DNA of 63,693 bases, filler included, from Craspedostauros australis (taxonomy: Eukaryota): the NCBI GenBank assembly GCA_030167865.1. It is 7 parts of 7 records of this genome, joined end to end, with 100 filler letters (N's around TTAATTAATTAA, not from the genome) between each part and the next. Parts side by side here need not be neighbours in the genome. Positions count along the whole stretch, not along the records: positions 22,756 to 41,454 come from JALAGF010003841.1; 6 more parts are not named here. One strand, given 5' to 3'. Position 1 is the stretch's first letter; each line of letters begins with the position of its first letter. The translations under genes and the position numbers were made by a program. The notes beneath the pieces were generated by a model. It searched no databases, had not been told where the DNA came from, and saw only the letters and a program-made list of their open reading frames with translations. Shown in pieces: positions 1-63,693 of this stretch.

Positions 1-2513
1 CAGCCGCAACGTCAACAAGATCTGGGGCCGGCAGAGCACCAAGACCCGCGATCAGGTCGCCGAAGACGGCCGCCTCTTCGCCAAACAAATCAGGGAGGAG
101 CTCAAAACCAAGGTCCCAAACAAGCCGAAAGGCCCTGAGTTCATGGGTCTCTACGAGAAGACTGCCCAAAAGGTGGACCTCCAGAACGCCCCCTCCAACA
201 AGGCCAAGAAGGCTCCAAGCCTCGCAAAGGTAGAGTGCGATCCAACTGTGGCACAGACCACCGACACAGGAATCCTGTCAGCGGCTTCCGGATGCCCCGC
301 CGACTTCACCTGCATCCCGTTGCTGACAGCTGATGCCAACAGCGGATTGTGCGTGCAGACTCCAGCTTCCATCTCGGCAAGCAAGGACGACAATGTGCAA
401 CGCCGTGCTGCCGCCCACCACGATCGCAATCTGCAGAACGGAGTAGATGCCGCGCTCGTCAGTCTCAATGGCTACTGTGGCTTCCCCAAATTTCCCAACA
501 TCGAGTGCACGGGATGCCCCCTCGATGTCAACGCCTTCAACTTCGCAACTGACAGCGTCAGCCTATACTGCGAAGGCGACGCCTTCATGGGTACTCTCAT
601 GGTCAATTTCTCCCCACCTGATATCGTGGACAGGCTTCTCAGCGTGGACCCGCCCTCTCAGGCGTACCAAATCTTCGACAGGCTCTGCGGCCCCTTCCCC
701 ATCATCGGAGATAACCCATTCCTGCCCAGCTCATGCGACTGTCCAGCTCCGGGTTTCGATCCCGACACCCAGTCTGCAACTGTCAACTGCGCCGCCGCGT
801 GCCGCAACTTTGGTGCGACTTTCTACGGCGATGGAACCGCACAGGTCAACGAAGAAGCGCCATTCTGCGACTACACCGCCATCAACACATGCAATTTCTT
901 CGCAGAGACGTGCAACTGCGACACCGGCGTCCTTGACGATCTGTCTGGCTCAGGTAAGAGCGTCGCATCATCAAGTTCCACGCCTTGTCGCTTGTGCTTC
1001 GACTGCACTTTCTACTGCAGTCCCATGCATCCTCGGCCTCACCCAATTTGCAACTTTCTTCATCCTTTCTTCCTGTTTCTAACGTCGACGACTGATGCTC
1101 GCTCATTGCGTTGCTGCTGCATGATCGACCGTTTCTATCCTGTGTGCAATGCGAGTAGGAAGCTTCAGTTGCATATTGGATGTCAATGATTGTCCTGCCA
1201 ACACCACCTTCTATATCGTCGACGGTTTCTTCAATCGCAGCGTCCGTTCCGTCGACTACGCGTGCCTATCGAATGCGCTTCGCAACTATGACTTCTTCTG
1301 CTACGACCAAGAAGACTGCGATTGCTCTGGCATCGACCGTGAGACATACACAGGATCCGGCAGTTGCCAGCGTTCCTGCGACTCAAGGGAGTTCACTCTG
1401 GTCAACAACACGGCCGTCGCCTACAGTATCACGCGTGAGTTCTACACAGCCTACGGAAACTTTGTCTACAAAATCACTCAGGATGGTTACACGTGCCCAA
1501 CCGTCAATGGAGAATCATGCACGTGCGAACCAATTGACGATTGCCCATACTTCACCGTGCTGCGCAACAAGTTCAGCTTCGTCTGCAGCAGCGGGCTCAC
1601 CGGAAATACATGTGATTACCTCTTCCTCGCAGGCAAGATCATGTGCGGCCCCGGCGTTGCCGAAGGGTGCTACGAAGACGATGGTTGCGACTGTTCGATG
1701 ATGACGCGCAACGCCACGGGCGGGCTCGTGCAACCGTTGGACGGCAGCATGGTGTGCACTTATCCCACCTGCGGCCAGACAACCACAGTCAACTTCTTTG
1801 GCGACCAGACATTCCAGGGAACCATCTGCCAGAGTAATGCTGGCATGGGCATCGATGAACTCTGTTACAGCATACCTGTCAAGGAGGACGGTTCCTGCCC
1901 AATCTCCGCGGATGGTGTCACCTGCTTCGACTGTGTGCCAACCCGATGTGAGTATGAATCCTTTTCGTTCTCTTTCAACTGCCCAGCCGGCGACGGAAGC
2001 ATGGTGCCCGCAAGACTCTGCGACGCAATCCCCGACTGTGAAGAAGGCGGAAATGAAGACACGCTCGAGCCAAGCACACTCGGCGCCGTTTTCACCGATC
2101 TCCCATCCCAAGTGCCGTCTTCTTTGCCGACCCACACAGTTTCCAATGCACCCACAGCTTCTACCACAGCGACCCCCACCAACATAATGACGACCATGGC
2201 AAATTCAACGTCCCCTACGGACATGCCGACAGTCATGGCAAACTCAACGTCCCCTACGGACATGCCGACAGTCATGGCAAACTCAACGTCCCCTACGGAC
2301 ATGCCGACAGTCATGGCAAACTCAACGTCCCCTTCAGATATGCCGACCAGCATGCCAATCGTCGCGGACAGTGCCATGCCAACCGAAAGCCCGGCAGACA
2401 ACCAATCTCGTGGGCTGGGAACATCCAGCCCGACATCCGCCGCAACGTCCATGGCCTTCGGACTCGGTGCAGCCTCCGTCGTTGCTGGAGGTGTCATCGT
2501 CAACTTCTTCTAG
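1..2513 (+). CDS. Secreted Cys-rich surface glycoprotein with S/T/P stalk and probable GPI signal; exons <1..953 and 1159..2513 (5' end lies in the overlapping contig at 23847, minus strand)
   Basis: Phase-1 intron 954..1158 (CAG|GTAAGA...TAG|GA) joins the 143 and 1149 ORFs in frame (SG|GSFSC). Many Cys, an RNLQ motif, 4x MANSTSPTDMPTV, and a hydrophobic C-terminus (SAATSMAFGLGAASVVAGGVIVNFF). Confidence 0.8.
2196..2348 (+). repeat. 39-bp coding tandem repeat, ~4 copies (MANSTSPTDMPTV, one N-S-T sequon per unit)
   Basis: ATGGCAAAYTCAACGTCCCCT starts at 2196, 2235, 2274 and 2313. Confidence 0.95.
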
Positions 2514-2958
2514 AGTAAGCTGCTGCCTACCTGCCAACTATTGTACGTATGATACATCTGATTCGATTGCGTTGGCAAACAGCATTCCCTGCACGAAGAC
2601 GGCAGACCGACAATGGTTGGTGCTGTCGAGCTGCCTGCCAACTGAAAGATCAAGAGGGGATGGACCCAAGTGAACCCAAAATGAACCCAAACAAGCCAGT
2701 GCTCCAAGTGGCGCAATGCCATCTGCCATCGCGCAGATAGTGCTGTTCTCTGTAACTATTCGTCAACTAAATCAACAGCGAGTTTCTAAAAGCATTGAGC
2801 GGTTCGTACGAGTAGGAACGAACACACACTTGCATCTGTTGCATCCATTGCATTTATCGCTGATGTATGGTATGGTGTTTCGGATAATTGCATTCCGTAA
2901 CGGCGCGCGGTAACGTACCATGGGCGCAGCATGGGCGCGACATGGGCACAGCACTCCA

Positions 2959-5502
2959 TCACGGCTCCAGTTCGGACGTGAAGCCGTCCGACTCACGCTG
3001 GTCCATGGCATGGTTCGCGAGCCAGTCCGCACGGCTATTCTGGGCGCGTCGGATGTGCCGAATCTCTGACTGGTGGAACTCCGAAAGGAGCTTCTTGCAG
3101 GCCTGGTAGTACTCCTTGAGCTTCGCCTCCTTGCAACGGTACTCCCCGTTGATCTGTCTCACAATCAGCTGAGAGTCGCCTTCGACGATGAGCCGCTGGA
3201 TTCCGAGCGACTGCGCGCATTTGAGACCGCACAGCAACCCAAGGTACTCTGCCACGTTATTCGTCGCGGGACCGTCATGGTACTTCCATCCGCACCAGAT
3301 CTCTTCGCTATTCTCGTTGTATATCACCATGCCGGCACCGGCGATGCCTGGGTTGCCTCGCGCGCCGCCGTCAAATTGCATCAGGTAGGTCTGATGGGGA
3401 TCGATGGCGGTGTTGGGTTTGGCCTCCTCGTCGGAATCTGCCCATTTCCCACCCTCCGACTGGGTGGGACGCTCCTCCGAGAGGGTGACGACGTCCACCG
3501 GATCCTTGAATCTCCATTCGTCGAATCCATCCAGCATCGTCTTGCGTTGCGCGAAGGCCTTGCGCGCCAAGCGGCCGGCGTAAGTGTTCTCAACCGGAGT
3601 GATCTTGTGAATGCCCAGAAATTCGCGCAGTACGCCGTCATCCTGCTTGGCCTCGACCTGGATGCTGATGAGCTTCAGCAATGTGCGCAGCGATTCTCGG
3701 TTGCTCTTGTATGCCCCCTCAATCTGACCAACCACGATCTCATTGTCGACCTCGACTCGCAGGGCCTGAATTCCCAGCACAGTCGTGGCGTAGTCTATTC
3801 CCAACGATATTGCAGAGTATTCTGCCTCGAACATGGTGCGGTCACCTGGAAGGTACAGTTGGCCCGACCACAACGGTTGCTGCTCTTCGTCTTTCAACGA
3901 AACGACCATGCCGACACCGAAGCCGCCCAGCGCTCTTGTGGTGTAGCCGCACAGACGCATCGTGTACGTCGCCTCCCTGTCAACCTCGAGTGGTTCATCT
4001 GGCGCCAAGATGATCTGCTGGGTGCCTGCGCCAGAAGCGGTGCTGGTGCTCCTGACAGACATGGTGTGTGGATCGTACACCGGGAAGCCCAGGTCATCAT
4101 CGGTATCGTTCATGTCATCGTCGATAACCTCAATGTCGATACCGACACCAACGTCAGCGTCAGCGCCAAGGTCAAGATCAGCATGGAGATCTTGTGACGG
4201 TTGCTGGCGATCATCTCCCCCATCCTCTTCAAGCTTGCCCGTCAATGATGACGATGAAGACGATAACGACGACAACGCATCCACACTAATGTCTCTCTTC
4301 TTGTCGTTGCTTGAGTTGAACTCGTTTTCGTCTTTGGTGACAGCAAGAAGCCTGGCGACGAGAGCAGGTCGCTTGCCGGTGATGTTGAGGCTTCGAAGAG
4401 AAAGTTGCGTTCGCAAGTCATGCCCTCGCATGCGCCGAACGATGGTCGCAGTAAGTTTCATCTTTTGAGGGAATGCAGTTGGGTGATGCTGCGGCGGATT
4501 CCCCCCAGCTGACATCGGCGATGATGATTCCGCTGCCGTGGAAGCAGAAGTTAGCTGGCTGGATCGCAGCATAGAACGCGCGGTCGATCCGGAGGATGCT
4601 CTTATCATCGAAGGATTTCCGGGGTGTCCTCTGGATGACTTTCGACGCGACGGTGCGGTCACAGCCGCCGAAGATCCTACATGCTGGTTCGTGAGTTGAG
4701 CGAACGCGCCTGATCTTGACCGTTTTGAGTCAACGATGGCCGCGATTCTTTCGTTGAGGAGAGGCAGGGCATCAGATGCGTATCTCTGAAAGGTCACTGT
4801 TGTTGATGTTGATGTTGTTCCTGTGGTGACGGTGGCGGGTGGTCGTTGGGACAGGAGCAAGCGAGGACAGATCACCAAGGAGTGCCTTCCGTTTGAGCGA
4901 ATGGTGTTGTCAAGGAACGCCAAGGTCGAGGACGATCGGTCATACTGGAGTACTGTCAGCGGCCGATGGCCACATTGAGACCCTGCGGTAGACAGATGGC
5001 TGGATGTAGCTATCGCCCGTGCCTTCATCCATGCAGAACCTTTCTGTGACGCATGGGCAGCATGCGATGACGAGGCTGAGAACGGGATCTTCATGGTGAC
5101 TAGCAGCAGTTGCAGTATCAGCTGCACGTTCAATATCCTGGGAATGCACTGGTGACTCCGTCTCTCTCTACTTGTTGTTCCGCCTCTTCCGGTGTGCTCG
5201 TAATTGTGGGAATGCTTCGTTGTCTCTTGTCCAGTCGACTTGTAGGAGGTGCTTCTTGTGAAATGGGTGCCTGCGCCAGAAGCAGCAGCAGTAACGGCTG
5301 TGCCAACGTTATTAATCGCACTGCCACACGAGGAGAGAGTACAGTCGGCACGGATGTTGCTTCGACCGTATCCTTCGTTGCAGCAATCCGAGTTGCTGGA
5401 TTGATGCATGCAGCGACGCCCACGAGTAGACGTGCGGGCACAAGCAGAAGTACGTCCACAACACGCACCACCTATGATCGCTGACCGAGGTTGGACCATC
5501 AA
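2959..5502 (-). CDS. Ribonuclease H protein: SAP domain + degenerate RNase H + intact archaeal/RVT_3-type RNase HI domain (true start uncertain, probably downstream of 5502)
   Basis: C-terminal domain has FDGGARGNPG, TNNVAEY, EGDSQLIVRQING and NSRADWLAN. SAP-like segment MRGHDLRTQLSLRSLNITGKRPALVARL at ~4340-4450. A second RNase H-like copy lies at ~3555-3966. Confidence 0.85.
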   Translation of the reverse strand: MMVQPRSAIIGGACCGRTSACARTSTRGRRCMHQSSNSDCCNEGYGRSNIRADCTLSSCGSAINNVGTAVTAAASGAGTHFTRSTSYKSTGQETTKHSHNYEHTGRGGTTSRERRSHQCIPRILNVQLILQLLLVTMKIPFSASSSHAAHASQKGSAWMKARAIATSSHLSTAGSQCGHRPLTVLQYDRSSSTLAFLDNTIRSNGRHSLVICPRLLLSQRPPATVTTGTTSTSTTVTFQRYASDALPLLNERIAAIVDSKRSRSGAFAQLTNQHVGSSAAVTAPSRRKSSRGHPGNPSMIRASSGSTARSMLRSSQLTSASTAAESSSPMSAGGNPPQHHPTAFPQKMKLTATIVRRMRGHDLRTQLSLRSLNITGKRPALVARLLAVTKDENEFNSSNDKKRDISVDALSSLSSSSSSLTGKLEEDGGDDRQQPSQDLHADLDLGADADVGVGIDIEVIDDDMNDTDDDLGFPVYDPHTMSVRSTSTASGAGTQQIILAPDEPLEVDREATYTMRLCGYTTRALGGFGVGMVVSLKDEEQQPLWSGQLYLPGDRTMFEAEYSAISLGIDYATTVLGIQALRVEVDNEIVVGQIEGAYKSNRESLRTLLKLISIQVEAKQDDGVLREFLGIHKITPVENTYAGRLARKAFAQRKTMLDGFDEWRFKDPVDVVTLSEERPTQSEGGKWADSDEEAKPNTAIDPHQTYLMQFDGGARGNPGIAGAGMVIYNENSEEIWCGWKYHDGPATNNVAEYLGLLCGLKCAQSLGIQRLIVEGDSQLIVRQINGEYRCKEAKLKEYYQACKKLLSEFHQSEIRHIRRAQNSRADWLANHAMDQRESDGFTSELEP

Positions 5503-5748
5503 CGCAACCTACCACGGCACACACGTACAAGGCCCACGAAGATGCGGTTCGCCTCGTCGTGGCTGCTGGTACGAGACGCCAGGTTTCTCGGCTGATCGAG
5601 TCAGGCCCGTTCCAATCCAATTGGGTGTGATCAGAAATGGTCAGATTCGCCTGCCTTGATTCGTCTACGAGGCGCCACCTTGCGCCGATGTGTGCCAACG
5701 TACTCGTACCCTGTACCAACGGTCACTCGTATGGCGCGGGTACGGGTC

Positions 5749-5820
5749 TGAGTACGGGTATGAGTACGGGTATGAGTACGGGTATGAGTACGGGTATGAG
5801 TACGGGTATGAGTACGGGTA
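5749..5820. repeat. 12-bp perfect tandem repeat (TGAGTACGGGTA)x6
   Basis: Units start at 5749, 5761, 5773, 5785, 5797 and 5809. Confidence 0.95.
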
Positions 5821-7464
5821 CAGGTGTGGATCTGCTCTCACGCTTGTGATCTGAACTTCTGGGAGCTCAGTGCTGCAAAAGTAGTGCCGCTTTGCTCCGC
5901 AATGATCAATGCAGTTCCCAGTGATCTTCACAGTGATCTTCGCACCTCTTCAAGTATGGTGCCTTGGTGTCGAGTGCGGGATTCTCGTGCCGATGCTCCA
6001 CATGTGGGACGGCCCACGCTCCGTCGCTCTTGGTACCATCGTCGCCGATCTTCGAGGCTGCCCGTTGTTGTTGTGTTGTTGTCTCTTTTCCACGTTTTCT
6101 GTGTGCCTTTTTGATGGGTCGAATTCTTGTGTTTGTGCTCTGAATCGATCCAGTCGATCACACAGCAAGTCGGGTTTCAACGTTTTACACGAGACTCAAC
6201 TTATCCCTGATGTCGGATCATGCCTCTTCAAGGTACTTCATCAGCTTCATCAACCGATCAGAACAACGTCATGCCTTCGCCACGCTGTGCCGGCGTCCTC
6301 TCTCTCGAATTCTCACCACACGTGAGTCACATTTAATGGATGAATCTTGCAACCGTAATTTTGCGTCACAGGTGTCACCCGAACAGCTTCACAAAATTAC
6401 GCTGCCAAGCGCGATTTTGAGAATACTCGACTGAGAAGCGTGGGCATGGAACAGAACAAGCCTATGTGCGCAGAAGAGCCATGGATGAAGGAGACGGGGA
6501 CTGCCGCGCAACCGAAATGTGGCTTCGATGAAGCGGTCTTGGGTCGATTGGCTCTGTGTCGTTCGTTGTCGTTGTCACTTGCGGTGGTTGGTGAAAGGAG
6601 TTGCAACGATTGGTCGGAAGGGGTGATTGGCGACGAAGGAAGATTCTGTCGTTGTCCCTTTTGCTTCTGCACGCATGCGCAAGAGTGCCACTCGCGTTCC
6701 TCACTCACTCTCTTGCGAACAAGCGCAAGCGCTCCAGCGAGGTGAAGTAACTGACTTCTCGTACAAGGGCGACGTATCAATGCAGTCCTCGTCAACACAG
6801 CCACTGCCGTGCGGGATCACGCAGTTGGCTCCAGTCCGCAAGCTGATTTTATCACGCCTTTCTCTTTGTTTCGGCCCTGGGTGTGAAGTGAACGGCACGA
6901 GTAGGTAGTAGTGGAGGATGGATACGATGCGATAGTGTCATTCCCGTTCGGTTGACGAAAGATGGAAAGGCTCACCAAAGCTCAACTCCCGCCAACCCAG
7001 AATCAACGAGCCCTCAGGGGCCTATGTTGAAGCGGGGCTGAGCACATTGCAGTACCAGCTACGGGTCTCAGCTCCAATTGTATCCTTGCGCGCGTCGACA
7101 CTCAGCAGAAGACCGATGCGCGCCTTGTTTTCACGTTTTCCCATCGGCAGATGTGCCATCAATACGCGAGCGTGGTACCTCCCTGCTTCTCGGTCTCCCA
7201 TTCTCATTTTCTCGTTTCGTTCTTTGTTCATACTGTTGGCTCAGCCGGTCTGCTCTCTCCTGCCAGTTTCAGTTCCATTTCTCGTTTCATATCCCCCAAT
7301 CATCGTCGCATCTTCAGCCTATCGGCACCGTTCTCGTACTACACCCGCACCCGCACCTTCACCACCGTCATTGCCATAAATAGCAGCAGCGACAGCCACA
7401 AGGACCATTTCCGTCATCTTCATCATCATCTTCACATCATCAACAGCACAGCAACTTGCTCACG

Positions 7465-7950
7465 ATGGAATACTTGCAATCGCACTACCACGGACGCGAT
7501 CATGACCGCGAAGAACTGGACTGCCACTCGTCGCACCATCGCTGCGCTCACCGAGATTACAATGCATTCCACACCATGCATGATGCTGGCAAGCCCCAAT
7601 CATTTGACTCCTTCGAAAGTCCCAAACGCAGCCAGTCCTTTGAGGATCACAGCGTGATGTTCTGCCCGCCACCACCGGCCAGAATCTGCAAGCTGTCATC
7701 CCCCAGATTCATCAAGAGAGATCCAGATGAAGGACTGGCGTTGCCAACCCTGCCATCGATGCCGTCGTCGATGCAGAAGTCAGTGAAGTGGTCCCTGTCA
7801 CCATTGCCACCATCTTCGCCTGTGGGATGGCTGCCATCCACGGGCGTGTCACCCACGAGGCACATCCAAGACAATCGCCATGGCGCGCCATCAATCAGGT
7901 TGGGTGCGAAGAGATCTGTGCCGCAGGCACCATCGTTGGGCTTGTTATAG
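7465..7950 (+). CDS. Hypothetical His/Ser/Pro-rich disordered protein (~161 aa)
   Basis: ATG at 7465 follows a CA-rich leader typical of the 5' UTRs here. No recognisable domain. Confidence 0.45.
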   Translation: MEYLQSHYHGRDHDREELDCHSSHHRCAHRDYNAFHTMHDAGKPQSFDSFESPKRSQSFEDHSVMFCPPPPARICKLSSPRFIKRDPDEGLALPTLPSMPSSMQKSVKWSLSPLPPSSPVGWLPSTGVSPTRHIQDNRHGAPSIRLGAKRSVPQAPSLGLL

Positions 7951-8964
7951 AGCAGAACAAAACAGAGCAGGCTCGACTGCCGTCTCAACGATCAATCGAG
8001 CACATACCCCTGACACAACAAAACGACCCAGCCCTCGCGACACCTCCGCAAGGCAAATTGGAAGGTCGCACAATACAAGTACACATCATATAATTCTACA
8101 TAGCACTGCATAACACCGCATGTTTTGGCTATATTGCTTCATCCATTAGCAGAGCATGGTCCATGATGGGCATATCGAATCCATCGACAGGTGGAGACGC
8201 ACGTACTCTGGAACTTTCTGCAGGATCTGCCGCACATACGTTCACAACGCTGCTCGACACAGCATGGGCGAACGTGCAACGAATCCATTCTCCAATTGTC
8301 GGGTGCTTTCATTTACCTCTTCGCTCGACGTTATCTGGTACCATTGCTGGTTGGTATCCGTACACACATTGCGGGGAGGCGCCGCCGTCTCCGACATGGG
8401 CTCTGATGTTCGCAGATGGGATAATCGGAGTTGGTTCCACGGGTTCGCACATGGAAAGCGATCCTTGGTGCGCTGTTGGAGGAAGGAGCCGATCCAATTC
8501 GCATGGAACCGAGCGTGCTCATCGTCACGCCACAGCGAATGGGGTCGCAGCGACGGCAGCATCCGCTCACATGAGGTCTGCAGGCTCCAGCGCGGAATTG
8601 ACAGCCGATGAGAAAAAAGCAGATCCAAAGTGAATGACCCCGCGCCAAAAGTCTACAGAATATTTGCTCCTTCCGCAATTCCTCGGCCAACTCCGCCACG
8701 GAAAGCATGGGTCCTTTGTCCGCGTCATTGGATACATGGATCACACGGAGCATCAACCAGATGGACACAAGGTCTCTCGCTTTCTCATTGGGTCGCACAC
8801 CTTCTTTCGGGCGCTGCGGTGACACCCGTTCTGCTTTGTACCAATGTGCAGAGATGGATTGAGTTTCGAGAGGGCTAGTTGTAGTCGCCAATCTCGACAC
8901 TATTCAGAGAGTGGCTGTGTGTTTCCTGAGCATGTACTATCATCCCTTCGCGGCAATGTCATCG

Positions 8965-10473
8965 TCATCTAAGGGTGCTGCCTGCGCCCAGTTGTTGCCT
9001 GCGTTGCGTGATCTTGGCATTCAATTGATCGTGTGTGTTGAACAAACCGTACACAGGTGCCTGCGCCAGATGGCGGTGTTGGACCGTGAAATTGAGGTCG
9101 AGACTTGCGTCTCTGAGAGATTGCCACCAGAATACGTCGACGTGCACTGCTTGTGCAGCCTTCCCTGGTCGGATCGCGGTCTTGCCGGGTTCCAGCCAAG
9201 GCTTGGATTTCCCCGTGAAATGGTGAAAGGATGTGTAAGGACGCGCATCGAATGGAACGTGCCGTTTGCGCACGTGGGTTGCTTGATCGCCTGCACAAGC
9301 GCACTTGTCAAGAACATGAGAATCTCGATGATCCAACACAGCGGCCCCGTCGCGATCGACCCAGTGCTCTACTGTATCGCCAATGACGATGGAAACATCG
9401 CGGCGGTGATACTTGGTCCAGTAGTACAGCAGTCCCTGATCTCCGTAATCGCAGTGCCAATCCCACCGTTTGTTCTTGCCCGCCTCCCGAGTTTCGGCGC
9501 CACGCAGCGACGTCCACACATCATCACCACCCTCGAAGACGTGCCCCCACCCTTTCGTACGGTCAAACTTGAGATCATCCGCGATGAGAGTCGCTTCTTT
9601 CTCTTGCCGTGCGATGATTTCCTGGATCTCGTCATAAAATCCTGGCCCTGGTCGCAGCATGAAGAATCCAGCGGTGGCCGGTTCGATGATCCACGCAAGG
9701 ATCACATTCTCGCGAAGGACCGGCCGGGTCAGTCCCCGATCAGCCAGATCCTGCGGATCGGGTTCTGACAAGTCGAAGAGGTCGTCCATGGAGCAGAATG
9801 GCACAACGTCGGCGTCCATGTACATGACCCGGCTGTACTCCGTGAGCTTCAAGACCTCGAATTTCCGAAGGGTCGTCTCATGGAATGACATCTTCACGGT
9901 GGACCGTTCCATGTACTTGATGATGACGCCTGCCGCCGTTAAGATCCTCTCCTCTTGGGGCAGCAGCCTCTCGTTGGGCGCGGCATGGAACATCTCAACC
10001 ATGACGACGACATCCGCCTTCGATCCCGCGTTGCGCAACACACGTGCCGCGACAACGACATTGTAGAGCATGCCCAGGTGGTTGCCTGGGTTCGAAGAGT
10101 CGCATCCTGCAACTAGGTAGACGTAGGCCCACTTGCGTCGAGGCTGAGACAGTTGAGACGACTGGGATAGCATGCTGATCATCGCATCACTGTTCGCGCC
10201 ACCCATACTCGCACGACTGACGCTGGTGCGAGCGCCGCCAGCGTCTCTTCGTTTGATGGCGACACTTCCGTTGCCAGTTCTTGCCTCATCGGTGTTGATA
10301 GGGGCGATGGCAGCGCTGTCCCCTGCTGCCAAGGACGCGCCGATCGTGAGAATGGACATCTCCGAAGCGATCTTCCACTGGATGATCATGTTTGCGAGGA
10401 CGAAGATGGCAAACACAGTGAACACCCACAGGCAGCTGTGCCGGGGCGCTCTTCTGCGATGATTCCTGGCCAT
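8965..10473 (-). CDS. GT8-family (glycogenin-like) glycosyltransferase, type II membrane protein
   Basis: N-terminal TM (CLWVFTVFAIFVLANMIIQW). Motifs AYVYL, KFEVLKLTEYSRVMYMDAD (DxD), GFFMLRP, GDQGLL and HFTGKSKPW. Confidence 0.85.
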   Translation of the reverse strand: MARNHRRRAPRHSCLWVFTVFAIFVLANMIIQWKIASEMSILTIGASLAAGDSAAIAPINTDEARTGNGSVAIKRRDAGGARTSVSRASMGGANSDAMISMLSQSSQLSQPRRKWAYVYLVAGCDSSNPGNHLGMLYNVVVAARVLRNAGSKADVVVMVEMFHAAPNERLLPQEERILTAAGVIIKYMERSTVKMSFHETTLRKFEVLKLTEYSRVMYMDADVVPFCSMDDLFDLSEPDPQDLADRGLTRPVLRENVILAWIIEPATAGFFMLRPGPGFYDEIQEIIARQEKEATLIADDLKFDRTKGWGHVFEGGDDVWTSLRGAETREAGKNKRWDWHCDYGDQGLLYYWTKYHRRDVSIVIGDTVEHWVDRDGAAVLDHRDSHVLDKCACAGDQATHVRKRHVPFDARPYTSFHHFTGKSKPWLEPGKTAIRPGKAAQAVHVDVFWWQSLRDASLDLNFTVQHRHLAQAPVYGLFNTHDQLNAKITQRRQQLGAGSTLR

Positions 10474-11677
10474 TGTTGCCAAGCGTTACGTTGCGTTCTG
10501 TTGAGTCGCCTTGCCTTGGCTTGCATTGGCTTCCCTTGCGTATCCACTGGGCACCGCTCAAGTGCGGCGACTGCCAATCTTTCTTGCTGTTCTGCACGCT
10601 GGAGACGTGCGGTTGTACGATGCGTGATGCCTGATGAACGGAGATACGTAGTCTTGAGCAAAATGCTTGAGCAGTGCTCCACCCTATGCTGTCCCAATAC
10701 CAATACAGTTCTCAAGCTCGTAGTAGTAGTAGTAGCAGCAGCAGCAGCGTAGCACAGCTCCATCCAAAGCATACTGGTTCTTTCGCTCTCTCCATCACCA
10801 AGAACGCAATTGATTCGGATGCTGCGGCACGGGGATGCTCCTCTCTGGGCACGGTCCTCCTGTCTGCGCGTGGACAGGGTAGAAAGCGAGGGACTCTACT
10901 TTACTCTACTCTACTCCACTCTACTCAACGTATTGAGGCCCAATTGCATGGAGTAACTGCATTGTTGACTCCTGCCGATTGTGTTCGTGGCAATGTGATC
11001 TCAGACGAGAGGCTGCTGCGTCCCGGTCGCTGCTCGCTGGAGCACCCACATCACCTCTCGCCAGCGCCAAGGATCGTGTCATGCGGCGTGTTCGTGGGTG
11101 ATGCTTCTTGCCACCAATGCTGTTTTTGTTCGCCTTGCGCAAACAGAAGTGATTCATGGTGACAGAGCCATTCACGAATGATGGACTGCCCAATCGAAGA
11201 TAGCGAGTGGACTCGCTGGACCACTCAGTCATGCATGCATTTTCCATCAATCCCGCAAGATGTTCGCGCGTTCTCACGGTTCGGATCTTGTCGAGAAGGT
11301 TCGCGCTGGTGTCATGGAGGGACTGATTGAGGGAGCGAGCCGGGCGCGGTGAAGTCTTGGCACTCCGCAACTCAATCCCACACCATGTTCGCACAAGCGA
11401 GATGAGAGAGGACCCAAGATCCAAGCAGAAGGCGCCTCTGTCGTGGCTGCAGAGAGACACATGGGAGGAGGGTCTGGTGTCCGGAGGCACGTAGGAGCTA
11501 TGACATGACATGACGGTACAGCAGGGAAGGAATGAGATGTGGAGTAGCTCAAATTGAGTTCTTCTAAATGGTGTAGTTGTGCATGAAAAATTCTATGGTG
11601 CGCGCTGGAGGGTCCAGGCGCAGTGCGCCAGGTTCCTTCTAAAAGTATGCCTGTGCGCGAGCTGATGCTACTGTTGC

Positions 11678-12670
11678 TCACTGCAACTGCAGGAAGAGGC
11701 TGCGTCGATCCACGCTGACCGACACGTTGTTCTCGCTGTTTGTGTTGATGGCTGGCCCAGTGGAGGCATCGTCGCAGCCGGAATAGATCGTCTTTTCCGT
11801 GCGGCGCTGCTGTCTCTTGGCCCTGCGCTCCTGTTGTTTCTGCTCCTTGCGCTGCTGTCTGCGGTGCTCGCGTCTTTGCTCCTTGAGGACCTGGCGTTGC
11901 GTCTCCATGCGCTGGTGCTGCAGCATCCGCGAGTTCAAGATAGCGTTCTTGATCTCGCTCACAGTCACGCCGTTCTGGCGCAGGCGGACATGTCGCTCCT
12001 GCGGCGTGAGAGGGCGGAAGTCTGCTGGTGCCATGCTGCAGGTGTGGATGTGCTGCGGGATGCTGTCGTTCGATGTGATGCTGGAATCGCAAGAGCTCAT
12101 TGCGCTGCTGTAGTTGTGGAGGCTTTGGTCGCAGTTGATGGCTGTCTTGTACTTGCGCAGTGGTTCCCAACCCATGGTGAGCGGCGGGCCCGTGGCGGAG
12201 ATGGAGATGTCGCCGAGGACGGTTGGCATCTCCTGGACATCGATCGCATCAGCGAATCGAACCGAGCGCTGGCTGCGATATGATGATGATGATGATGACG
12301 ACGACGACGATGATGAACATCCCTCATCGCAGGCATCCAGCGAAAGTGAGCTGAAGGACGAAGCGAATGTCGCAACCGTGTTGCTGCAATCGTTCTTGCT
12401 CAATCGATCGCACGTATCTGTTGCTTCGTGAAGTGCCATCTCCATGGTGGCTTCCGCCAGTGCCGTTCTCGTTCTCGGTGTGGTTGTCATTGTCATTGTG
12501 CTTGTTCTGTGGTTGCTGTAGTTGTTGTGCCTGCTGTTATTGTGAGGATGGTTGAGGATTATGAGACCAACACAAGGGTGTCTGGAAGGAGACGAGCAGC
12601 TTGTGCGCGGGCTGTCGTCTTCGGTTGCGGCTGGTGTGTGATTGCTCGAGTGTGCTGCGCTAACAGGCAT
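11678..12670 (-). CDS. Diatom-type disordered protein with VRF...LGD...GPPLTMGW motif (CSRNP-N-like, RVxF motif); start uncertain
   Basis: SVRFADAIDVQEMPTVLGD-GPPLTMGWEP and RPLTPQERHVRLRQNGVTVSEI, followed by a basic coiled coil. Paralogous to 14556-15422. Confidence 0.7.
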   Translation of the reverse strand: MPVSAAHSSNHTPAATEDDSPRTSCSSPSRHPCVGLIILNHPHNNSRHNNYSNHRTSTMTMTTTPRTRTALAEATMEMALHEATDTCDRLSKNDCSNTVATFASSFSSLSLDACDEGCSSSSSSSSSSSSYRSQRSVRFADAIDVQEMPTVLGDISISATGPPLTMGWEPLRKYKTAINCDQSLHNYSSAMSSCDSSITSNDSIPQHIHTCSMAPADFRPLTPQERHVRLRQNGVTVSEIKNAILNSRMLQHQRMETQRQVLKEQRREHRRQQRKEQKQQERRAKRQQRRTEKTIYSGCDDASTGPAINTNSENNVSVSVDRRSLFLQLQ

Positions 12671-14555
12671 GCATACCTACCTGTTCGTGTGGTGTCGTGT
12701 TTTGCGTGGTCTTCTCTTCCTTTGTACCTCTCCTCGCCGGTTTCACTTTCCGATTGCTGTGTGGTTTTGGCATTTGTTCTGAAGCGATGTGTTCAGATCG
12801 CAGGTGTCGCGTCGCTGGTGTGTTTCCGGCATGCAGTTTTGATCCGCCTTCGTTTGTCTCTTTGCGTGATGAAGGAATATGAGGCACTGTTCGGACCGAA
12901 TTGATATTTATTCAAAGGGCCTTTGTTAATTACTTGTATAGACGCTGCGACATCCAGTTGAATCGATGTGTTTGTTGCGGGTCATGGCCTTTTGGGTATT
13001 CTATCACAAGAGCAATGTCAATTGCGATTTCGTTGCACTTTCCATTCTGCGACCATTGCAGCTCTCATGGGCTGAGTACATTCAACCCAACGTTCTCAAT
13101 TCCAACACGAGTGATATTCCAGGGAGAAATACTTATCCATTTGGGTGCATAATTGAGGCGTCATGACCCTTCGACAATCCCAGTGTTGGGGAAGACGCCT
13201 ACATTCCCGGTCTACCTGTGGTTTCGGAGCATCCCGACGAAGACCAGACCAGGCAAGGAAAACCAACCGAGACCACACAATCGCTGCGCCAAGTCAGCGA
13301 TGAGATCACAGCAACAGCAAACAACAACAAAGAGAGAGAGAGCAAACAAACACCATAAAAATCAATTGTAACTATCTGATTTACCACCCATACAATCACA
13401 CAGTAACATCGTCTGGAACTGTCCTTCGGCTCAAAGCCGGGTAGAGACCGGCGAGAGCGCTGTTGTTACAACACCCAGCATGACCTTCTTGGCACAAATT
13501 GTGCGTCCCAGCGTGTCGCGTGTTCGAGGGAAAACATCCAAGCAGTCGTAAAAAGATAACAGGCTGCGCTACCGGAACCGCATGCTTCTTGGTTGACGTC
13601 ACCGTGCGCCAAAAGAATGACAATCACGATCACACCACTCCCTCTCTCGGCCACAGAGGCTTGACAAGAGACACCACATTTTGTTTTGGGGCTGGGCAGT
13701 GACACAGGTTGAACATGCTCATCAGCTTGGCGAACACAGAGATACATCAGCGACGACGTTGGGATCCGTTCGGCGGCTCGAAACGACGGCCGAGAAAGTT
13801 GGACGACGGTGGTGGTTGGGCATGGTCCGCAATCCGATTTAGTCTGCTGCCCGCGGCTTCACGTCATCCTTCGTGCTTCATCTGGACGAAGATGGATTTG
13901 TTTGGCTCCCTTGTTCCTCCTTGGCCAATACTGTGTACACCCTTCCGTCCCGCAAGAGAGGCTGCAAATAGAAGCCTTCGCAGATGTGGACGCTCTGCCA
14001 TTGGTCAGCGTGCAGCATCGGGGAAGAATGACTCATGCTATCCACGAGCTAAAAGTGCGGTCGAGTACTCGTATGATACAACAAGACACAGCGGATGATG
14101 ATACAGTGCAGCACAGTAGAGATGAGCCTCTGTGTAGTACGACCTACGGAATGTGTACGATCTCCGATGAAGCACATGAAGTAATTGGGCGCACTCCACC
14201 TTAGATTGTATGAAGGAATCGATCGCCCCATGAGGTCACATCTTCACATGTGTTGAAAGTGCTGTCAGCGCATTCCCCTCGCAACGCACAGCAACTACTC
14301 CCCGCATAAGTACTATATATAACAAACAATACGATATTGCTTTCTGTAGAGAGTACGAGCTATTCCAATTAGAGTCGAGTTGTGTAGAGTCCTGTGCTTT
14401 GACGCGGATGTGGAGCAGCTGGCATGGTTGTCGTGATTCGCGCAGGGGCTGTGCTTCGCCGATCGGATGCTACGAAGCGGCCCTTTCCCCCTCACGATCA
14501 CGGTCATGATTCCCGTCGTCACTGTCTCCAACTTTCACGGAAGGCCCATCAGCAA

Positions 14556-15422
14556 TCACAACCATCGACTCAGCGCCGAATGGCGTTGTGCTTTCCCCTG
14601 GTGCATAGTGGCAGTGTTGCTCGGTTGGCACTGTTCGTGTTGCCGCTGTTGCCGCTGTTTCGACTTCTTCTTACGTTGATGTGTGCGTTGCACGGCCTTC
14701 GCTTTTGCGAGTTGATCCAGCAGGTCCGTTTCTCGACGTTGCTGCTGGCACATCTTCGATTTCAGCTTTGCTTGCACAATCTGCGACTGTGAGAATCCAG
14801 CATCTTCCAGAATGTTTCGTCGCATCCACGATGGCATCGGAACGAGATGGCTACGCGAATGCGTCAGATCACTGCATGCTCGGTCCAACGATGCGACCGA
14901 GCGCCTGCTGCCATCCGACTCCTCCCATCTGTCTTGTGCCTCGCTCCCTTCGACGGAAAGGAGCGACTTCCGCGTCGTTCGAACATGTCTCCATTCCAGC
15001 GTAACCGGAGCACCGCACGAAGTTGGCCCACCGCCTAACGTCATCGGGTACTCTCGGATCTCGATGGTAGAAAACCGGACCCTCTTCACGGTTTTCGATT
15101 TCTGGGGCGGAACCAAAGATGATGCTTGCAGCGGTGCTACTGGCCATGGCTTGGGTGGCTCATCATGCAACCCAGATACATTCCCAGAAGCTTCATGGCA
15201 AGGCATCTGTGTCGAAGAATGTGCTTGATCGTTACTGTCATCGTTGCCAGCGTCATGTTGTGAACTCATCCAGCTGCATGATTCTGTGGACCAGCTGCAA
15301 CGTCGCACACATGGGACGGGGGAAAGATCTAACGATTTCTGGAGATCACCAGCATTGATCTCATTCGTCGCGAGTGCGTTGGGTGACATGGATGCTTCAA
15401 ATCTTGAGCTGTTCATTATCAT
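14556..15422 (-). CDS. Paralogue of the 11678-12670 family (KRVRF motif)
   Basis: KRVRFSTIEIREYPMTLGGGPTSCGAPVTLEW and MPSWMRRNILEDAGFSQSQI, followed by a basic tail. Confidence 0.7.
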   Translation of the reverse strand: MIMNSSRFEASMSPNALATNEINAGDLQKSLDLSPVPCVRRCSWSTESCSWMSSQHDAGNDDSNDQAHSSTQMPCHEASGNVSGLHDEPPKPWPVAPLQASSLVPPQKSKTVKRVRFSTIEIREYPMTLGGGPTSCGAPVTLEWRHVRTTRKSLLSVEGSEAQDRWEESDGSRRSVASLDRACSDLTHSRSHLVPMPSWMRRNILEDAGFSQSQIVQAKLKSKMCQQQRRETDLLDQLAKAKAVQRTHQRKKKSKQRQQRQHEQCQPSNTATMHQGKAQRHSALSRWL

Positions 15423-17443
15423 GTGTTTGGATTATGTGACGGCCGCGTCAATGCAAAACCAACAGACACCATACGCCCACAAGTACGCTGGCTTTGTTGC
15501 AATTGGAGCAAGAGGAGGTTTGATGCATGTGGATGCAAGCGAAGGCACGTGAAGGAGAACAAAAGCGAAAGGGGCGATGGTTGCTAGCTCCCGAACTTTG
15601 GGGATTGATGGTTGATGAAGTCCATACGAGTACTCGAAGCGCATTAGTCTCCGTAGAGTACAGCGTTCTGCTCTACGCGTACTTGCAGCAAATCAAACAA
15701 CAGGGGTGTGAGTTGCTACTACTACTGAGATGACCGTGAAGATCGATGATTCGCCATCGTATGAGTATCATACTTCTGTGATGTTGTGACCAGCACCGTT
15801 TGTGGATCCTTCTTGCAACCGTGCAAATTGTGAACCAAAGGTTGGCAAAAGTCGCGGTTTGGTGTCGCAGGAAATGGTCAGTTAGTGGCAGTCATGTCAT
15901 GGCGATGCCGCATCAGAACAGCCAAATAAAGAGAGCAGTCACGATGAGAGACTGTAAAATCGCAAAAGGAGGTTGTTTACCTCTTTTAAAACAGCGTTTC
16001 GCTTATCAAAGCCATCAACATCTGCCACAAGTTTCTCGTTGCTGTCTGTCTCGAGCTCTTCAACATGGCATGCAACATACCTTTCCAAGCAGCGTTGTGG
16101 TGTGGTACAAGCGACCTCAGCATTCTAGAGAGAGAGAGTGCATCTGCAATGTGCAGCGAGTCGATGACGGGACATCAGAGGCAATAGCATCAAGAGCAAG
16201 ATGATCAGGAACCCAGCAAATGTCCACTGATAGCGACCACCAATGACCATCCGTGAGCTGGCCATTGCAAGAGAGAGAGAGAGAGGCAGCAAAACCACGG
16301 CGTTTCGCTCTCTTGTCTTGGACATTCAAATGCGTGGAGTGTTCATCCTCTCCATTGTTGTTGTTTGGATGTTGATCGTTCTTCGGCAGAGGCGCGATCG
16401 GTGATTGATGATGTGTGTGATTGAAACATCACAAATCGAGAGGCAAGCGCCATTGTTGTTGCTGTCTAATATAGAATACGATCTATTCCATTGTATGACA
16501 CGCAACACCACAAGACACAACGAGGGCAGGAGCACGCAACTTCCGACGAGCACCATGCGGGAATGCCCACGAGTATCTCTCCAGAACATTAGCGCTACAA
16601 GATAGAGGAACGCGACGAGATAATTGAATCTAGCTCTATTTGGAACCACAGCCGATCCAATGGTCTGTGATAGAATAGAATGCTCGTCGGCATCGCGGAG
16701 AGATCCATCTCCCTCCACTTGAGATCGTCTCTTCGGAACTGTCGCCACTCTCTCTAGCAAGTTGCAGCTAGTCAGACGAATGAGATGGAGAGCCAAATGA
16801 GCAATCAGCTTTTCCTCTGGGTCTCGAACATTGGAGACCGATGGTATCATGAGACAGCCTGGAGCGTCGCAGGAGGTGGCAGACTGGTGGACCAGACGTG
16901 GTGCTTGTTGCGATTGTCAATCAGACGCATCACGCCCACCCTGGATCAAGAATCTGTACCTGTTCGGGTTGCGCCATGTCGCATGTCAGTCGTATCCGCC
17001 CCTCCTTGATGTTGCCGGATGACACAGCAACTTTCCTCCTTGTGGGTGTCCGCCCCTCGATGTGGGGGCGCCAACAGTTCTCTTTTGCACGACAGAAACT
17101 TCCGATGGATCGACGAAGAATTCAATCCTGATGTCAGCCAACCCCGGAGTCGTAGTCGTACGACTACTCATGAAGATCTCCAATGTTCGCCTCGGGACGA
17201 GAACCATGGCGGTAGACACAGCGACATCAAATAGTCCCGCGGCTCCCATCCAGTCAACACCAAACCAACAACACAAAGCAACGGCCTGGCAAGGGGGATG
17301 AGGAAGTGCGACTCCTCACTTCACGAACAACGTCACACATCACCGCATTCTGGTACCCTCACAAGTCCACCGACGATCAACATTCAACACCATAGCATTT
17401 CGCATTCCCTTCTTCGCAACGGAAGGCCTCTCCGAGTACAGAG

Positions 17444-19777
17444 ATGAGAGCGAGCACGAAGCATGACGACCCGCTGGAGTGTGCGGAAGGCATGCGCACA
17501 AACACAAACACGCCCACGCATATAGCTGCCGCCACTGCTGCAGCAATGACGATGGCGACGCCCGTTGCGGAAACCTTGCCGACGGTGTCCGGCCTCCTGG
17601 AGACGTTCAATCCAAACGAGATCATCAAAGCGGAGATGAACAAGCTTTGCCTCGACGAGCGGGAAAAGGTGTACGAAGACGTCCACGGGGTCAACGACCT
17701 CGATGATGAAACGCCGTCGTTCCTGACGGCCAAGCTGGACGACATGAGCGTCCAGATACACGTGATCGAGGACAAGCCAGCGTACGATCTCGCCCAGAAG
17801 TTGGACCCATCCTACGTGGAGGATCCCAAGCTGCGGCTCATGTTCTTGCGCTTCGACGGATATGACTCGACGGTCGCGGCCAAACGCATGGTCGATTGGT
17901 TCGAGACGAAGCTGAGGCTGTTCGGGAAAGAGCTGCTCGTTGAGACGATCACGTTGGAAGATCTCAATGCGGAGGCTGCGGAGCTGGTCACCAGCGGTTG
18001 CTGCCAAGTGCTGCCCGTGCGAGACTCCGCGGGGCGTGTCGTGATATGCGTGCGCCGACTCGATGAGCACATGCTGAAGCACCCGAATGCCAACGTGATG
18101 GGACTATTCTACTTCGCCATGCTGCTCTTGAAAGATGAAGAAACGCAAAGGAATGGCGTGGTGTGGATCCGAAACGGATTCGTGGATCGCAGCGAAATCG
18201 ACATGTCCGCCTGCAGGGGTCTCTACAAGGTCGGGAGACTTTCAGGCCAGCTACCCCTCCGGTTCCGAGCGTGTCACTTCATTTCAGAATCCCAAACGAC
18301 TTCGCAGCAGATCAGCACCATGATCCAACTCAGCGTTATCAGCAAGGTGCGCCATCGATGTCGCTCTCACACTGGATCTGTGCAGCACTGCAAGGACACT
18401 CTGAGGGGATATGGGATCCCGGCCGACCTCATGCCAATCAAGGACAACGGCGAAACCTCGTACGATAACCATCTACCTTGGGTGGAACAGGTGCGGCGAC
18501 AGGAGACAGAAATCCTCTTGGAGAGACAGCAGCGAAAACAGCAGAGACGCCATATTGAAGCAACCGCGATGCCTTCGAGCATCGACGACCCAGCTTTTCG
18601 TCCCATGCATTCAACCAAATCAACCGATCCTGCTCAGGGAGCTTCTGTTGTTGCCCCAGGATTTGGCCACTTTCACAACAATCAACACCCTCGACTGCAC
18701 CCGGAGCAAGCACCCGATGCGGAGAATATCGGTAACACTGCCGTCCATGCTCCGCATCATGCATCGTTTCCTGATCAATATGTGGTAGCGCCGAATGTTG
18801 GCCAAGGCTATGTTGGCGGAGTCACATCCACTGATTCCCCGAGTTTTCATGGCGATCATGTTGCCAACAACCTTCGGACGCCGGCAACTTCGTCGCATGA
18901 GACGGGTATTGTGAACGGCATTTTGATGCAATCTCCAACGCTCAATCACACAAACGTGGAACAAGCTCGCGACCCAACCAACGATGCACATGACTCCATC
19001 GACGTTGCCGATGATCTCAACGAAGACTACCTTGCCCAACTGCTTGGCCTGGTACCGTCGGAATTCAGCGATGCAGATTTGAGTGAAGTGTTTGGTGGGG
19101 ATACTCTCGACGTCGCCGCGACAAATAATCACACCAACGGCTCAAGGAACGGCGTGAATGCAGTTGCCAACACAAGAATAGAGCTCCCAATAGCGTGTTC
19201 CGCATCGACGACGACCCCCGCCCTTCGCTCATCCGACACCAAGCAACATGTCGATTGCGACGGGAATCCAAGCCTGATTTCGACAGAAACGAGCGATGGT
19301 ATTTCCGGTGGCAACAGAATTCACCACGAAGATGCCAGGCCAAACGACGTCAGCGTCAGCCTCACCCCGACCCCCAGACTGATAGAAACACCGACCGAAT
19401 TCGACGTCCTCCTTGGACGTGGCCGGCCATTCCAAAATCATAGCGGCAACCAGTACCTGCGGACGCTGGTCGCCGAATGGTATGACACGTACGATACCTC
19501 GCCTCGCAAAGGCAAGACGCCCATAGCAGAACGGCTCGTCTACCTCGTCCATAAACGCGGCGGGCGATTCATCAAACGGGTTTGCGAAGGAGGAATGTCG
19601 GGCTGGGTCGAAGTGGAATTCTCAGAGGCATCGGGCAAGGCTGCGCATGCATTCCGAAAGAGGAGAGAGACGATGGCCAACGCACAAAAGCGCGAAGAAA
19701 GCCGCGCGAAGGCAGCATCGATGGGAACAAAGGCCGAAACGTTGGCAGAAGGCAAGCGCATGAAAGTGGGGAGTTGA
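17444..19777 (+). CDS. CRAL-TRIO-like N-terminal domain + C-terminal DUF6824 domain protein
   Basis: N-terminus has EMNKLCLDEREKVYEDVHG, LRLMFLR...AAKRM, RDSAGRVVI and DEETQRNGVV. C-terminus has DVLLGRG...NHSGN...GGRFIK...GWVEV...KAAHAFR. Uninterrupted 777-aa ORF. Confidence 0.85.
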   Translation: MRASTKHDDPLECAEGMRTNTNTPTHIAAATAAAMTMATPVAETLPTVSGLLETFNPNEIIKAEMNKLCLDEREKVYEDVHGVNDLDDETPSFLTAKLDDMSVQIHVIEDKPAYDLAQKLDPSYVEDPKLRLMFLRFDGYDSTVAAKRMVDWFETKLRLFGKELLVETITLEDLNAEAAELVTSGCCQVLPVRDSAGRVVICVRRLDEHMLKHPNANVMGLFYFAMLLLKDEETQRNGVVWIRNGFVDRSEIDMSACRGLYKVGRLSGQLPLRFRACHFISESQTTSQQISTMIQLSVISKVRHRCRSHTGSVQHCKDTLRGYGIPADLMPIKDNGETSYDNHLPWVEQVRRQETEILLERQQRKQQRRHIEATAMPSSIDDPAFRPMHSTKSTDPAQGASVVAPGFGHFHNNQHPRLHPEQAPDAENIGNTAVHAPHHASFPDQYVVAPNVGQGYVGGVTSTDSPSFHGDHVANNLRTPATSSHETGIVNGILMQSPTLNHTNVEQARDPTNDAHDSIDVADDLNEDYLAQLLGLVPSEFSDADLSEVFGGDTLDVAATNNHTNGSRNGVNAVANTRIELPIACSASTTTPALRSSDTKQHVDCDGNPSLISTETSDGISGGNRIHHEDARPNDVSVSLTPTPRLIETPTEFDVLLGRGRPFQNHSGNQYLRTLVAEWYDTYDTSPRKGKTPIAERLVYLVHKRGGRFIKRVCEGGMSGWVEVEFSEASGKAAHAFRKRRETMANAQKREESRAKAASMGTKAETLAEGKRMKVGS

Positions 19778-20053
19778 TGTTCGTATCGATGCTGTGATGA
19801 TCCTGAACAGGTAAATATCTGTGTCTCAATATGCTCTAGACTCATGGAATATTCTACTCCTATTCAGCAGAGGTCTATTTTGTTAAGCACGTTGCTGCCC
19901 ATACCCTGAGGCGCTGGTTTATTGTGTCCAAATACGAGCTGCAGTGTTGCTGAAGGAGGTGAATGGCATAGGCATGAAGACATGCAGATTGTTGGGAACG
20001 AACGATTGCGAAAGAAGGAACGTGAGCCACTGCTTGTCCCGCCTCTCTGCGAT

Positions 20054-21151
20054 CTAATTCCACGCTTTCACGATCGATGCTGGATTCCGGATAGCATTCA
20101 ACAAGGGCTTGATCTCATTGCTGAAGAAGTCGGCCATTATGATATCTGCCTCCAGTTCCAGCTTGGTGAGGGTGAGGTTTCTCCTCAAGGCGTCCAGCAT
20201 TTTCCGTTGATGGGCTTCGCGCACGTCCGCTTCGATCGGCCAGTCTTCCTCAGAGGACTCCATCTTGTAGCTCAATTGGCGGAGCTTGTCATTGGCGACC
20301 AAAGCCACGAACCCATCGACGCACACGGCGATTGGAGCTGTGCCTCTCAATGTAACGTTGCGGAGACGGCGACTTTTCGCAATCGTTGGAATGAGGACGC
20401 TCCAATCGGTATCTCCGTCGTCGCTGCGGATGAAGAGCTCATGAATGCTCCGGCAGTTTTCGATGCCATCGGCCAGATATTCCGCGTCGATATCGCAGAA
20501 CTCCAGTCTGATGGATTCGAGGATGCAGGCGGAAGTCATGAGCCGCTCGCAGAAGCGCTCTCCGTCGTCATCAAAGTCACAAGTCACCAGTTGGAGCCTT
20601 TCGTGCCGGACCATCCAATCTGACAGATCATAGCTGATGTTGTAACAACGGTACATCTCGAACAGGTGAAGCGACGTTCGAGGCTGGGTGACTATCAGCG
20701 ACCCAGGTAGACCTGAGATGAGATAACCTGGAGTGTGAGCTGTGGGGTTTGGTGGCGAGTTGCCTAGCAGCAGCAACAGCCCCTCCATGACAGATCGGTG
20801 GCTTCGAGTTAGTCTATCGTGGTGCTCGTACTTGCAACTGACGACCATAAAGCTATTGAAGCGAACGTGACTATCGTAGGTCGGATCTTCCACCGGGTCG
20901 AGGCGTGTCAGGAAGATAGGCCCGATCGAGACGCAGTCGTATTCGTGCACGACGCTCTTGAATTGATTCCACGTGAAGCCACGCTTGTGGAGTAGTTCCC
21001 AATCACTATCTCGCACATTCAGCTTGAAGCAGGAGAACCCATGGCTATTGGATTCACTGATCCGTTTCTTGAGATTCAGGTGCTGCCACAGTAATTCGAA
21101 GTGAGCATCCTCTTGAAGTTGTGGAGTGGCTGTTGCCATTGCCATTGCCAT
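20054..21151 (-). CDS. RNI-like/leucine-rich-repeat protein (ORF open upstream to 21409; start uncertain)
   Basis: Periodic LxxLxL segments (LESIRLE, SIHELFI, LRNVTL, LRQLSY, NLTLTKLEL), typical of expanded diatom RNI-like genes. Confidence 0.65.
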   Translation of the reverse strand: MAMAMATATPQLQEDAHFELLWQHLNLKKRISESNSHGFSCFKLNVRDSDWELLHKRGFTWNQFKSVVHEYDCVSIGPIFLTRLDPVEDPTYDSHVRFNSFMVVSCKYEHHDRLTRSHRSVMEGLLLLLGNSPPNPTAHTPGYLISGLPGSLIVTQPRTSLHLFEMYRCYNISYDLSDWMVRHERLQLVTCDFDDDGERFCERLMTSACILESIRLEFCDIDAEYLADGIENCRSIHELFIRSDDGDTDWSVLIPTIAKSRRLRNVTLRGTAPIAVCVDGFVALVANDKLRQLSYKMESSEEDWPIEADVREAHQRKMLDALRRNLTLTKLELEADIIMADFFSNEIKPLLNAIRNPASIVKAWN

Positions 21152-21838
21152 TGTCGCTGTCGTTGTAGTTGTAGTTGTAGTTGCATCTGGTGCTGCATCT
21201 GGTGCTGCATCTGATGTTATCGATTCTAACGACAGGGTTCCTTCTGTTCTCTCTCCGCTCTGGCGTCTCTTGATGTCTGAGTCCTTGTACTGTTTGGGAC
21301 GACGGTTGCCCTGGTGCAGGTATTGTGCGCAATGTGCGAGAATCATGAGAGGACCCATCAAACACCATGAGCAGAAGCTCACAAATCCGCCAGAAACGTG
21401 CCAAAACATGCCAAAACATGCTGTTGTGTTTGGAGAGCTCCAGTCATGTCGTGGATGTCTATAACGGGACTGATAGTAGTGGTTGAGTCACGTCATCCTC
21501 AACCCATCAGCAACAATCCACGCCATCACAAGGGAAGCCATCCCACCCGATCTCAGGGGTGGAGGCAGGTCGCACAATGGTGATGCTGGCATCCATAGTA
21601 GTAGTCGTACCCTCTCTCTGCAGAGTATGCAAAGTATTAGTACTTGTGCCCACCCACTGTATTCACAGACCCCGTCCCATTGCCAAGCACATTGCTCTTT
21701 TCGTTAGAAAGCAAGAGTGAAGGTGAAGGTGAAGGTATTGGAGTCGAAGTTAACGGCTTGAATCGCAGGAATTGAGAGGCACACGATACGTTCCTTCAAA
21801 GGCGGACGCTCATTCAGAGAGGCAGAAGAGAGAGAGAG

Positions 21839-22405
21839 ATGTCGAGGCATCGATTTGTGAGGAATCTGGTGGAGGACGACTACTATGATGGCTACGATGA
21901 TGACGACTACTACGATGAGGATGACTACTATGACGATTACGACAATACGAACTACAACAAGAGCAATACAAGCAGCAATAAAAGCAGCAACAACAGCAGC
22001 AAAGCGTCGGGCTCTGCTTCGGGCTCTGGTGTATCATCATCATCCGCGACGGCATCCGCGACAGCGTCATCCACGACGTATGCGCAACCCGTCGGTTGTG
22101 CTCCCAAGAAAGCAACAGCGCCAGCACCAAAGGCACCAACGCCAGCTTCCTCTGCCGGAGTATCGAAGCCTCCGCCAGGATGGGGTAAACCGTCCGCTCC
22201 TGCTCCTGCGACGACGAAAGCTGCAAGCAAACCTGGGATCAGCGCGCCGCCAGTGGGTTGGGGAAAACCAGGAGGTTCCAAAGCTGCAGCAGCGAATGCC
22301 GCGAATCAAAAGCCGTCGTCTGCTGGAGTATCGAAGCCACCACCACAATTTCCAGATGGAACCAACTTCCGGAAGAAATTGTCGCAGCAAATAAACCACG
22401 AATAA
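21839..22405 (+). CDS. HBS1: HBS1-like protein, N-terminal part only (GTPase domain absent)
   Basis: MSRHRFVRNLVEDDYYDGYDDDDY matches the HBS1 N-terminal signature (M-S/A-RHR-x-VR followed by an Asp/Tyr tract). Then PPPGWGKP repeats and an abrupt change at ~22346. Confidence 0.55.
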   Translation: MSRHRFVRNLVEDDYYDGYDDDDYYDEDDYYDDYDNTNYNKSNTSSNKSSNNSSKASGSASGSGVSSSSATASATASSTTYAQPVGCAPKKATAPAPKAPTPASSAGVSKPPPGWGKPSAPAPATTKAASKPGISAPPVGWGKPGGSKAAAANAANQKPSSAGVSKPPPQFPDGTNFRKKLSQQINHE

Positions 22406-22655
22406 ACAAATTGAAGACAAACACCAAACAGCAAAAACAACCAGTAGAACAACGACGAAATGACGACGACGAGGAGCAGCAAGATGACGCGTCCAACGGG
22501 CCAAATGCCGATGGAAGCGTATGTCAGAGGCGGCATCAACAGCAACAAGGCGAAGAACAACAGACCAGGAGGAGTAGAGGAGAAGACAGGGCAAGACGCG
22601 ACGACTAACGGGGGCCAACAGGGCGAGAAAGATGGAAAGCAAGGACGAGGCATTC

Positions 22656-22755
22656 NNNNNNNNNNNNNNNNNNNNNNNNNNNNNNNNNNNNNNNNNNNNT
22701 TAATTAATTAANNNNNNNNNNNNNNNNNNNNNNNNNNNNNNNNNNNNNNNNNNNN
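22656..22755. other. Artificial contig spacer (44 N + TTAATTAATTAA + 44 N)
   Basis: Six-frame stop linker. The same 100-nt structure occurs six times in the window. Confidence 0.98.
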
Positions 22756-23731
22756 ACTTGATGATGCGACGCTCTTACCTGAGCCAGACAGATCGTCAAG
22801 GACGCCGGTGTCGCAGTTGCACGTCTCTGCGAAGAAATTGCATGTGTTGATGGCGGTGTAGTCGCAGAATGGCGCTTCTTCGTTGACCTGTGCGGTTCCA
22901 TCGCCGTAGAAAGTCGCACCAAAGTTGCGGCACGCGGCGGCGCAGTTGACAGTTGCAGACTGGGTGTCGGGATCGAAACCCGGAGCTGGACAGTCGCATG
23001 AGCTGGGCAGGAATGGGTTATCTCCGATGATGGGGAAGGGGCCGCAGAGCCTGTCGAAGATTTGGTACGCCTGAGAGGGCGGGTCCACGCTGAGAAGCCT
23101 GTCCACGATATCAGGTGGGGAGAAATTGACCATGAGAGTACCCATGAAGGCGTCGCCTTCGCAGTATAGGCTGACGCTGTCAGTTGCGAAGTTGAAGGCG
23201 TTGACATCGAGGGGGCATCCCGTGCACTCGATGTTGGGAAATTTGGGGAAGCCACAGTAGCCATTGAGACTGACGAGCGCGGCATCTACTCCGTTCTGCA
23301 GATTGCGATCGTGGTGGGCGGCAGCACGGCGTTGCACATTGTCGTCCTTGCTTGCCGAGATGGAAGCTGGAGTCTGCACGCACAATCCGCTGTTGGCATC
23401 AGCTGTCAGCAACGGGATGCAGGTGAAGTCGGCGGGGCATCCGGAAGCCGCTGACAGGATTCCTGTGTCGGTGGTCTGTGCCACAGTTGGATCGCACTCT
23501 ACCTTTGCGAGGCTTGGAGCCTTCTTGGCCTTGTTGGAGGGGGCGTTCTGGAGGTCCACCTTTTGGGCAGTCTTCTCGTAGAGACCCATGAACTCAGGGC
23601 CTTTCGGCTTGTTTGGGACCTTGGTTTTGAGCTCCTCCCTGATTTGTTTGGCGAAGAGGCGGCCGTCTTCGGCGACCTGATCGCGGGTCTTGGTGCTCTG
23701 CCGGCCCCAGATCTTGTTGACGTTGCGGCTG
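22756..23731 (-). repeat. Inverted copy of positions 1-976 (probable contig overlap)
   Basis: Both ends match (1<->23731; 976<->22756) and the ORF translations are identical. Confidence 0.95.
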
Positions 23732-23847
23732 NCGCTGCGGTCCTTGCGGGAGATGCGCTTGCTGCTCTCAGCATCCGCGCGTCCCATGGCGCCGCTGATG
23801 ACCAGCGACAGCTGGGTGAAGAAGCTGATGGATCCTTGGAAGTGCAT
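22779..23847 (-). CDS. First exon of the secreted Cys-rich glycoprotein that continues at 1159-2513
   Basis: ATG at 23847 gives the signal-peptide-like MHFQGSISFFTQLSLVISGAMGRADA, in frame with the sequence shared with 1-953. The donor site corresponds to 22778. Confidence 0.75.
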
Positions 23848-25166
23848 GGTGTCGTTTGTGTGCTTTGCTTTGCGTTTGCAGGTTCTTGTCTCTGTGTGTT
23901 GGATGTACTTGCGATCTGTGCTCTTTCGATTTTGTGTCAGAGTGTTGCTCCACTGTCTTGCTCTTGAGAGATGGCTGTATCCGCAAACAAGTGCGCCGAG
24001 ATGCGCGGATTGTGGTTTGCCAAACAAGAACGGATGTGCGTGCACTTCCGCTAGTTGTCTTGGCGTCGCACCAACGTGTATCTTCCGCTTTGTCCATCCA
24101 AAGAAAAGCACAAGGTGACAACAGATCCTTCGTCGGAGTTGTTGGCCGCACGCGTGCTCGTGTGCTCCAAGTTGCGCACAACATCACACACAAAGATCGC
24201 AAAGCTCCCGAGCCAAACGGAGTCAACGGCACGAGCGAAACACGAAACAAAGAACAACAATCACGGACAAGGAGGATCACAGAGACACGACACTTTGAAC
24301 ACAGGTATCCACCACGCGCTCGCACGGCGATCGGAAATTGCGAGGTTTAAATTTTGATATTTCGGTGATGTCCTGGTGGCGACAAACGACAGAGTGCATG
24401 GCGTGATTTGTCATTGGAACTTCCAGCCATCGGCATCTTGCCCAATCAATCAACGCACAAACATCCTTGACGTTGTCGAGCGTCAGATTGTGTCGCTCGG
24501 CAATCTGTTCTCTAACGGCCGAATCTTCTTCAGATTCGTCAGTTTCGTCAGCAAACTTCCTCGTTGTTCTCAGAGGCGCGACTGTGTTGCAACTCGCTCA
24601 AAGATATTTGGGTCAGACGCGCAAACACCAGTCCGTGTCGTTTGGTTTCTCTGCGTACGACATCACACGTAGAACGTTGCGGTAATTCACTATTATCTGT
24701 ATAATCTGATATCATCGAAAAACTTGTTGATTGTTCTTTGAATTGGACGTTATTTATGACGCTACCGTTGTTGAAGTCGATCGAATCAACTATTTGAACA
24801 CAACATGGGAATCCGGAATCTCGGAAGCAGATCGAAAGCTGATGAACCCAGCAACAGGTGAAGAATGCTGAAACAACCACCAACAAACGCCACGATACGA
24901 GTGGAGACAACTACAACGATGACCATGGCGCAAGCCGCCGTGGTGGGTGTTTGGACAATGCGGATTCCGGACGACGGCGGAAGGAAGCCCACACAGAGAT
25001 CTTTTCCGGTTGGATAGCACACAACCCACCACGCCACACCAACAGCACCAACAACAGCATATAAATACCCACAGGCATACTCTGGAGCAGCGACCATCGC
25101 AGTGTTGGACGCATCGATTGAGATCAACAGCTACTTAGACGACGATACGAACAAGACAGAGACATC

Positions 25167-27416
25167 ATGTCGATGAAGCCAGGCATCATCCTTCTGCGAG
25201 AAGGAACCGATTCCTCGCAGGTGAGCGTTATGCCTGGGATCATGTTGCGGCTGTTACTTGTGTTGCGTCTGTGTCATGCGTCTGTGCCATGCGTGTGCTT
25301 CCGTAATGCTGATGCTGATGCTGATAGCATTCACAGTGAATGAGCGAGGGGAGGGGACGAATGAGATCAAGGCTGAGACTGGGCTTGTGGATGGCCAAAA
25401 GAATGACGACAGCAATGACAACAACATGAACACTTGCGATTGCGATGGCCACGATGGTCTTGTTGCAACTGCATGACTCAATCGCACAATGCATGTCTCC
25501 TGCAAGTGCCATGCAGAGGGCACGACACTCGACTCCATTTATCTACCCGCACACTCACACTCACATCCAAACCCGCCGCCCCAATGCAATGCACTCCAAT
25601 GGAATTCAATGGAACGGAATAATACACACCATTATGCCATTTGCGCTAAAAATCGAAATCGAATGTCGGAATCATGACAAAGTAGGGAACACCACAACTC
25701 GTCAGCAACATCAATGCCTGCCAGGCTGTCGCCGACGCCGTCCGCACAACCCTGGGACCCAGAGGAATGGATAAGTTGGTGGCAGGCGGAGCCACGCAGA
25801 ACACGGTCACCATCAGCAATGACGGTGCCACCATCATGAAGCTCCTGGAGATTGCGCATCCCGCAGCCAAGACTCTCGTGGATATCTCCATGAGTCAGGA
25901 CATGAGCGTCGGGGACGGAACTACTTCCGTCGTTCTGCTCGCCGCCGAGTTGCTCACCAAGTGCAAGCCGCTGGTCGAGGAGGGCATGCCACCGACACGC
26001 ATCATGCAGGTGCTGCGAGAGACGGGCCGCAAGGCTGTGGCGCACGTTCAAAAGTGCGCGGTGGCACCCAACCAGGAAACCATGTTGCTCAAATGCGCCA
26101 GCACGGCGCTCAACTCCAAACTCATCTCCAGCCACCAGGACCTCTTCTCCCCCATGGTGGTGAAATCAGTCACGCAGTGCTACGAAGCCGGTAAGATCGA
26201 CCACGTCAATGACCTGGTCGCCATCAAGCAGGTCCCAGGTGGTGATGTGCGATCCTCCTTCATGGTGCCCAGCGGTGTTGCGTTCCCAAAAACATTCTCG
26301 TACGCTGGATTCGAGCAGATGCCAAAGCATTTCACAACTCCCAAAATTCTGCTTCTCAACGTCGAGCTAGAACTCAAGAGCGAGAAAGAGAATGCCGAAG
26401 TGCGAATCTCCAATCCGGAGGATTACCAATCCATCGTCGATGCAGAATGGCAGGTCATATACGACAAGCTCGATCAGTGCGTTGCGTCGGGTGCCAACAT
26501 CGTGCTGAGCAAGCTCCCCATCGGTGATCTTGCCACACAGTACTTTGCGGACAGAGGCTTGTTCTGTGCAGGCCGCGTTCCGGATGCCGATCTCAAGCGT
26601 GTGGCGCAGGCCACCAACGGCGTGGTGCAAACCACGACAAACGGTCTCACAGAGTCCGTTCTGGGAGCATGCGGAAAATTCGAGGAGAAGCGGGTGGGCG
26701 ATGAACGATTCAACCTCTTCACGGAATGTCCTTCGCATTTGACGTGCACCATCGTACTTCGTGGAGGAACTGAGCAATTCATCGCAGAATCGGAGCGCTC
26801 CATCCATGATGCCCTCATGGTGGTGCAGCGGGCCATCCAATCAAAGACCATCGTTGCCGGAGGTGGTGCCATCGAGATGTCGATCGCCGAGCTGCTCCGC
26901 CAGTTCGCGCTCACGGTCGAAGGCAAGGAGCAGCTGATAGTGACGGCATTCTCAAAAGCGCTCGAAGTGATCCCCCGACAGCTGTGTGACAATGCCGGTT
27001 TGAGCGCAACCGACGTGCTGGCCGCGTTGAGAAAGCAACATGCGGCGCACTACAGGCAGCAGCAGGACAGCGGCACAGACGAATGCTGCTGGTACGGTGT
27101 GAATATTGAGGAGGGCGGCATCGTCGATACCTTCGAGCTTGGCGTTTGGGAACCCAGCGACAACAAGTTCCATTCCCTGGAGGCCGCGACGGAAGCCGCT
27201 TGCGTGATTCTGTCAATCGATGAGACTGTGATCGCGCCACCATCGCAAGACCCAGGCGCGCAGGCCACCGGCATGATGAGCGGAGGCGGGGGCGGCAACG
27301 CGGGAGCCATGAGCTCCATGATGGGCAACGCCATGGACATTGCCAACAGCAGCGGACCAAGAAGCGGGCAGCTCGGACCTGGCGTGTCCTACATGAAGGG
27401 CAGAGGTGGAGCCTAA
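25167..27416 (+). CDS. CCT7: T-complex protein 1 subunit eta; join(25167..25220,25686..27416)
   Basis: Exon 1 MSMKPGIILLREGTDSSQ|GTGAGC, intron ending TAG at 25685, exon 2 GTPQLVSNINACQAVADAVRTTLGPRGMDK. GDGTTSV motif and eta-specific KTFSYAGFEQ and IGDLATQYFADR. Confidence 0.95.
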
Positions 27417-27800
27417 ACCATCCGTACGATATGTAGCATCTTGCTTTGCTCTCTCTAGAGGTGTAGTCGTACGGGTGCTGCATGACCATGAGTCGTTGAC
27501 GGCATCGCGGAGTAGAGGAGGATCGCATCTCGCTTGGTTGGGTCTCTCGTTGTCATTGTTGTTGCCAACAATCGTGTTTGGATTCTCACAGTGTCTGCTG
27601 CCGATTCGTCCGACCACAGTTGCCATGACTGGAGGCGAAAAATTGTGCCCAACAGTCATTTGCCGCCAACGGTCACATCGTGTTGATGACGGCAAGAAGG
27701 CAAAATGCGACAGAGTTGGAGCAAGAACGAAAGACAGGAGCATCCGCAGAGAACACAAACAAAGAGAGAAGAGGAGAGAGACATCCAACTGGAACCGACG

Positions 27801-29941
27801 ATGGGATCGCAAGACGAAGGCAAGGACAAGGCGACCGACCCCGGCAGCCGCCGCGCCAAGCGACAACAGCGCCGTCGCGACAATGCGGTCGCGGCCAACA
27901 AGCAGCCCACGCAGATCGTGTGCACGAAGAGCGCGCTGTACAGCACGAAGAACTCCGTCGAGCTGGGGGCGGTGGTGAGCATGGGCATCGTCGCGCTGTA
28001 CCTCTTCGGCTGTCTGGGATCGCTGGTGCACGTCCCGTCCATCCACACGGGACGCATCATCGGCGCCAACCTCAACGTGCCCGTGCTGCAGCGCGATGAG
28101 GACATGCTCTTTGCTCTGCAGGAGGGCACCGTCACGCTGGGCGATCGCGGTCTGTCCGGCATTCCGACGGCCGTGTGGCCCGTTTCTCTGCGCGATGAAG
28201 GCGAGGACCGAGTGGAGACCATCCCGCATCCCGCCGACGACAACGTCCAGCTCACGGTGCCCCGGTTCTGGTCCAAGCCGCTGCACAACAACAAGCTCTT
28301 CACGCGGGAGCAGGCCATGGCCGTCGGGTCGTGCGCCACGCCGGATCCCAACACCGGATCCTTCGTGCGCGGCACGGACTGTCCTGCCGATCAGCGCACC
28401 ATCTTTGTGGCGATCGCGTCGTACCGTGATTTCCAGTGCCGACAGACGGTGGAATCCATCTTCACGAGAGCCTCGAATCCGGATCGCATACGAATTGGTG
28501 GGTATTACTGTTGCATGTGCTTGTGATATACATGTGATGGAATGGAGTGACATGGAGATGCCGCGACTGCGGATCATGAGGGCAAATGCTTTCTCACCGA
28601 ATCAAGATGATCCAAGTGGCAAGCGAGCATCGTCTGCCAATTCAACCATGCCATACCATACCATACCATACCATATCTATTTGGGGAGTGACAGTCCCTG
28701 CACACGACATCACGCACAGCACAGCACACAACATGACAATCATTCTGACTCTTTGATTTCAACTTGTTTGCTTTCGCTCTCGCACACGCACGCACACACA
28801 CACACTTCTCCTTGGTCGATCTTTGCTGATTACGCTATCCCGCAATACTATCCGTACCTTCCCAACTCGTCGCATCGCCTTGTTACCATCCCTTCAATCC
28901 ATTCAATGAGCAGGCGTTGTCGACCAGATTGTGGCTGGAGAAGACCCCGTGTGCAACGAACCGATGAGACCGTGCGAAGAGGCACCGCAGCAGGCCCTGT
29001 GCAAGTACCAGGATCAGGTCGACGTCTTCCAGATGGAGGCCCAGCTCTCCGTCGGTCCGGTCTTCGCCAGGCACATCGGACACCGCATGTACCGCGGAGA
29101 GTACTATTCGACGCAATCGGATGCGCACGTCACCTACACCAAGGACTGGGACAAGGATATCATCGATCAGATGGAGCAGAGTCACAATGAGATGGCCGTC
29201 CTCACGACCTACCTCACGGACGTTCAGGGATCCATCTCGCCGGAGGGAAGATCGTTGCGGAAAACAAGACCCATCATGTGCAACACGTACTACGAGGGCG
29301 GTGTCCAGGGCATGCACCTGCGACATGGAAGTCAGCCAGAGCGTTTCCCAAGCATCCGCGGATCCCCGCAGCTGGCACCGTGGTGGGCTGCCGGATACTC
29401 CTTCTCGCGAGGCCATTTCGTGGTCAACGTTCCATACGATCAATACCAGCCGATGATCTTTCAGGGTGAAGAGATGAGCATCGGTATTCGTGGATACACG
29501 ATTGGGTACGACTTTTACGCGCCGGAGCGCTCGGTTTGCTTTCACCACTACGCCGTTGGCAAGAATGCCGCGGTCCGCAACAAGGTCAAGCACTTTTGGG
29601 AGAATGGAGACCGCTACAAGGGGGTCGGAAAGAAGGCCATGGCTCGCTTGCTCGGCATCGTTCACATGAACCCCGAAACGCCGCGATCGTCGTGGGATCA
29701 CAAGGAGGAGGATATGTACGGCATCGGCGCGGTGCGAGAACCGGAGCAATTCTACAAGATCTTTGGAATCAACGTCGTCGACAAGGAGACGCAGGGCCAT
29801 CTCTGCAAGTTCGTGGATGACAATGGTCGCATGCACAAGGAGTTCACAAAGTATCTGCGACAGGACGGAATGGGAATCGATTACACGAACATCCACTCCG
29901 AATGGGTCGATCCCACGCCGAATGAGAAGCACTTCAAGTAG
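27801..29941 (+). CDS. GT60-family alpha-GlcNAc transferase (Gnt1/Gnt2-like) with N-terminal TM; join(27801..28497,28914..29941)
   Basis: TIFVAIASYRD and RIRIG|VVDQ across an in-frame phase-1 intron (28498 GT..AG 28913). Also GPVFARH, QSDAH (DxH), WAAGYSFS, PYD and FQGEE. Confidence 0.9.
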
Positions 29942-30259
29942 GAGCAGGAATTAATGCGACAGCAGTGGTGATGGGCGTACGATACGGCATTGTGCAAATG
30001 TCTTCCCTGGGTCGCACTCGGAGTAGGCGTCAGATGATTTCCCATGCGACCACGCCAGAGCATATCTTGCGGAGCAAACAGCGACGGGACACAAACAGCC
30101 ACATTGGTTCGTCTGATGCATTGAACAATCCAATCTAATCCATATTTCAACGCAACGGATACTTGTGTCATCTATGATACGACCCGGTTACTCTAGGAAG
30201 CGTGCATCTGAGCCGTAATGACTTTTATGACCTATCTGAAACTTTGCACACAGATAGAC

Positions 30260-30312
30260 CTATAGGTGGAGGGCTACTGTGTGAAATATTGCCCCCCCTA
30301 CGAGCATTATTA
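30260..30312 (+). repeat. Left terminal inverted repeat (53 bp including the outer CTATA)
   Basis: CTATAGGTGGAGGGCTACTGTGTGAAATATTGCCCCCCCTACGAGCATTATTA. Confidence 0.92.
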
Positions 30313-31295
30313 TAAAAGTTATAAGCATCTAGGCTAACCTCTACACGCCGGCCGCGCCACAAGATACCCTCGCAGTGGCCCGTCTTAAATTATTTTAGAG
30401 TCGACTCCGATATCGCCCGTCAAGCCAAGGATGTTGTGGGTTTAGAAGACAACATGTGTCCAAACCTGGATGGCTTGGCTTTTGAACGTCGTACACATGG
30501 TCGGAAGACAGTCTCAGTCGACGTTCTCCAGACGTTTTCCACACACATCTTTCCAGATCCTCGTACCGCGGATAGACGTGGAATTGCCTTCTTCAATTTC
30601 CTGGGCTTCTCGATTTCGCTTCGATCGAAGTCATCGATGTTCGAATTCCTTCTTGTGGGAAAAGGATTCTTCATTTTCGTTTCGGCTTGTGGGTTGGCAT
30701 GCTCTTTCTTCGGTTGTGCGGACGTTAACAGTTGAGAATGTCCCATCTGTCCACAACTTTCGTCTCATGCTTCCTTAAATGAACTCTTGTCTTCCTGTGA
30801 CAAATGCATACGTCGTTGACTTTGTTGCCAGAGAGGACGGGTGGCCTACCAAACGAACTGTGTGTCGAATTGATGGCTCTCGACCAGATCGATCAAGTGT
30901 CGAATTGGATTTTGGGAGGGTCTTCTTGTGTCTCTGGAGGTGGCTCTTGGGCTCCCGCTTGCAACACACAACACGTCTTGAGATGCCGAAATCATCAAGT
31001 CGTGCAGTTTGGAAGAGCCAGCCCACTGGCTGATGACAGATGTTCACACAGAGAAAGCAGACTTGTTCGCCGTCGTTCTTGTTGGGGTGGAAGCAAATGC
31101 GTTTTCGCAGTCATTTGGTCTCGTCGATCTTTTGCTATTCCACACGCAAGCACGATGTCCAACGCACTGCAACGTTCATTGAGGACGAGCGCCCTGGTGG
31201 GCTGTATTCACAACAAAGGAGAGGCATCCAACGCCGCAATACGACTACCATCGAAGCACAGCATCAACGGAACATCCGAAAGTGACATCCGAGCA

Positions 31296-31630
31296 TGACA
31301 CCCTAACATGACATCATGGCATGGCATCGCAGAATGGCATCGACGCATGACATCACAGCATGGCATCATAGAATGGCAGATCATCACGGCATGGTATCGC
31401 ACCACAAGATGGTATCACAACATGGCATCACAAAATGGCACAACGGCATGGCGTCGCCGCACAGCGTCACGGCATGGCATCACAGCATGGCATCGCAGAA
31501 TGCCATCGCAGCACAGCATCACAACATGGCGTCATGGCATGTCATCACAACATGGCATCAAGGCAGCGCATCACGGCATGGCGTCACGGCATGCCATCAC
31601 AGCATGACATCACAGCATGCCATCACAGCT
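31296..31630. repeat. Degenerate 13-bp minisatellite, consensus ~GGCATCACAGCAT, roughly 25 copies
   Basis: Recurrent catcacagcatgg / cgtcacggcatgg variants. Confidence 0.85.
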
Positions 31631-31739
31631 CTCTTATGTTGGATGATTGACAGACAGTGTGGGATACAATCCTCGCTGTTCAGTCATTTGACATGCAGTC
31701 AGATCGCCCTGCCCAATCTGAACCCAGCACGCGATCGCA

Positions 31740-34700
31740 CAACACACTTGAGCACACAGGGTGAGAGATGAAGGGATGATGGTGAATGTTGTCCTCGTCA
31801 CCGAATGAGTCCACTGGCGTTCGAGCACTCAACACAACATCAACAGAGCTCAGCACATGAAGCATGCTGTGAGAGACGCAGAGGGGCTGTTCGATGTAAC
31901 CCCCATCGCGAAGTGGATCTGTTACCCAACATCACGACGATCCTCAGCATGGCACAGCACATGCAAGCACATTTTCAGAGAGGGAGGCAAGGTGTGTGCA
32001 ATGCCATCTCCAACACAGAACATCACACACCACAACAAGGCCAGAGATGGGTGGGCGCGGGCGAATGTGATCGTCACAGCAAGATGAATCCGTTGCGGTT
32101 TGATCACCCTGCACACACATGAACACAGCACATCCAACGTGAGCACATGGCGAGAGATAGAGGGGTGCTGTGATAGGCGATTCTCTCCTTGGAGCGAGAG
32201 AGTCTATCCTGAGTTTGGATCACGTTGCATGCCATCAATGCAGACCAGCATAGGCCACTCCATGCAAACCAACCACACGTGACTACAAGGTCAGAGATGG
32301 ATGGACGTTATTGCATATGATCACCGCACAGCGACTGGAGATGCGGTTGGGTCACCCTACGCAGCACCAACATAGCACAGTTGGCACATCACATTTGAGC
32401 ACACATGGTCGCGTGTGGAGAGGCGCTCTCTGATACAATCACAACTGCGAAGTGGATCACCCTGCATATGGATCACACTGAGCATGGATCACCCAGCACA
32501 GCCTGCCACAACACATGACATCAAGCAAAAGACTGAGAATGGGGGACACTGTTGGATGCGATCCGCGATGGGCAATGAATGAGTTCGTACAGAGGTCGCC
32601 ACGCAGAGGCCACCATGCATATCACATCCAAGTACATGGTCGGATATGGAGAGGCACTCTCGGATGTCATCACAACTGCACAATGAAGGATCAACCTGTG
32701 CACCATCCATGCAGCCCATCACATGCGAGTACATCACTCGCGGAAACATCACAAACGAGCACATGGTCACAGAGGGATGGGCGATGTCGGATGCCACCTT
32801 CGCTGCAACGTAAATTCGCTGTGCTTGGACCGCTCCGCGCACTGCCAACACATAATCAACATCCGCGAGCACATGTTCGAAGATACAGAGACGAGTTCGG
32901 ATGTGATTGTTGCTGCAAAGTGAACCGCGCCACGGTTGGAGCACCCAGTGCGACACACTCAAACACATGGTGGGTGGTACATGGAGGGATGCTGCAAGCT
33001 GTTGATGTGATCCTCACTGCAAGGTGAATCCAGTGTGAGTTGGATCACCCAGCGCGCACATCGAGACAGGTCACCACGCACAAGCATTGGGTCGGAGATG
33101 CAAGGGCGCTGTCAGATGTGATTGTCACTGCAAAGTGAATGGCCTTGCGCATAGATCACTGTGCACACTGCCAAAAAATGCCATCACATGCGAGAATGCT
33201 AGGAACGAGCACATGTTTGGAGGCGGGTGGACACTGCCAGGTGCCATCTCCGCTGTGAAATGAATCTGCAACGGTTGAATCACCATATGCAACATCGACG
33301 CAGCACACCGCACACGAATGCAGGGTCAGAGACGGGTGAACGCTGTCCCATGCAATCCTTGCTGCAAAATTATTCATCTGCGGTTGGATCATCTGCGGTT
33401 GGATCACCTGACCCACCACCAGCACAAGCTGTCACGCGTCAACACATCACATGCGAGTGCCTGGGGAGAGATGGAGGGATGTTGTTGGATACAATCTCCA
33501 TTGTGCTCCCATTATCAGACAGACACACCAATGCGGCCAACATAGGCCAACATAGCATGCGCAAGCAGAAGACCAGAAATGGAGGGATGCTGTCAGATGT
33601 GGATATGATCCTCACTGCAGAGTGAATCTACTGTGCATGGATCATCTTGCGCACACACCAACACAGCCCACCACACGCCAGCATGTGGTCAATTGGATGG
33701 ATGCGGTGGGAGGCCAACGCACTGCATAAGAAATCACTATGCGTTTGGATCACTTTGGACAACATCAACACGTGACGTCACACGCAAACCTTGTCACACA
33801 CGAGCGCAGGGTCAGCGAAGGTGGGGTGCTATCAGATGTGATAATGACTGCAGAGTGATTCATTCTATGGTTGGATCACTTGGCACGCGCCAATACTGCA
33901 GATCATGCGGGGATGCTGAGTCAGAGATAGATGGCCGCCATCGATGCCATCAAAACTGCAAAGTGGATCCGCTGCGGTTGAATTACCCTACGCGCCACAC
34001 ACCAACACAGCAGAATGCACACGAGCAGATGGTGAGCCACGGAGAGCCGATGTCGGATGCGACCCTCCCTGCTCAGCGCCAGGCCATGCGGATTGCATCG
34101 CTGCAAGCAACATTGACACAGCACAGCACACCACAAGCGAGCATATGGTGATAGATGGAGAGATGCCTGTTTGATTTGATCGTAATTGCGATGCGAATCA
34201 CTGTGCACATGGATCGCCAGTGCGGCATCTGCGCGGCACAACACGGCGGAGCATATGGTCAGAGAAGGAGAGACGCTGTCGGGCGTGATCCTCACTGCGA
34301 GGGGAATCGCTTCGCGGTTGGATCACTCCGCGGTTGGATCACTCCGCGGTTGGATCACTCCGCGGTTGGATCACTCCGCGGTTGAATCACCGGGCGCATC
34401 ACAAGCGAGCACATGATGGGAAATAGACAGACGCCGCCGGACGTGACCGTGACTGCAAAGTGAATCCGCGGTGCATGGGTCATCCTGAGCACGACCGGCA
34501 CAGGCTGTTGTATGTGAATCCGTCACCCACAAGTACAGCGCCAGAGATGGATAGATGCGGTGGGATGTGAATCTCATTGGGCAACGAAGTATCCTGCGTG
34601 CGGATCCTACCCACACAACCCCAACACAGCCAATCACACGCGATCCCATTACACGCGAGCAGATGGTGATAGAAAGAGAGGTGCTGCAGCCAGAGGTGGT

Positions 34701-34880
34701 TCTCATGACGAAGCGAATCTGCTGCGGTTGGATCCTCCAGCGCATCACACACCATCAAAGTACATCAGAGCACATCACAGCACATCAAGCACGCATATGG
34801 TGAAAGATGGAGACACATTGCCGGATGCCGATCAGGGCTCTTCAATGAATCGGCATGCGCTTGCGTCGATGGCAGCACAT
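31740..34880. repeat. Degenerate tandem array of ~27 units, mostly ~110-125 bp
   Basis: Consensus ~GAGCACATGGTCAGAGATGGAGRGACGCTGTCGGATGTGATCCTCACTGCAAAGTGAATCCGCTGCGGTTGGATCAC plus an AC-rich linker. Anchors at e.g. 32141, 32757, 32867, 33207, 33802, 34023, 34139, 34249, 34407 and 34657. Confidence 0.85.
34313..34390. repeat. 16-bp tandem repeat (CGCGGTTGGATCACTC) x~5 nested in the array
   Basis: Four perfect copies from 34313 plus one variant. Confidence 0.95.
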
Positions 34881-35369
34881 GGACACGATACGAGCACGAT
34901 GGCACCATGCAGCACAGCAGGATGTCGCCCCAAAGCACGTCAACACAGTGCAATGGCACAGTGCATTCGTTGCTGAAACGTTGACCCATGTGAGCATCGC
35001 ATGGTACCAAAGCTTAAGAGAAATAGAGCAGATGGAATCGTGTGGAGTGGCTGTGGATTCAAAAGGAGAAAATGGCACTGCGATAAACCCAGAAACGAAA
35101 ATGTCATGGATGTTTTAGTGGCAGCACAGACGACACAAGGACAACACAGCGCTCATCGCCGTTGCGCGGCGCCTGGCACTCCGCACATCACAACGCAACG
35201 CATCACATTCACCCCCTTTCTCCACAATCAATCCATTCGTCAAGCGAAAACACGAGAACAACAGCACCGCCGCTGCCACCACCGCCACCACCAACAACAA
35301 CATCATCATCATTGACACGGCCAACCGTTCTCGCGTTGACTTGGTAGATAGGACTCTTCTCTCTCGGAT

Positions 35370-38300
35370 GGTACGATACGAGTCGACAGTCCAAGCTGTG
35401 CCACGACAGCAGAAGTGAACGCAGAAGTGGCATCAGCCACAGCGAAGACCACAGATGGTACCGTCGGAACTCCGGCTGCTGCGCAAGACAACAGCAACAC
35501 CAACAATGGCACGAACGCTAACATGGATAATGACATGGATAACGACGTGGACAACACAGAGGGAAACGCTGCAAACGACAGCATTCGCAAGAAGGAAAAA
35601 CGAGGGGTGCTGGGATCATCGCGCAGGCGCGCCTCCTCTTTCGTTTACCTGACGTCCAAGGAGCATATCTTCTTGCAGGAACTTTTGATGCGTGGCATGG
35701 ACAGCAAGATCGAACTGGTATGGGAGCAACTGCATCAGGGGGAGCTCATGTCCATGTCATCCATTTCTCACGTTGCCACCGCCAAGTCAGCAGATGATCA
35801 ACCAATTGGCGCAGATTCCACAAAAGCAGCCAATGGCATCAATCATGATGCTGACTCCACCGCTGCTACTACTACAACTGCTGCTACTTTGCAACTGCGA
35901 CTTTGGCTGACGTGGAGTTGAAGGCAAACACAAGGCCACCGCTGCCAAGACTCCCAAAGCCCATATCATTCGCGTCCAATGCAGATGGTATTCAAAACGG
36001 TGATGTGAGTGGCATGAATTCAAAAGGTTCCGTCCGCAAGAAGATGGGCAGGTTCACGTCAGTGGGATCTGCCTGTCGCAACCCGGTGCTGCAGCAACGA
36101 CATCAGCAGCAACTGGATGGCAAGAACTCGCCGCACATGCTTCTGTGGAAGGCGCACGAGCAAGGGCTGGGGACTTTGGTCACGACGTCGAATGCGACGG
36201 GTGCGGGGACGCTGTTCGTTCCAGCCGATGTGCCGCCACATCCCTGGCTGCAGTCGCAGGCACAAGCCAACCAAAGGGACAAATCGGCATCGACCAACCA
36301 ATCGGCGTCAACCACAGCAACGCCTCCGACCATCATCCAGCCATTCCCATCCATGCTCCTGATTCCGCAACGCCGACGAAACAGCAGCCACGGCAGCAAC
36401 AGCAACAGCTTGAGCAGCTACTACAAGTCCGCCGCTGCGCCAGGAGCCAACAAGAGGCTGTCATTCTGCGGCAGTGTTCACAGCACCACCTCGGCCGCAT
36501 CATCGTTGACCCCCGATGACATGCATCGCTTGCATGCTGCAGCGCACGCGATTTTCCGCAGCAAGGTGCAACGCAGATCGATCAGACTCTCTGCCTCCGC
36601 CACTCTGCAGCAGAGGTTGCAAATGCAGCAGCAAAAGCAACAACAACAACAACGCGACATCCCAGCTGCAAAACTCAGACGCAAATATCAGCGTTCCCAA
36701 TCGCTGACCGTCGCTGCAGCATCCTTTGCAAACAAGCCAATGGCAGCATCGCGGCTATCGTCAATGCCCAAGAGATCGTCAATGTCAAAATCACAGTTTG
36801 GTGCCCTCGCATCTCAGCCAATGCCGCTGGCCCGACGTGGCAGGACGAAGTCAGTCACCTTCTCGGAGGGAACAAACGATGGTGCCATTCCGACGCCAAC
36901 TCCAACCTTTCGCAGGCCGAAGCTTCTGACTCGCAGACAGTCGGACACATTGGTCTACGCCTCGTCGTTGTCATTGCCAATCGACGATGCTCCTGTGCCA
37001 ACGTCGCAACCAAGCACAGCTCGTCTTGCAAGAATTGCATCTGACGCAGAATCCATCGCATCCTTTGCCAGCATCTGCCCGGCCACCGCAATTCGAAGCG
37101 ACTCATCCACGACGGTGGCGAGCATTGGCAATACGAGCATCCCACCGATCTAACCGGCAACAGCGCTGCGATCGCAATCGACAGCCACGGTCGATAGTTT
37201 CCCCCCAATCCCTCCAGTCAAGGCGATGCGCGGCAATCCGTCGCAACCGAGGCCAGCATCCCACCCACCCAACTCGCGACGGCCATCCAGTCCAAATCAA
37301 CTGCCACCAACAACACGTTCCCGCCGCTCCCACCAGGCGTTGTGATGCGAGGCGAGTCAATTGCCACCAACGCGACGAATGCGACCATCCCATCCATTCG
37401 TCATGCGACAGCGTTGCGTTCCCAATCCACCATCTCGACGGACAGCAACTTGCCTTGCTTCAGAATTCGGCACTGGCAACATCGCCACATGTTCAATCAA
37501 CCGCGGCCACTGAGACATTCCCTCCCATCCAACCCACAACGGCCATGCGGTCCGAATCGTCCACCGCCACTTTTCACGATGCAGCAGCACAGCAATCATC
37601 TGGAGTCGTCAACCAAGACGACATCCCAATCACAGCTCCCACCACAACCACGCAGCTGTGCTTCCGCGATGCTGTCGTCACCATCCCACCGCCACCATCC
37701 GTCAACGCAGCAGAGATCCTGCGCGCGCAGTACGAGGCTTCGGATCAGGTGGCTATGGCATGGGCGACGGCCGGCAACATGTCGTCATTTGCAACAAGCA
37801 CATCGCAGTCCTCGCAAACCAACAGCCAACACGATCAAGAACAGCAGCAACAAAATCCCCCTCTTGATCATGTTCCTGCTACCATTCCGACTGTCCCAAC
37901 TGCGGCCACAATGCCGAGCGCCGCATCGACTGTCACAACCATCGAGTCTGCTGCAACGGCAGATTCTTCAATGAATGTCGACACCATGAGTCAAGCTTTG
38001 CCTTCGTCAACACCATCAGACGCCAAGATGCCTTCCCTCACCACGGAAGAACATGATGCGCCAACGGGGGCATCCGACACGCCCACAGCCAAAGAAGAGC
38101 CCACCAACACCTGTCCTGTTGCGCCTGGCATCAAGAAACAATTACGACGGCGAGGGTGTGGAAGTCAGCGAAAGTCCGTCGAATATGTTGCAACAGCAGC
38201 AGCAGCATCAGGGTTCGTTGCAGGCAACGGAAGATGCCACAGCACCTGGCCAAGACGACGATGGTCAAGATCAGCAGCAGGAACCAGTGGTGCTGGATTA

Positions 38301-39860
38301 CACTGATGTGGATCACAGCGCCGCCGTCGAAAACGCTGGGTCAAGCGAAGGGGCCTATCATCACTGGCAGCAACAGCTGCAACAACGGGCGCAGCAACAA
38401 CCTCCGCAGAGCATCATCTGGTTCTTGCGACTGTTGAGCCATGACAACACACCCATGGATCAGAGCCATGGCAACCTTTACCTGTCAACATCATTTGATG
38501 AATCGTCATGCTGCCACTACAAAGACAGTTTCCAAATCAAAACGCTTCGTTCGACCAAGATGCGCATGGTGACATCTTTCGCGTTTGTCGTGCCGTGTCG
38601 CACGATAACGATCAGCCGTTCATCCCAGAGATCATCGCCACAACGTCTGCACCAAATCTGGAGATGTCGAAATATTGCCCACATTATCCCTTGGATGCCT
38701 CCACTGTTGGCACGAAGCGCGATCCTGAAGCCCTCAGCCACTTTGATATGCAGCATGCCCACTACATGCATGCTGAGGACGGCCGCGGCAATGGCGATGC
38801 TGATGACAACAACGATGACGATGACTACCAGGACTCTTGGGATACGTCATCGGTGCTAGACATCGAACGGTTCGACAGCTGGAACATCGTGAAGGACGAT
38901 TACGCAAGCGGTTACGGAGGTGGTGGCACGTTGGGATTTTCTATCCTTGGCACATCGGCAGGCGATGTGGCAGCGTCACCTCATGCCCCAAGCCCTCCGT
39001 TGATGGATTGGCTTCAAGGATTCTTTCCGTTTTGCAAAAACAAGAAAACTTCTACCTGAAGTACTGCCTCGTCCGCAATGGTGCATCCCTTGGGTCCTTC
39101 CTTCAGCATGCAAGAGGGGCTCAGTACACAATGCTGGCGCTGGAGACGGTGGATGGCTAAGTGTTCAGCGCCTTCACCGGCCAGGCATGGCGCAAGACAC
39201 GGAAGTACTTTGGCACGGGCGAATGCTTCCTGTGGCGGATGCGCAATCACCGCTTGACGCCGAAGAGCCGATCCGTTCTGAAGCAGGCGCAGCTGGAAAG
39301 CGAGATCGATGTCTTCCCGTGTGCCGGTGCCAACGACGGCATCCAGCTCCGCACGAACGATTGACTTGCGGTTGGATGGGGCACCCCTACCGATAGCACC
39401 GGCCCCATGCCAATTCCCACCATTCCATCCTACTCCTCTGCTCACAACTTCTACGACGATGACGATGGCGGACAAGAAGCAGGCGAAAAGAAAGAGGAAT
39501 ATCCACACACAGCCACCAACTACACATCAACCCACCTGGACGCCATTGGTGGTCCAGCGACGGGTAGTAGTGGCCTCGACACCAACACCAACACCAGCAA
39601 CGACGACAGTGATGACGCACAGAAACAAAGGCGACAGCCGAACCGGGAATTTGGTTTGGTCATCGAAGGAGATTGTCTGCTTCATGGAACCACACGTCCG
39701 TGTCTGACATTCAACAGCCCGTTGCTGTCGAAGATGCACAGCAACGGACCTAGTTCAAAATCGCCAATCTCGAACTCTGGACGTGAACGCCGTGCGCTAC
39801 AGAAGCAGAGGCTGAGAGACTGAGCTCTCGCGATCGATTCTGGAACGCCACGCAGCGTGG
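35370..39860 (+). pseudogene. Decayed TLDc-domain (OXR1/NCOA7-like) gene with a long low-complexity N-terminus
   Basis: Pieces in shifting frames: SPPLMDWLQGFFP / ENFYLKYCLVRNGASL..ALETVDG* / VFSAFT..W....KYFGTGECFLW / QLRTND*LAVG / FGLVIEGDCLLHGTTRPCLTFNSPLL / FKIANLELWT. Stops at 39158 and 39362; frameshift near 39040. 5' boundary approximate. Confidence 0.85.
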
Positions 39861-41401
39861 CCGTAGGCACGAGCTATTACAAGCAATGTGGACTACACTG
39901 CATCAAAAGTACTGGTGCACTGCTTCAGAGAGGTCCGCCAGGACGACCGGTCCGGATAGTGCCCCGCAGGTGCGGCTACGGGCGACATGACAACCCGTTC
40001 AGCGGATTCATCGTTGAGACTGTTAATAGCAGTATTTTGCCAAGCAATCCTGGGCACTCGCACAGTGCCAACAATACCAATCACTCAGATTCATAGCATA
40101 CTTCCCTCTCAATAGCTAAGTATTGGTTTTCTTGTGGTTATACTCGTCGTTGTACTCCTCCTCCGCAACAGAGCGATGCTCCGGCAGTTCATGTGATGAA
40201 CGTGATGCTCACTGTTTCGTGCCAACTCCCTCGTGTTTTTTAGAACGAAGATGGGAAACATCATACCTGTATAATACGAGTATGAGCAAGACCTAGGCAC
40301 AGAATCCCACAAGGGGGATGGATTGGACAGGCGTACTACTGCACCTCGCTCACTCGGCAAACTGATAGCATTCTCGAGCGCTATCGTCACACCATTCGTT
40401 ATTGCGTTCAGGTTCGCGCAAGCGAGACGCACCAAAACGGAGCCTCGAAGCGCATTGTTGGCATGGATTAGGTTGCAGGTGTGACGTCTGGCCACATGTC
40501 GGGCTGACGACCACAGCCAAACAAGTGATTTAATTGGCTATTCTACGTTGGCAGCATTGTCCGATTGACATTGCTGACGTCACGGTGCGATGAACTCGAC
40601 AAATTCAAACCGAGACATTGAATGCAAGCGTTATATTCGAAATAGATAGATACATCCGGCGACGCAGAGACATGTCAAAACCGGTATCAGACCGTAACCA
40701 AGCGAAACATTCAAACTGAACGAAATTCGAATCCTCACAAACAGCGAGCTTGTGGCAACCTTCGATATGAAATACTAGAAGTTATACCAAATACCATGAG
40801 CTGTTCCAACTCCAACACCAAGGGAGCATTAAAGAACTTCAGGGTTGAAGTAATTGATGGCATCAAATAAGACAGGAACATGCCGAAAGTGGATAACTTG
40901 TCGAGGTCCGGCATGTGGTCGGTTTGCAGGTTCGACCACAGGAGGGTCAGAGACAGGGGGCTTTTGCTTGAGTTAGGACGACTAACCGCAGAGAGCAAGG
41001 TTGGTGAATACCATCTCAAGGGGTGCATTGTATCCACTTCACTGCTGCAACAGGCCGCAGTGCCACTGACGCGAGTTTGCCCATGTCAAGCTGAAGGCAT
41101 CATCCCGCCGAATCGTTGGAAGTTCAAAGATGACCCAAGGGTGTTCTGGAAGCCGGCAAGGCGAATGACACAAGTGTAGCTTCAGGTTTTGCAATTGTAG
41201 ATGTGCGGACGAGATCCCCAAACACACCCCAATGACATCAATCCAACTAGTAGCTTCAGGCTTGTCTATTTCATGAAAATCCGACAATAGGCCCAATTTA
41301 GCCCCATATCGGGAAGCAAAATGGGTGTAAAAGTGCCGTCTGTCATGCGGTACGTCAATAGTCTTGGTATAGTCCAAAATTAAAAACTTAAATATCTACT
41401 C

Positions 41402-41454
41402 TAATAATGCTCGTAGGGGGGGCAATATTTCACACAGTAGCCCTCCACCTATAG
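41402..41454 (-). repeat. Right terminal inverted repeat
   Basis: Exact reverse complement of 30260-30312. Confidence 0.92.
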
Positions 41455-41554
41455 NNNNNNNNNNNNNNNNNNNNNNNNNNNNNNNNNNNNNNNNNNNNTT
41501 AATTAATTAANNNNNNNNNNNNNNNNNNNNNNNNNNNNNNNNNNNNNNNNNNNN
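41455..41554. other. Artificial contig spacer
   Basis: N-run + TTAATTAATTAA + N-run. Confidence 0.98.
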
Positions 41555-42418
41555 TTGACCATGAGAGATGCATGTGCATCAGGGAACGACAACAACTACG
41601 CGTCCTGCCAATGCCCCGACTTTCCGTCGGCCGACTCCGCGATTGACGTCCTTCAGACTGATATGGTGCCTGTGGTCTTTACCGATTGCTCGGGTCAACC
41701 ATCTCTGTCGGGTGCATGGTACCGCATTCCAACGGAAGGCATTAGCGTTGTGATATTCACCAACTCAATCACCGATGCCGAGGTCACCGCTTCGTATGCA
41801 GAAGACTGCGATCCTTCCCTCTGCACTTCAACAAACAATCTCATTGACGCCTGCACAACTGGTACCCGGACCATCATCTTGCTCGGCAACGTTCCCGGGG
41901 AAGCAAAACGGGACTTTCTCCTCCAGGTGTCCGATCCAACTCAGTTGTCAAGTGCGCAGCTGCTATTCTTGACAGCTGGCTTCACCACCGATGATCTCGG
42001 TCTCGGTTGCGACGATTTTCCTTCTACCAAGGGTACCTGCTTCTGCCGTGAAGTCCTTGTTTACTGTGGTGAATTCAGTGCCACGCTGACTTCCAGCAAC
42101 ACCGGGCCCATCGATACCTGCTTTGACTACAGGGGTGCTATCACCAACAAAGACCACTTGGGGGCATGGTTCGAGTTGGATGTGGAAGATTCTGGGGAAT
42201 ACGATTTGGAGATTTCCGTCACCACTTTTTCGCGCGTGAGCGTCCACTTCTATTTGGCCGGCACAGCTGCCATCAAATGCGACGCTTCGCTGTCCCGTAT
42301 CTCACATCTTACCGGTGTTTTTAACAACGGTTCTGTGCATCTGTTTGCAGGGGCGAAGTACTTCATGTTCGTCGAAACTGATAACGTGGATATACAAGTC
42401 GACCTCATAAAAACCTAG
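41555..42418 (+). CDS. 3' part of a Cys-containing, probably extracellular protein with two GAW(Y/F) beta-rich modules (5'-truncated at contig edge)
   Basis: Frame is open from the contig start for 287 codons. Repeated CxC...C...GAWY / GAWF pattern. Confidence 0.6.
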   Translation: MTMRDACASGNDNNYASCQCPDFPSADSAIDVLQTDMVPVVFTDCSGQPSLSGAWYRIPTEGISVVIFTNSITDAEVTASYAEDCDPSLCTSTNNLIDACTTGTRTIILLGNVPGEAKRDFLLQVSDPTQLSSAQLLFLTAGFTTDDLGLGCDDFPSTKGTCFCREVLVYCGEFSATLTSSNTGPIDTCFDYRGAITNKDHLGAWFELDVEDSGEYDLEISVTTFSRVSVHFYLAGTAAIKCDASLSRISHLTGVFNNGSVHLFAGAKYFMFVETDNVDIQVDLIKT

Positions 42419-42599
42419 CACTAAATATTGCCTACATATACCTGTACTTATGAGATATATAGTATGCTGTTGCACTGTTCTACCCCACTCTACCCTGCTC
42501 TGCTCTATTACTCTGTGTTTCTCTGCTTACGTGCTCGGTTGTTTGGAGGTTGCAGACCTTGCCTCTTCCCCGAAGCTCGAGAGCATGGCCAAACAACCT

Positions 42600-43997
42600 C
42601 TATTGCTTCGAGGCACGGCATAGCAACGGAGCCCCGTTGGTGACAAACCAAAACATGGCGTTGATGTCGTCTCGGACCGAGCCAAGGATATCCGCAAGGT
42701 CCTTCGTCGCAGTGTTGCCAGCGACATCCCCCGAAATGACTGCGCGATGGCGTATTCCGTTGGAGCGAATCCGCCTGGGTCGCAACGCGGCCTCTGCGTG
42801 GTGGCAGATTGGACACTGCGCATGTGCGAGTATTCGCGATGCATCATTGCGGTGTGGATCGTCGGAAGGATGGGGACATGGCATGGGCGTTTGATGATGT
42901 TGCTGTTGCTGTTGCGATGAGGGCGTGGTGTGGTCTCCGTCATGGGGATTGCACTGCAAGTCCTCCGGGATGGGCTCCATCTCGCTTGATTCTCCTGTTT
43001 GTGCTGCATCTTCGCTTTGGCATCGTGATGAGCCGTTTGCCGCGGCGAGATGATGACAAGACGGAGCAGGGCAGTTGTTGTCAGCGCCGCCGGAAACAGC
43101 CGCATCTACCCTCCCGCACATGCGCATGCCTCCATCTTGCAACAGCAGGATCTTGCGACCTGCCTTGTTGAGCAGCAAGTAGAAATCGACGTGCTCGCGG
43201 TAGACGGCGTACGAAAAGGGCAGCAGCATGACCGGGTCCTGATCCGGATTTGCGTTGAGGTCACGCATGGCGCTCGCGTAGTCATCCTCCATGGTTCGTT
43301 GCAACCACGAGGCTTCGAACGACAGCGATGGTGGTGATGGCGGTGATGACGGTGATACCAGGTTGCCGTAGGATGAAGCAGACGAAGTGGATAGAGCGGG
43401 GGTACCGACGCCAGGCACCCCGGCATCAGATCTGGATCTGGATTGGAGGAGAGCGTTGTGATGGATGTACCTGTGGCTACCAGTGGCATTCGGAAGGGTT
43501 GCGTTGCGGGGCAGGTAGGAAGTATACGTGGACGAATCGCCCCATTCGAGCTTGATGGTTTGCAGGTGGTAGTTGTGGACGATTCCCTCGACCAATTGGT
43601 ACAGTGTGTTCGGCGAGACGACCGTCCGCTCCTCGGGATTGTCGAGTATCAAAGCAGTGATGCGATTACTCGGATGGCACAAGAAGTGGTAGAGGCAGGA
43701 ATCTGGAAACTCGTCGTATCCTTGCAGCACCAACTCTTGCAATACGTGCCCTTCGTTGGTACGGGTATCGGCGAGCGGCTGTCTCGTGGCGTTCCCGCCG
43801 CTGCGAATGCTGTTGCTGTCATCCATCGGTTCTGCCGACGATGGCGATGACAATGGCGATGTGGATGGCGCGGTGATCGCCTGCAGGATGGACTTAATGT
43901 CCAACCCTGTATAGGACAAATCGAGCGTGCGCAGTGTGCGGCGTGCTGTGTGGATCAACGGAATGACTCCGGTTCCGAGGTACTGGTTGCGCGCCAA
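42600..43997 (-). CDS. RNI-like/LRR protein, 5' end unresolved
   Basis: LQELCLARN, LRTLDLSYTGL, LQELVLQG and NYHLQTIKL. Diatom-type C-terminus FYLLLNKAGRKILL...DDINAMFWFV. The frame closes at ~44094 with no upstream ATG. Confidence 0.7.
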   Translation of the reverse strand: MARNQYLGTGVIPLIHTARRTLRTLDLSYTGLDIKSILQAITAPSTSPLSSPSSAEPMDDSNSIRSGGNATRQPLADTRTNEGHVLQELVLQGYDEFPDSCLYHFLCHPSNRITALILDNPEERTVVSPNTLYQLVEGIVHNYHLQTIKLEWGDSSTYTSYLPRNATLPNATGSHRYIHHNALLQSRSRSDAGVPGVGTPALSTSSASSYGNLVSPSSPPSPPSLSFEASWLQRTMEDDYASAMRDLNANPDQDPVMLLPFSYAVYREHVDFYLLLNKAGRKILLLQDGGMRMCGRVDAAVSGGADNNCPAPSCHHLAAANGSSRCQSEDAAQTGESSEMEPIPEDLQCNPHDGDHTTPSSQQQQQHHQTPMPCPHPSDDPHRNDASRILAHAQCPICHHAEAALRPRRIRSNGIRHRAVISGDVAGNTATKDLADILGSVRDDINAMFWFVTNGAPLLCRASKQ

Positions 43998-46271
43998 ACA
44001 TAGTTCTTGGAGGGGATAGTCGTATGTGTTCCATGGATCGTGTGCGTGCCGAACATGTGTTACCTTCCTCGTTGTGGATGCAGTCCTTGGGTTTCATGTG
44101 TCCCTCTCGTGGGTGAATCTGTGGCCGACAACATCAGAATTCCATCCGACATCGACGCAGCCGACCGAATCTTTTCCCAACAACTCACTGAACGAACAGA
44201 GCCACGTTCTTGGCGGATTCCTCGGTAACAATTGGACACGGATAACGTCTGTCCAGATAACCGAGAGCCAATCGTGTCTCAACCAAGCAGGCATGACGTA
44301 AGCGGGACTCAGACCAGACACAGTCGAACCGGTCAAGGCACACACGACGTATGACCCCACTTGAGTGACGGGACCTGCAGTCGGTCCTGAGGTGCCGGCA
44401 ACATACAAGGCTTTCGACCAAACCAGTGATACATTCATAAACTAGATAAATTAAAGATACGTGGTGGGCGTTGATTTTGCTTTAATGTCTTCTTAACAGT
44501 TTTATGGACCTTTGTAGATTTACGGTCCTCTTGGTCGAATATGAACGCTGCTTCGCGATGACATGCGCACATTGACTAGTTTCTCCGACGCAAACAACGA
44601 AAAGTGCGCAGACACGTTTGGGAAAAAACCTTTTTGACGGTTTGCGCACGGAATTTGGCGTGGTGTTCAACAACGACTCAGGCCTGTGTCGTTCAGTTTT
44701 GTGGGTTGCGGCCAGTGACGTCACAAACCATGTATTGGTTTCAGCAACTGTCGTGTTGGGAACATTACCGGTACTCCCGGTAACATCCAAACACGAGTCA
44801 ATCTGAGCAGAAAACAACAAAAACTCTGCGACTGGAGGGGTTCGAGTGGCCCCAGAACTTGGGTACTGGGACACGCCGGGCTGTCCAAATTAAAGGGAGA
44901 ACCCCGCAATAGAGACTTGCCTGGGCACAATGGAGGCAGCCAGTTTCCTGAGGAATTGGGTCTTTGCAATGCTACTGTGTAGTCACTATAATCTGAATCA
45001 CACGGTTCAATATGAGAACTTCAACTGCAACAAAGCTCGGGATAAACCAGCCAAACTCTCCTTAATTCACCCCTCAATGGGATGGCTTGCTCCCGGTAGT
45101 GATACAGTCCAAGCGTATCGATTGGCTGGGATCGCCAGCCATGCCAACAAATAGCCCTCCACCCGTGCTATCGGTTTGCAGAGTGAGTGGACTGCAGTAG
45201 TACCTGCCATTGCGAGCGCCGGATTGTGGAGGAGTCTTGCTCTCTTCGATGTCACCGAATTTGTTGTGTTGGTTCCTGCCAAGAACATGATCGCGGCACC
45301 GAGACGAGGCTGGTTGGTTTGGCAGCTTCTTGTGCCACAAATGTCTTCAAGACTGTATGATGTTTTGACTTAAAGTCTCCATTGTCCACGACCGAACTGA
45401 AAGAACAGCACTCGTCTCCCTTGTGGCGCGCGTGTCGTTGAGTGGAACATCATTGTTTGTGTGTGGTTCGAGGGGGTGCTTGTTGCCGCCGTGTCCTCAC
45501 CAAAGCGCGGCTTGCAGACAATGGACGCAACCCATGGCGCTGCACACGAGTGGCTCGTATGCACATATTATATATCACAAAACCATGCACGCCATCGCAA
45601 TTCCACAGGATAGAACCCCAAGCAAGGCTCGGCATCAGACGCGAAGCGAGGCAAGAAGCAGGAGACAAGGCGAGACAGACGAGACAGGAACAGATAGAAA
45701 CGAACAGGAACGAATAGATTGTACGGAACAAACACGGAAGGTGCCACGAACCCACAAACTCCAGGCACGAGAAAGCGAAGGACGTCCTGCGCTGTCAGCA
45801 TAACCGAGACACCCAGCGCATCGAGGCAGGTGGGCTACGTGTCAGCTAGCGGCAGCCTTTGCGCACTCTCGCCGTTCGCGCTTGGCTCTGTCTTTGTCGA
45901 AAGTCCAAACCGGCTTCGGAACCAACGTCGAAGCCGACTGGAGTACTCTCTCTCTCTCTCTCTCTCTCTCCAGAATAGAGAGCATTACTCTCTTGAGTCT
46001 GCCTCGAATTGAGTTGCGGTGTTTGCCGTGTGAGACACACGCTCTGGACCACAAATCGCATTGGAGATAGACCTCACAAGGAAGGATAAGACGAAGGTCG
46101 AGCAAGCAGGAGGGCGCATGCAAGGGTTGTGAGACGCTGAAGAGACCCAACGGATCACACGACGCTGGAGTACCTGTTGCCACCGCAGATGGGGCAAGAC
46201 AAGTTCATTATCTCGGCTTGCTTTATCGAATTCCTTCTTCGAATTGTGCATCAATCATCAGCGACAACACC

Positions 46272-49200
46272 ATGCAGATGCTCGCCGTCTCTGTTGTTGC
46301 CATGATGGCCATGATAGCCATGGTGGTCACGGTGACGATGGCTGCAAGTCCAGCAGAAGCAACAGTAACGGCAACGGCAACGGAACATCCGCAGGAAGTC
46401 ACCAAGCTGACCAGGAAGATGAGGAAGGCAGCCGACACCGACGCCTTTCCACCCGTCGCCCGCAGAGACCTGGAAGATGATGGAACGTGCATCAACACCA
46501 ACACCAACGGTCCAATTCCTATCAACCAGTACGCCATTCTGACCGTTCTCGCGCGTCCCAACACCCTTGTGGACAACGCTGAGGATGCCCGCACTCTGCT
46601 GGAGACCAACTTCGTTGATGCGTACAACGCCGTGGCCAGCTGCGCCCAGAATGGGGCTTTCTACACTCTCACTGCCATGTCCATCGTGAGGTCCAGCATT
46701 GGCTCCACCTTCATCGTCACTGATCCATCCGCGAACGGCGGCCGCAGGCTGGAGGATGTGGAAGAGGCCGAAGAGATCGACTTCCTCATCCTCATCGAAG
46801 GAGAGTGTGTCGGTTGTCCCGACATTGGCGGTGGCAGCGGGCCTGTCTTTATCGACCAGATCGATCCATCTATCCTGGATCAGACTCAGCGTCGCATGAT
46901 GCAGCTGTGGCAGCATCAGGAAGGGTCTTCCGGCAAGCCAGCTACTCATACAGGTGCAACTGCGAAACCTAGCGTCAAAGCCAATCATCAGACCCAGACC
47001 CAGACGCATGCAAACACAGATGCACAGGCAAACACAGATGTAGGTAACCACCATCCACGCAGAGGCAGCGGGGCAAAGGACACCAAGCAGCGTGGAGTGG
47101 AGAGATTCGCCCTGTACGGCCTCTCCGACAATCTGCGAGATGACAACGACGACGAAGACGCAATTGGACCCTCCGCTCCATCATCACCACCACGGGGAAA
47201 GCGCGGCCGCCTCAAGCCACGGCGATTCCTTGACGGTTCGGAGGAGCACACCCACAATGGCGTCTCCTTCTCCCTTCTGCACAGACGCTCGCTCAACACC
47301 GCGATGGCAAAGAACGACAATGGCAAGGACAAGGGCAGAAGTGGTAACGACAACAAGAAGACTAAGGCCAACGGCACCGGCGCTAGTGGAGAAGGGGATG
47401 GGGATGGCGAGACACCCGACGGACCAGCTCCCAAATCAATGCAGGGCGGCAAGGGCACCAAGGCATCCATGTTCTCAGAACCCACGTCGGCTCCAACTGA
47501 TTCCACCGATCTCAACGGACCAGCGCCTGGACCGGACACCACGGCAGCACCATCCGGGAAGGGCAGCAAGATGGGAGCACCTCCCTCCACGCCTTCCGAC
47601 TCGCAGAAGCAATCCAAGACGGGATCGCCCATGCCGGGAGGCACGAGCAACAACACCAAGATGTCCAAGTCGGGAAATGGTCCAAATGAGTGCATTTGCT
47701 TTCCACCAACCATCTCTGCCTTCGTCAACGAGTACGATGCCGTCATCCAAGCCACCAACTCTCCCACAGGCGGCAGACGTCTCCAGACCGCCACCACCAC
47801 TGGCATCGACGTCATCCTCTCTCTCGTCCTCGTGGACCCCTCCAGTGCATGCACCGCCGACGACTTCGAGACACGCACCGCCATCGTCCTCATCACCATC
47901 CAGATCGACACATCACTGTCTTCCACGGCCGGTGGTGGTCTCACAGACGGACAGGTGGAGCAGTTCGAGGAGGATCTCAAGAACGAATACAACGCGCAGA
48001 ACAGCGGCGCGCTCAACGACCAGTCCTGCGACCCCTTCTTCAGACGCGTCGCCAACGTCGAGCTGGTGCAGGTCGTCGAAGGCTACAGCCGCCGTCTCCA
48101 AGATTCCAACACGGATCCTTCATTCCACGGCCACCGCAACATGCAAACCTCGACTGACTTCAGCTCCTCTATTGGTGTCTCCACCTACATCTCAATCTAC
48201 ACCTTCTTTTGCTTCAGCTGCGAATCGGGCACGCTGCTCTACAACGACGTCGACTTTGTCACGGTTCGTCGCCGCCGTGCGCTCAACGAGGAAGGTAATC
48301 CCTACGATGACAGTGCTGACAACAGCAACGCTGACAACAGCAACATCGAACGCGAATATGGCTACTCATCCTGGACGGCCGAGGAGTTCACCCCATCTCA
48401 ACACCACGAGGAAGACCCACGCTTTGCCGACATCCTCAATGCTATCAACGCCCACAAGGCGAAGGAAAGTGCATATGCAAATGCAGGTGAAAATGCTGGA
48501 ACCAGAACCGGCTTCCAACCCGAAGACAGCCCATTCGGTCCGCCGCTCAATATCAACAACCATCGCCAGCTGCAGTCCGCCATCGCCCACCATCGCTCTC
48601 TGCAGGGTGACCCTGACGACACCATCAACCCAGACATCGACTGTCTCTGCAGTGCCAACGCAACGCAAGAAGGTGTCACGGAGCAGCAGATCCTCAACGC
48701 TCTCAACGAGACTCTCCAGATCAACAACACCGACCCCATTCTCTTCATCACCAACGTTCAGGAGGTGCAGGAGATCGACTGCTCCGACACCGTCGACGAC
48801 GAGCAGGTGTTCGACATTCGCATCGCCATCGAGCTCCTGGTCTGCGAGGACGATCAGCAGGTTTCACCTCTCTCCCTCGACGACCCTCGCGTCCCAGAGC
48901 TCGAGGCCACCTTCGCCACCACCTACAACGACCTGGTCGCCGAGAGATACTGCGATCCCTTCTTCCGCGTCATCAACAACGTCACCTTCACGGGCATCGT
49001 CACGGACGGATCCACGGTCGTGCCGGAGGAGATCAGCGGATCTATCGCCGTCAGTATCGAGGCCATCGTCACCCTGCGATGTCGTGGATGCGATCCGGCT
49101 GTCACCACGCTCTATACCGAGGGGCCCTTGCTCGCCACCATGTCAGGTGGTAGGCGTTCTCGCAAGATGCAATACACCGATCATGCCTCCAATCGTGGTG

Positions 49201-51839
49201 CTCACGATGGTGGTGACTATGATGGTACCAGTGATATTGGACATGGCATGGGTGACCTCATCAACGAACAGGTCAACGACCATCTTCGAAGTAGCATTAA
49301 TGCACATGGTGATGTCGACGGTGATGTCAACGGTGATGTCAACGGCAGCGACAGCGATGGTCATACTCGTGGTGATAGTGACAGTGATGATAGCACCAAC
49401 GTGCTCAAACGAACAGCCGCGGATGACAGACTCCACATCAACGACAATCGTGCCTGCACATCCAACAGCGTCACACATCCCTACGATACCACCACCACCT
49501 CCATCAGCTCTGCAGGCAGGGCCCTGGGCGCCCACTCCGCAACACGCGGCGGCGGCAGCGGTGACTCAAGAAAGCCAAGGAGGCCAAGAAGCCCCAGGAG
49601 GACAAACGAACTCACCGAAACCTGCTACTGCGACATCGCCCCTATCGCGGAACGATCGCCATCCGAGGCAGAGCTCATGGCGGTGTACAACATCAACGTG
49701 CAGGACCTCGGATTGGCCTGCATCGTTGGTGTCAATGAATGTCCACCTCGTGAACCCTTCACCACGGAACTCTACGTTCAGTTCACGGACACCAACTTTG
49801 GCAACCCGACCCCGGGCCAAACATCCCTCTCTTTCCAAGAGGTTGAAGATCTGGTCAATGCCGTCGTCCAGGTCTTCTTCAATCTCTACAACAGTACCGA
49901 CAGCGACAGCCAAGGCGATTGCGACCCCAGCTTCCGTGACCTCGCCACCGTCACCACGATCGTCAGCGTCCAGATCAACAACGAAGGAGAAACGTTCACC
50001 TTCAATTCAAATCGATTCCTCATGGATGAGGATTCGAAAACCATGCACCTGGACAGCGAGGGCAGGGATGACCTTGATTTCGATCGCAGCCAGCCGTACT
50101 TTGATGCCGCCATCCATGCCAACGGCCACGGTCACGGTCATAGAAAGCTGCAAACATCTGTCGATTTCAGTCAATACGATCCCAACAATCCAACGCTCTC
50201 CATACTGGTCACCGGGCTCGGAACCTGCATATTCTGCTCCTCGTACTTCGGCTTTGGAAATGACATCACAGAAACCTCCTTCGTCACTGTGAGAAAGCAG
50301 CGTCATCTCTTCGCGAGCGGTGAAGACAGCTTCGGCAGAGTCGGCAGCGCGAATTTCCTCGCAGATGCTGGCATGGGCATCCATGCCCGTACTGCCCCGA
50401 GCATGGCGACTGAGGATGTGACTGCGACTGCGGGCGAGACGAACGACCGCGCCGACTCTGGCATCCGATCCAGCAAGATCCCAAATTTCATGCACGAGTA
50501 TGATGGAGTTGCCAACCTCCGACGCCTACAGCCGGATATCGACACCGAAGGAGTCCGAGAAGATGAATCTCAGTGCTACTGCGGTGTCGGAACCAACCAG
50601 ATCATCGTCTTCAACGCCGACGACTTCCGCGACCAGATCGACGACGAAGTCGACCTCCCGCCCGACATCACCCTCGATGACGTCCAGCTGGTCCAGACGC
50701 AAGATTGCGAGGCGGAGACGAATGACTTCGTGCCGGAAGACCTGCAGCTCATGCTGCTGGTGGTGCCAGATGTGTCCGCCTCCGACCTGGAGAGCTTCTC
50801 CACCATCTTCGAGATGGTGTACAACGAGCTGGCGGCTCAGTACTGCGACATGCTCTTCCGACGCGTCCTCGTGGGAAGCGCGATCACCACCATCAACATC
50901 CCCGCCGGACAAACGCCGAATTCGGACGGATGCGTTCTCGGTGACACCACCATGGAGACCAACGGAAGATGCCGTGGATGCGGTGATGGCACGCCGTTGG
51001 TGGACGAAGATCCTTCTGCGACGTCCCCCGCCACCGGAGGTGCCGGAAGACGATCCCTGCAGCAGCTCCAGACCGAGCTGGATCTGGATCGCGAGTTCAA
51101 CGTGGACCTTGCTGGCCGTCCCCGCCATCGTCGCATGCAAACCGAAGACACGTGCTTCTGTGCCGTGGACGCGATTCCTGACAGAGGCCCCTTCCTGCTG
51201 GAGCTCTACGCTGCTCTCAACAGCAAGCTCACGGAGATGGGCGTGGAGAGCATCTGCGGACTGACGGATGAGATCATCGACATCCTGCCACCGACGGACG
51301 TGCCAACTTCCAGGCCGACCAGCAACCCCACCGTGCTGGCATCGTCGGCTCCGACGGCGGTCCCGACCGCCCAACCAACCAGCGTTCCAACTTCCGCTCC
51401 AACATCGGCACCCACGGATGTACCAACTACCCAGCCAACGAGTAATCCGACCAACATTCCAACTGCCCTTCCAACACCAGCGCCGACGGTCTCGCCAAGC
51501 GCCCTGCCGACAAATGTGCCAACCACCCAGCCAACGAGCGTGCCCACCCCAGAGACGCCCAATCCAATAGAACAACCCACGAGCGCACCTACAGATTTGC
51601 CAACCACCCAGCCAACGAGCAATCCGACCAGTACCCCAACGAGCGCACCTACGGATGCACCGACGTCCCAGCCAACGAGCGCACCTACGGATGCACCGAC
51701 ATCCCAGCCAACGAGTGCACCGACTAGTCGACCAACTTCTCGACCAACAAGCGCACCGACGAGCAATCCAACGAGCAGTCCAACAAGAAGGCCGACCCGT
51801 ATGCCGGTGACCAGCAATCCAACGTCTCGGCCAACAGAC
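46272..51839 (+). CDS. Giant secreted modular protein (>1850 aa, 3'-truncated): signal peptide, five Cys modules, many RxL motifs, Lys-rich segment, Pro/Thr tail
   Basis: Uninterrupted ORF starting MQMLAVSVVAMMAMIAMVVTVTMAA. YN...CDPFFR-like cores at ~48027, 48951, 49920 and 50844, plus a divergent first module at ~46640. Confidence 0.9.
51290..51839 (+). repeat. Coding PTxx tetrapeptide repeat (PTSAPTSQPT...), runs into the contig end
   Basis: Degenerate 12-bp periodicity visible in the translation. Confidence 0.9.
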
Positions 51840-51939
51840 NNNNNNNNNNNNNNNNNNNNNNNNNNNNNNNNNNNNNNNNNNNNTTAATTAATTAANNNNN
51901 NNNNNNNNNNNNNNNNNNNNNNNNNNNNNNNNNNNNNNN
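51840..51939. other. Artificial contig spacer
   Basis: N-run + TTAATTAATTAA + N-run. Confidence 0.98.
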
Positions 51940-54209
51940 TTCTGTGCAATCTTCCTGTGCCCCACACGCATGTTGATCCGAATTGCGTATCATCTTCAGC
52001 ACATCATCGGCACGTCCGAAACCGAAGACTTTCATCACCGTCAGAGTTGCCTTTTTGTTCCTTTGTCGAGAGAGCAAGAGAGAGTTGATGTGTTGGTTGT
52101 GTGTGGTTGTGCTCCTGTTGTTGTTTCAGTGGAAAACGATGGAGCCGTTTCGTTCGGGAACACCAGCGTCTGGGGGAAACGGACACGGGGCTCGTTTAAC
52201 TCGTATTGATCGATTCGGCGGCCCTACCTTCGATGTCGCTACACAACTGATCTGAATCAGAGAGAGATAGAGCAGCTGTTCTCGTTACCATTATGCGATA
52301 CATGTATGTATGGTATTATGCATTAGAGTAGTCCACATTCACAAGTACAGGCCCCAGCTTCAGCGCGTAGCTTGCATTCTCCTGCACTCTCTTGGCATTA
52401 TTCAGTACAAATACGCAATGGGACATCTGTCGAGTACGATGTCGATAGGATTCTTCCCAGGAGCCAAAGGAAACCCAGTCTTGGGCAAAACAAGATCAGC
52501 AGAAGCACCAACAGCACCAATGCAGCCACCAGAATATAATGCTACTACTCCATGTCATTCAACATTGCTGAGTGGGGTAGGTGGAAATCCAACTCAAGCT
52601 ACAATACAATCTGAGTCGGGTATGTATGGCATCGCAGAACAGTGATCCCAACACTCTCAGATACAAGAGGGAGAACATACAATACTTGTCTGATACTCGC
52701 TGGAAGATCTTCGAAGGGTTGCTGGTTGCAAAAGACTGCTTCCATGTGGTGCCATCGTGGTGGTGGTCCGTTGCGGTATCTATTCAGCAAGTATTGTGGA
52801 GACTGGTAAATTGATACTTGCTCGCTGAAAGACGTTGTCGTGCCTACTACACAACAGGCGTGATAGGCCGGGGAGACCTTGCCACACGCACGCACAAGTG
52901 CAATGAAAGCCCTACTTCTCTACGATAGTGCTATGACTATGTAAGATGCTGCTGCTGATGTTGTTCGCCAAGCTGTGGTCCGAGAGATTGTGTCTCTGTG
53001 CCTCTTTTACGCGGAGGAAGGACCATGCTGCTGAAGCACCCTAAATCACACCTTCCATGGCCTGTGTTGCTTGACACCCATACTCAACCTCGCACTTGCA
53101 CTCGTACTTTAATGGACATCTCTCTCTCGGGGTCGCGATGGCCATCTTGGTGGACCGACGTACGGCGGGACTCCAGCGACAACTCCGACCCAGACGATCA
53201 GATGACCCTTCCTGAACAAGAATTACTGTTCGTCCATCCAAACATTGCTTGTGCAACGTCGGCTTGTTGTTCTCGCCTCTGTTCGGACCAGCAGGAAAGT
53301 ATGAGTCGTATTATACGAGCTACAATACGAGGCCACATTGATCGTCGCATTCCTCGGCCTGAGTGGTGGCCGATCGCGAGGCGTCTCTATCGTCTCAAGT
53401 CTTTGGTCGTTCTGCGCGATCGATGTTGAGTCTTTCACAGGTGTTCACAATTCAGCGGCTGAGCAGTTGGGAATTTGTGAGCTGCGATCTGCGTGGAGCT
53501 TCGAACAGGAGGGACAGGGGGAGAGATCAACTCTCGAACATCCATTCTACACTTGCGCGCCAACACCGAGAACACAAAGCGCTTATTCTGCCATCAAATT
53601 GTTATCGACCCGAACAGCTCCTTTCCACCTTTTGCCAATAGTCGTAAAGACCGAACCGTGCTAGCGCGCTCAATTCTTACGTTGCTCTTATCGGTATTGA
53701 CAACAAGAGAACAGCGCCACAAAACAGAAGGTGGAGGAATGGTGCCCAGTTCGCGCGTACGACCATTTCTGTCTTTTGTTCTTAGTCGTATCACTTCTTA
53801 ATCGTGGATAAACGAGACGACCACAACGCAAGAACGGTTGCCTTCGAGCCACGACGCTACATTTATTCTCGCCTATGACGATTATTCCCCCAAAACGAAT
53901 CAATCTTGCTGCCCCTGCGGCACTGAAAATATCATAGAGAAGCAACGCCAGTTGTGACGAAAAGCTTGCATTCGCTGCGAACCAAACCACAAGACCGGAT
54001 TTACACCTCCCCGCTCGCCAGCATCCTCCCACCAACATCGACACCAACATCGACATCACATCACCAGCAAAGAGAGAGAGAGAGTCAAACCAACATGGTG
54101 AGTGGACAAGACAATCCATCTTCACATGCACCTTTGCCACACCAGCCTCCGCATCAGTCTCCGTCGCTCTGGCACTTTCCAACTCCCACAATCAACAAGA
54201 GAATCCAAG

Positions 54210-54359
54210 ATGACGTCCAACCCCACCGCCGCAGCTCCAGTTGCTGCACCTGCGCACTTTGACGACCAACCTTTGATGCAGCAGTGTGATATTGGTTCCA
54301 GATGTCAGCACTGTGAGACCGGCGTGTGCAGTGGTGAGATCGTGGGCTCTGGTTTGGAG
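54210..54359 (+). CDS. Possible first exon of a Cys-containing protein truncated by the contig end
   Basis: ATG after a CAA-rich leader, 50 codons (…CDIGSRCQHCETGVC…), then GAG|GTAAAT donor-like site and T-rich sequence. Confidence 0.3.
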
Positions 54360-54508
54360 GTAAATTGGCAATCGTTAGTTGTCGATTTAGTTGGTTTGCG
54401 TTGTTGAGTTGATTGAACTCTCGAATTTATGAGATGATGACGAGATGTTGTTCTGTCAGAATGCAAGTTGCAGGGTCAGCAGCATCTCCCGTGTAATTCG
54501 TCGTGATC

Positions 54509-54608
54509 NNNNNNNNNNNNNNNNNNNNNNNNNNNNNNNNNNNNNNNNNNNNTTAATTAATTAANNNNNNNNNNNNNNNNNNNNNNNNNNNNNNNNNNNN
54601 NNNNNNNN
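54509..54608. other. Artificial contig spacer
   Basis: N-run + TTAATTAATTAA + N-run. Confidence 0.98.
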
Positions 54609-55970
54609 TCTGAGAGAGAACAACAACGGTTTCTCCGCTAACCGATGTCCAAGTCGAAGAAAATGACGAGTCGCGCTCATGTGCGACCGAAAGCAAAACA
54701 CCTATAGCACGGACTACTGTGGGAGATTTCTCAACTCAAGCCCTCATAACTTATCAGAGATAATTTCTTGCAATTCAAGGAAGGTCAGGCCGTAACTTTC
54801 TCACAGAGAGGAACGACATAAACAATTTATCAGGAAATCTGAGAGGGTTTCCCGAGAAAGGTGTCACATTTTCGCTGCGGCGTGTCTCGAACGTTCCAAA
54901 TTTGTGTTCCATGCGCCAACTTGAGTTCCAGCTCTCGCTTTGTGTTTTCTCTGTGTGTTCACCGATGAAATTGTTGCGAGGATCGCGCGTGAGGCGCGAA
55001 CCCGCAAATGCAAATTTGGGGCAATCCCTTGCCGACACGAAAAGGATTGTGGCAATTGTGGTTCCCCACGACGTCTTTGGTCAACCCACTCGCGCGAGGG
55101 CCATACCACACCACACAGCACTCCACCAGCATGCATCGAGTTGTACTCTGCCGTGCACTTTCCCCACCTTATTGGTAGGTCGGACTCGATCGCAGCTTCG
55201 CACATCGTCGTCACCAAAAGCAAAAGCAAAGCAAACACGTCGAAGAGCGACCTTCTCTTCTCACAAAACTTGATTATCTCACAATCAAAACCGACCAGCA
55301 AATACAGCCAGCTGCACAACAAACAAACGGTAAGACAAGATGCAGCACTCCGCCCTCAATGGCAACTGCCGCTGCCTCCGTGGCTGTAGCAAGTCGTCAT
55401 TCCAATGACAATCACAGCCATCATGGCGGCGCCGGCAATGGCAGCAGCGCCATGACAGTAGGACTTCAACATCGCAGACGTCCACACGGTGGCGCAGACC
55501 ATCGCGGCGCAGACCATAGTGGTGAGGGGCACCAAGGACCAACATGATGATTGGCGGGGCGAAGCTATCAAGCAACAATCGCGACGATCCCATCGACCCT
55601 CATCACTGTGGCACGCACCTGTACCGGCAAGAAATAATCGTGGACTTCTCGCCCGACCGTCCCTTGGTGCCCGCTTCGCTTGATTCGTCGCCAAAACCAC
55701 CATGTGTCACAGACACAACGAAGTTGAAGTTCTGTTGGCCGTGGCATGCCGCACCACGCAACGACAACGCGCGGCGACATGATGAAACTCGCCACGCCCA
55801 TCGGACTCCAACCAACACAGAGCAGATCACAAACGCTGTCGGCGCCACATCCACATATGCCATCACGTTCCAACCTCTTTGCTCACACCAATCGACTTGC
55901 TTCTATATCTCTCATTTACCCATCTGACGACGGCCGCAACTCGCGTGCTCACGACAAACGAACAAATACA
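54609..55970 (+). repeat. 1362-bp segment duplicated in inverted orientation at 57835-59196 (probable contig overlap)
   Basis: Ends match (54609<->59196; 55970<->57835) and the ORF translations are mirrored identically. Confidence 0.95.
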
Positions 55971-56021
55971 GACATCAACGTCCGAAACCTCACAAGCTAA
56001 CCAAACCAAACAACCAACGCA

Positions 56022-57734
56022 ATGAAGTTCGCAGCCAGCTCCCTCATCTTGGCCCATATCGCCACCACCGCCACCGCCGACGAGAAGGTCGTCGCCAACG
56101 TACGCATCCCAGCCAACAAGGAAGAAAAGGTCGCCGGAAACAGCAAGCTCTCCTGGACTTACTACGGAAACAATGAGAGAAAGATCGAGGAGGTCACCAG
56201 CATCACCAAGAAGCTCCGCCGCATCAGCGAGTACACCGCGACAAGCCCTCCTTCCGAATACGAATCTAAGTATGAAAAGGGCAAGGGCAAAGGCGACAAA
56301 CAAGTCAAAGGCGATGGCAAAGGCAAAGGCAAAGGCGACGGAAAACCCATATGCAACGGCAAAGGCGAAGGAAAAGGCAAAGGAAAAGGCAAAGGCGGCA
56401 TGAAGACCAATAAGAACAATACCACCGACATGCCCGCTGCCCCAACCTGTATCTCGCCAACCAGCGCTCCGACATCGGCGCCAACCGTGAGCCCAACCAG
56501 CGCACCAACCAGCGCCCCAACTTCTGCACCAACTTCCGCACCAACAAATGCCCCAACCAGCGCCCCAGCTTCTGCACCAACTGTCACGACTTCCGCACCA
56601 ACAAATGCCCCAACATCCGCACCAACCGGCGCCCCAACTTCGGCACCCACCCATACCCCAACATCGGCTCCAACCAGCGCCCCCACATCCGCACCAACAT
56701 CGGCTCCAACCAGCGCTCCCACATCCGCACCAACTTTTGCACCAACAAATGCCCCAACATCCGCACCAACTTCTGCACCAACAAATGCCCCAACATCCGC
56801 ACCAACTGTCGACAAAATCGGCCCCTTCGTGGACGCGATCGAACTACTGGGCCCCGAAGACGAAGGCGCTCTCCTCGCCGCCATCGAGAGCAAGGACGAC
56901 CTCGTCGGTATCTTCGCCAACCAGGCCACCCTCGATGACGCTCTCGACCTCTACAACGCCATCAGCACAAAGACCGGTGTTTTCGAGGCATTCACTGCCG
57001 CACTCGCCGCTGACGGAGATATGTTCACCGGAACTGACGCCGACGCCATCGCCTGGTGCGCCGAAGGAGGACGACCCTGCTGCACTGGAACCAACGCTTG
57101 CTCTTGGGTGGGCATTGCATCCATCGCATCCAACAGCTGCATTGGAACTACGGCCTGCAGCAGCCTCGAGCCCCAGAGCATCATCTTCCAGGGATCCTGC
57201 ATCAGCGGCCCCGGCCCCACTGACGACAACGCCTGTGCGTACTTCAACTTCAACTCCGGAACCTTCAAGGCCTCCGTTGTGGCTCCAGGATCATGCCAGG
57301 GAGACAATTCGTGCTACGCCTTCGCCCAGCAGTCCAATGGTGATGCCATCGTCGGCGCAGGTTCCTGCACCGGAACCGGTGCGTGTGCTGCGATGGGTGC
57401 TGGACCAACCAGCTACGCCACCGTCACACCAACCCAGGGCAACGGCACCACCGACAACAAACGTGTCTCCGACACTATCGTCGGGGCCGGATCCTGCACC
57501 AACAACAATTCGTGCTCTTACGTCAATGCCCACGTCAGCGACACTAACGTCTCCCCGGCCATCCCATTTAACCAGTTCGAGGGATCCACCAGGATTGGCG
57601 ATGGCACCTGCGTGTCAGCCAACTCTTGCCGATACTTGGGCTACCAGTTCTACTGGAGCGCCGACATCAACCTCTCCGATGGCGTGTGCAACGACACACC
57701 TGTTGTGCCCTACTCCGGATGTAGCTACTGCTAC
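56022..57734 (+). CDS. Secreted mucin-like protein: signal peptide, KG-rich segment, ~30 PTSA repeats, Cys-repeat domain (3'-truncated)
   Basis: MKFAASSLILAHIATTATA; KGKGKGDK tract; PTSA array ~56442-56808; repeated SCxGxxAC units (SCIGTTAC, SCQGDNSC, SCTGTGAC, SCTNNNSC, TCVSANSC). Confidence 0.9.
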
Positions 57735-57834
57735 NNNNNNNNNNNNNNNNNNNNNNNNNNNNNNNNNNNNNNNNNNNNTTAATTAATTAANNNNNNNNNN
57801 NNNNNNNNNNNNNNNNNNNNNNNNNNNNNNNNNN
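57735..57834. other. Artificial contig spacer
   Basis: N-run + TTAATTAATTAA + N-run. Confidence 0.98.
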
Positions 57835-59196
57835 TGTATTTGTTCGTTTGTCGTGAGCACGCGAGTTGCGGCCGTCGTCAGATGGGTAAATGAGAGATAT
57901 AGAAGCAAGTCGATTGGTGTGAGCAAAGAGGTTGGAACGTGATGGCATATGTGGATGTGGCGCCGACAGCGTTTGTGATCTGCTCTGTGTTGGTTGGAGT
58001 CCGATGGGCGTGGCGAGTTTCATCATGTCGCCGCGCGTTGTCGTTGCGTGGTGCGGCATGCCACGGCCAACAGAACTTCAACTTCGTTGTGTCTGTGACA
58101 CATGGTGGTTTTGGCGACGAATCAAGCGAAGCGGGCACCAAGGGACGGTCGGGCGAGAAGTCCACGATTATTTCTTGCCGGTACAGGTGCGTGCCACAGT
58201 GATGAGGGTCGATGGGATCGTCGCGATTGTTGCTTGATAGCTTCGCCCCGCCAATCATCATGTTGGTCCTTGGTGCCCCTCACCACTATGGTCTGCGCCG
58301 CGATGGTCTGCGCCACCGTGTGGACGTCTGCGATGTTGAAGTCCTACTGTCATGGCGCTGCTGCCATTGCCGGCGCCGCCATGATGGCTGTGATTGTCAT
58401 TGGAATGACGACTTGCTACAGCCACGGAGGCAGCGGCAGTTGCCATTGAGGGCGGAGTGCTGCATCTTGTCTTACCGTTTGTTTGTTGTGCAGCTGGCTG
58501 TATTTGCTGGTCGGTTTTGATTGTGAGATAATCAAGTTTTGTGAGAAGAGAAGGTCGCTCTTCGACGTGTTTGCTTTGCTTTTGCTTTTGGTGACGACGA
58601 TGTGCGAAGCTGCGATCGAGTCCGACCTACCAATAAGGTGGGGAAAGTGCACGGCAGAGTACAACTCGATGCATGCTGGTGGAGTGCTGTGTGGTGTGGT
58701 ATGGCCCTCGCGCGAGTGGGTTGACCAAAGACGTCGTGGGGAACCACAATTGCCACAATCCTTTTCGTGTCGGCAAGGGATTGCCCCAAATTTGCATTTG
58801 CGGGTTCGCGCCTCACGCGCGATCCTCGCAACAATTTCATCGGTGAACACACAGAGAAAACACAAAGCGAGAGCTGGAACTCAAGTTGGCGCATGGAACA
58901 CAAATTTGGAACGTTCGAGACACGCCGCAGCGAAAATGTGACACCTTTCTCGGGAAACCCTCTCAGATTTCCTGATAAATTGTTTATGTCGTTCCTCTCT
59001 GTGAGAAAGTTACGGCCTGACCTTCCTTGAATTGCAAGAAATTATCTCTGATAAGTTATGAGGGCTTGAGTTGAGAAATCTCCCACAGTAGTCCGTGCTA
59101 TAGGTGTTTTGCTTTCGGTCGCACATGAGCGCGACTCGTCATTTTCTTCGACTTGGACATCGGTTAGCGGAGAAACCGTTGTTGTTCTCTCTCAGA
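57835..59196 (-). repeat. Inverted copy of 54609-55970
   Basis: Reverse-complement match at both ends. Confidence 0.95.
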
Positions 59197-59534
59197 TGGG
59201 CTCACAACAATGCGCTCGAAGCCGCCCTCGGACGTGTCTACAGCTGTGCGAACGAGCAGGTGTCTTTTCTGCGACAAGAAGGTCTCCGCCTCCGTTTACC
59301 TTGACTCCGAATGCCCGTTAAATGGGCACTGATGTCAACTGCGATTGAAGTCTGCTTGAGCCACTTTCAGAGTCGAAGATGGAGCATCAGAAACCATGAA
59401 GACACTTCGTATGCAGGATGGATCCGTCGCATCGCGTTGTGATGTGTGGCAGGTTGTCCCACTGTGTTGCTGTTGCTTCGCATCATGAAAATGACATTGG
59501 CTTACTTCAGCCCGCGTCCTTGTCTGTTCCTTCG

Positions 59535-59696
59535 CTCTTGTTTTTGTTTTCACTCTCGGTCTCGCTTTTGGACTGGGTCGTGTTCTGTGGATACCGGATT
59601 GTCATCAGAGAGACACTCTTGTTTTTGTTTTCACTCTCGGTCTCGCTTTTGGACTGGGTCGTGTTCTGTGAATACCGGAGTGTCATCAGAGAGACA
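59535..59696. repeat. 81-bp direct tandem duplication (2 copies, 2 mismatches)
   Basis: CTCTTGTTTTTGTTTTCACTCTCGG...CAGAGAGACA at 59535 and 59616. Confidence 0.92.
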
Positions 59697-61161
59697 CTTC
59701 ACTTCACTTCGCATCACGTCGGAGCCATCAAGTTATTACACACGTGAAACCCAATTAAGATGAAAAGGGGTAAAGATGCAGATTATGAGTCTTATCGATG
59801 TCGTATGAGTCAGCGCAGCTGCTGCAATGTTGTGTCGTCCATGACTGGTGCGCGTGTCTACAGCGTAACGCCAATTCAACAGTTTCATACATATCCTGGT
59901 TTGGTCCCCTCGATTCACGGTGGCTCTGCTGGCCGTCGTATCGTCACATTTTGGTTGCATTCGGGATGTACCTGCTGCATGCCCCATGTGTGGACACCGC
60001 AGGGCGCTCATCCCATCAATCATGAGCAGAGCCCATGATTGACCACCCTTGGGTACTGTCGCGAAGCGCCGAGGTCAAAAGAGGACCTGTTGTGCTTGTT
60101 CTTTTTGTCTCGGTCCTTGTTGTGGCTTCGTTAACATGTCGGATAGGTTGGTCTCTGATGGTTCGTATTGGACCACCAGTATACCCACAGCGATGCTTTC
60201 TCTGACGAAGTGATATGCACTTGTTGGAAATCCAGGGTTGATGTTAGTAAGAACTAATTGGTTGTTAGATCGTACTGTTCAGAACTGTGAGCTCATTCTC
60301 TTCAGCTCCTTTGCCTTTCGTTTCTCATATAGCATCTTCTGTAGCAGCATCATGTTATACTGTTGCGTTCATGCATCTCATCATCATGAATCTTCGCTTG
60401 CATGCATGAGATCATATCCGCAGGCATCCTTGTCATGCATATCCGTAGGCATTCTTGCCATGCACCTCGTCGTGCATATCCTTATTCTACACTCCCTGCG
60501 GTACGATTCCACAGTCTTGCGTTTCTCTCTTGATCTCCTGACATCGAACTTTACGATTGGTGTCATGATTGGTGTCATGGATGATGCCCTTTCTGAGTTG
60601 TTCTAGTCCGTGGGTGACACGTGCCATGATCTCCAGATGGGGTGATCACCAATGTGTCGGTTGTCAGGAATCGGGGGTACGACTTTGCAAAGATACCACA
60701 CTCTACCGCAGCTCCCATGAGGACTGACTGGAACCGAGATGGTATTAAGTGCAAAGATACCCATGATTGCCGCAACCCCCAATAGCATCTCCCAGACAAA
60801 CCGCAACCTAGCAATCGATCCGTTGCACTCGGACAGCCCAATGGCCTTACCTGTCTTATGCGACATCCAAGCACCCTCATCCAGTGGCCTACNNNNNNNN
60901 NNNNNNNNNNNNNNNNNNNNNNNNNNNNNNNNNNNNNNNNNNNNNNNNNNNNNNNNNNNNNNNNNNNNNNGAGCGCGACAACCAATATATCTGAACAAGT
61001 CGACGCGTCCCTGAGAACCTAATGTGAGAAAGCGAAACAGAGGCGATCCCTATTCACCCAAGACCACGATCCAGACAACAATAAGTTCCAAACATCCAAA
61101 GGCAACCATCGAGATGACCGGAGGGAGGAACTGAAATGAAGTGGGACCAGTGAGATGACAG

Positions 61162-61261
61162 NNNNNNNNNNNNNNNNNNNNNNNNNNNNNNNNNNNNNNN
61201 NNNNNTTAATTAATTAANNNNNNNNNNNNNNNNNNNNNNNNNNNNNNNNNNNNNNNNNNNN
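61162..61261. other. Artificial contig spacer
   Basis: N-run + TTAATTAATTAA + N-run. Confidence 0.98.
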
Positions 61262-62616
61262 TGTGTTGTGTATTGTGTGTGGACAAACAGAGTAGTTTGT
61301 GTGAGAGGTTATGCGTTTGTTGTGGATTGCGGTTGTCGCTGAATCGAATTTATGAGGAATTTATGAGCAGATGGACGTCAGACAAGTTGTTTCGCTCGTT
61401 TGTCCAATGGCCCTCTGTGAAACAACCAAAGTGTTTGACGGTTGTTGTCATGAACCGATCCCGATCACATCATAACTTTCTGTCTAATCTTGTCGTGACA
61501 TTACTGTGTGCAACGAGAAGCAGGGCCAACAAGTTGGATGAAAGCTTCGCGTGGACAGAAGAGCATGAGCTCTTTTGTCCATCTTTGTCCGTGGCGTTGT
61601 GAATGAATGGCTGAGATGGACCGAACAAGTAGCCGCCACCGAAACATGCAGTCCGTGATGATTCGCTTGTTACAATGGGGATTCATTGAACGTGCCCACT
61701 TCGGCGAATTGGATGTTGTTCAGATTTATTGGCGCACTATGAGGCGTATATCCTGGAGCTTTTTGTGCCGTTTGTCACGATGTTTGTAGTGACGTTATGT
61801 GAGAGGCGAGAATGGATGTTTTGTGCGTGAAGCGAAGAAGGAGACAAGTGCCCTCGCACCACCAACAAGACAAAGGCGACAGAGACGACGAGCAACGACG
61901 AACAAGGGCACAAACGAGGTGAACACAACATCGCGCACTGACCATGGCGAAATCGTAACATGCGCAAAGAGGTCACGCTATGATCGTGAACAATCATAGT
62001 ACACGAATACGTTGGGCAGAGCACAGAAGAGTCCCCTGCTTCGTTGTGTTGTGGTAGCTCTTGCAACACATGGACGGACACGCAATGCCTCACAAGTGTA
62101 ATACCATTCTCTAGTCGCAACCACGAGTAGTCACAAGGCAACGTTGCGCGACATGAACATTGCACACAGTGCTGTGTAACGTTTGATAACATCAAACGAG
62201 ATCGAGAGCGATTGGACCAGATCGAGAGCGATTGGATGAGATTGCTCACAACATCACACAAGTCAACAAAAGGAACCATCATCACGAACTGCAAAACGCA
62301 TTTGCTGCCTAACCTTGTTCCCTGGCGCCCAGTTCGACTGATCCTGAAACGCCAACGCAATCACAGTCCACACGATCAGCATCTCAATTGGATTCTGGCT
62401 GACTCCGGCAGATGGTTGTACTGGCACCAACACTCACACATTCGCAATTTAATACATCCACGCATTCACTCACTCGCGAGTGCAACATACCAGCCCATTG
62501 GAGGGAAACATTGGATTATGCGAGTAAAATACTTGCAAATACTCTCACATAGAGCAACATGTATGTTTGGAGTCATTGATACCATCTTCAAAAAGTCGAA
62601 TCGTTGCATTTGCACT

Positions 62617-62730
62617 CCGTGCTGACCATGCTGACCATGATGCCAGTACCCGTACTCACGCACGTCACACACATCACGCGCGTCGTACACATCACACCCA
62701 TCACACACGTCACACCTGAATCACACGAAC
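62617..62730. repeat. Degenerate 9-bp repeats (CCATGCTGA-like, then CACATCACA-like)
   Basis: ccgtgctga ccatgctga ccatgatg...; cacgtcaca cacatcacg cgcgtcgta cacatcaca cccatcaca cacgtcaca. Confidence 0.6.
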
Positions 62731-63693
62731 CTCATCAACAAAATCCAACCTTCTTGATCTGCGAGTCCGATCATCCATCCAACTGGCGAGGGATGTGATT
62801 GCTCCTGTTCGTGATGCCGATGTGGCGGAGGCAACGGAAGCAACAGTGACGGTGATACAACAGTCCGCAGGTATACTCCACTCTCACTTCTGCTCGCACC
62901 ATGCTCTGTTCTGCCCCGTTCTGTTCTGCTTTATCGCATCATCATGGTCATACAAGCCCCTGTTTCAGCTCCATTCCGGAGGAACATGTCAGTGATGCCA
63001 GAAGTGTCTGCCTGCTGTTCCGGTGCCGTGAATTCCGTCGTGTATGTGGATTGGCGACTGCGTGGGAAGGATGGAGGAATGAGAGGAAAGTGGTGAGGAT
63101 CAGGAAGGTAGGGAGGGTGAGACAAGGAGGAAAGTGGGAAGGAAGACGGACGCAGCTGCCTGATACCATCGGCAGACAACGAAGGGCGTAAAGAAGCCAG
63201 GAAGTATGTTTGACCAGAAAGATGCATTCTCCCAGGAAAGTGGATGTGATGCCGCTCCATGCGGAGTTATTGGACGGTGCAACTGCAGACACCAAGATGA
63301 GGATGCCAAAATGTGAGAGGAGGATTCTGTGCGATGGTACCACACAACTCTACTCTACACGACTCTGCTCTGCTCCACCCTGCTTTGTTCTTTGTCATGG
63401 TTCGTATCCATGGCACGGAATTTGTAGTGATAGCATGGGGACAGGGGGACAGAACCACAGAAGTACAGAACAGAGAACAAGGAAGTGGCCGATGAACAAA
63501 GGCTGATGGTGCTGAACACGCTTTCGACTGACAATTCTGTCGGTTGGTGGCCTCCACCGCTTACTTTGTTGGTTTCTGGTTCTGAAAGTTCGCCGATTCC
63601 GCCACCAAGAGTTTAACTCCGCTTCGTGATAACAGGACAATTTCGTTTCGTTGTTGTGACTGTCGCGGTTCTCATTGATGGACACATTGAAAC

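What the first reader, a model, noticed from the sequence alone, without database searches (positions are those of the whole stretch)
30260..41454. 11.2-kb TIR-bounded, transposase-less element carrying a captured host gene (Pack-type element)
Seen: perfect 53-bp inverted repeats 11.2 kb apart with TATA at both outer edges. Inside are a 13-bp minisatellite, a 3.1-kb array and a TLDc pseudogene, but no DDE transposase I can recognise. The TIRs are identical while the cargo is heavily decayed. Known: Pack-MULE and Pack-CACTA elements capture genes in plants. Inference: a recently mobile non-autonomous element moving old cargo, driven in trans. The ends fit a TA, AT or TATA target duplication, not the 3-bp or 8-9-bp type, so the superfamily is unclear and may be undescribed in diatoms.
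Basis: partly seen in the sequence, partly recalled or inferred. Interest (0 to 1): 0.78.

Follow-up and report, generated by a model that had tools for sequence, protein, structure and literature searches.

The report
Sola3-type transposon carrying dead host gene
An 11-kb cut-and-paste transposon has lost its own transposase gene, picked up a now-broken copy of a host gene, and spread to several places in the genome; this kind of gene capture is known from plants, animals and brown algae, and what is new is mainly the transposon group (Sola3) doing it.

Summary
The 53-bp repeat is the inner part of a 132-bp TIR starting at 30181 (GACCCGGTT). The contig break at 41454 cuts off the right TIR. 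TATA is internal; the target duplication is 4-bp NTAN (19 of 19 ends). Ten flanked family ends sit at unrelated sites.

The interior has no transposase. It carries a whole-CDS TLDc gene copy, with resident relatives lacking TIRs (C1547, C5594). Two stops and a frameshift are shared with another element copy, so that copy spread already broken.

The genome holds many transposases (130 matches) with GAC/GAG ends and NTAN duplications. They match a published Sola3 HMM consensus and fold like Mos1/integrase. One intact 1,325-codon transposase frame is joined, across a 1-base gap, to the element's own left-arm sequence: a probable progenitor.

No empty site was found, and this copy's own TSD is unread. 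Pack-type elements are known, including giant non-autonomous ones in Ectocarpus. This scan noted a Pack-Harbinger in another diatom. Verdict: new variant of a known kind.

The parts
30177..30180 (+). Left 4-bp target site ATAC (NTAN); matching right copy not assembled
30181..30312 (+). Left TIR, 132 bp, begins GACCCGGTTAC; 0-2 differences among 10 family ends
   Evidence: loose end at 30181 in run X1
30239..30252 (+). AAAC-N3-[G/C][C/T]ACAYA motif also seen at a similar depth in TIRs of transposase-coding families (4 of 9 ends tested, this one included); candidate transposase-binding site (inferred, no shuffle control)
30310..30313 (+). TTAT: empty site of a nested Sola3-type element (GAGCCCG ends, about 88-bp TIR) that sits here, flanked TTAT/TTAT, in the C5683/C6500 copy
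30313..31250 (.). Left subterminal arm, non-coding or decayed; present in C5464, C6500, C678, C1353, C1133
31272..31629 (+). 13-bp minisatellite; similar arrays (66-78%) on other contigs
31851..35030 (.). Degenerate 110-120-bp array and its end; 34504-35030 recurs (92-97%) in C1504/C643, where it leads to the 3' end of a Sola3 transposase gene instead of the TLDc gene; junction at 35030
35146..40327 (+). Captured host segment: 5' flank, whole CDS remnant (35403-39866) and 3' flank of a TLDc-domain gene; likely start ATG reads ACG, with several frameshifts and stops
39038..39439 (+). TLDc domain remnant with two stops (39161, 39362) shared with copy C6162
40328..41401 (.). Right subterminal arm, origin not found; present in C5306, C6162, C6127
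41402..41454 (-). Right TIR, inner 53 bp only; outer 79 bp and flank lost at contig end

Best explanation
A non-autonomous Pack-type DNA transposon that depends on Sola3 transposases. SHOWN: 132-bp TIRs, 4-bp NTAN target, several unlinked copies, no transposase, whole TLDc gene copy with resident relatives, intact Sola3 transposase ORFs with like ends in the same genome. INFERRED: a Sola3 element built as TIR - right arm - transposase - array - left arm - TIR had its transposase gene replaced, between 35030 and 40327, by host DNA holding the TLDc gene (gap repair or template switch). The cargo then lost function, and the element went on being cut out and reinserted at NTAN sites by a transposase made elsewhere, the best candidate being the C133/C5507 protein. 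Each move needs intact ends, so the TIRs stay nearly identical while the interior drifts and recombines among copies.
For: Ends: 10 flanked family ends at unrelated flanks. NTAN at 19 of 19 ends found by BLAST rather than by pattern. Complete transposase-coding elements have 4-bp duplications: C66 ATAC/ATAC, C5047 TTAA/TTAA; the nested element has TTAT/TTAT with the window as empty site. 3 of 3 right-type family ends with a flank match a left flank (chance 3-7%), and the C5464/C5306 pair shares a private TIR variant. Termini identical over 9 nt with a 27-end family, 5 of whose ends lie beside a transposase. Transposases: 130 matches; invariant D-D-E/D; model pLDDT 91.9, closest to the Mos1 catalytic domain, Z 10.9, rmsd 3.4, 171 aligned. 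Sola3 HMM consensus of PMC5751038 matches gap-free at 15 of 26 positions from the first Asp, and again at the s-d-n-a-x-c block, with D1-D2 spacing 84 against 84 (C66) and 85 (C5507) (compared by eye). Progenitor link: C5507 (1,325-codon open frame) overlaps C643 100% over 656 bp; C643 and C1504 run into the element's array end, with no GA[GC]CC-type terminus between. Cargo: donor-like C1547 and C5594 have unique outer flanks without TIR; pN/pS in the TLDc core is 0.22 for C5594 and 0.85 for the window. TIRs differ 0-1.5% between copies against 1.7-12.8% for interior regions (binomial P about 0.003-0.005).
Against: No empty site for 2 of 2 family flanks searched, and none in the one run laid. 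This copy's right flank is missing. The one unassigned outer-TIR contig end (C6551) abuts the break exactly but would give TTAT, not ATAC; it fits C1133 instead. All family pairings are across contigs, and left- and right-arm relationships are discordant, so recombination or misassembly is involved. The progenitor link crosses a single-N join at C643:811, right after a microsatellite. The 5' end of C5507/C133 is unassembled, so its own TIR was not seen. Terminal positions 1-11 differ at 2 sites from the nearest transposase-bearing family, failing the Repbase one-mismatch heuristic. The Sola3 match is by eye, not an hmmsearch.
Confidence: 0.8

Rival explanations
1. Pack-type and Sola3-type, but not derived from C5507: the C643 join is a misassembly, and another Sola3 transposase in the genome (for example the GACCCGGTTG family) moves it.
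For: Single-N join after a microsatellite; no TIR seen for C5507; 9-nt terminal identity with the GACCCGGTTG family.
Against: C643 and C1504 agree 100% over 934 bp, and no other terminus lies between stop codon and array. Six left ends against at most five right ends leave room for autonomous copies.
Confidence: 0.25
2. Capture by two neighbouring TIR elements mobilised together with the resident gene between them (the Pack-CACTA model), not replacement of a transposase gene.
For: Model described in PMC8903248 (passages read); left and right arms are unrelated beyond the TIR; the right arm's origin is unknown.
Against: No inner TIR remnants in the element; donor flanks carry no TIR in the stretches fetched; the left arm ends mid-element at 35030, where the transposase-linked contig carries on.
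Confidence: 0.15
3. A Kolobok-type element (TTAA, RR..YY ends) or one from an unrecognised superfamily.
For: GA...TC ends fit RR..YY; Kolobok is reported in a diatom (PMC9587614, passages read).
Against: Only 2 of 10 flanked family ends are TTAA; the transposases with these ends lack C/DxxH and match Sola3.
Confidence: 0.04
4. Assembly artefact, or two independent short elements around resident DNA.
For: Fragmented assembly (6,734 contigs) with overlapping contigs; mosaic divergence along copies.
Against: The window copy is gap-free in one contig; the TIR-left-arm junction recurs in 4 other contigs and the right-arm-TIR junction in 3, with different flanks and mostly 4-13% divergence.
Confidence: 0.04

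Closest known systems
Sola3 DNA transposons (Sola superfamily)
   Same: 4-bp TSD, DDD-type transposase, TIR length within 11-1124 bp (PMC10741241, passage); transposase matches the Sola3 HMM consensus (PMC5751038 supplement, parts 69, 70, 72, 73 read).
   Different: Target is NTAN and ends are GAC or GAG; the textbook Sola3 TTAA target and GAG ends are recalled from Bao et al. 2009, which is not held. The focal element has no transposase and carries a host gene.
Giant non-autonomous KDZ / EnSpm / Sola-1 elements of Ectocarpus (PMC12477816, section 5 part 2 and passages read)
   Same: Stramenopile, over 10 kb, nested insertions, genes unrelated to transposase, mobilised in trans, likened to Pack-MULEs.
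   Different: Sola3, not Sola-1; here the cargo has an identifiable resident parent and is dead.
Pack-TYPE elements of plants (PMC8903248, abstract and passages) and multicopy Pack-TIRs of animals such as Ssk-FB4 (PMC8277862, passages)
   Same: Non-autonomous TIR element, captured host coding DNA with a parent locus, further transposition.
   Different: Neither main text contains 'Sola'. Animal Pack-TIR captures have a median of 224 bp, against 5.2 kb and a whole CDS here.
Kolobok (PMC9587614, passages)
   Same: 4-bp TSD with central TA, RR..YY termini.
   Different: TTAA-specific and bears C/DxxH; neither holds here.

Membership tests
Pack-TYPE / Pack-TIR | TIRs at both ends | tested here: met
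   132-bp TIR; inner 53 bp seen at the right end, full TIR on 3 other right arms
Pack-TYPE / Pack-TIR | Target duplication around this copy | tested here: inconclusive
   Right flank missing; 3 of 3 other right ends match a left 4-mer across contigs, chance 3-7%
Pack-TYPE / Pack-TIR | No transposase | tested here: met
   HMM best E 0.63; tblastx and tblastn give no significant hit
Pack-TYPE / Pack-TIR | Captured host coding DNA with a parent locus | tested here: met
   C1547 (935 open codons) and C5594 (intact TLD, E 1e-26), unique flanks, lower pN/pS; which is the direct donor is unsettled
Pack-TYPE / Pack-TIR | Transposed after capture (multi-copy, empty sites) | tested here: inconclusive
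   Cargo-bearing ends at 5 different flanks (window, C5464, C5306, C6162, C6127), but no empty site in 2 of 2 searches
Sola superfamily | 4-bp TSD | tested here: met
   ATAC/ATAC, TTAA/TTAA, TTAT/TTAT in related transposase-coding elements; NTAN at 19 of 19 ends
Sola3 (partner transposases) | RNase H-like DDD/E domain matching the Sola3 profile | tested here: met
   By-eye match to published HMM consensus, 15 of 26 identities and D1-D2 spacing 84/85; fold like Mos1, Z 10.9. Sola1, Sola2 and Zator profiles were not read for comparison
Sola3 (focal element) | Repbase heuristic: same TSD length and at most 1 mismatch in terminal positions 1-11 | tested here: not met
   2 mismatches to the GACCCGGTTG family, 3 to C66. 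This lowers formal membership; it is filed as Sola3-dependent, probable
Sola3 (focal element) | An autonomous copy with the same TIRs | tested here: inconclusive
   C5507 ORF joined to left-arm sequence through C643/C1504, but no TIR on those contigs
Sola3 | GAG termini and TTAA target (recalled) | not testable with these tools
   Source paper not held; observed ends are GAC (focal) or GAG (others), target NTAN
Kolobok | TTAA-specific TSD and C/DxxH signature | tested here: not met
   2 of 10 ends TTAA; no C/DxxH in 2 of 2 transposases
Tc1/mariner | TA dinucleotide TSD | tested here: not met
   Related complete elements duplicate all four bases

The most novel reading that the evidence does not exclude
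A still-active Sola3 lineage with relaxed NTAN targeting ferries whole genes in elements over 11 kb, and its scattered dead copies exchange sequence with the resident gene. The window is 0.7-1.4% from C1547 over 37681-38192 but 13-23% over 35281-36180, and C5594 shares two frameshifts with the window copy while keeping an intact TLDc half. Pack copies could then act as conversion templates that reshape or truncate the host gene.
Probability: 0.2. Interest if true: 0.62.

Novelty: new variant of a known kind. Interest (0 to 1): 0.42.

Why it matters
It extends Pack-type gene capture to the Sola3 group, and gives a rare case with cargo element, parent gene and probable progenitor transposase in one genome. 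That makes the capture step testable with long reads. An intact transposase that moves 11-kb cargo to any NTAN site could also serve as an algal insertion tool. The cargo is dead, so no new gene function is shown.

Tried and rejected
Empty-site searches for the window and C5464 left flanks: single hit each. One sequencing run found and laid, contigs only, no joint across the element; no RNA holder on record, which says nothing on expression. Joined flank pairs matched no third fetched locus. Pfam: no family below E 0.088 for 3 transposases and none for C5507. Single-sequence fold failed, pLDDT 32. Foldseek gave only weak integrase and Argonaute hits. CpG decay does not explain the TIR/cargo contrast: cargo CpG o/e 0.95-0.97, like host genes at 0.96-1.12. 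C901 and C6683 are diverged TIR remnants; C3490, C686 and C4430 share only 12-16 terminal nt, and none showed a transposase. The 780-bp repeat in C643 is not tied to Sola transposases in 8 of 8 loci. The 12-nt terminal pattern is not enriched much over its reversed control (43 against 29), so I relied on the long shared sequence behind 40 of 43 hits. The ESM Atlas was not searched. Majorek 2014 supplement (cut when stored, one file unsearched) and PMC10294476 supplements (21 of 33 unsearched) gave no Sola3 sequences; bioRxiv supplements are closed.
Full report
OBSERVATION. The window is a string of contigs joined by N spacers; the finding lies in contig C3841 (window 22756-41454). The 53-bp inverted repeat is perfect. 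A genome search shows that the shared sequence extends 79 bp further out: 10 ends with flanks begin at GACCCGGTTAC, window 30181, with unrelated sequence outside. One contig of run X1 also leaves the window at 30181. The TIR is therefore 132 bp, the right copy is cut by the contig end, and TATA is internal. The minisatellite, the 110-120-bp array and the TLDc remnant are confirmed.

TARGET SITE. Every end is preceded by NTAN: 19 of 19 ends found by BLAST. Two transposase-coding elements complete on one contig show 4-bp duplications: C66 ATAC/ATAC with a 157-bp TIR, and C5047 TTAA/TTAA. A related element is nested just inside the TIR of one family copy, flanked TTAT/TTAT, and the window is its empty site. 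Within the family, 3 of 3 right-type ends with a flank match a left flank (TTAA, TTAG, ATAG; chance 3-7%), and the TTAA pair shares a private TIR variant. Against this: the pairs lie on separate contigs; no empty site was found for 2 of 2 flanks; and this copy's right flank is unread. C6551 abuts the break exactly but would give TTAT, not ATAC.

COPIES. Left arms occur in the window, C5464, C678, C1353, C1133 and C5683/C6500. Right arms occur in the window, C5306, C6162 and C6127. Four left arms are identical over 194 bp, while the window and C6500 form a second group 14-15 changes away. TIRs differ by 0-1.5% between copies, interior regions by 1.7-12.8%. Divergence is patchy along the element and left and right relationships disagree, so copies have recombined, or the short-contig assembly has mixed them. 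C6162 holds a duplicated stretch across a gap.

CARGO. Segment 35146-40327 is a whole TLDc-domain gene with flanks. C1547 holds a 935-codon open 5' part with unique upstream DNA. C5594 holds an intact 3' part (TLD E 1e-26) with unique downstream DNA. Neither shows a TIR in the stretches fetched. The window copy has lost the likely start codon and has several frameshifts and stops. pN/pS in the TLDc core is 0.85 for the window, 0.59 for C6162 and 0.22 for C5594, on small counts. Two stops and the sequence at one frameshift are shared with C6162 but not C5594, so the cargo died before those copies split. C5594 shares two 5' frameshifts with the window relative to C1547, so the direct donor is unsettled.

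TRANSPOSASE. None lies in the element. The nested element's protein has 130 matches among 132 candidates in the genome. These proteins of about 1,100-1,400 codons lie between ends reading GACCCGG, GAGCCCG or GAGCCAG. A 27-end family shares the first 9 nt with the focal TIR, and 5 of its ends lie beside a transposase. Homologues are unnamed: 25 hits among 4,898 candidates and 866 representatives. Invariant D, D, E and D residues and a confident model from 115 sequences match the Mos1, Metnase and integrase catalytic cores (Z 10.9, rmsd 3.4, 171 aligned). I read four of the parts holding the Sola3 HMM in the supplement of PMC5751038 (positions 1-42 and 69-119). Its consensus aligns without gaps to C5507 at 15 of 26 positions from the first Asp and at the s-d-n-a-x-c block, with Asp1-Asp2 spacing 84 against 84-85. 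This was by eye, and other profiles were not compared. The Kolobok C/DxxH signature is absent.

PROBABLE PROGENITOR. C643 encodes a transposase C-terminus (E 4e-7) and overlaps C5507 by 656 bp at 100%. C5507 and C133 carry an intact 1,325-codon frame, 31% identical to C66 over 556 residues. Downstream, C643 and C1504 run into the element's array end at 35030, 92-97% identical, with no terminus-like motif between. This suggests that the left 4.85 kb of the element is the 3' end of an autonomous Sola3 element and that the TLDc gene took the transposase's place. Caveats: the link crosses a single N after a microsatellite, the 5' end is unassembled, and the Repbase end-matching heuristic is missed by one base.

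MECHANISM. Shown: anatomy, target, copy number, parent gene, partner enzymes. Inferred: capture by gap repair or template switch (models in PMC8277862, passages), cut-and-paste in trans, and selection on the ends at each move as the reason for conserved TIRs.

WHAT IS KNOWN. Pack-TYPE elements span the main plant superfamilies (PMC8903248, abstract and passages) and animals (PMC8277862, passages); neither main text names Sola. Ectocarpus has giant KDZ, EnSpm and Sola-1 elements, some wholly non-autonomous and gene-bearing (PMC12477816, section 5 part 2 and passages). Sola is listed for Cyclotella (PMC7466962, passage). General Sola features come from PMC10741241 (passage); Bao et al. 2009 was not available, and its Sola3 end rules are recalled. 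Nine searches (listings, with passages read for the papers named) showed no Pack-Sola3 report, but the library lacks Repbase and most subscription journals. PMC5199201, PMC3985635, PMC10294476 and bioRxiv 10.1101/2021.09.26.461848 (passages) added nothing decisive. An earlier scan note describes a Pack-Harbinger in another diatom (unchecked); nothing was on file for this genome or this transposase.

VERDICT. A real Pack-type element, most likely Sola3-dependent (0.8). New variant of a known kind; interest 0.42.

Noticed in passing
window 1-976 / 22756-23731 and 54609-55970 / 57835-59196: 100% identical long inverted repeats that start at contig starts; most likely overlapping contig ends of the assembly, not biology.
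   Followed up: no
G000, 130 places; e.g. L075 C66:79289-83854, L078, L093: Large, diverse Sola3 radiation, with many long open frames, in several TIR families (GACCCGGGTC, GACCCGGTTG, GAGCCCG, GAGCCAG), all with NTAN targets; no clear Pfam model.
   Followed up: partly
L034:2326-4063 and L044:1-4249: Sola3 element nested at TTAT just inside the TIR of a family copy; it is itself interrupted by a non-LTR-like fragment (zf-RVT, weak).
   Followed up: partly
window 27690-29941; L038:497-1534: Insertions sit just 3' of host genes: 240 bp after a GlcNAc-transferase stop (a run X1 contig ends at 30154) and about 60 bp after an alanyl-tRNA editing-type gene, where an X1 contig reads into the TIR.
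   Followed up: no
L038:3399 (C5464): Copy lacks window 31870-33912, a deletion between two array units.
   Followed up: no
L035:9537-9720 (C901); L037:880-957 (C6683); C3490, C686, C4430: Older or sister ends of the same TIR lineage with other interiors; C901's lies next to a decayed Copia-like element.
   Followed up: partly
L049:824-1613 and L162-L169: Unclassified dispersed repeat of about 800 bp, many copies at about 66% identity, sitting between the transposase stop and the array; not Sola-linked.
   Followed up: partly
window 40333-40405 / L158 about 2338-2406: A 69-bp piece just right of the capture junction matches another locus at 81%; possibly a second small donor.
   Followed up: no
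window 46071-51839 (+): Open frame of more than 1,900 codons with a signal-like N-terminus, repeated Cys-containing modules and a Pro/Thr/Ser-rich tail; looks like a secreted or cell-wall protein, cut by the contig end.
   Followed up: no
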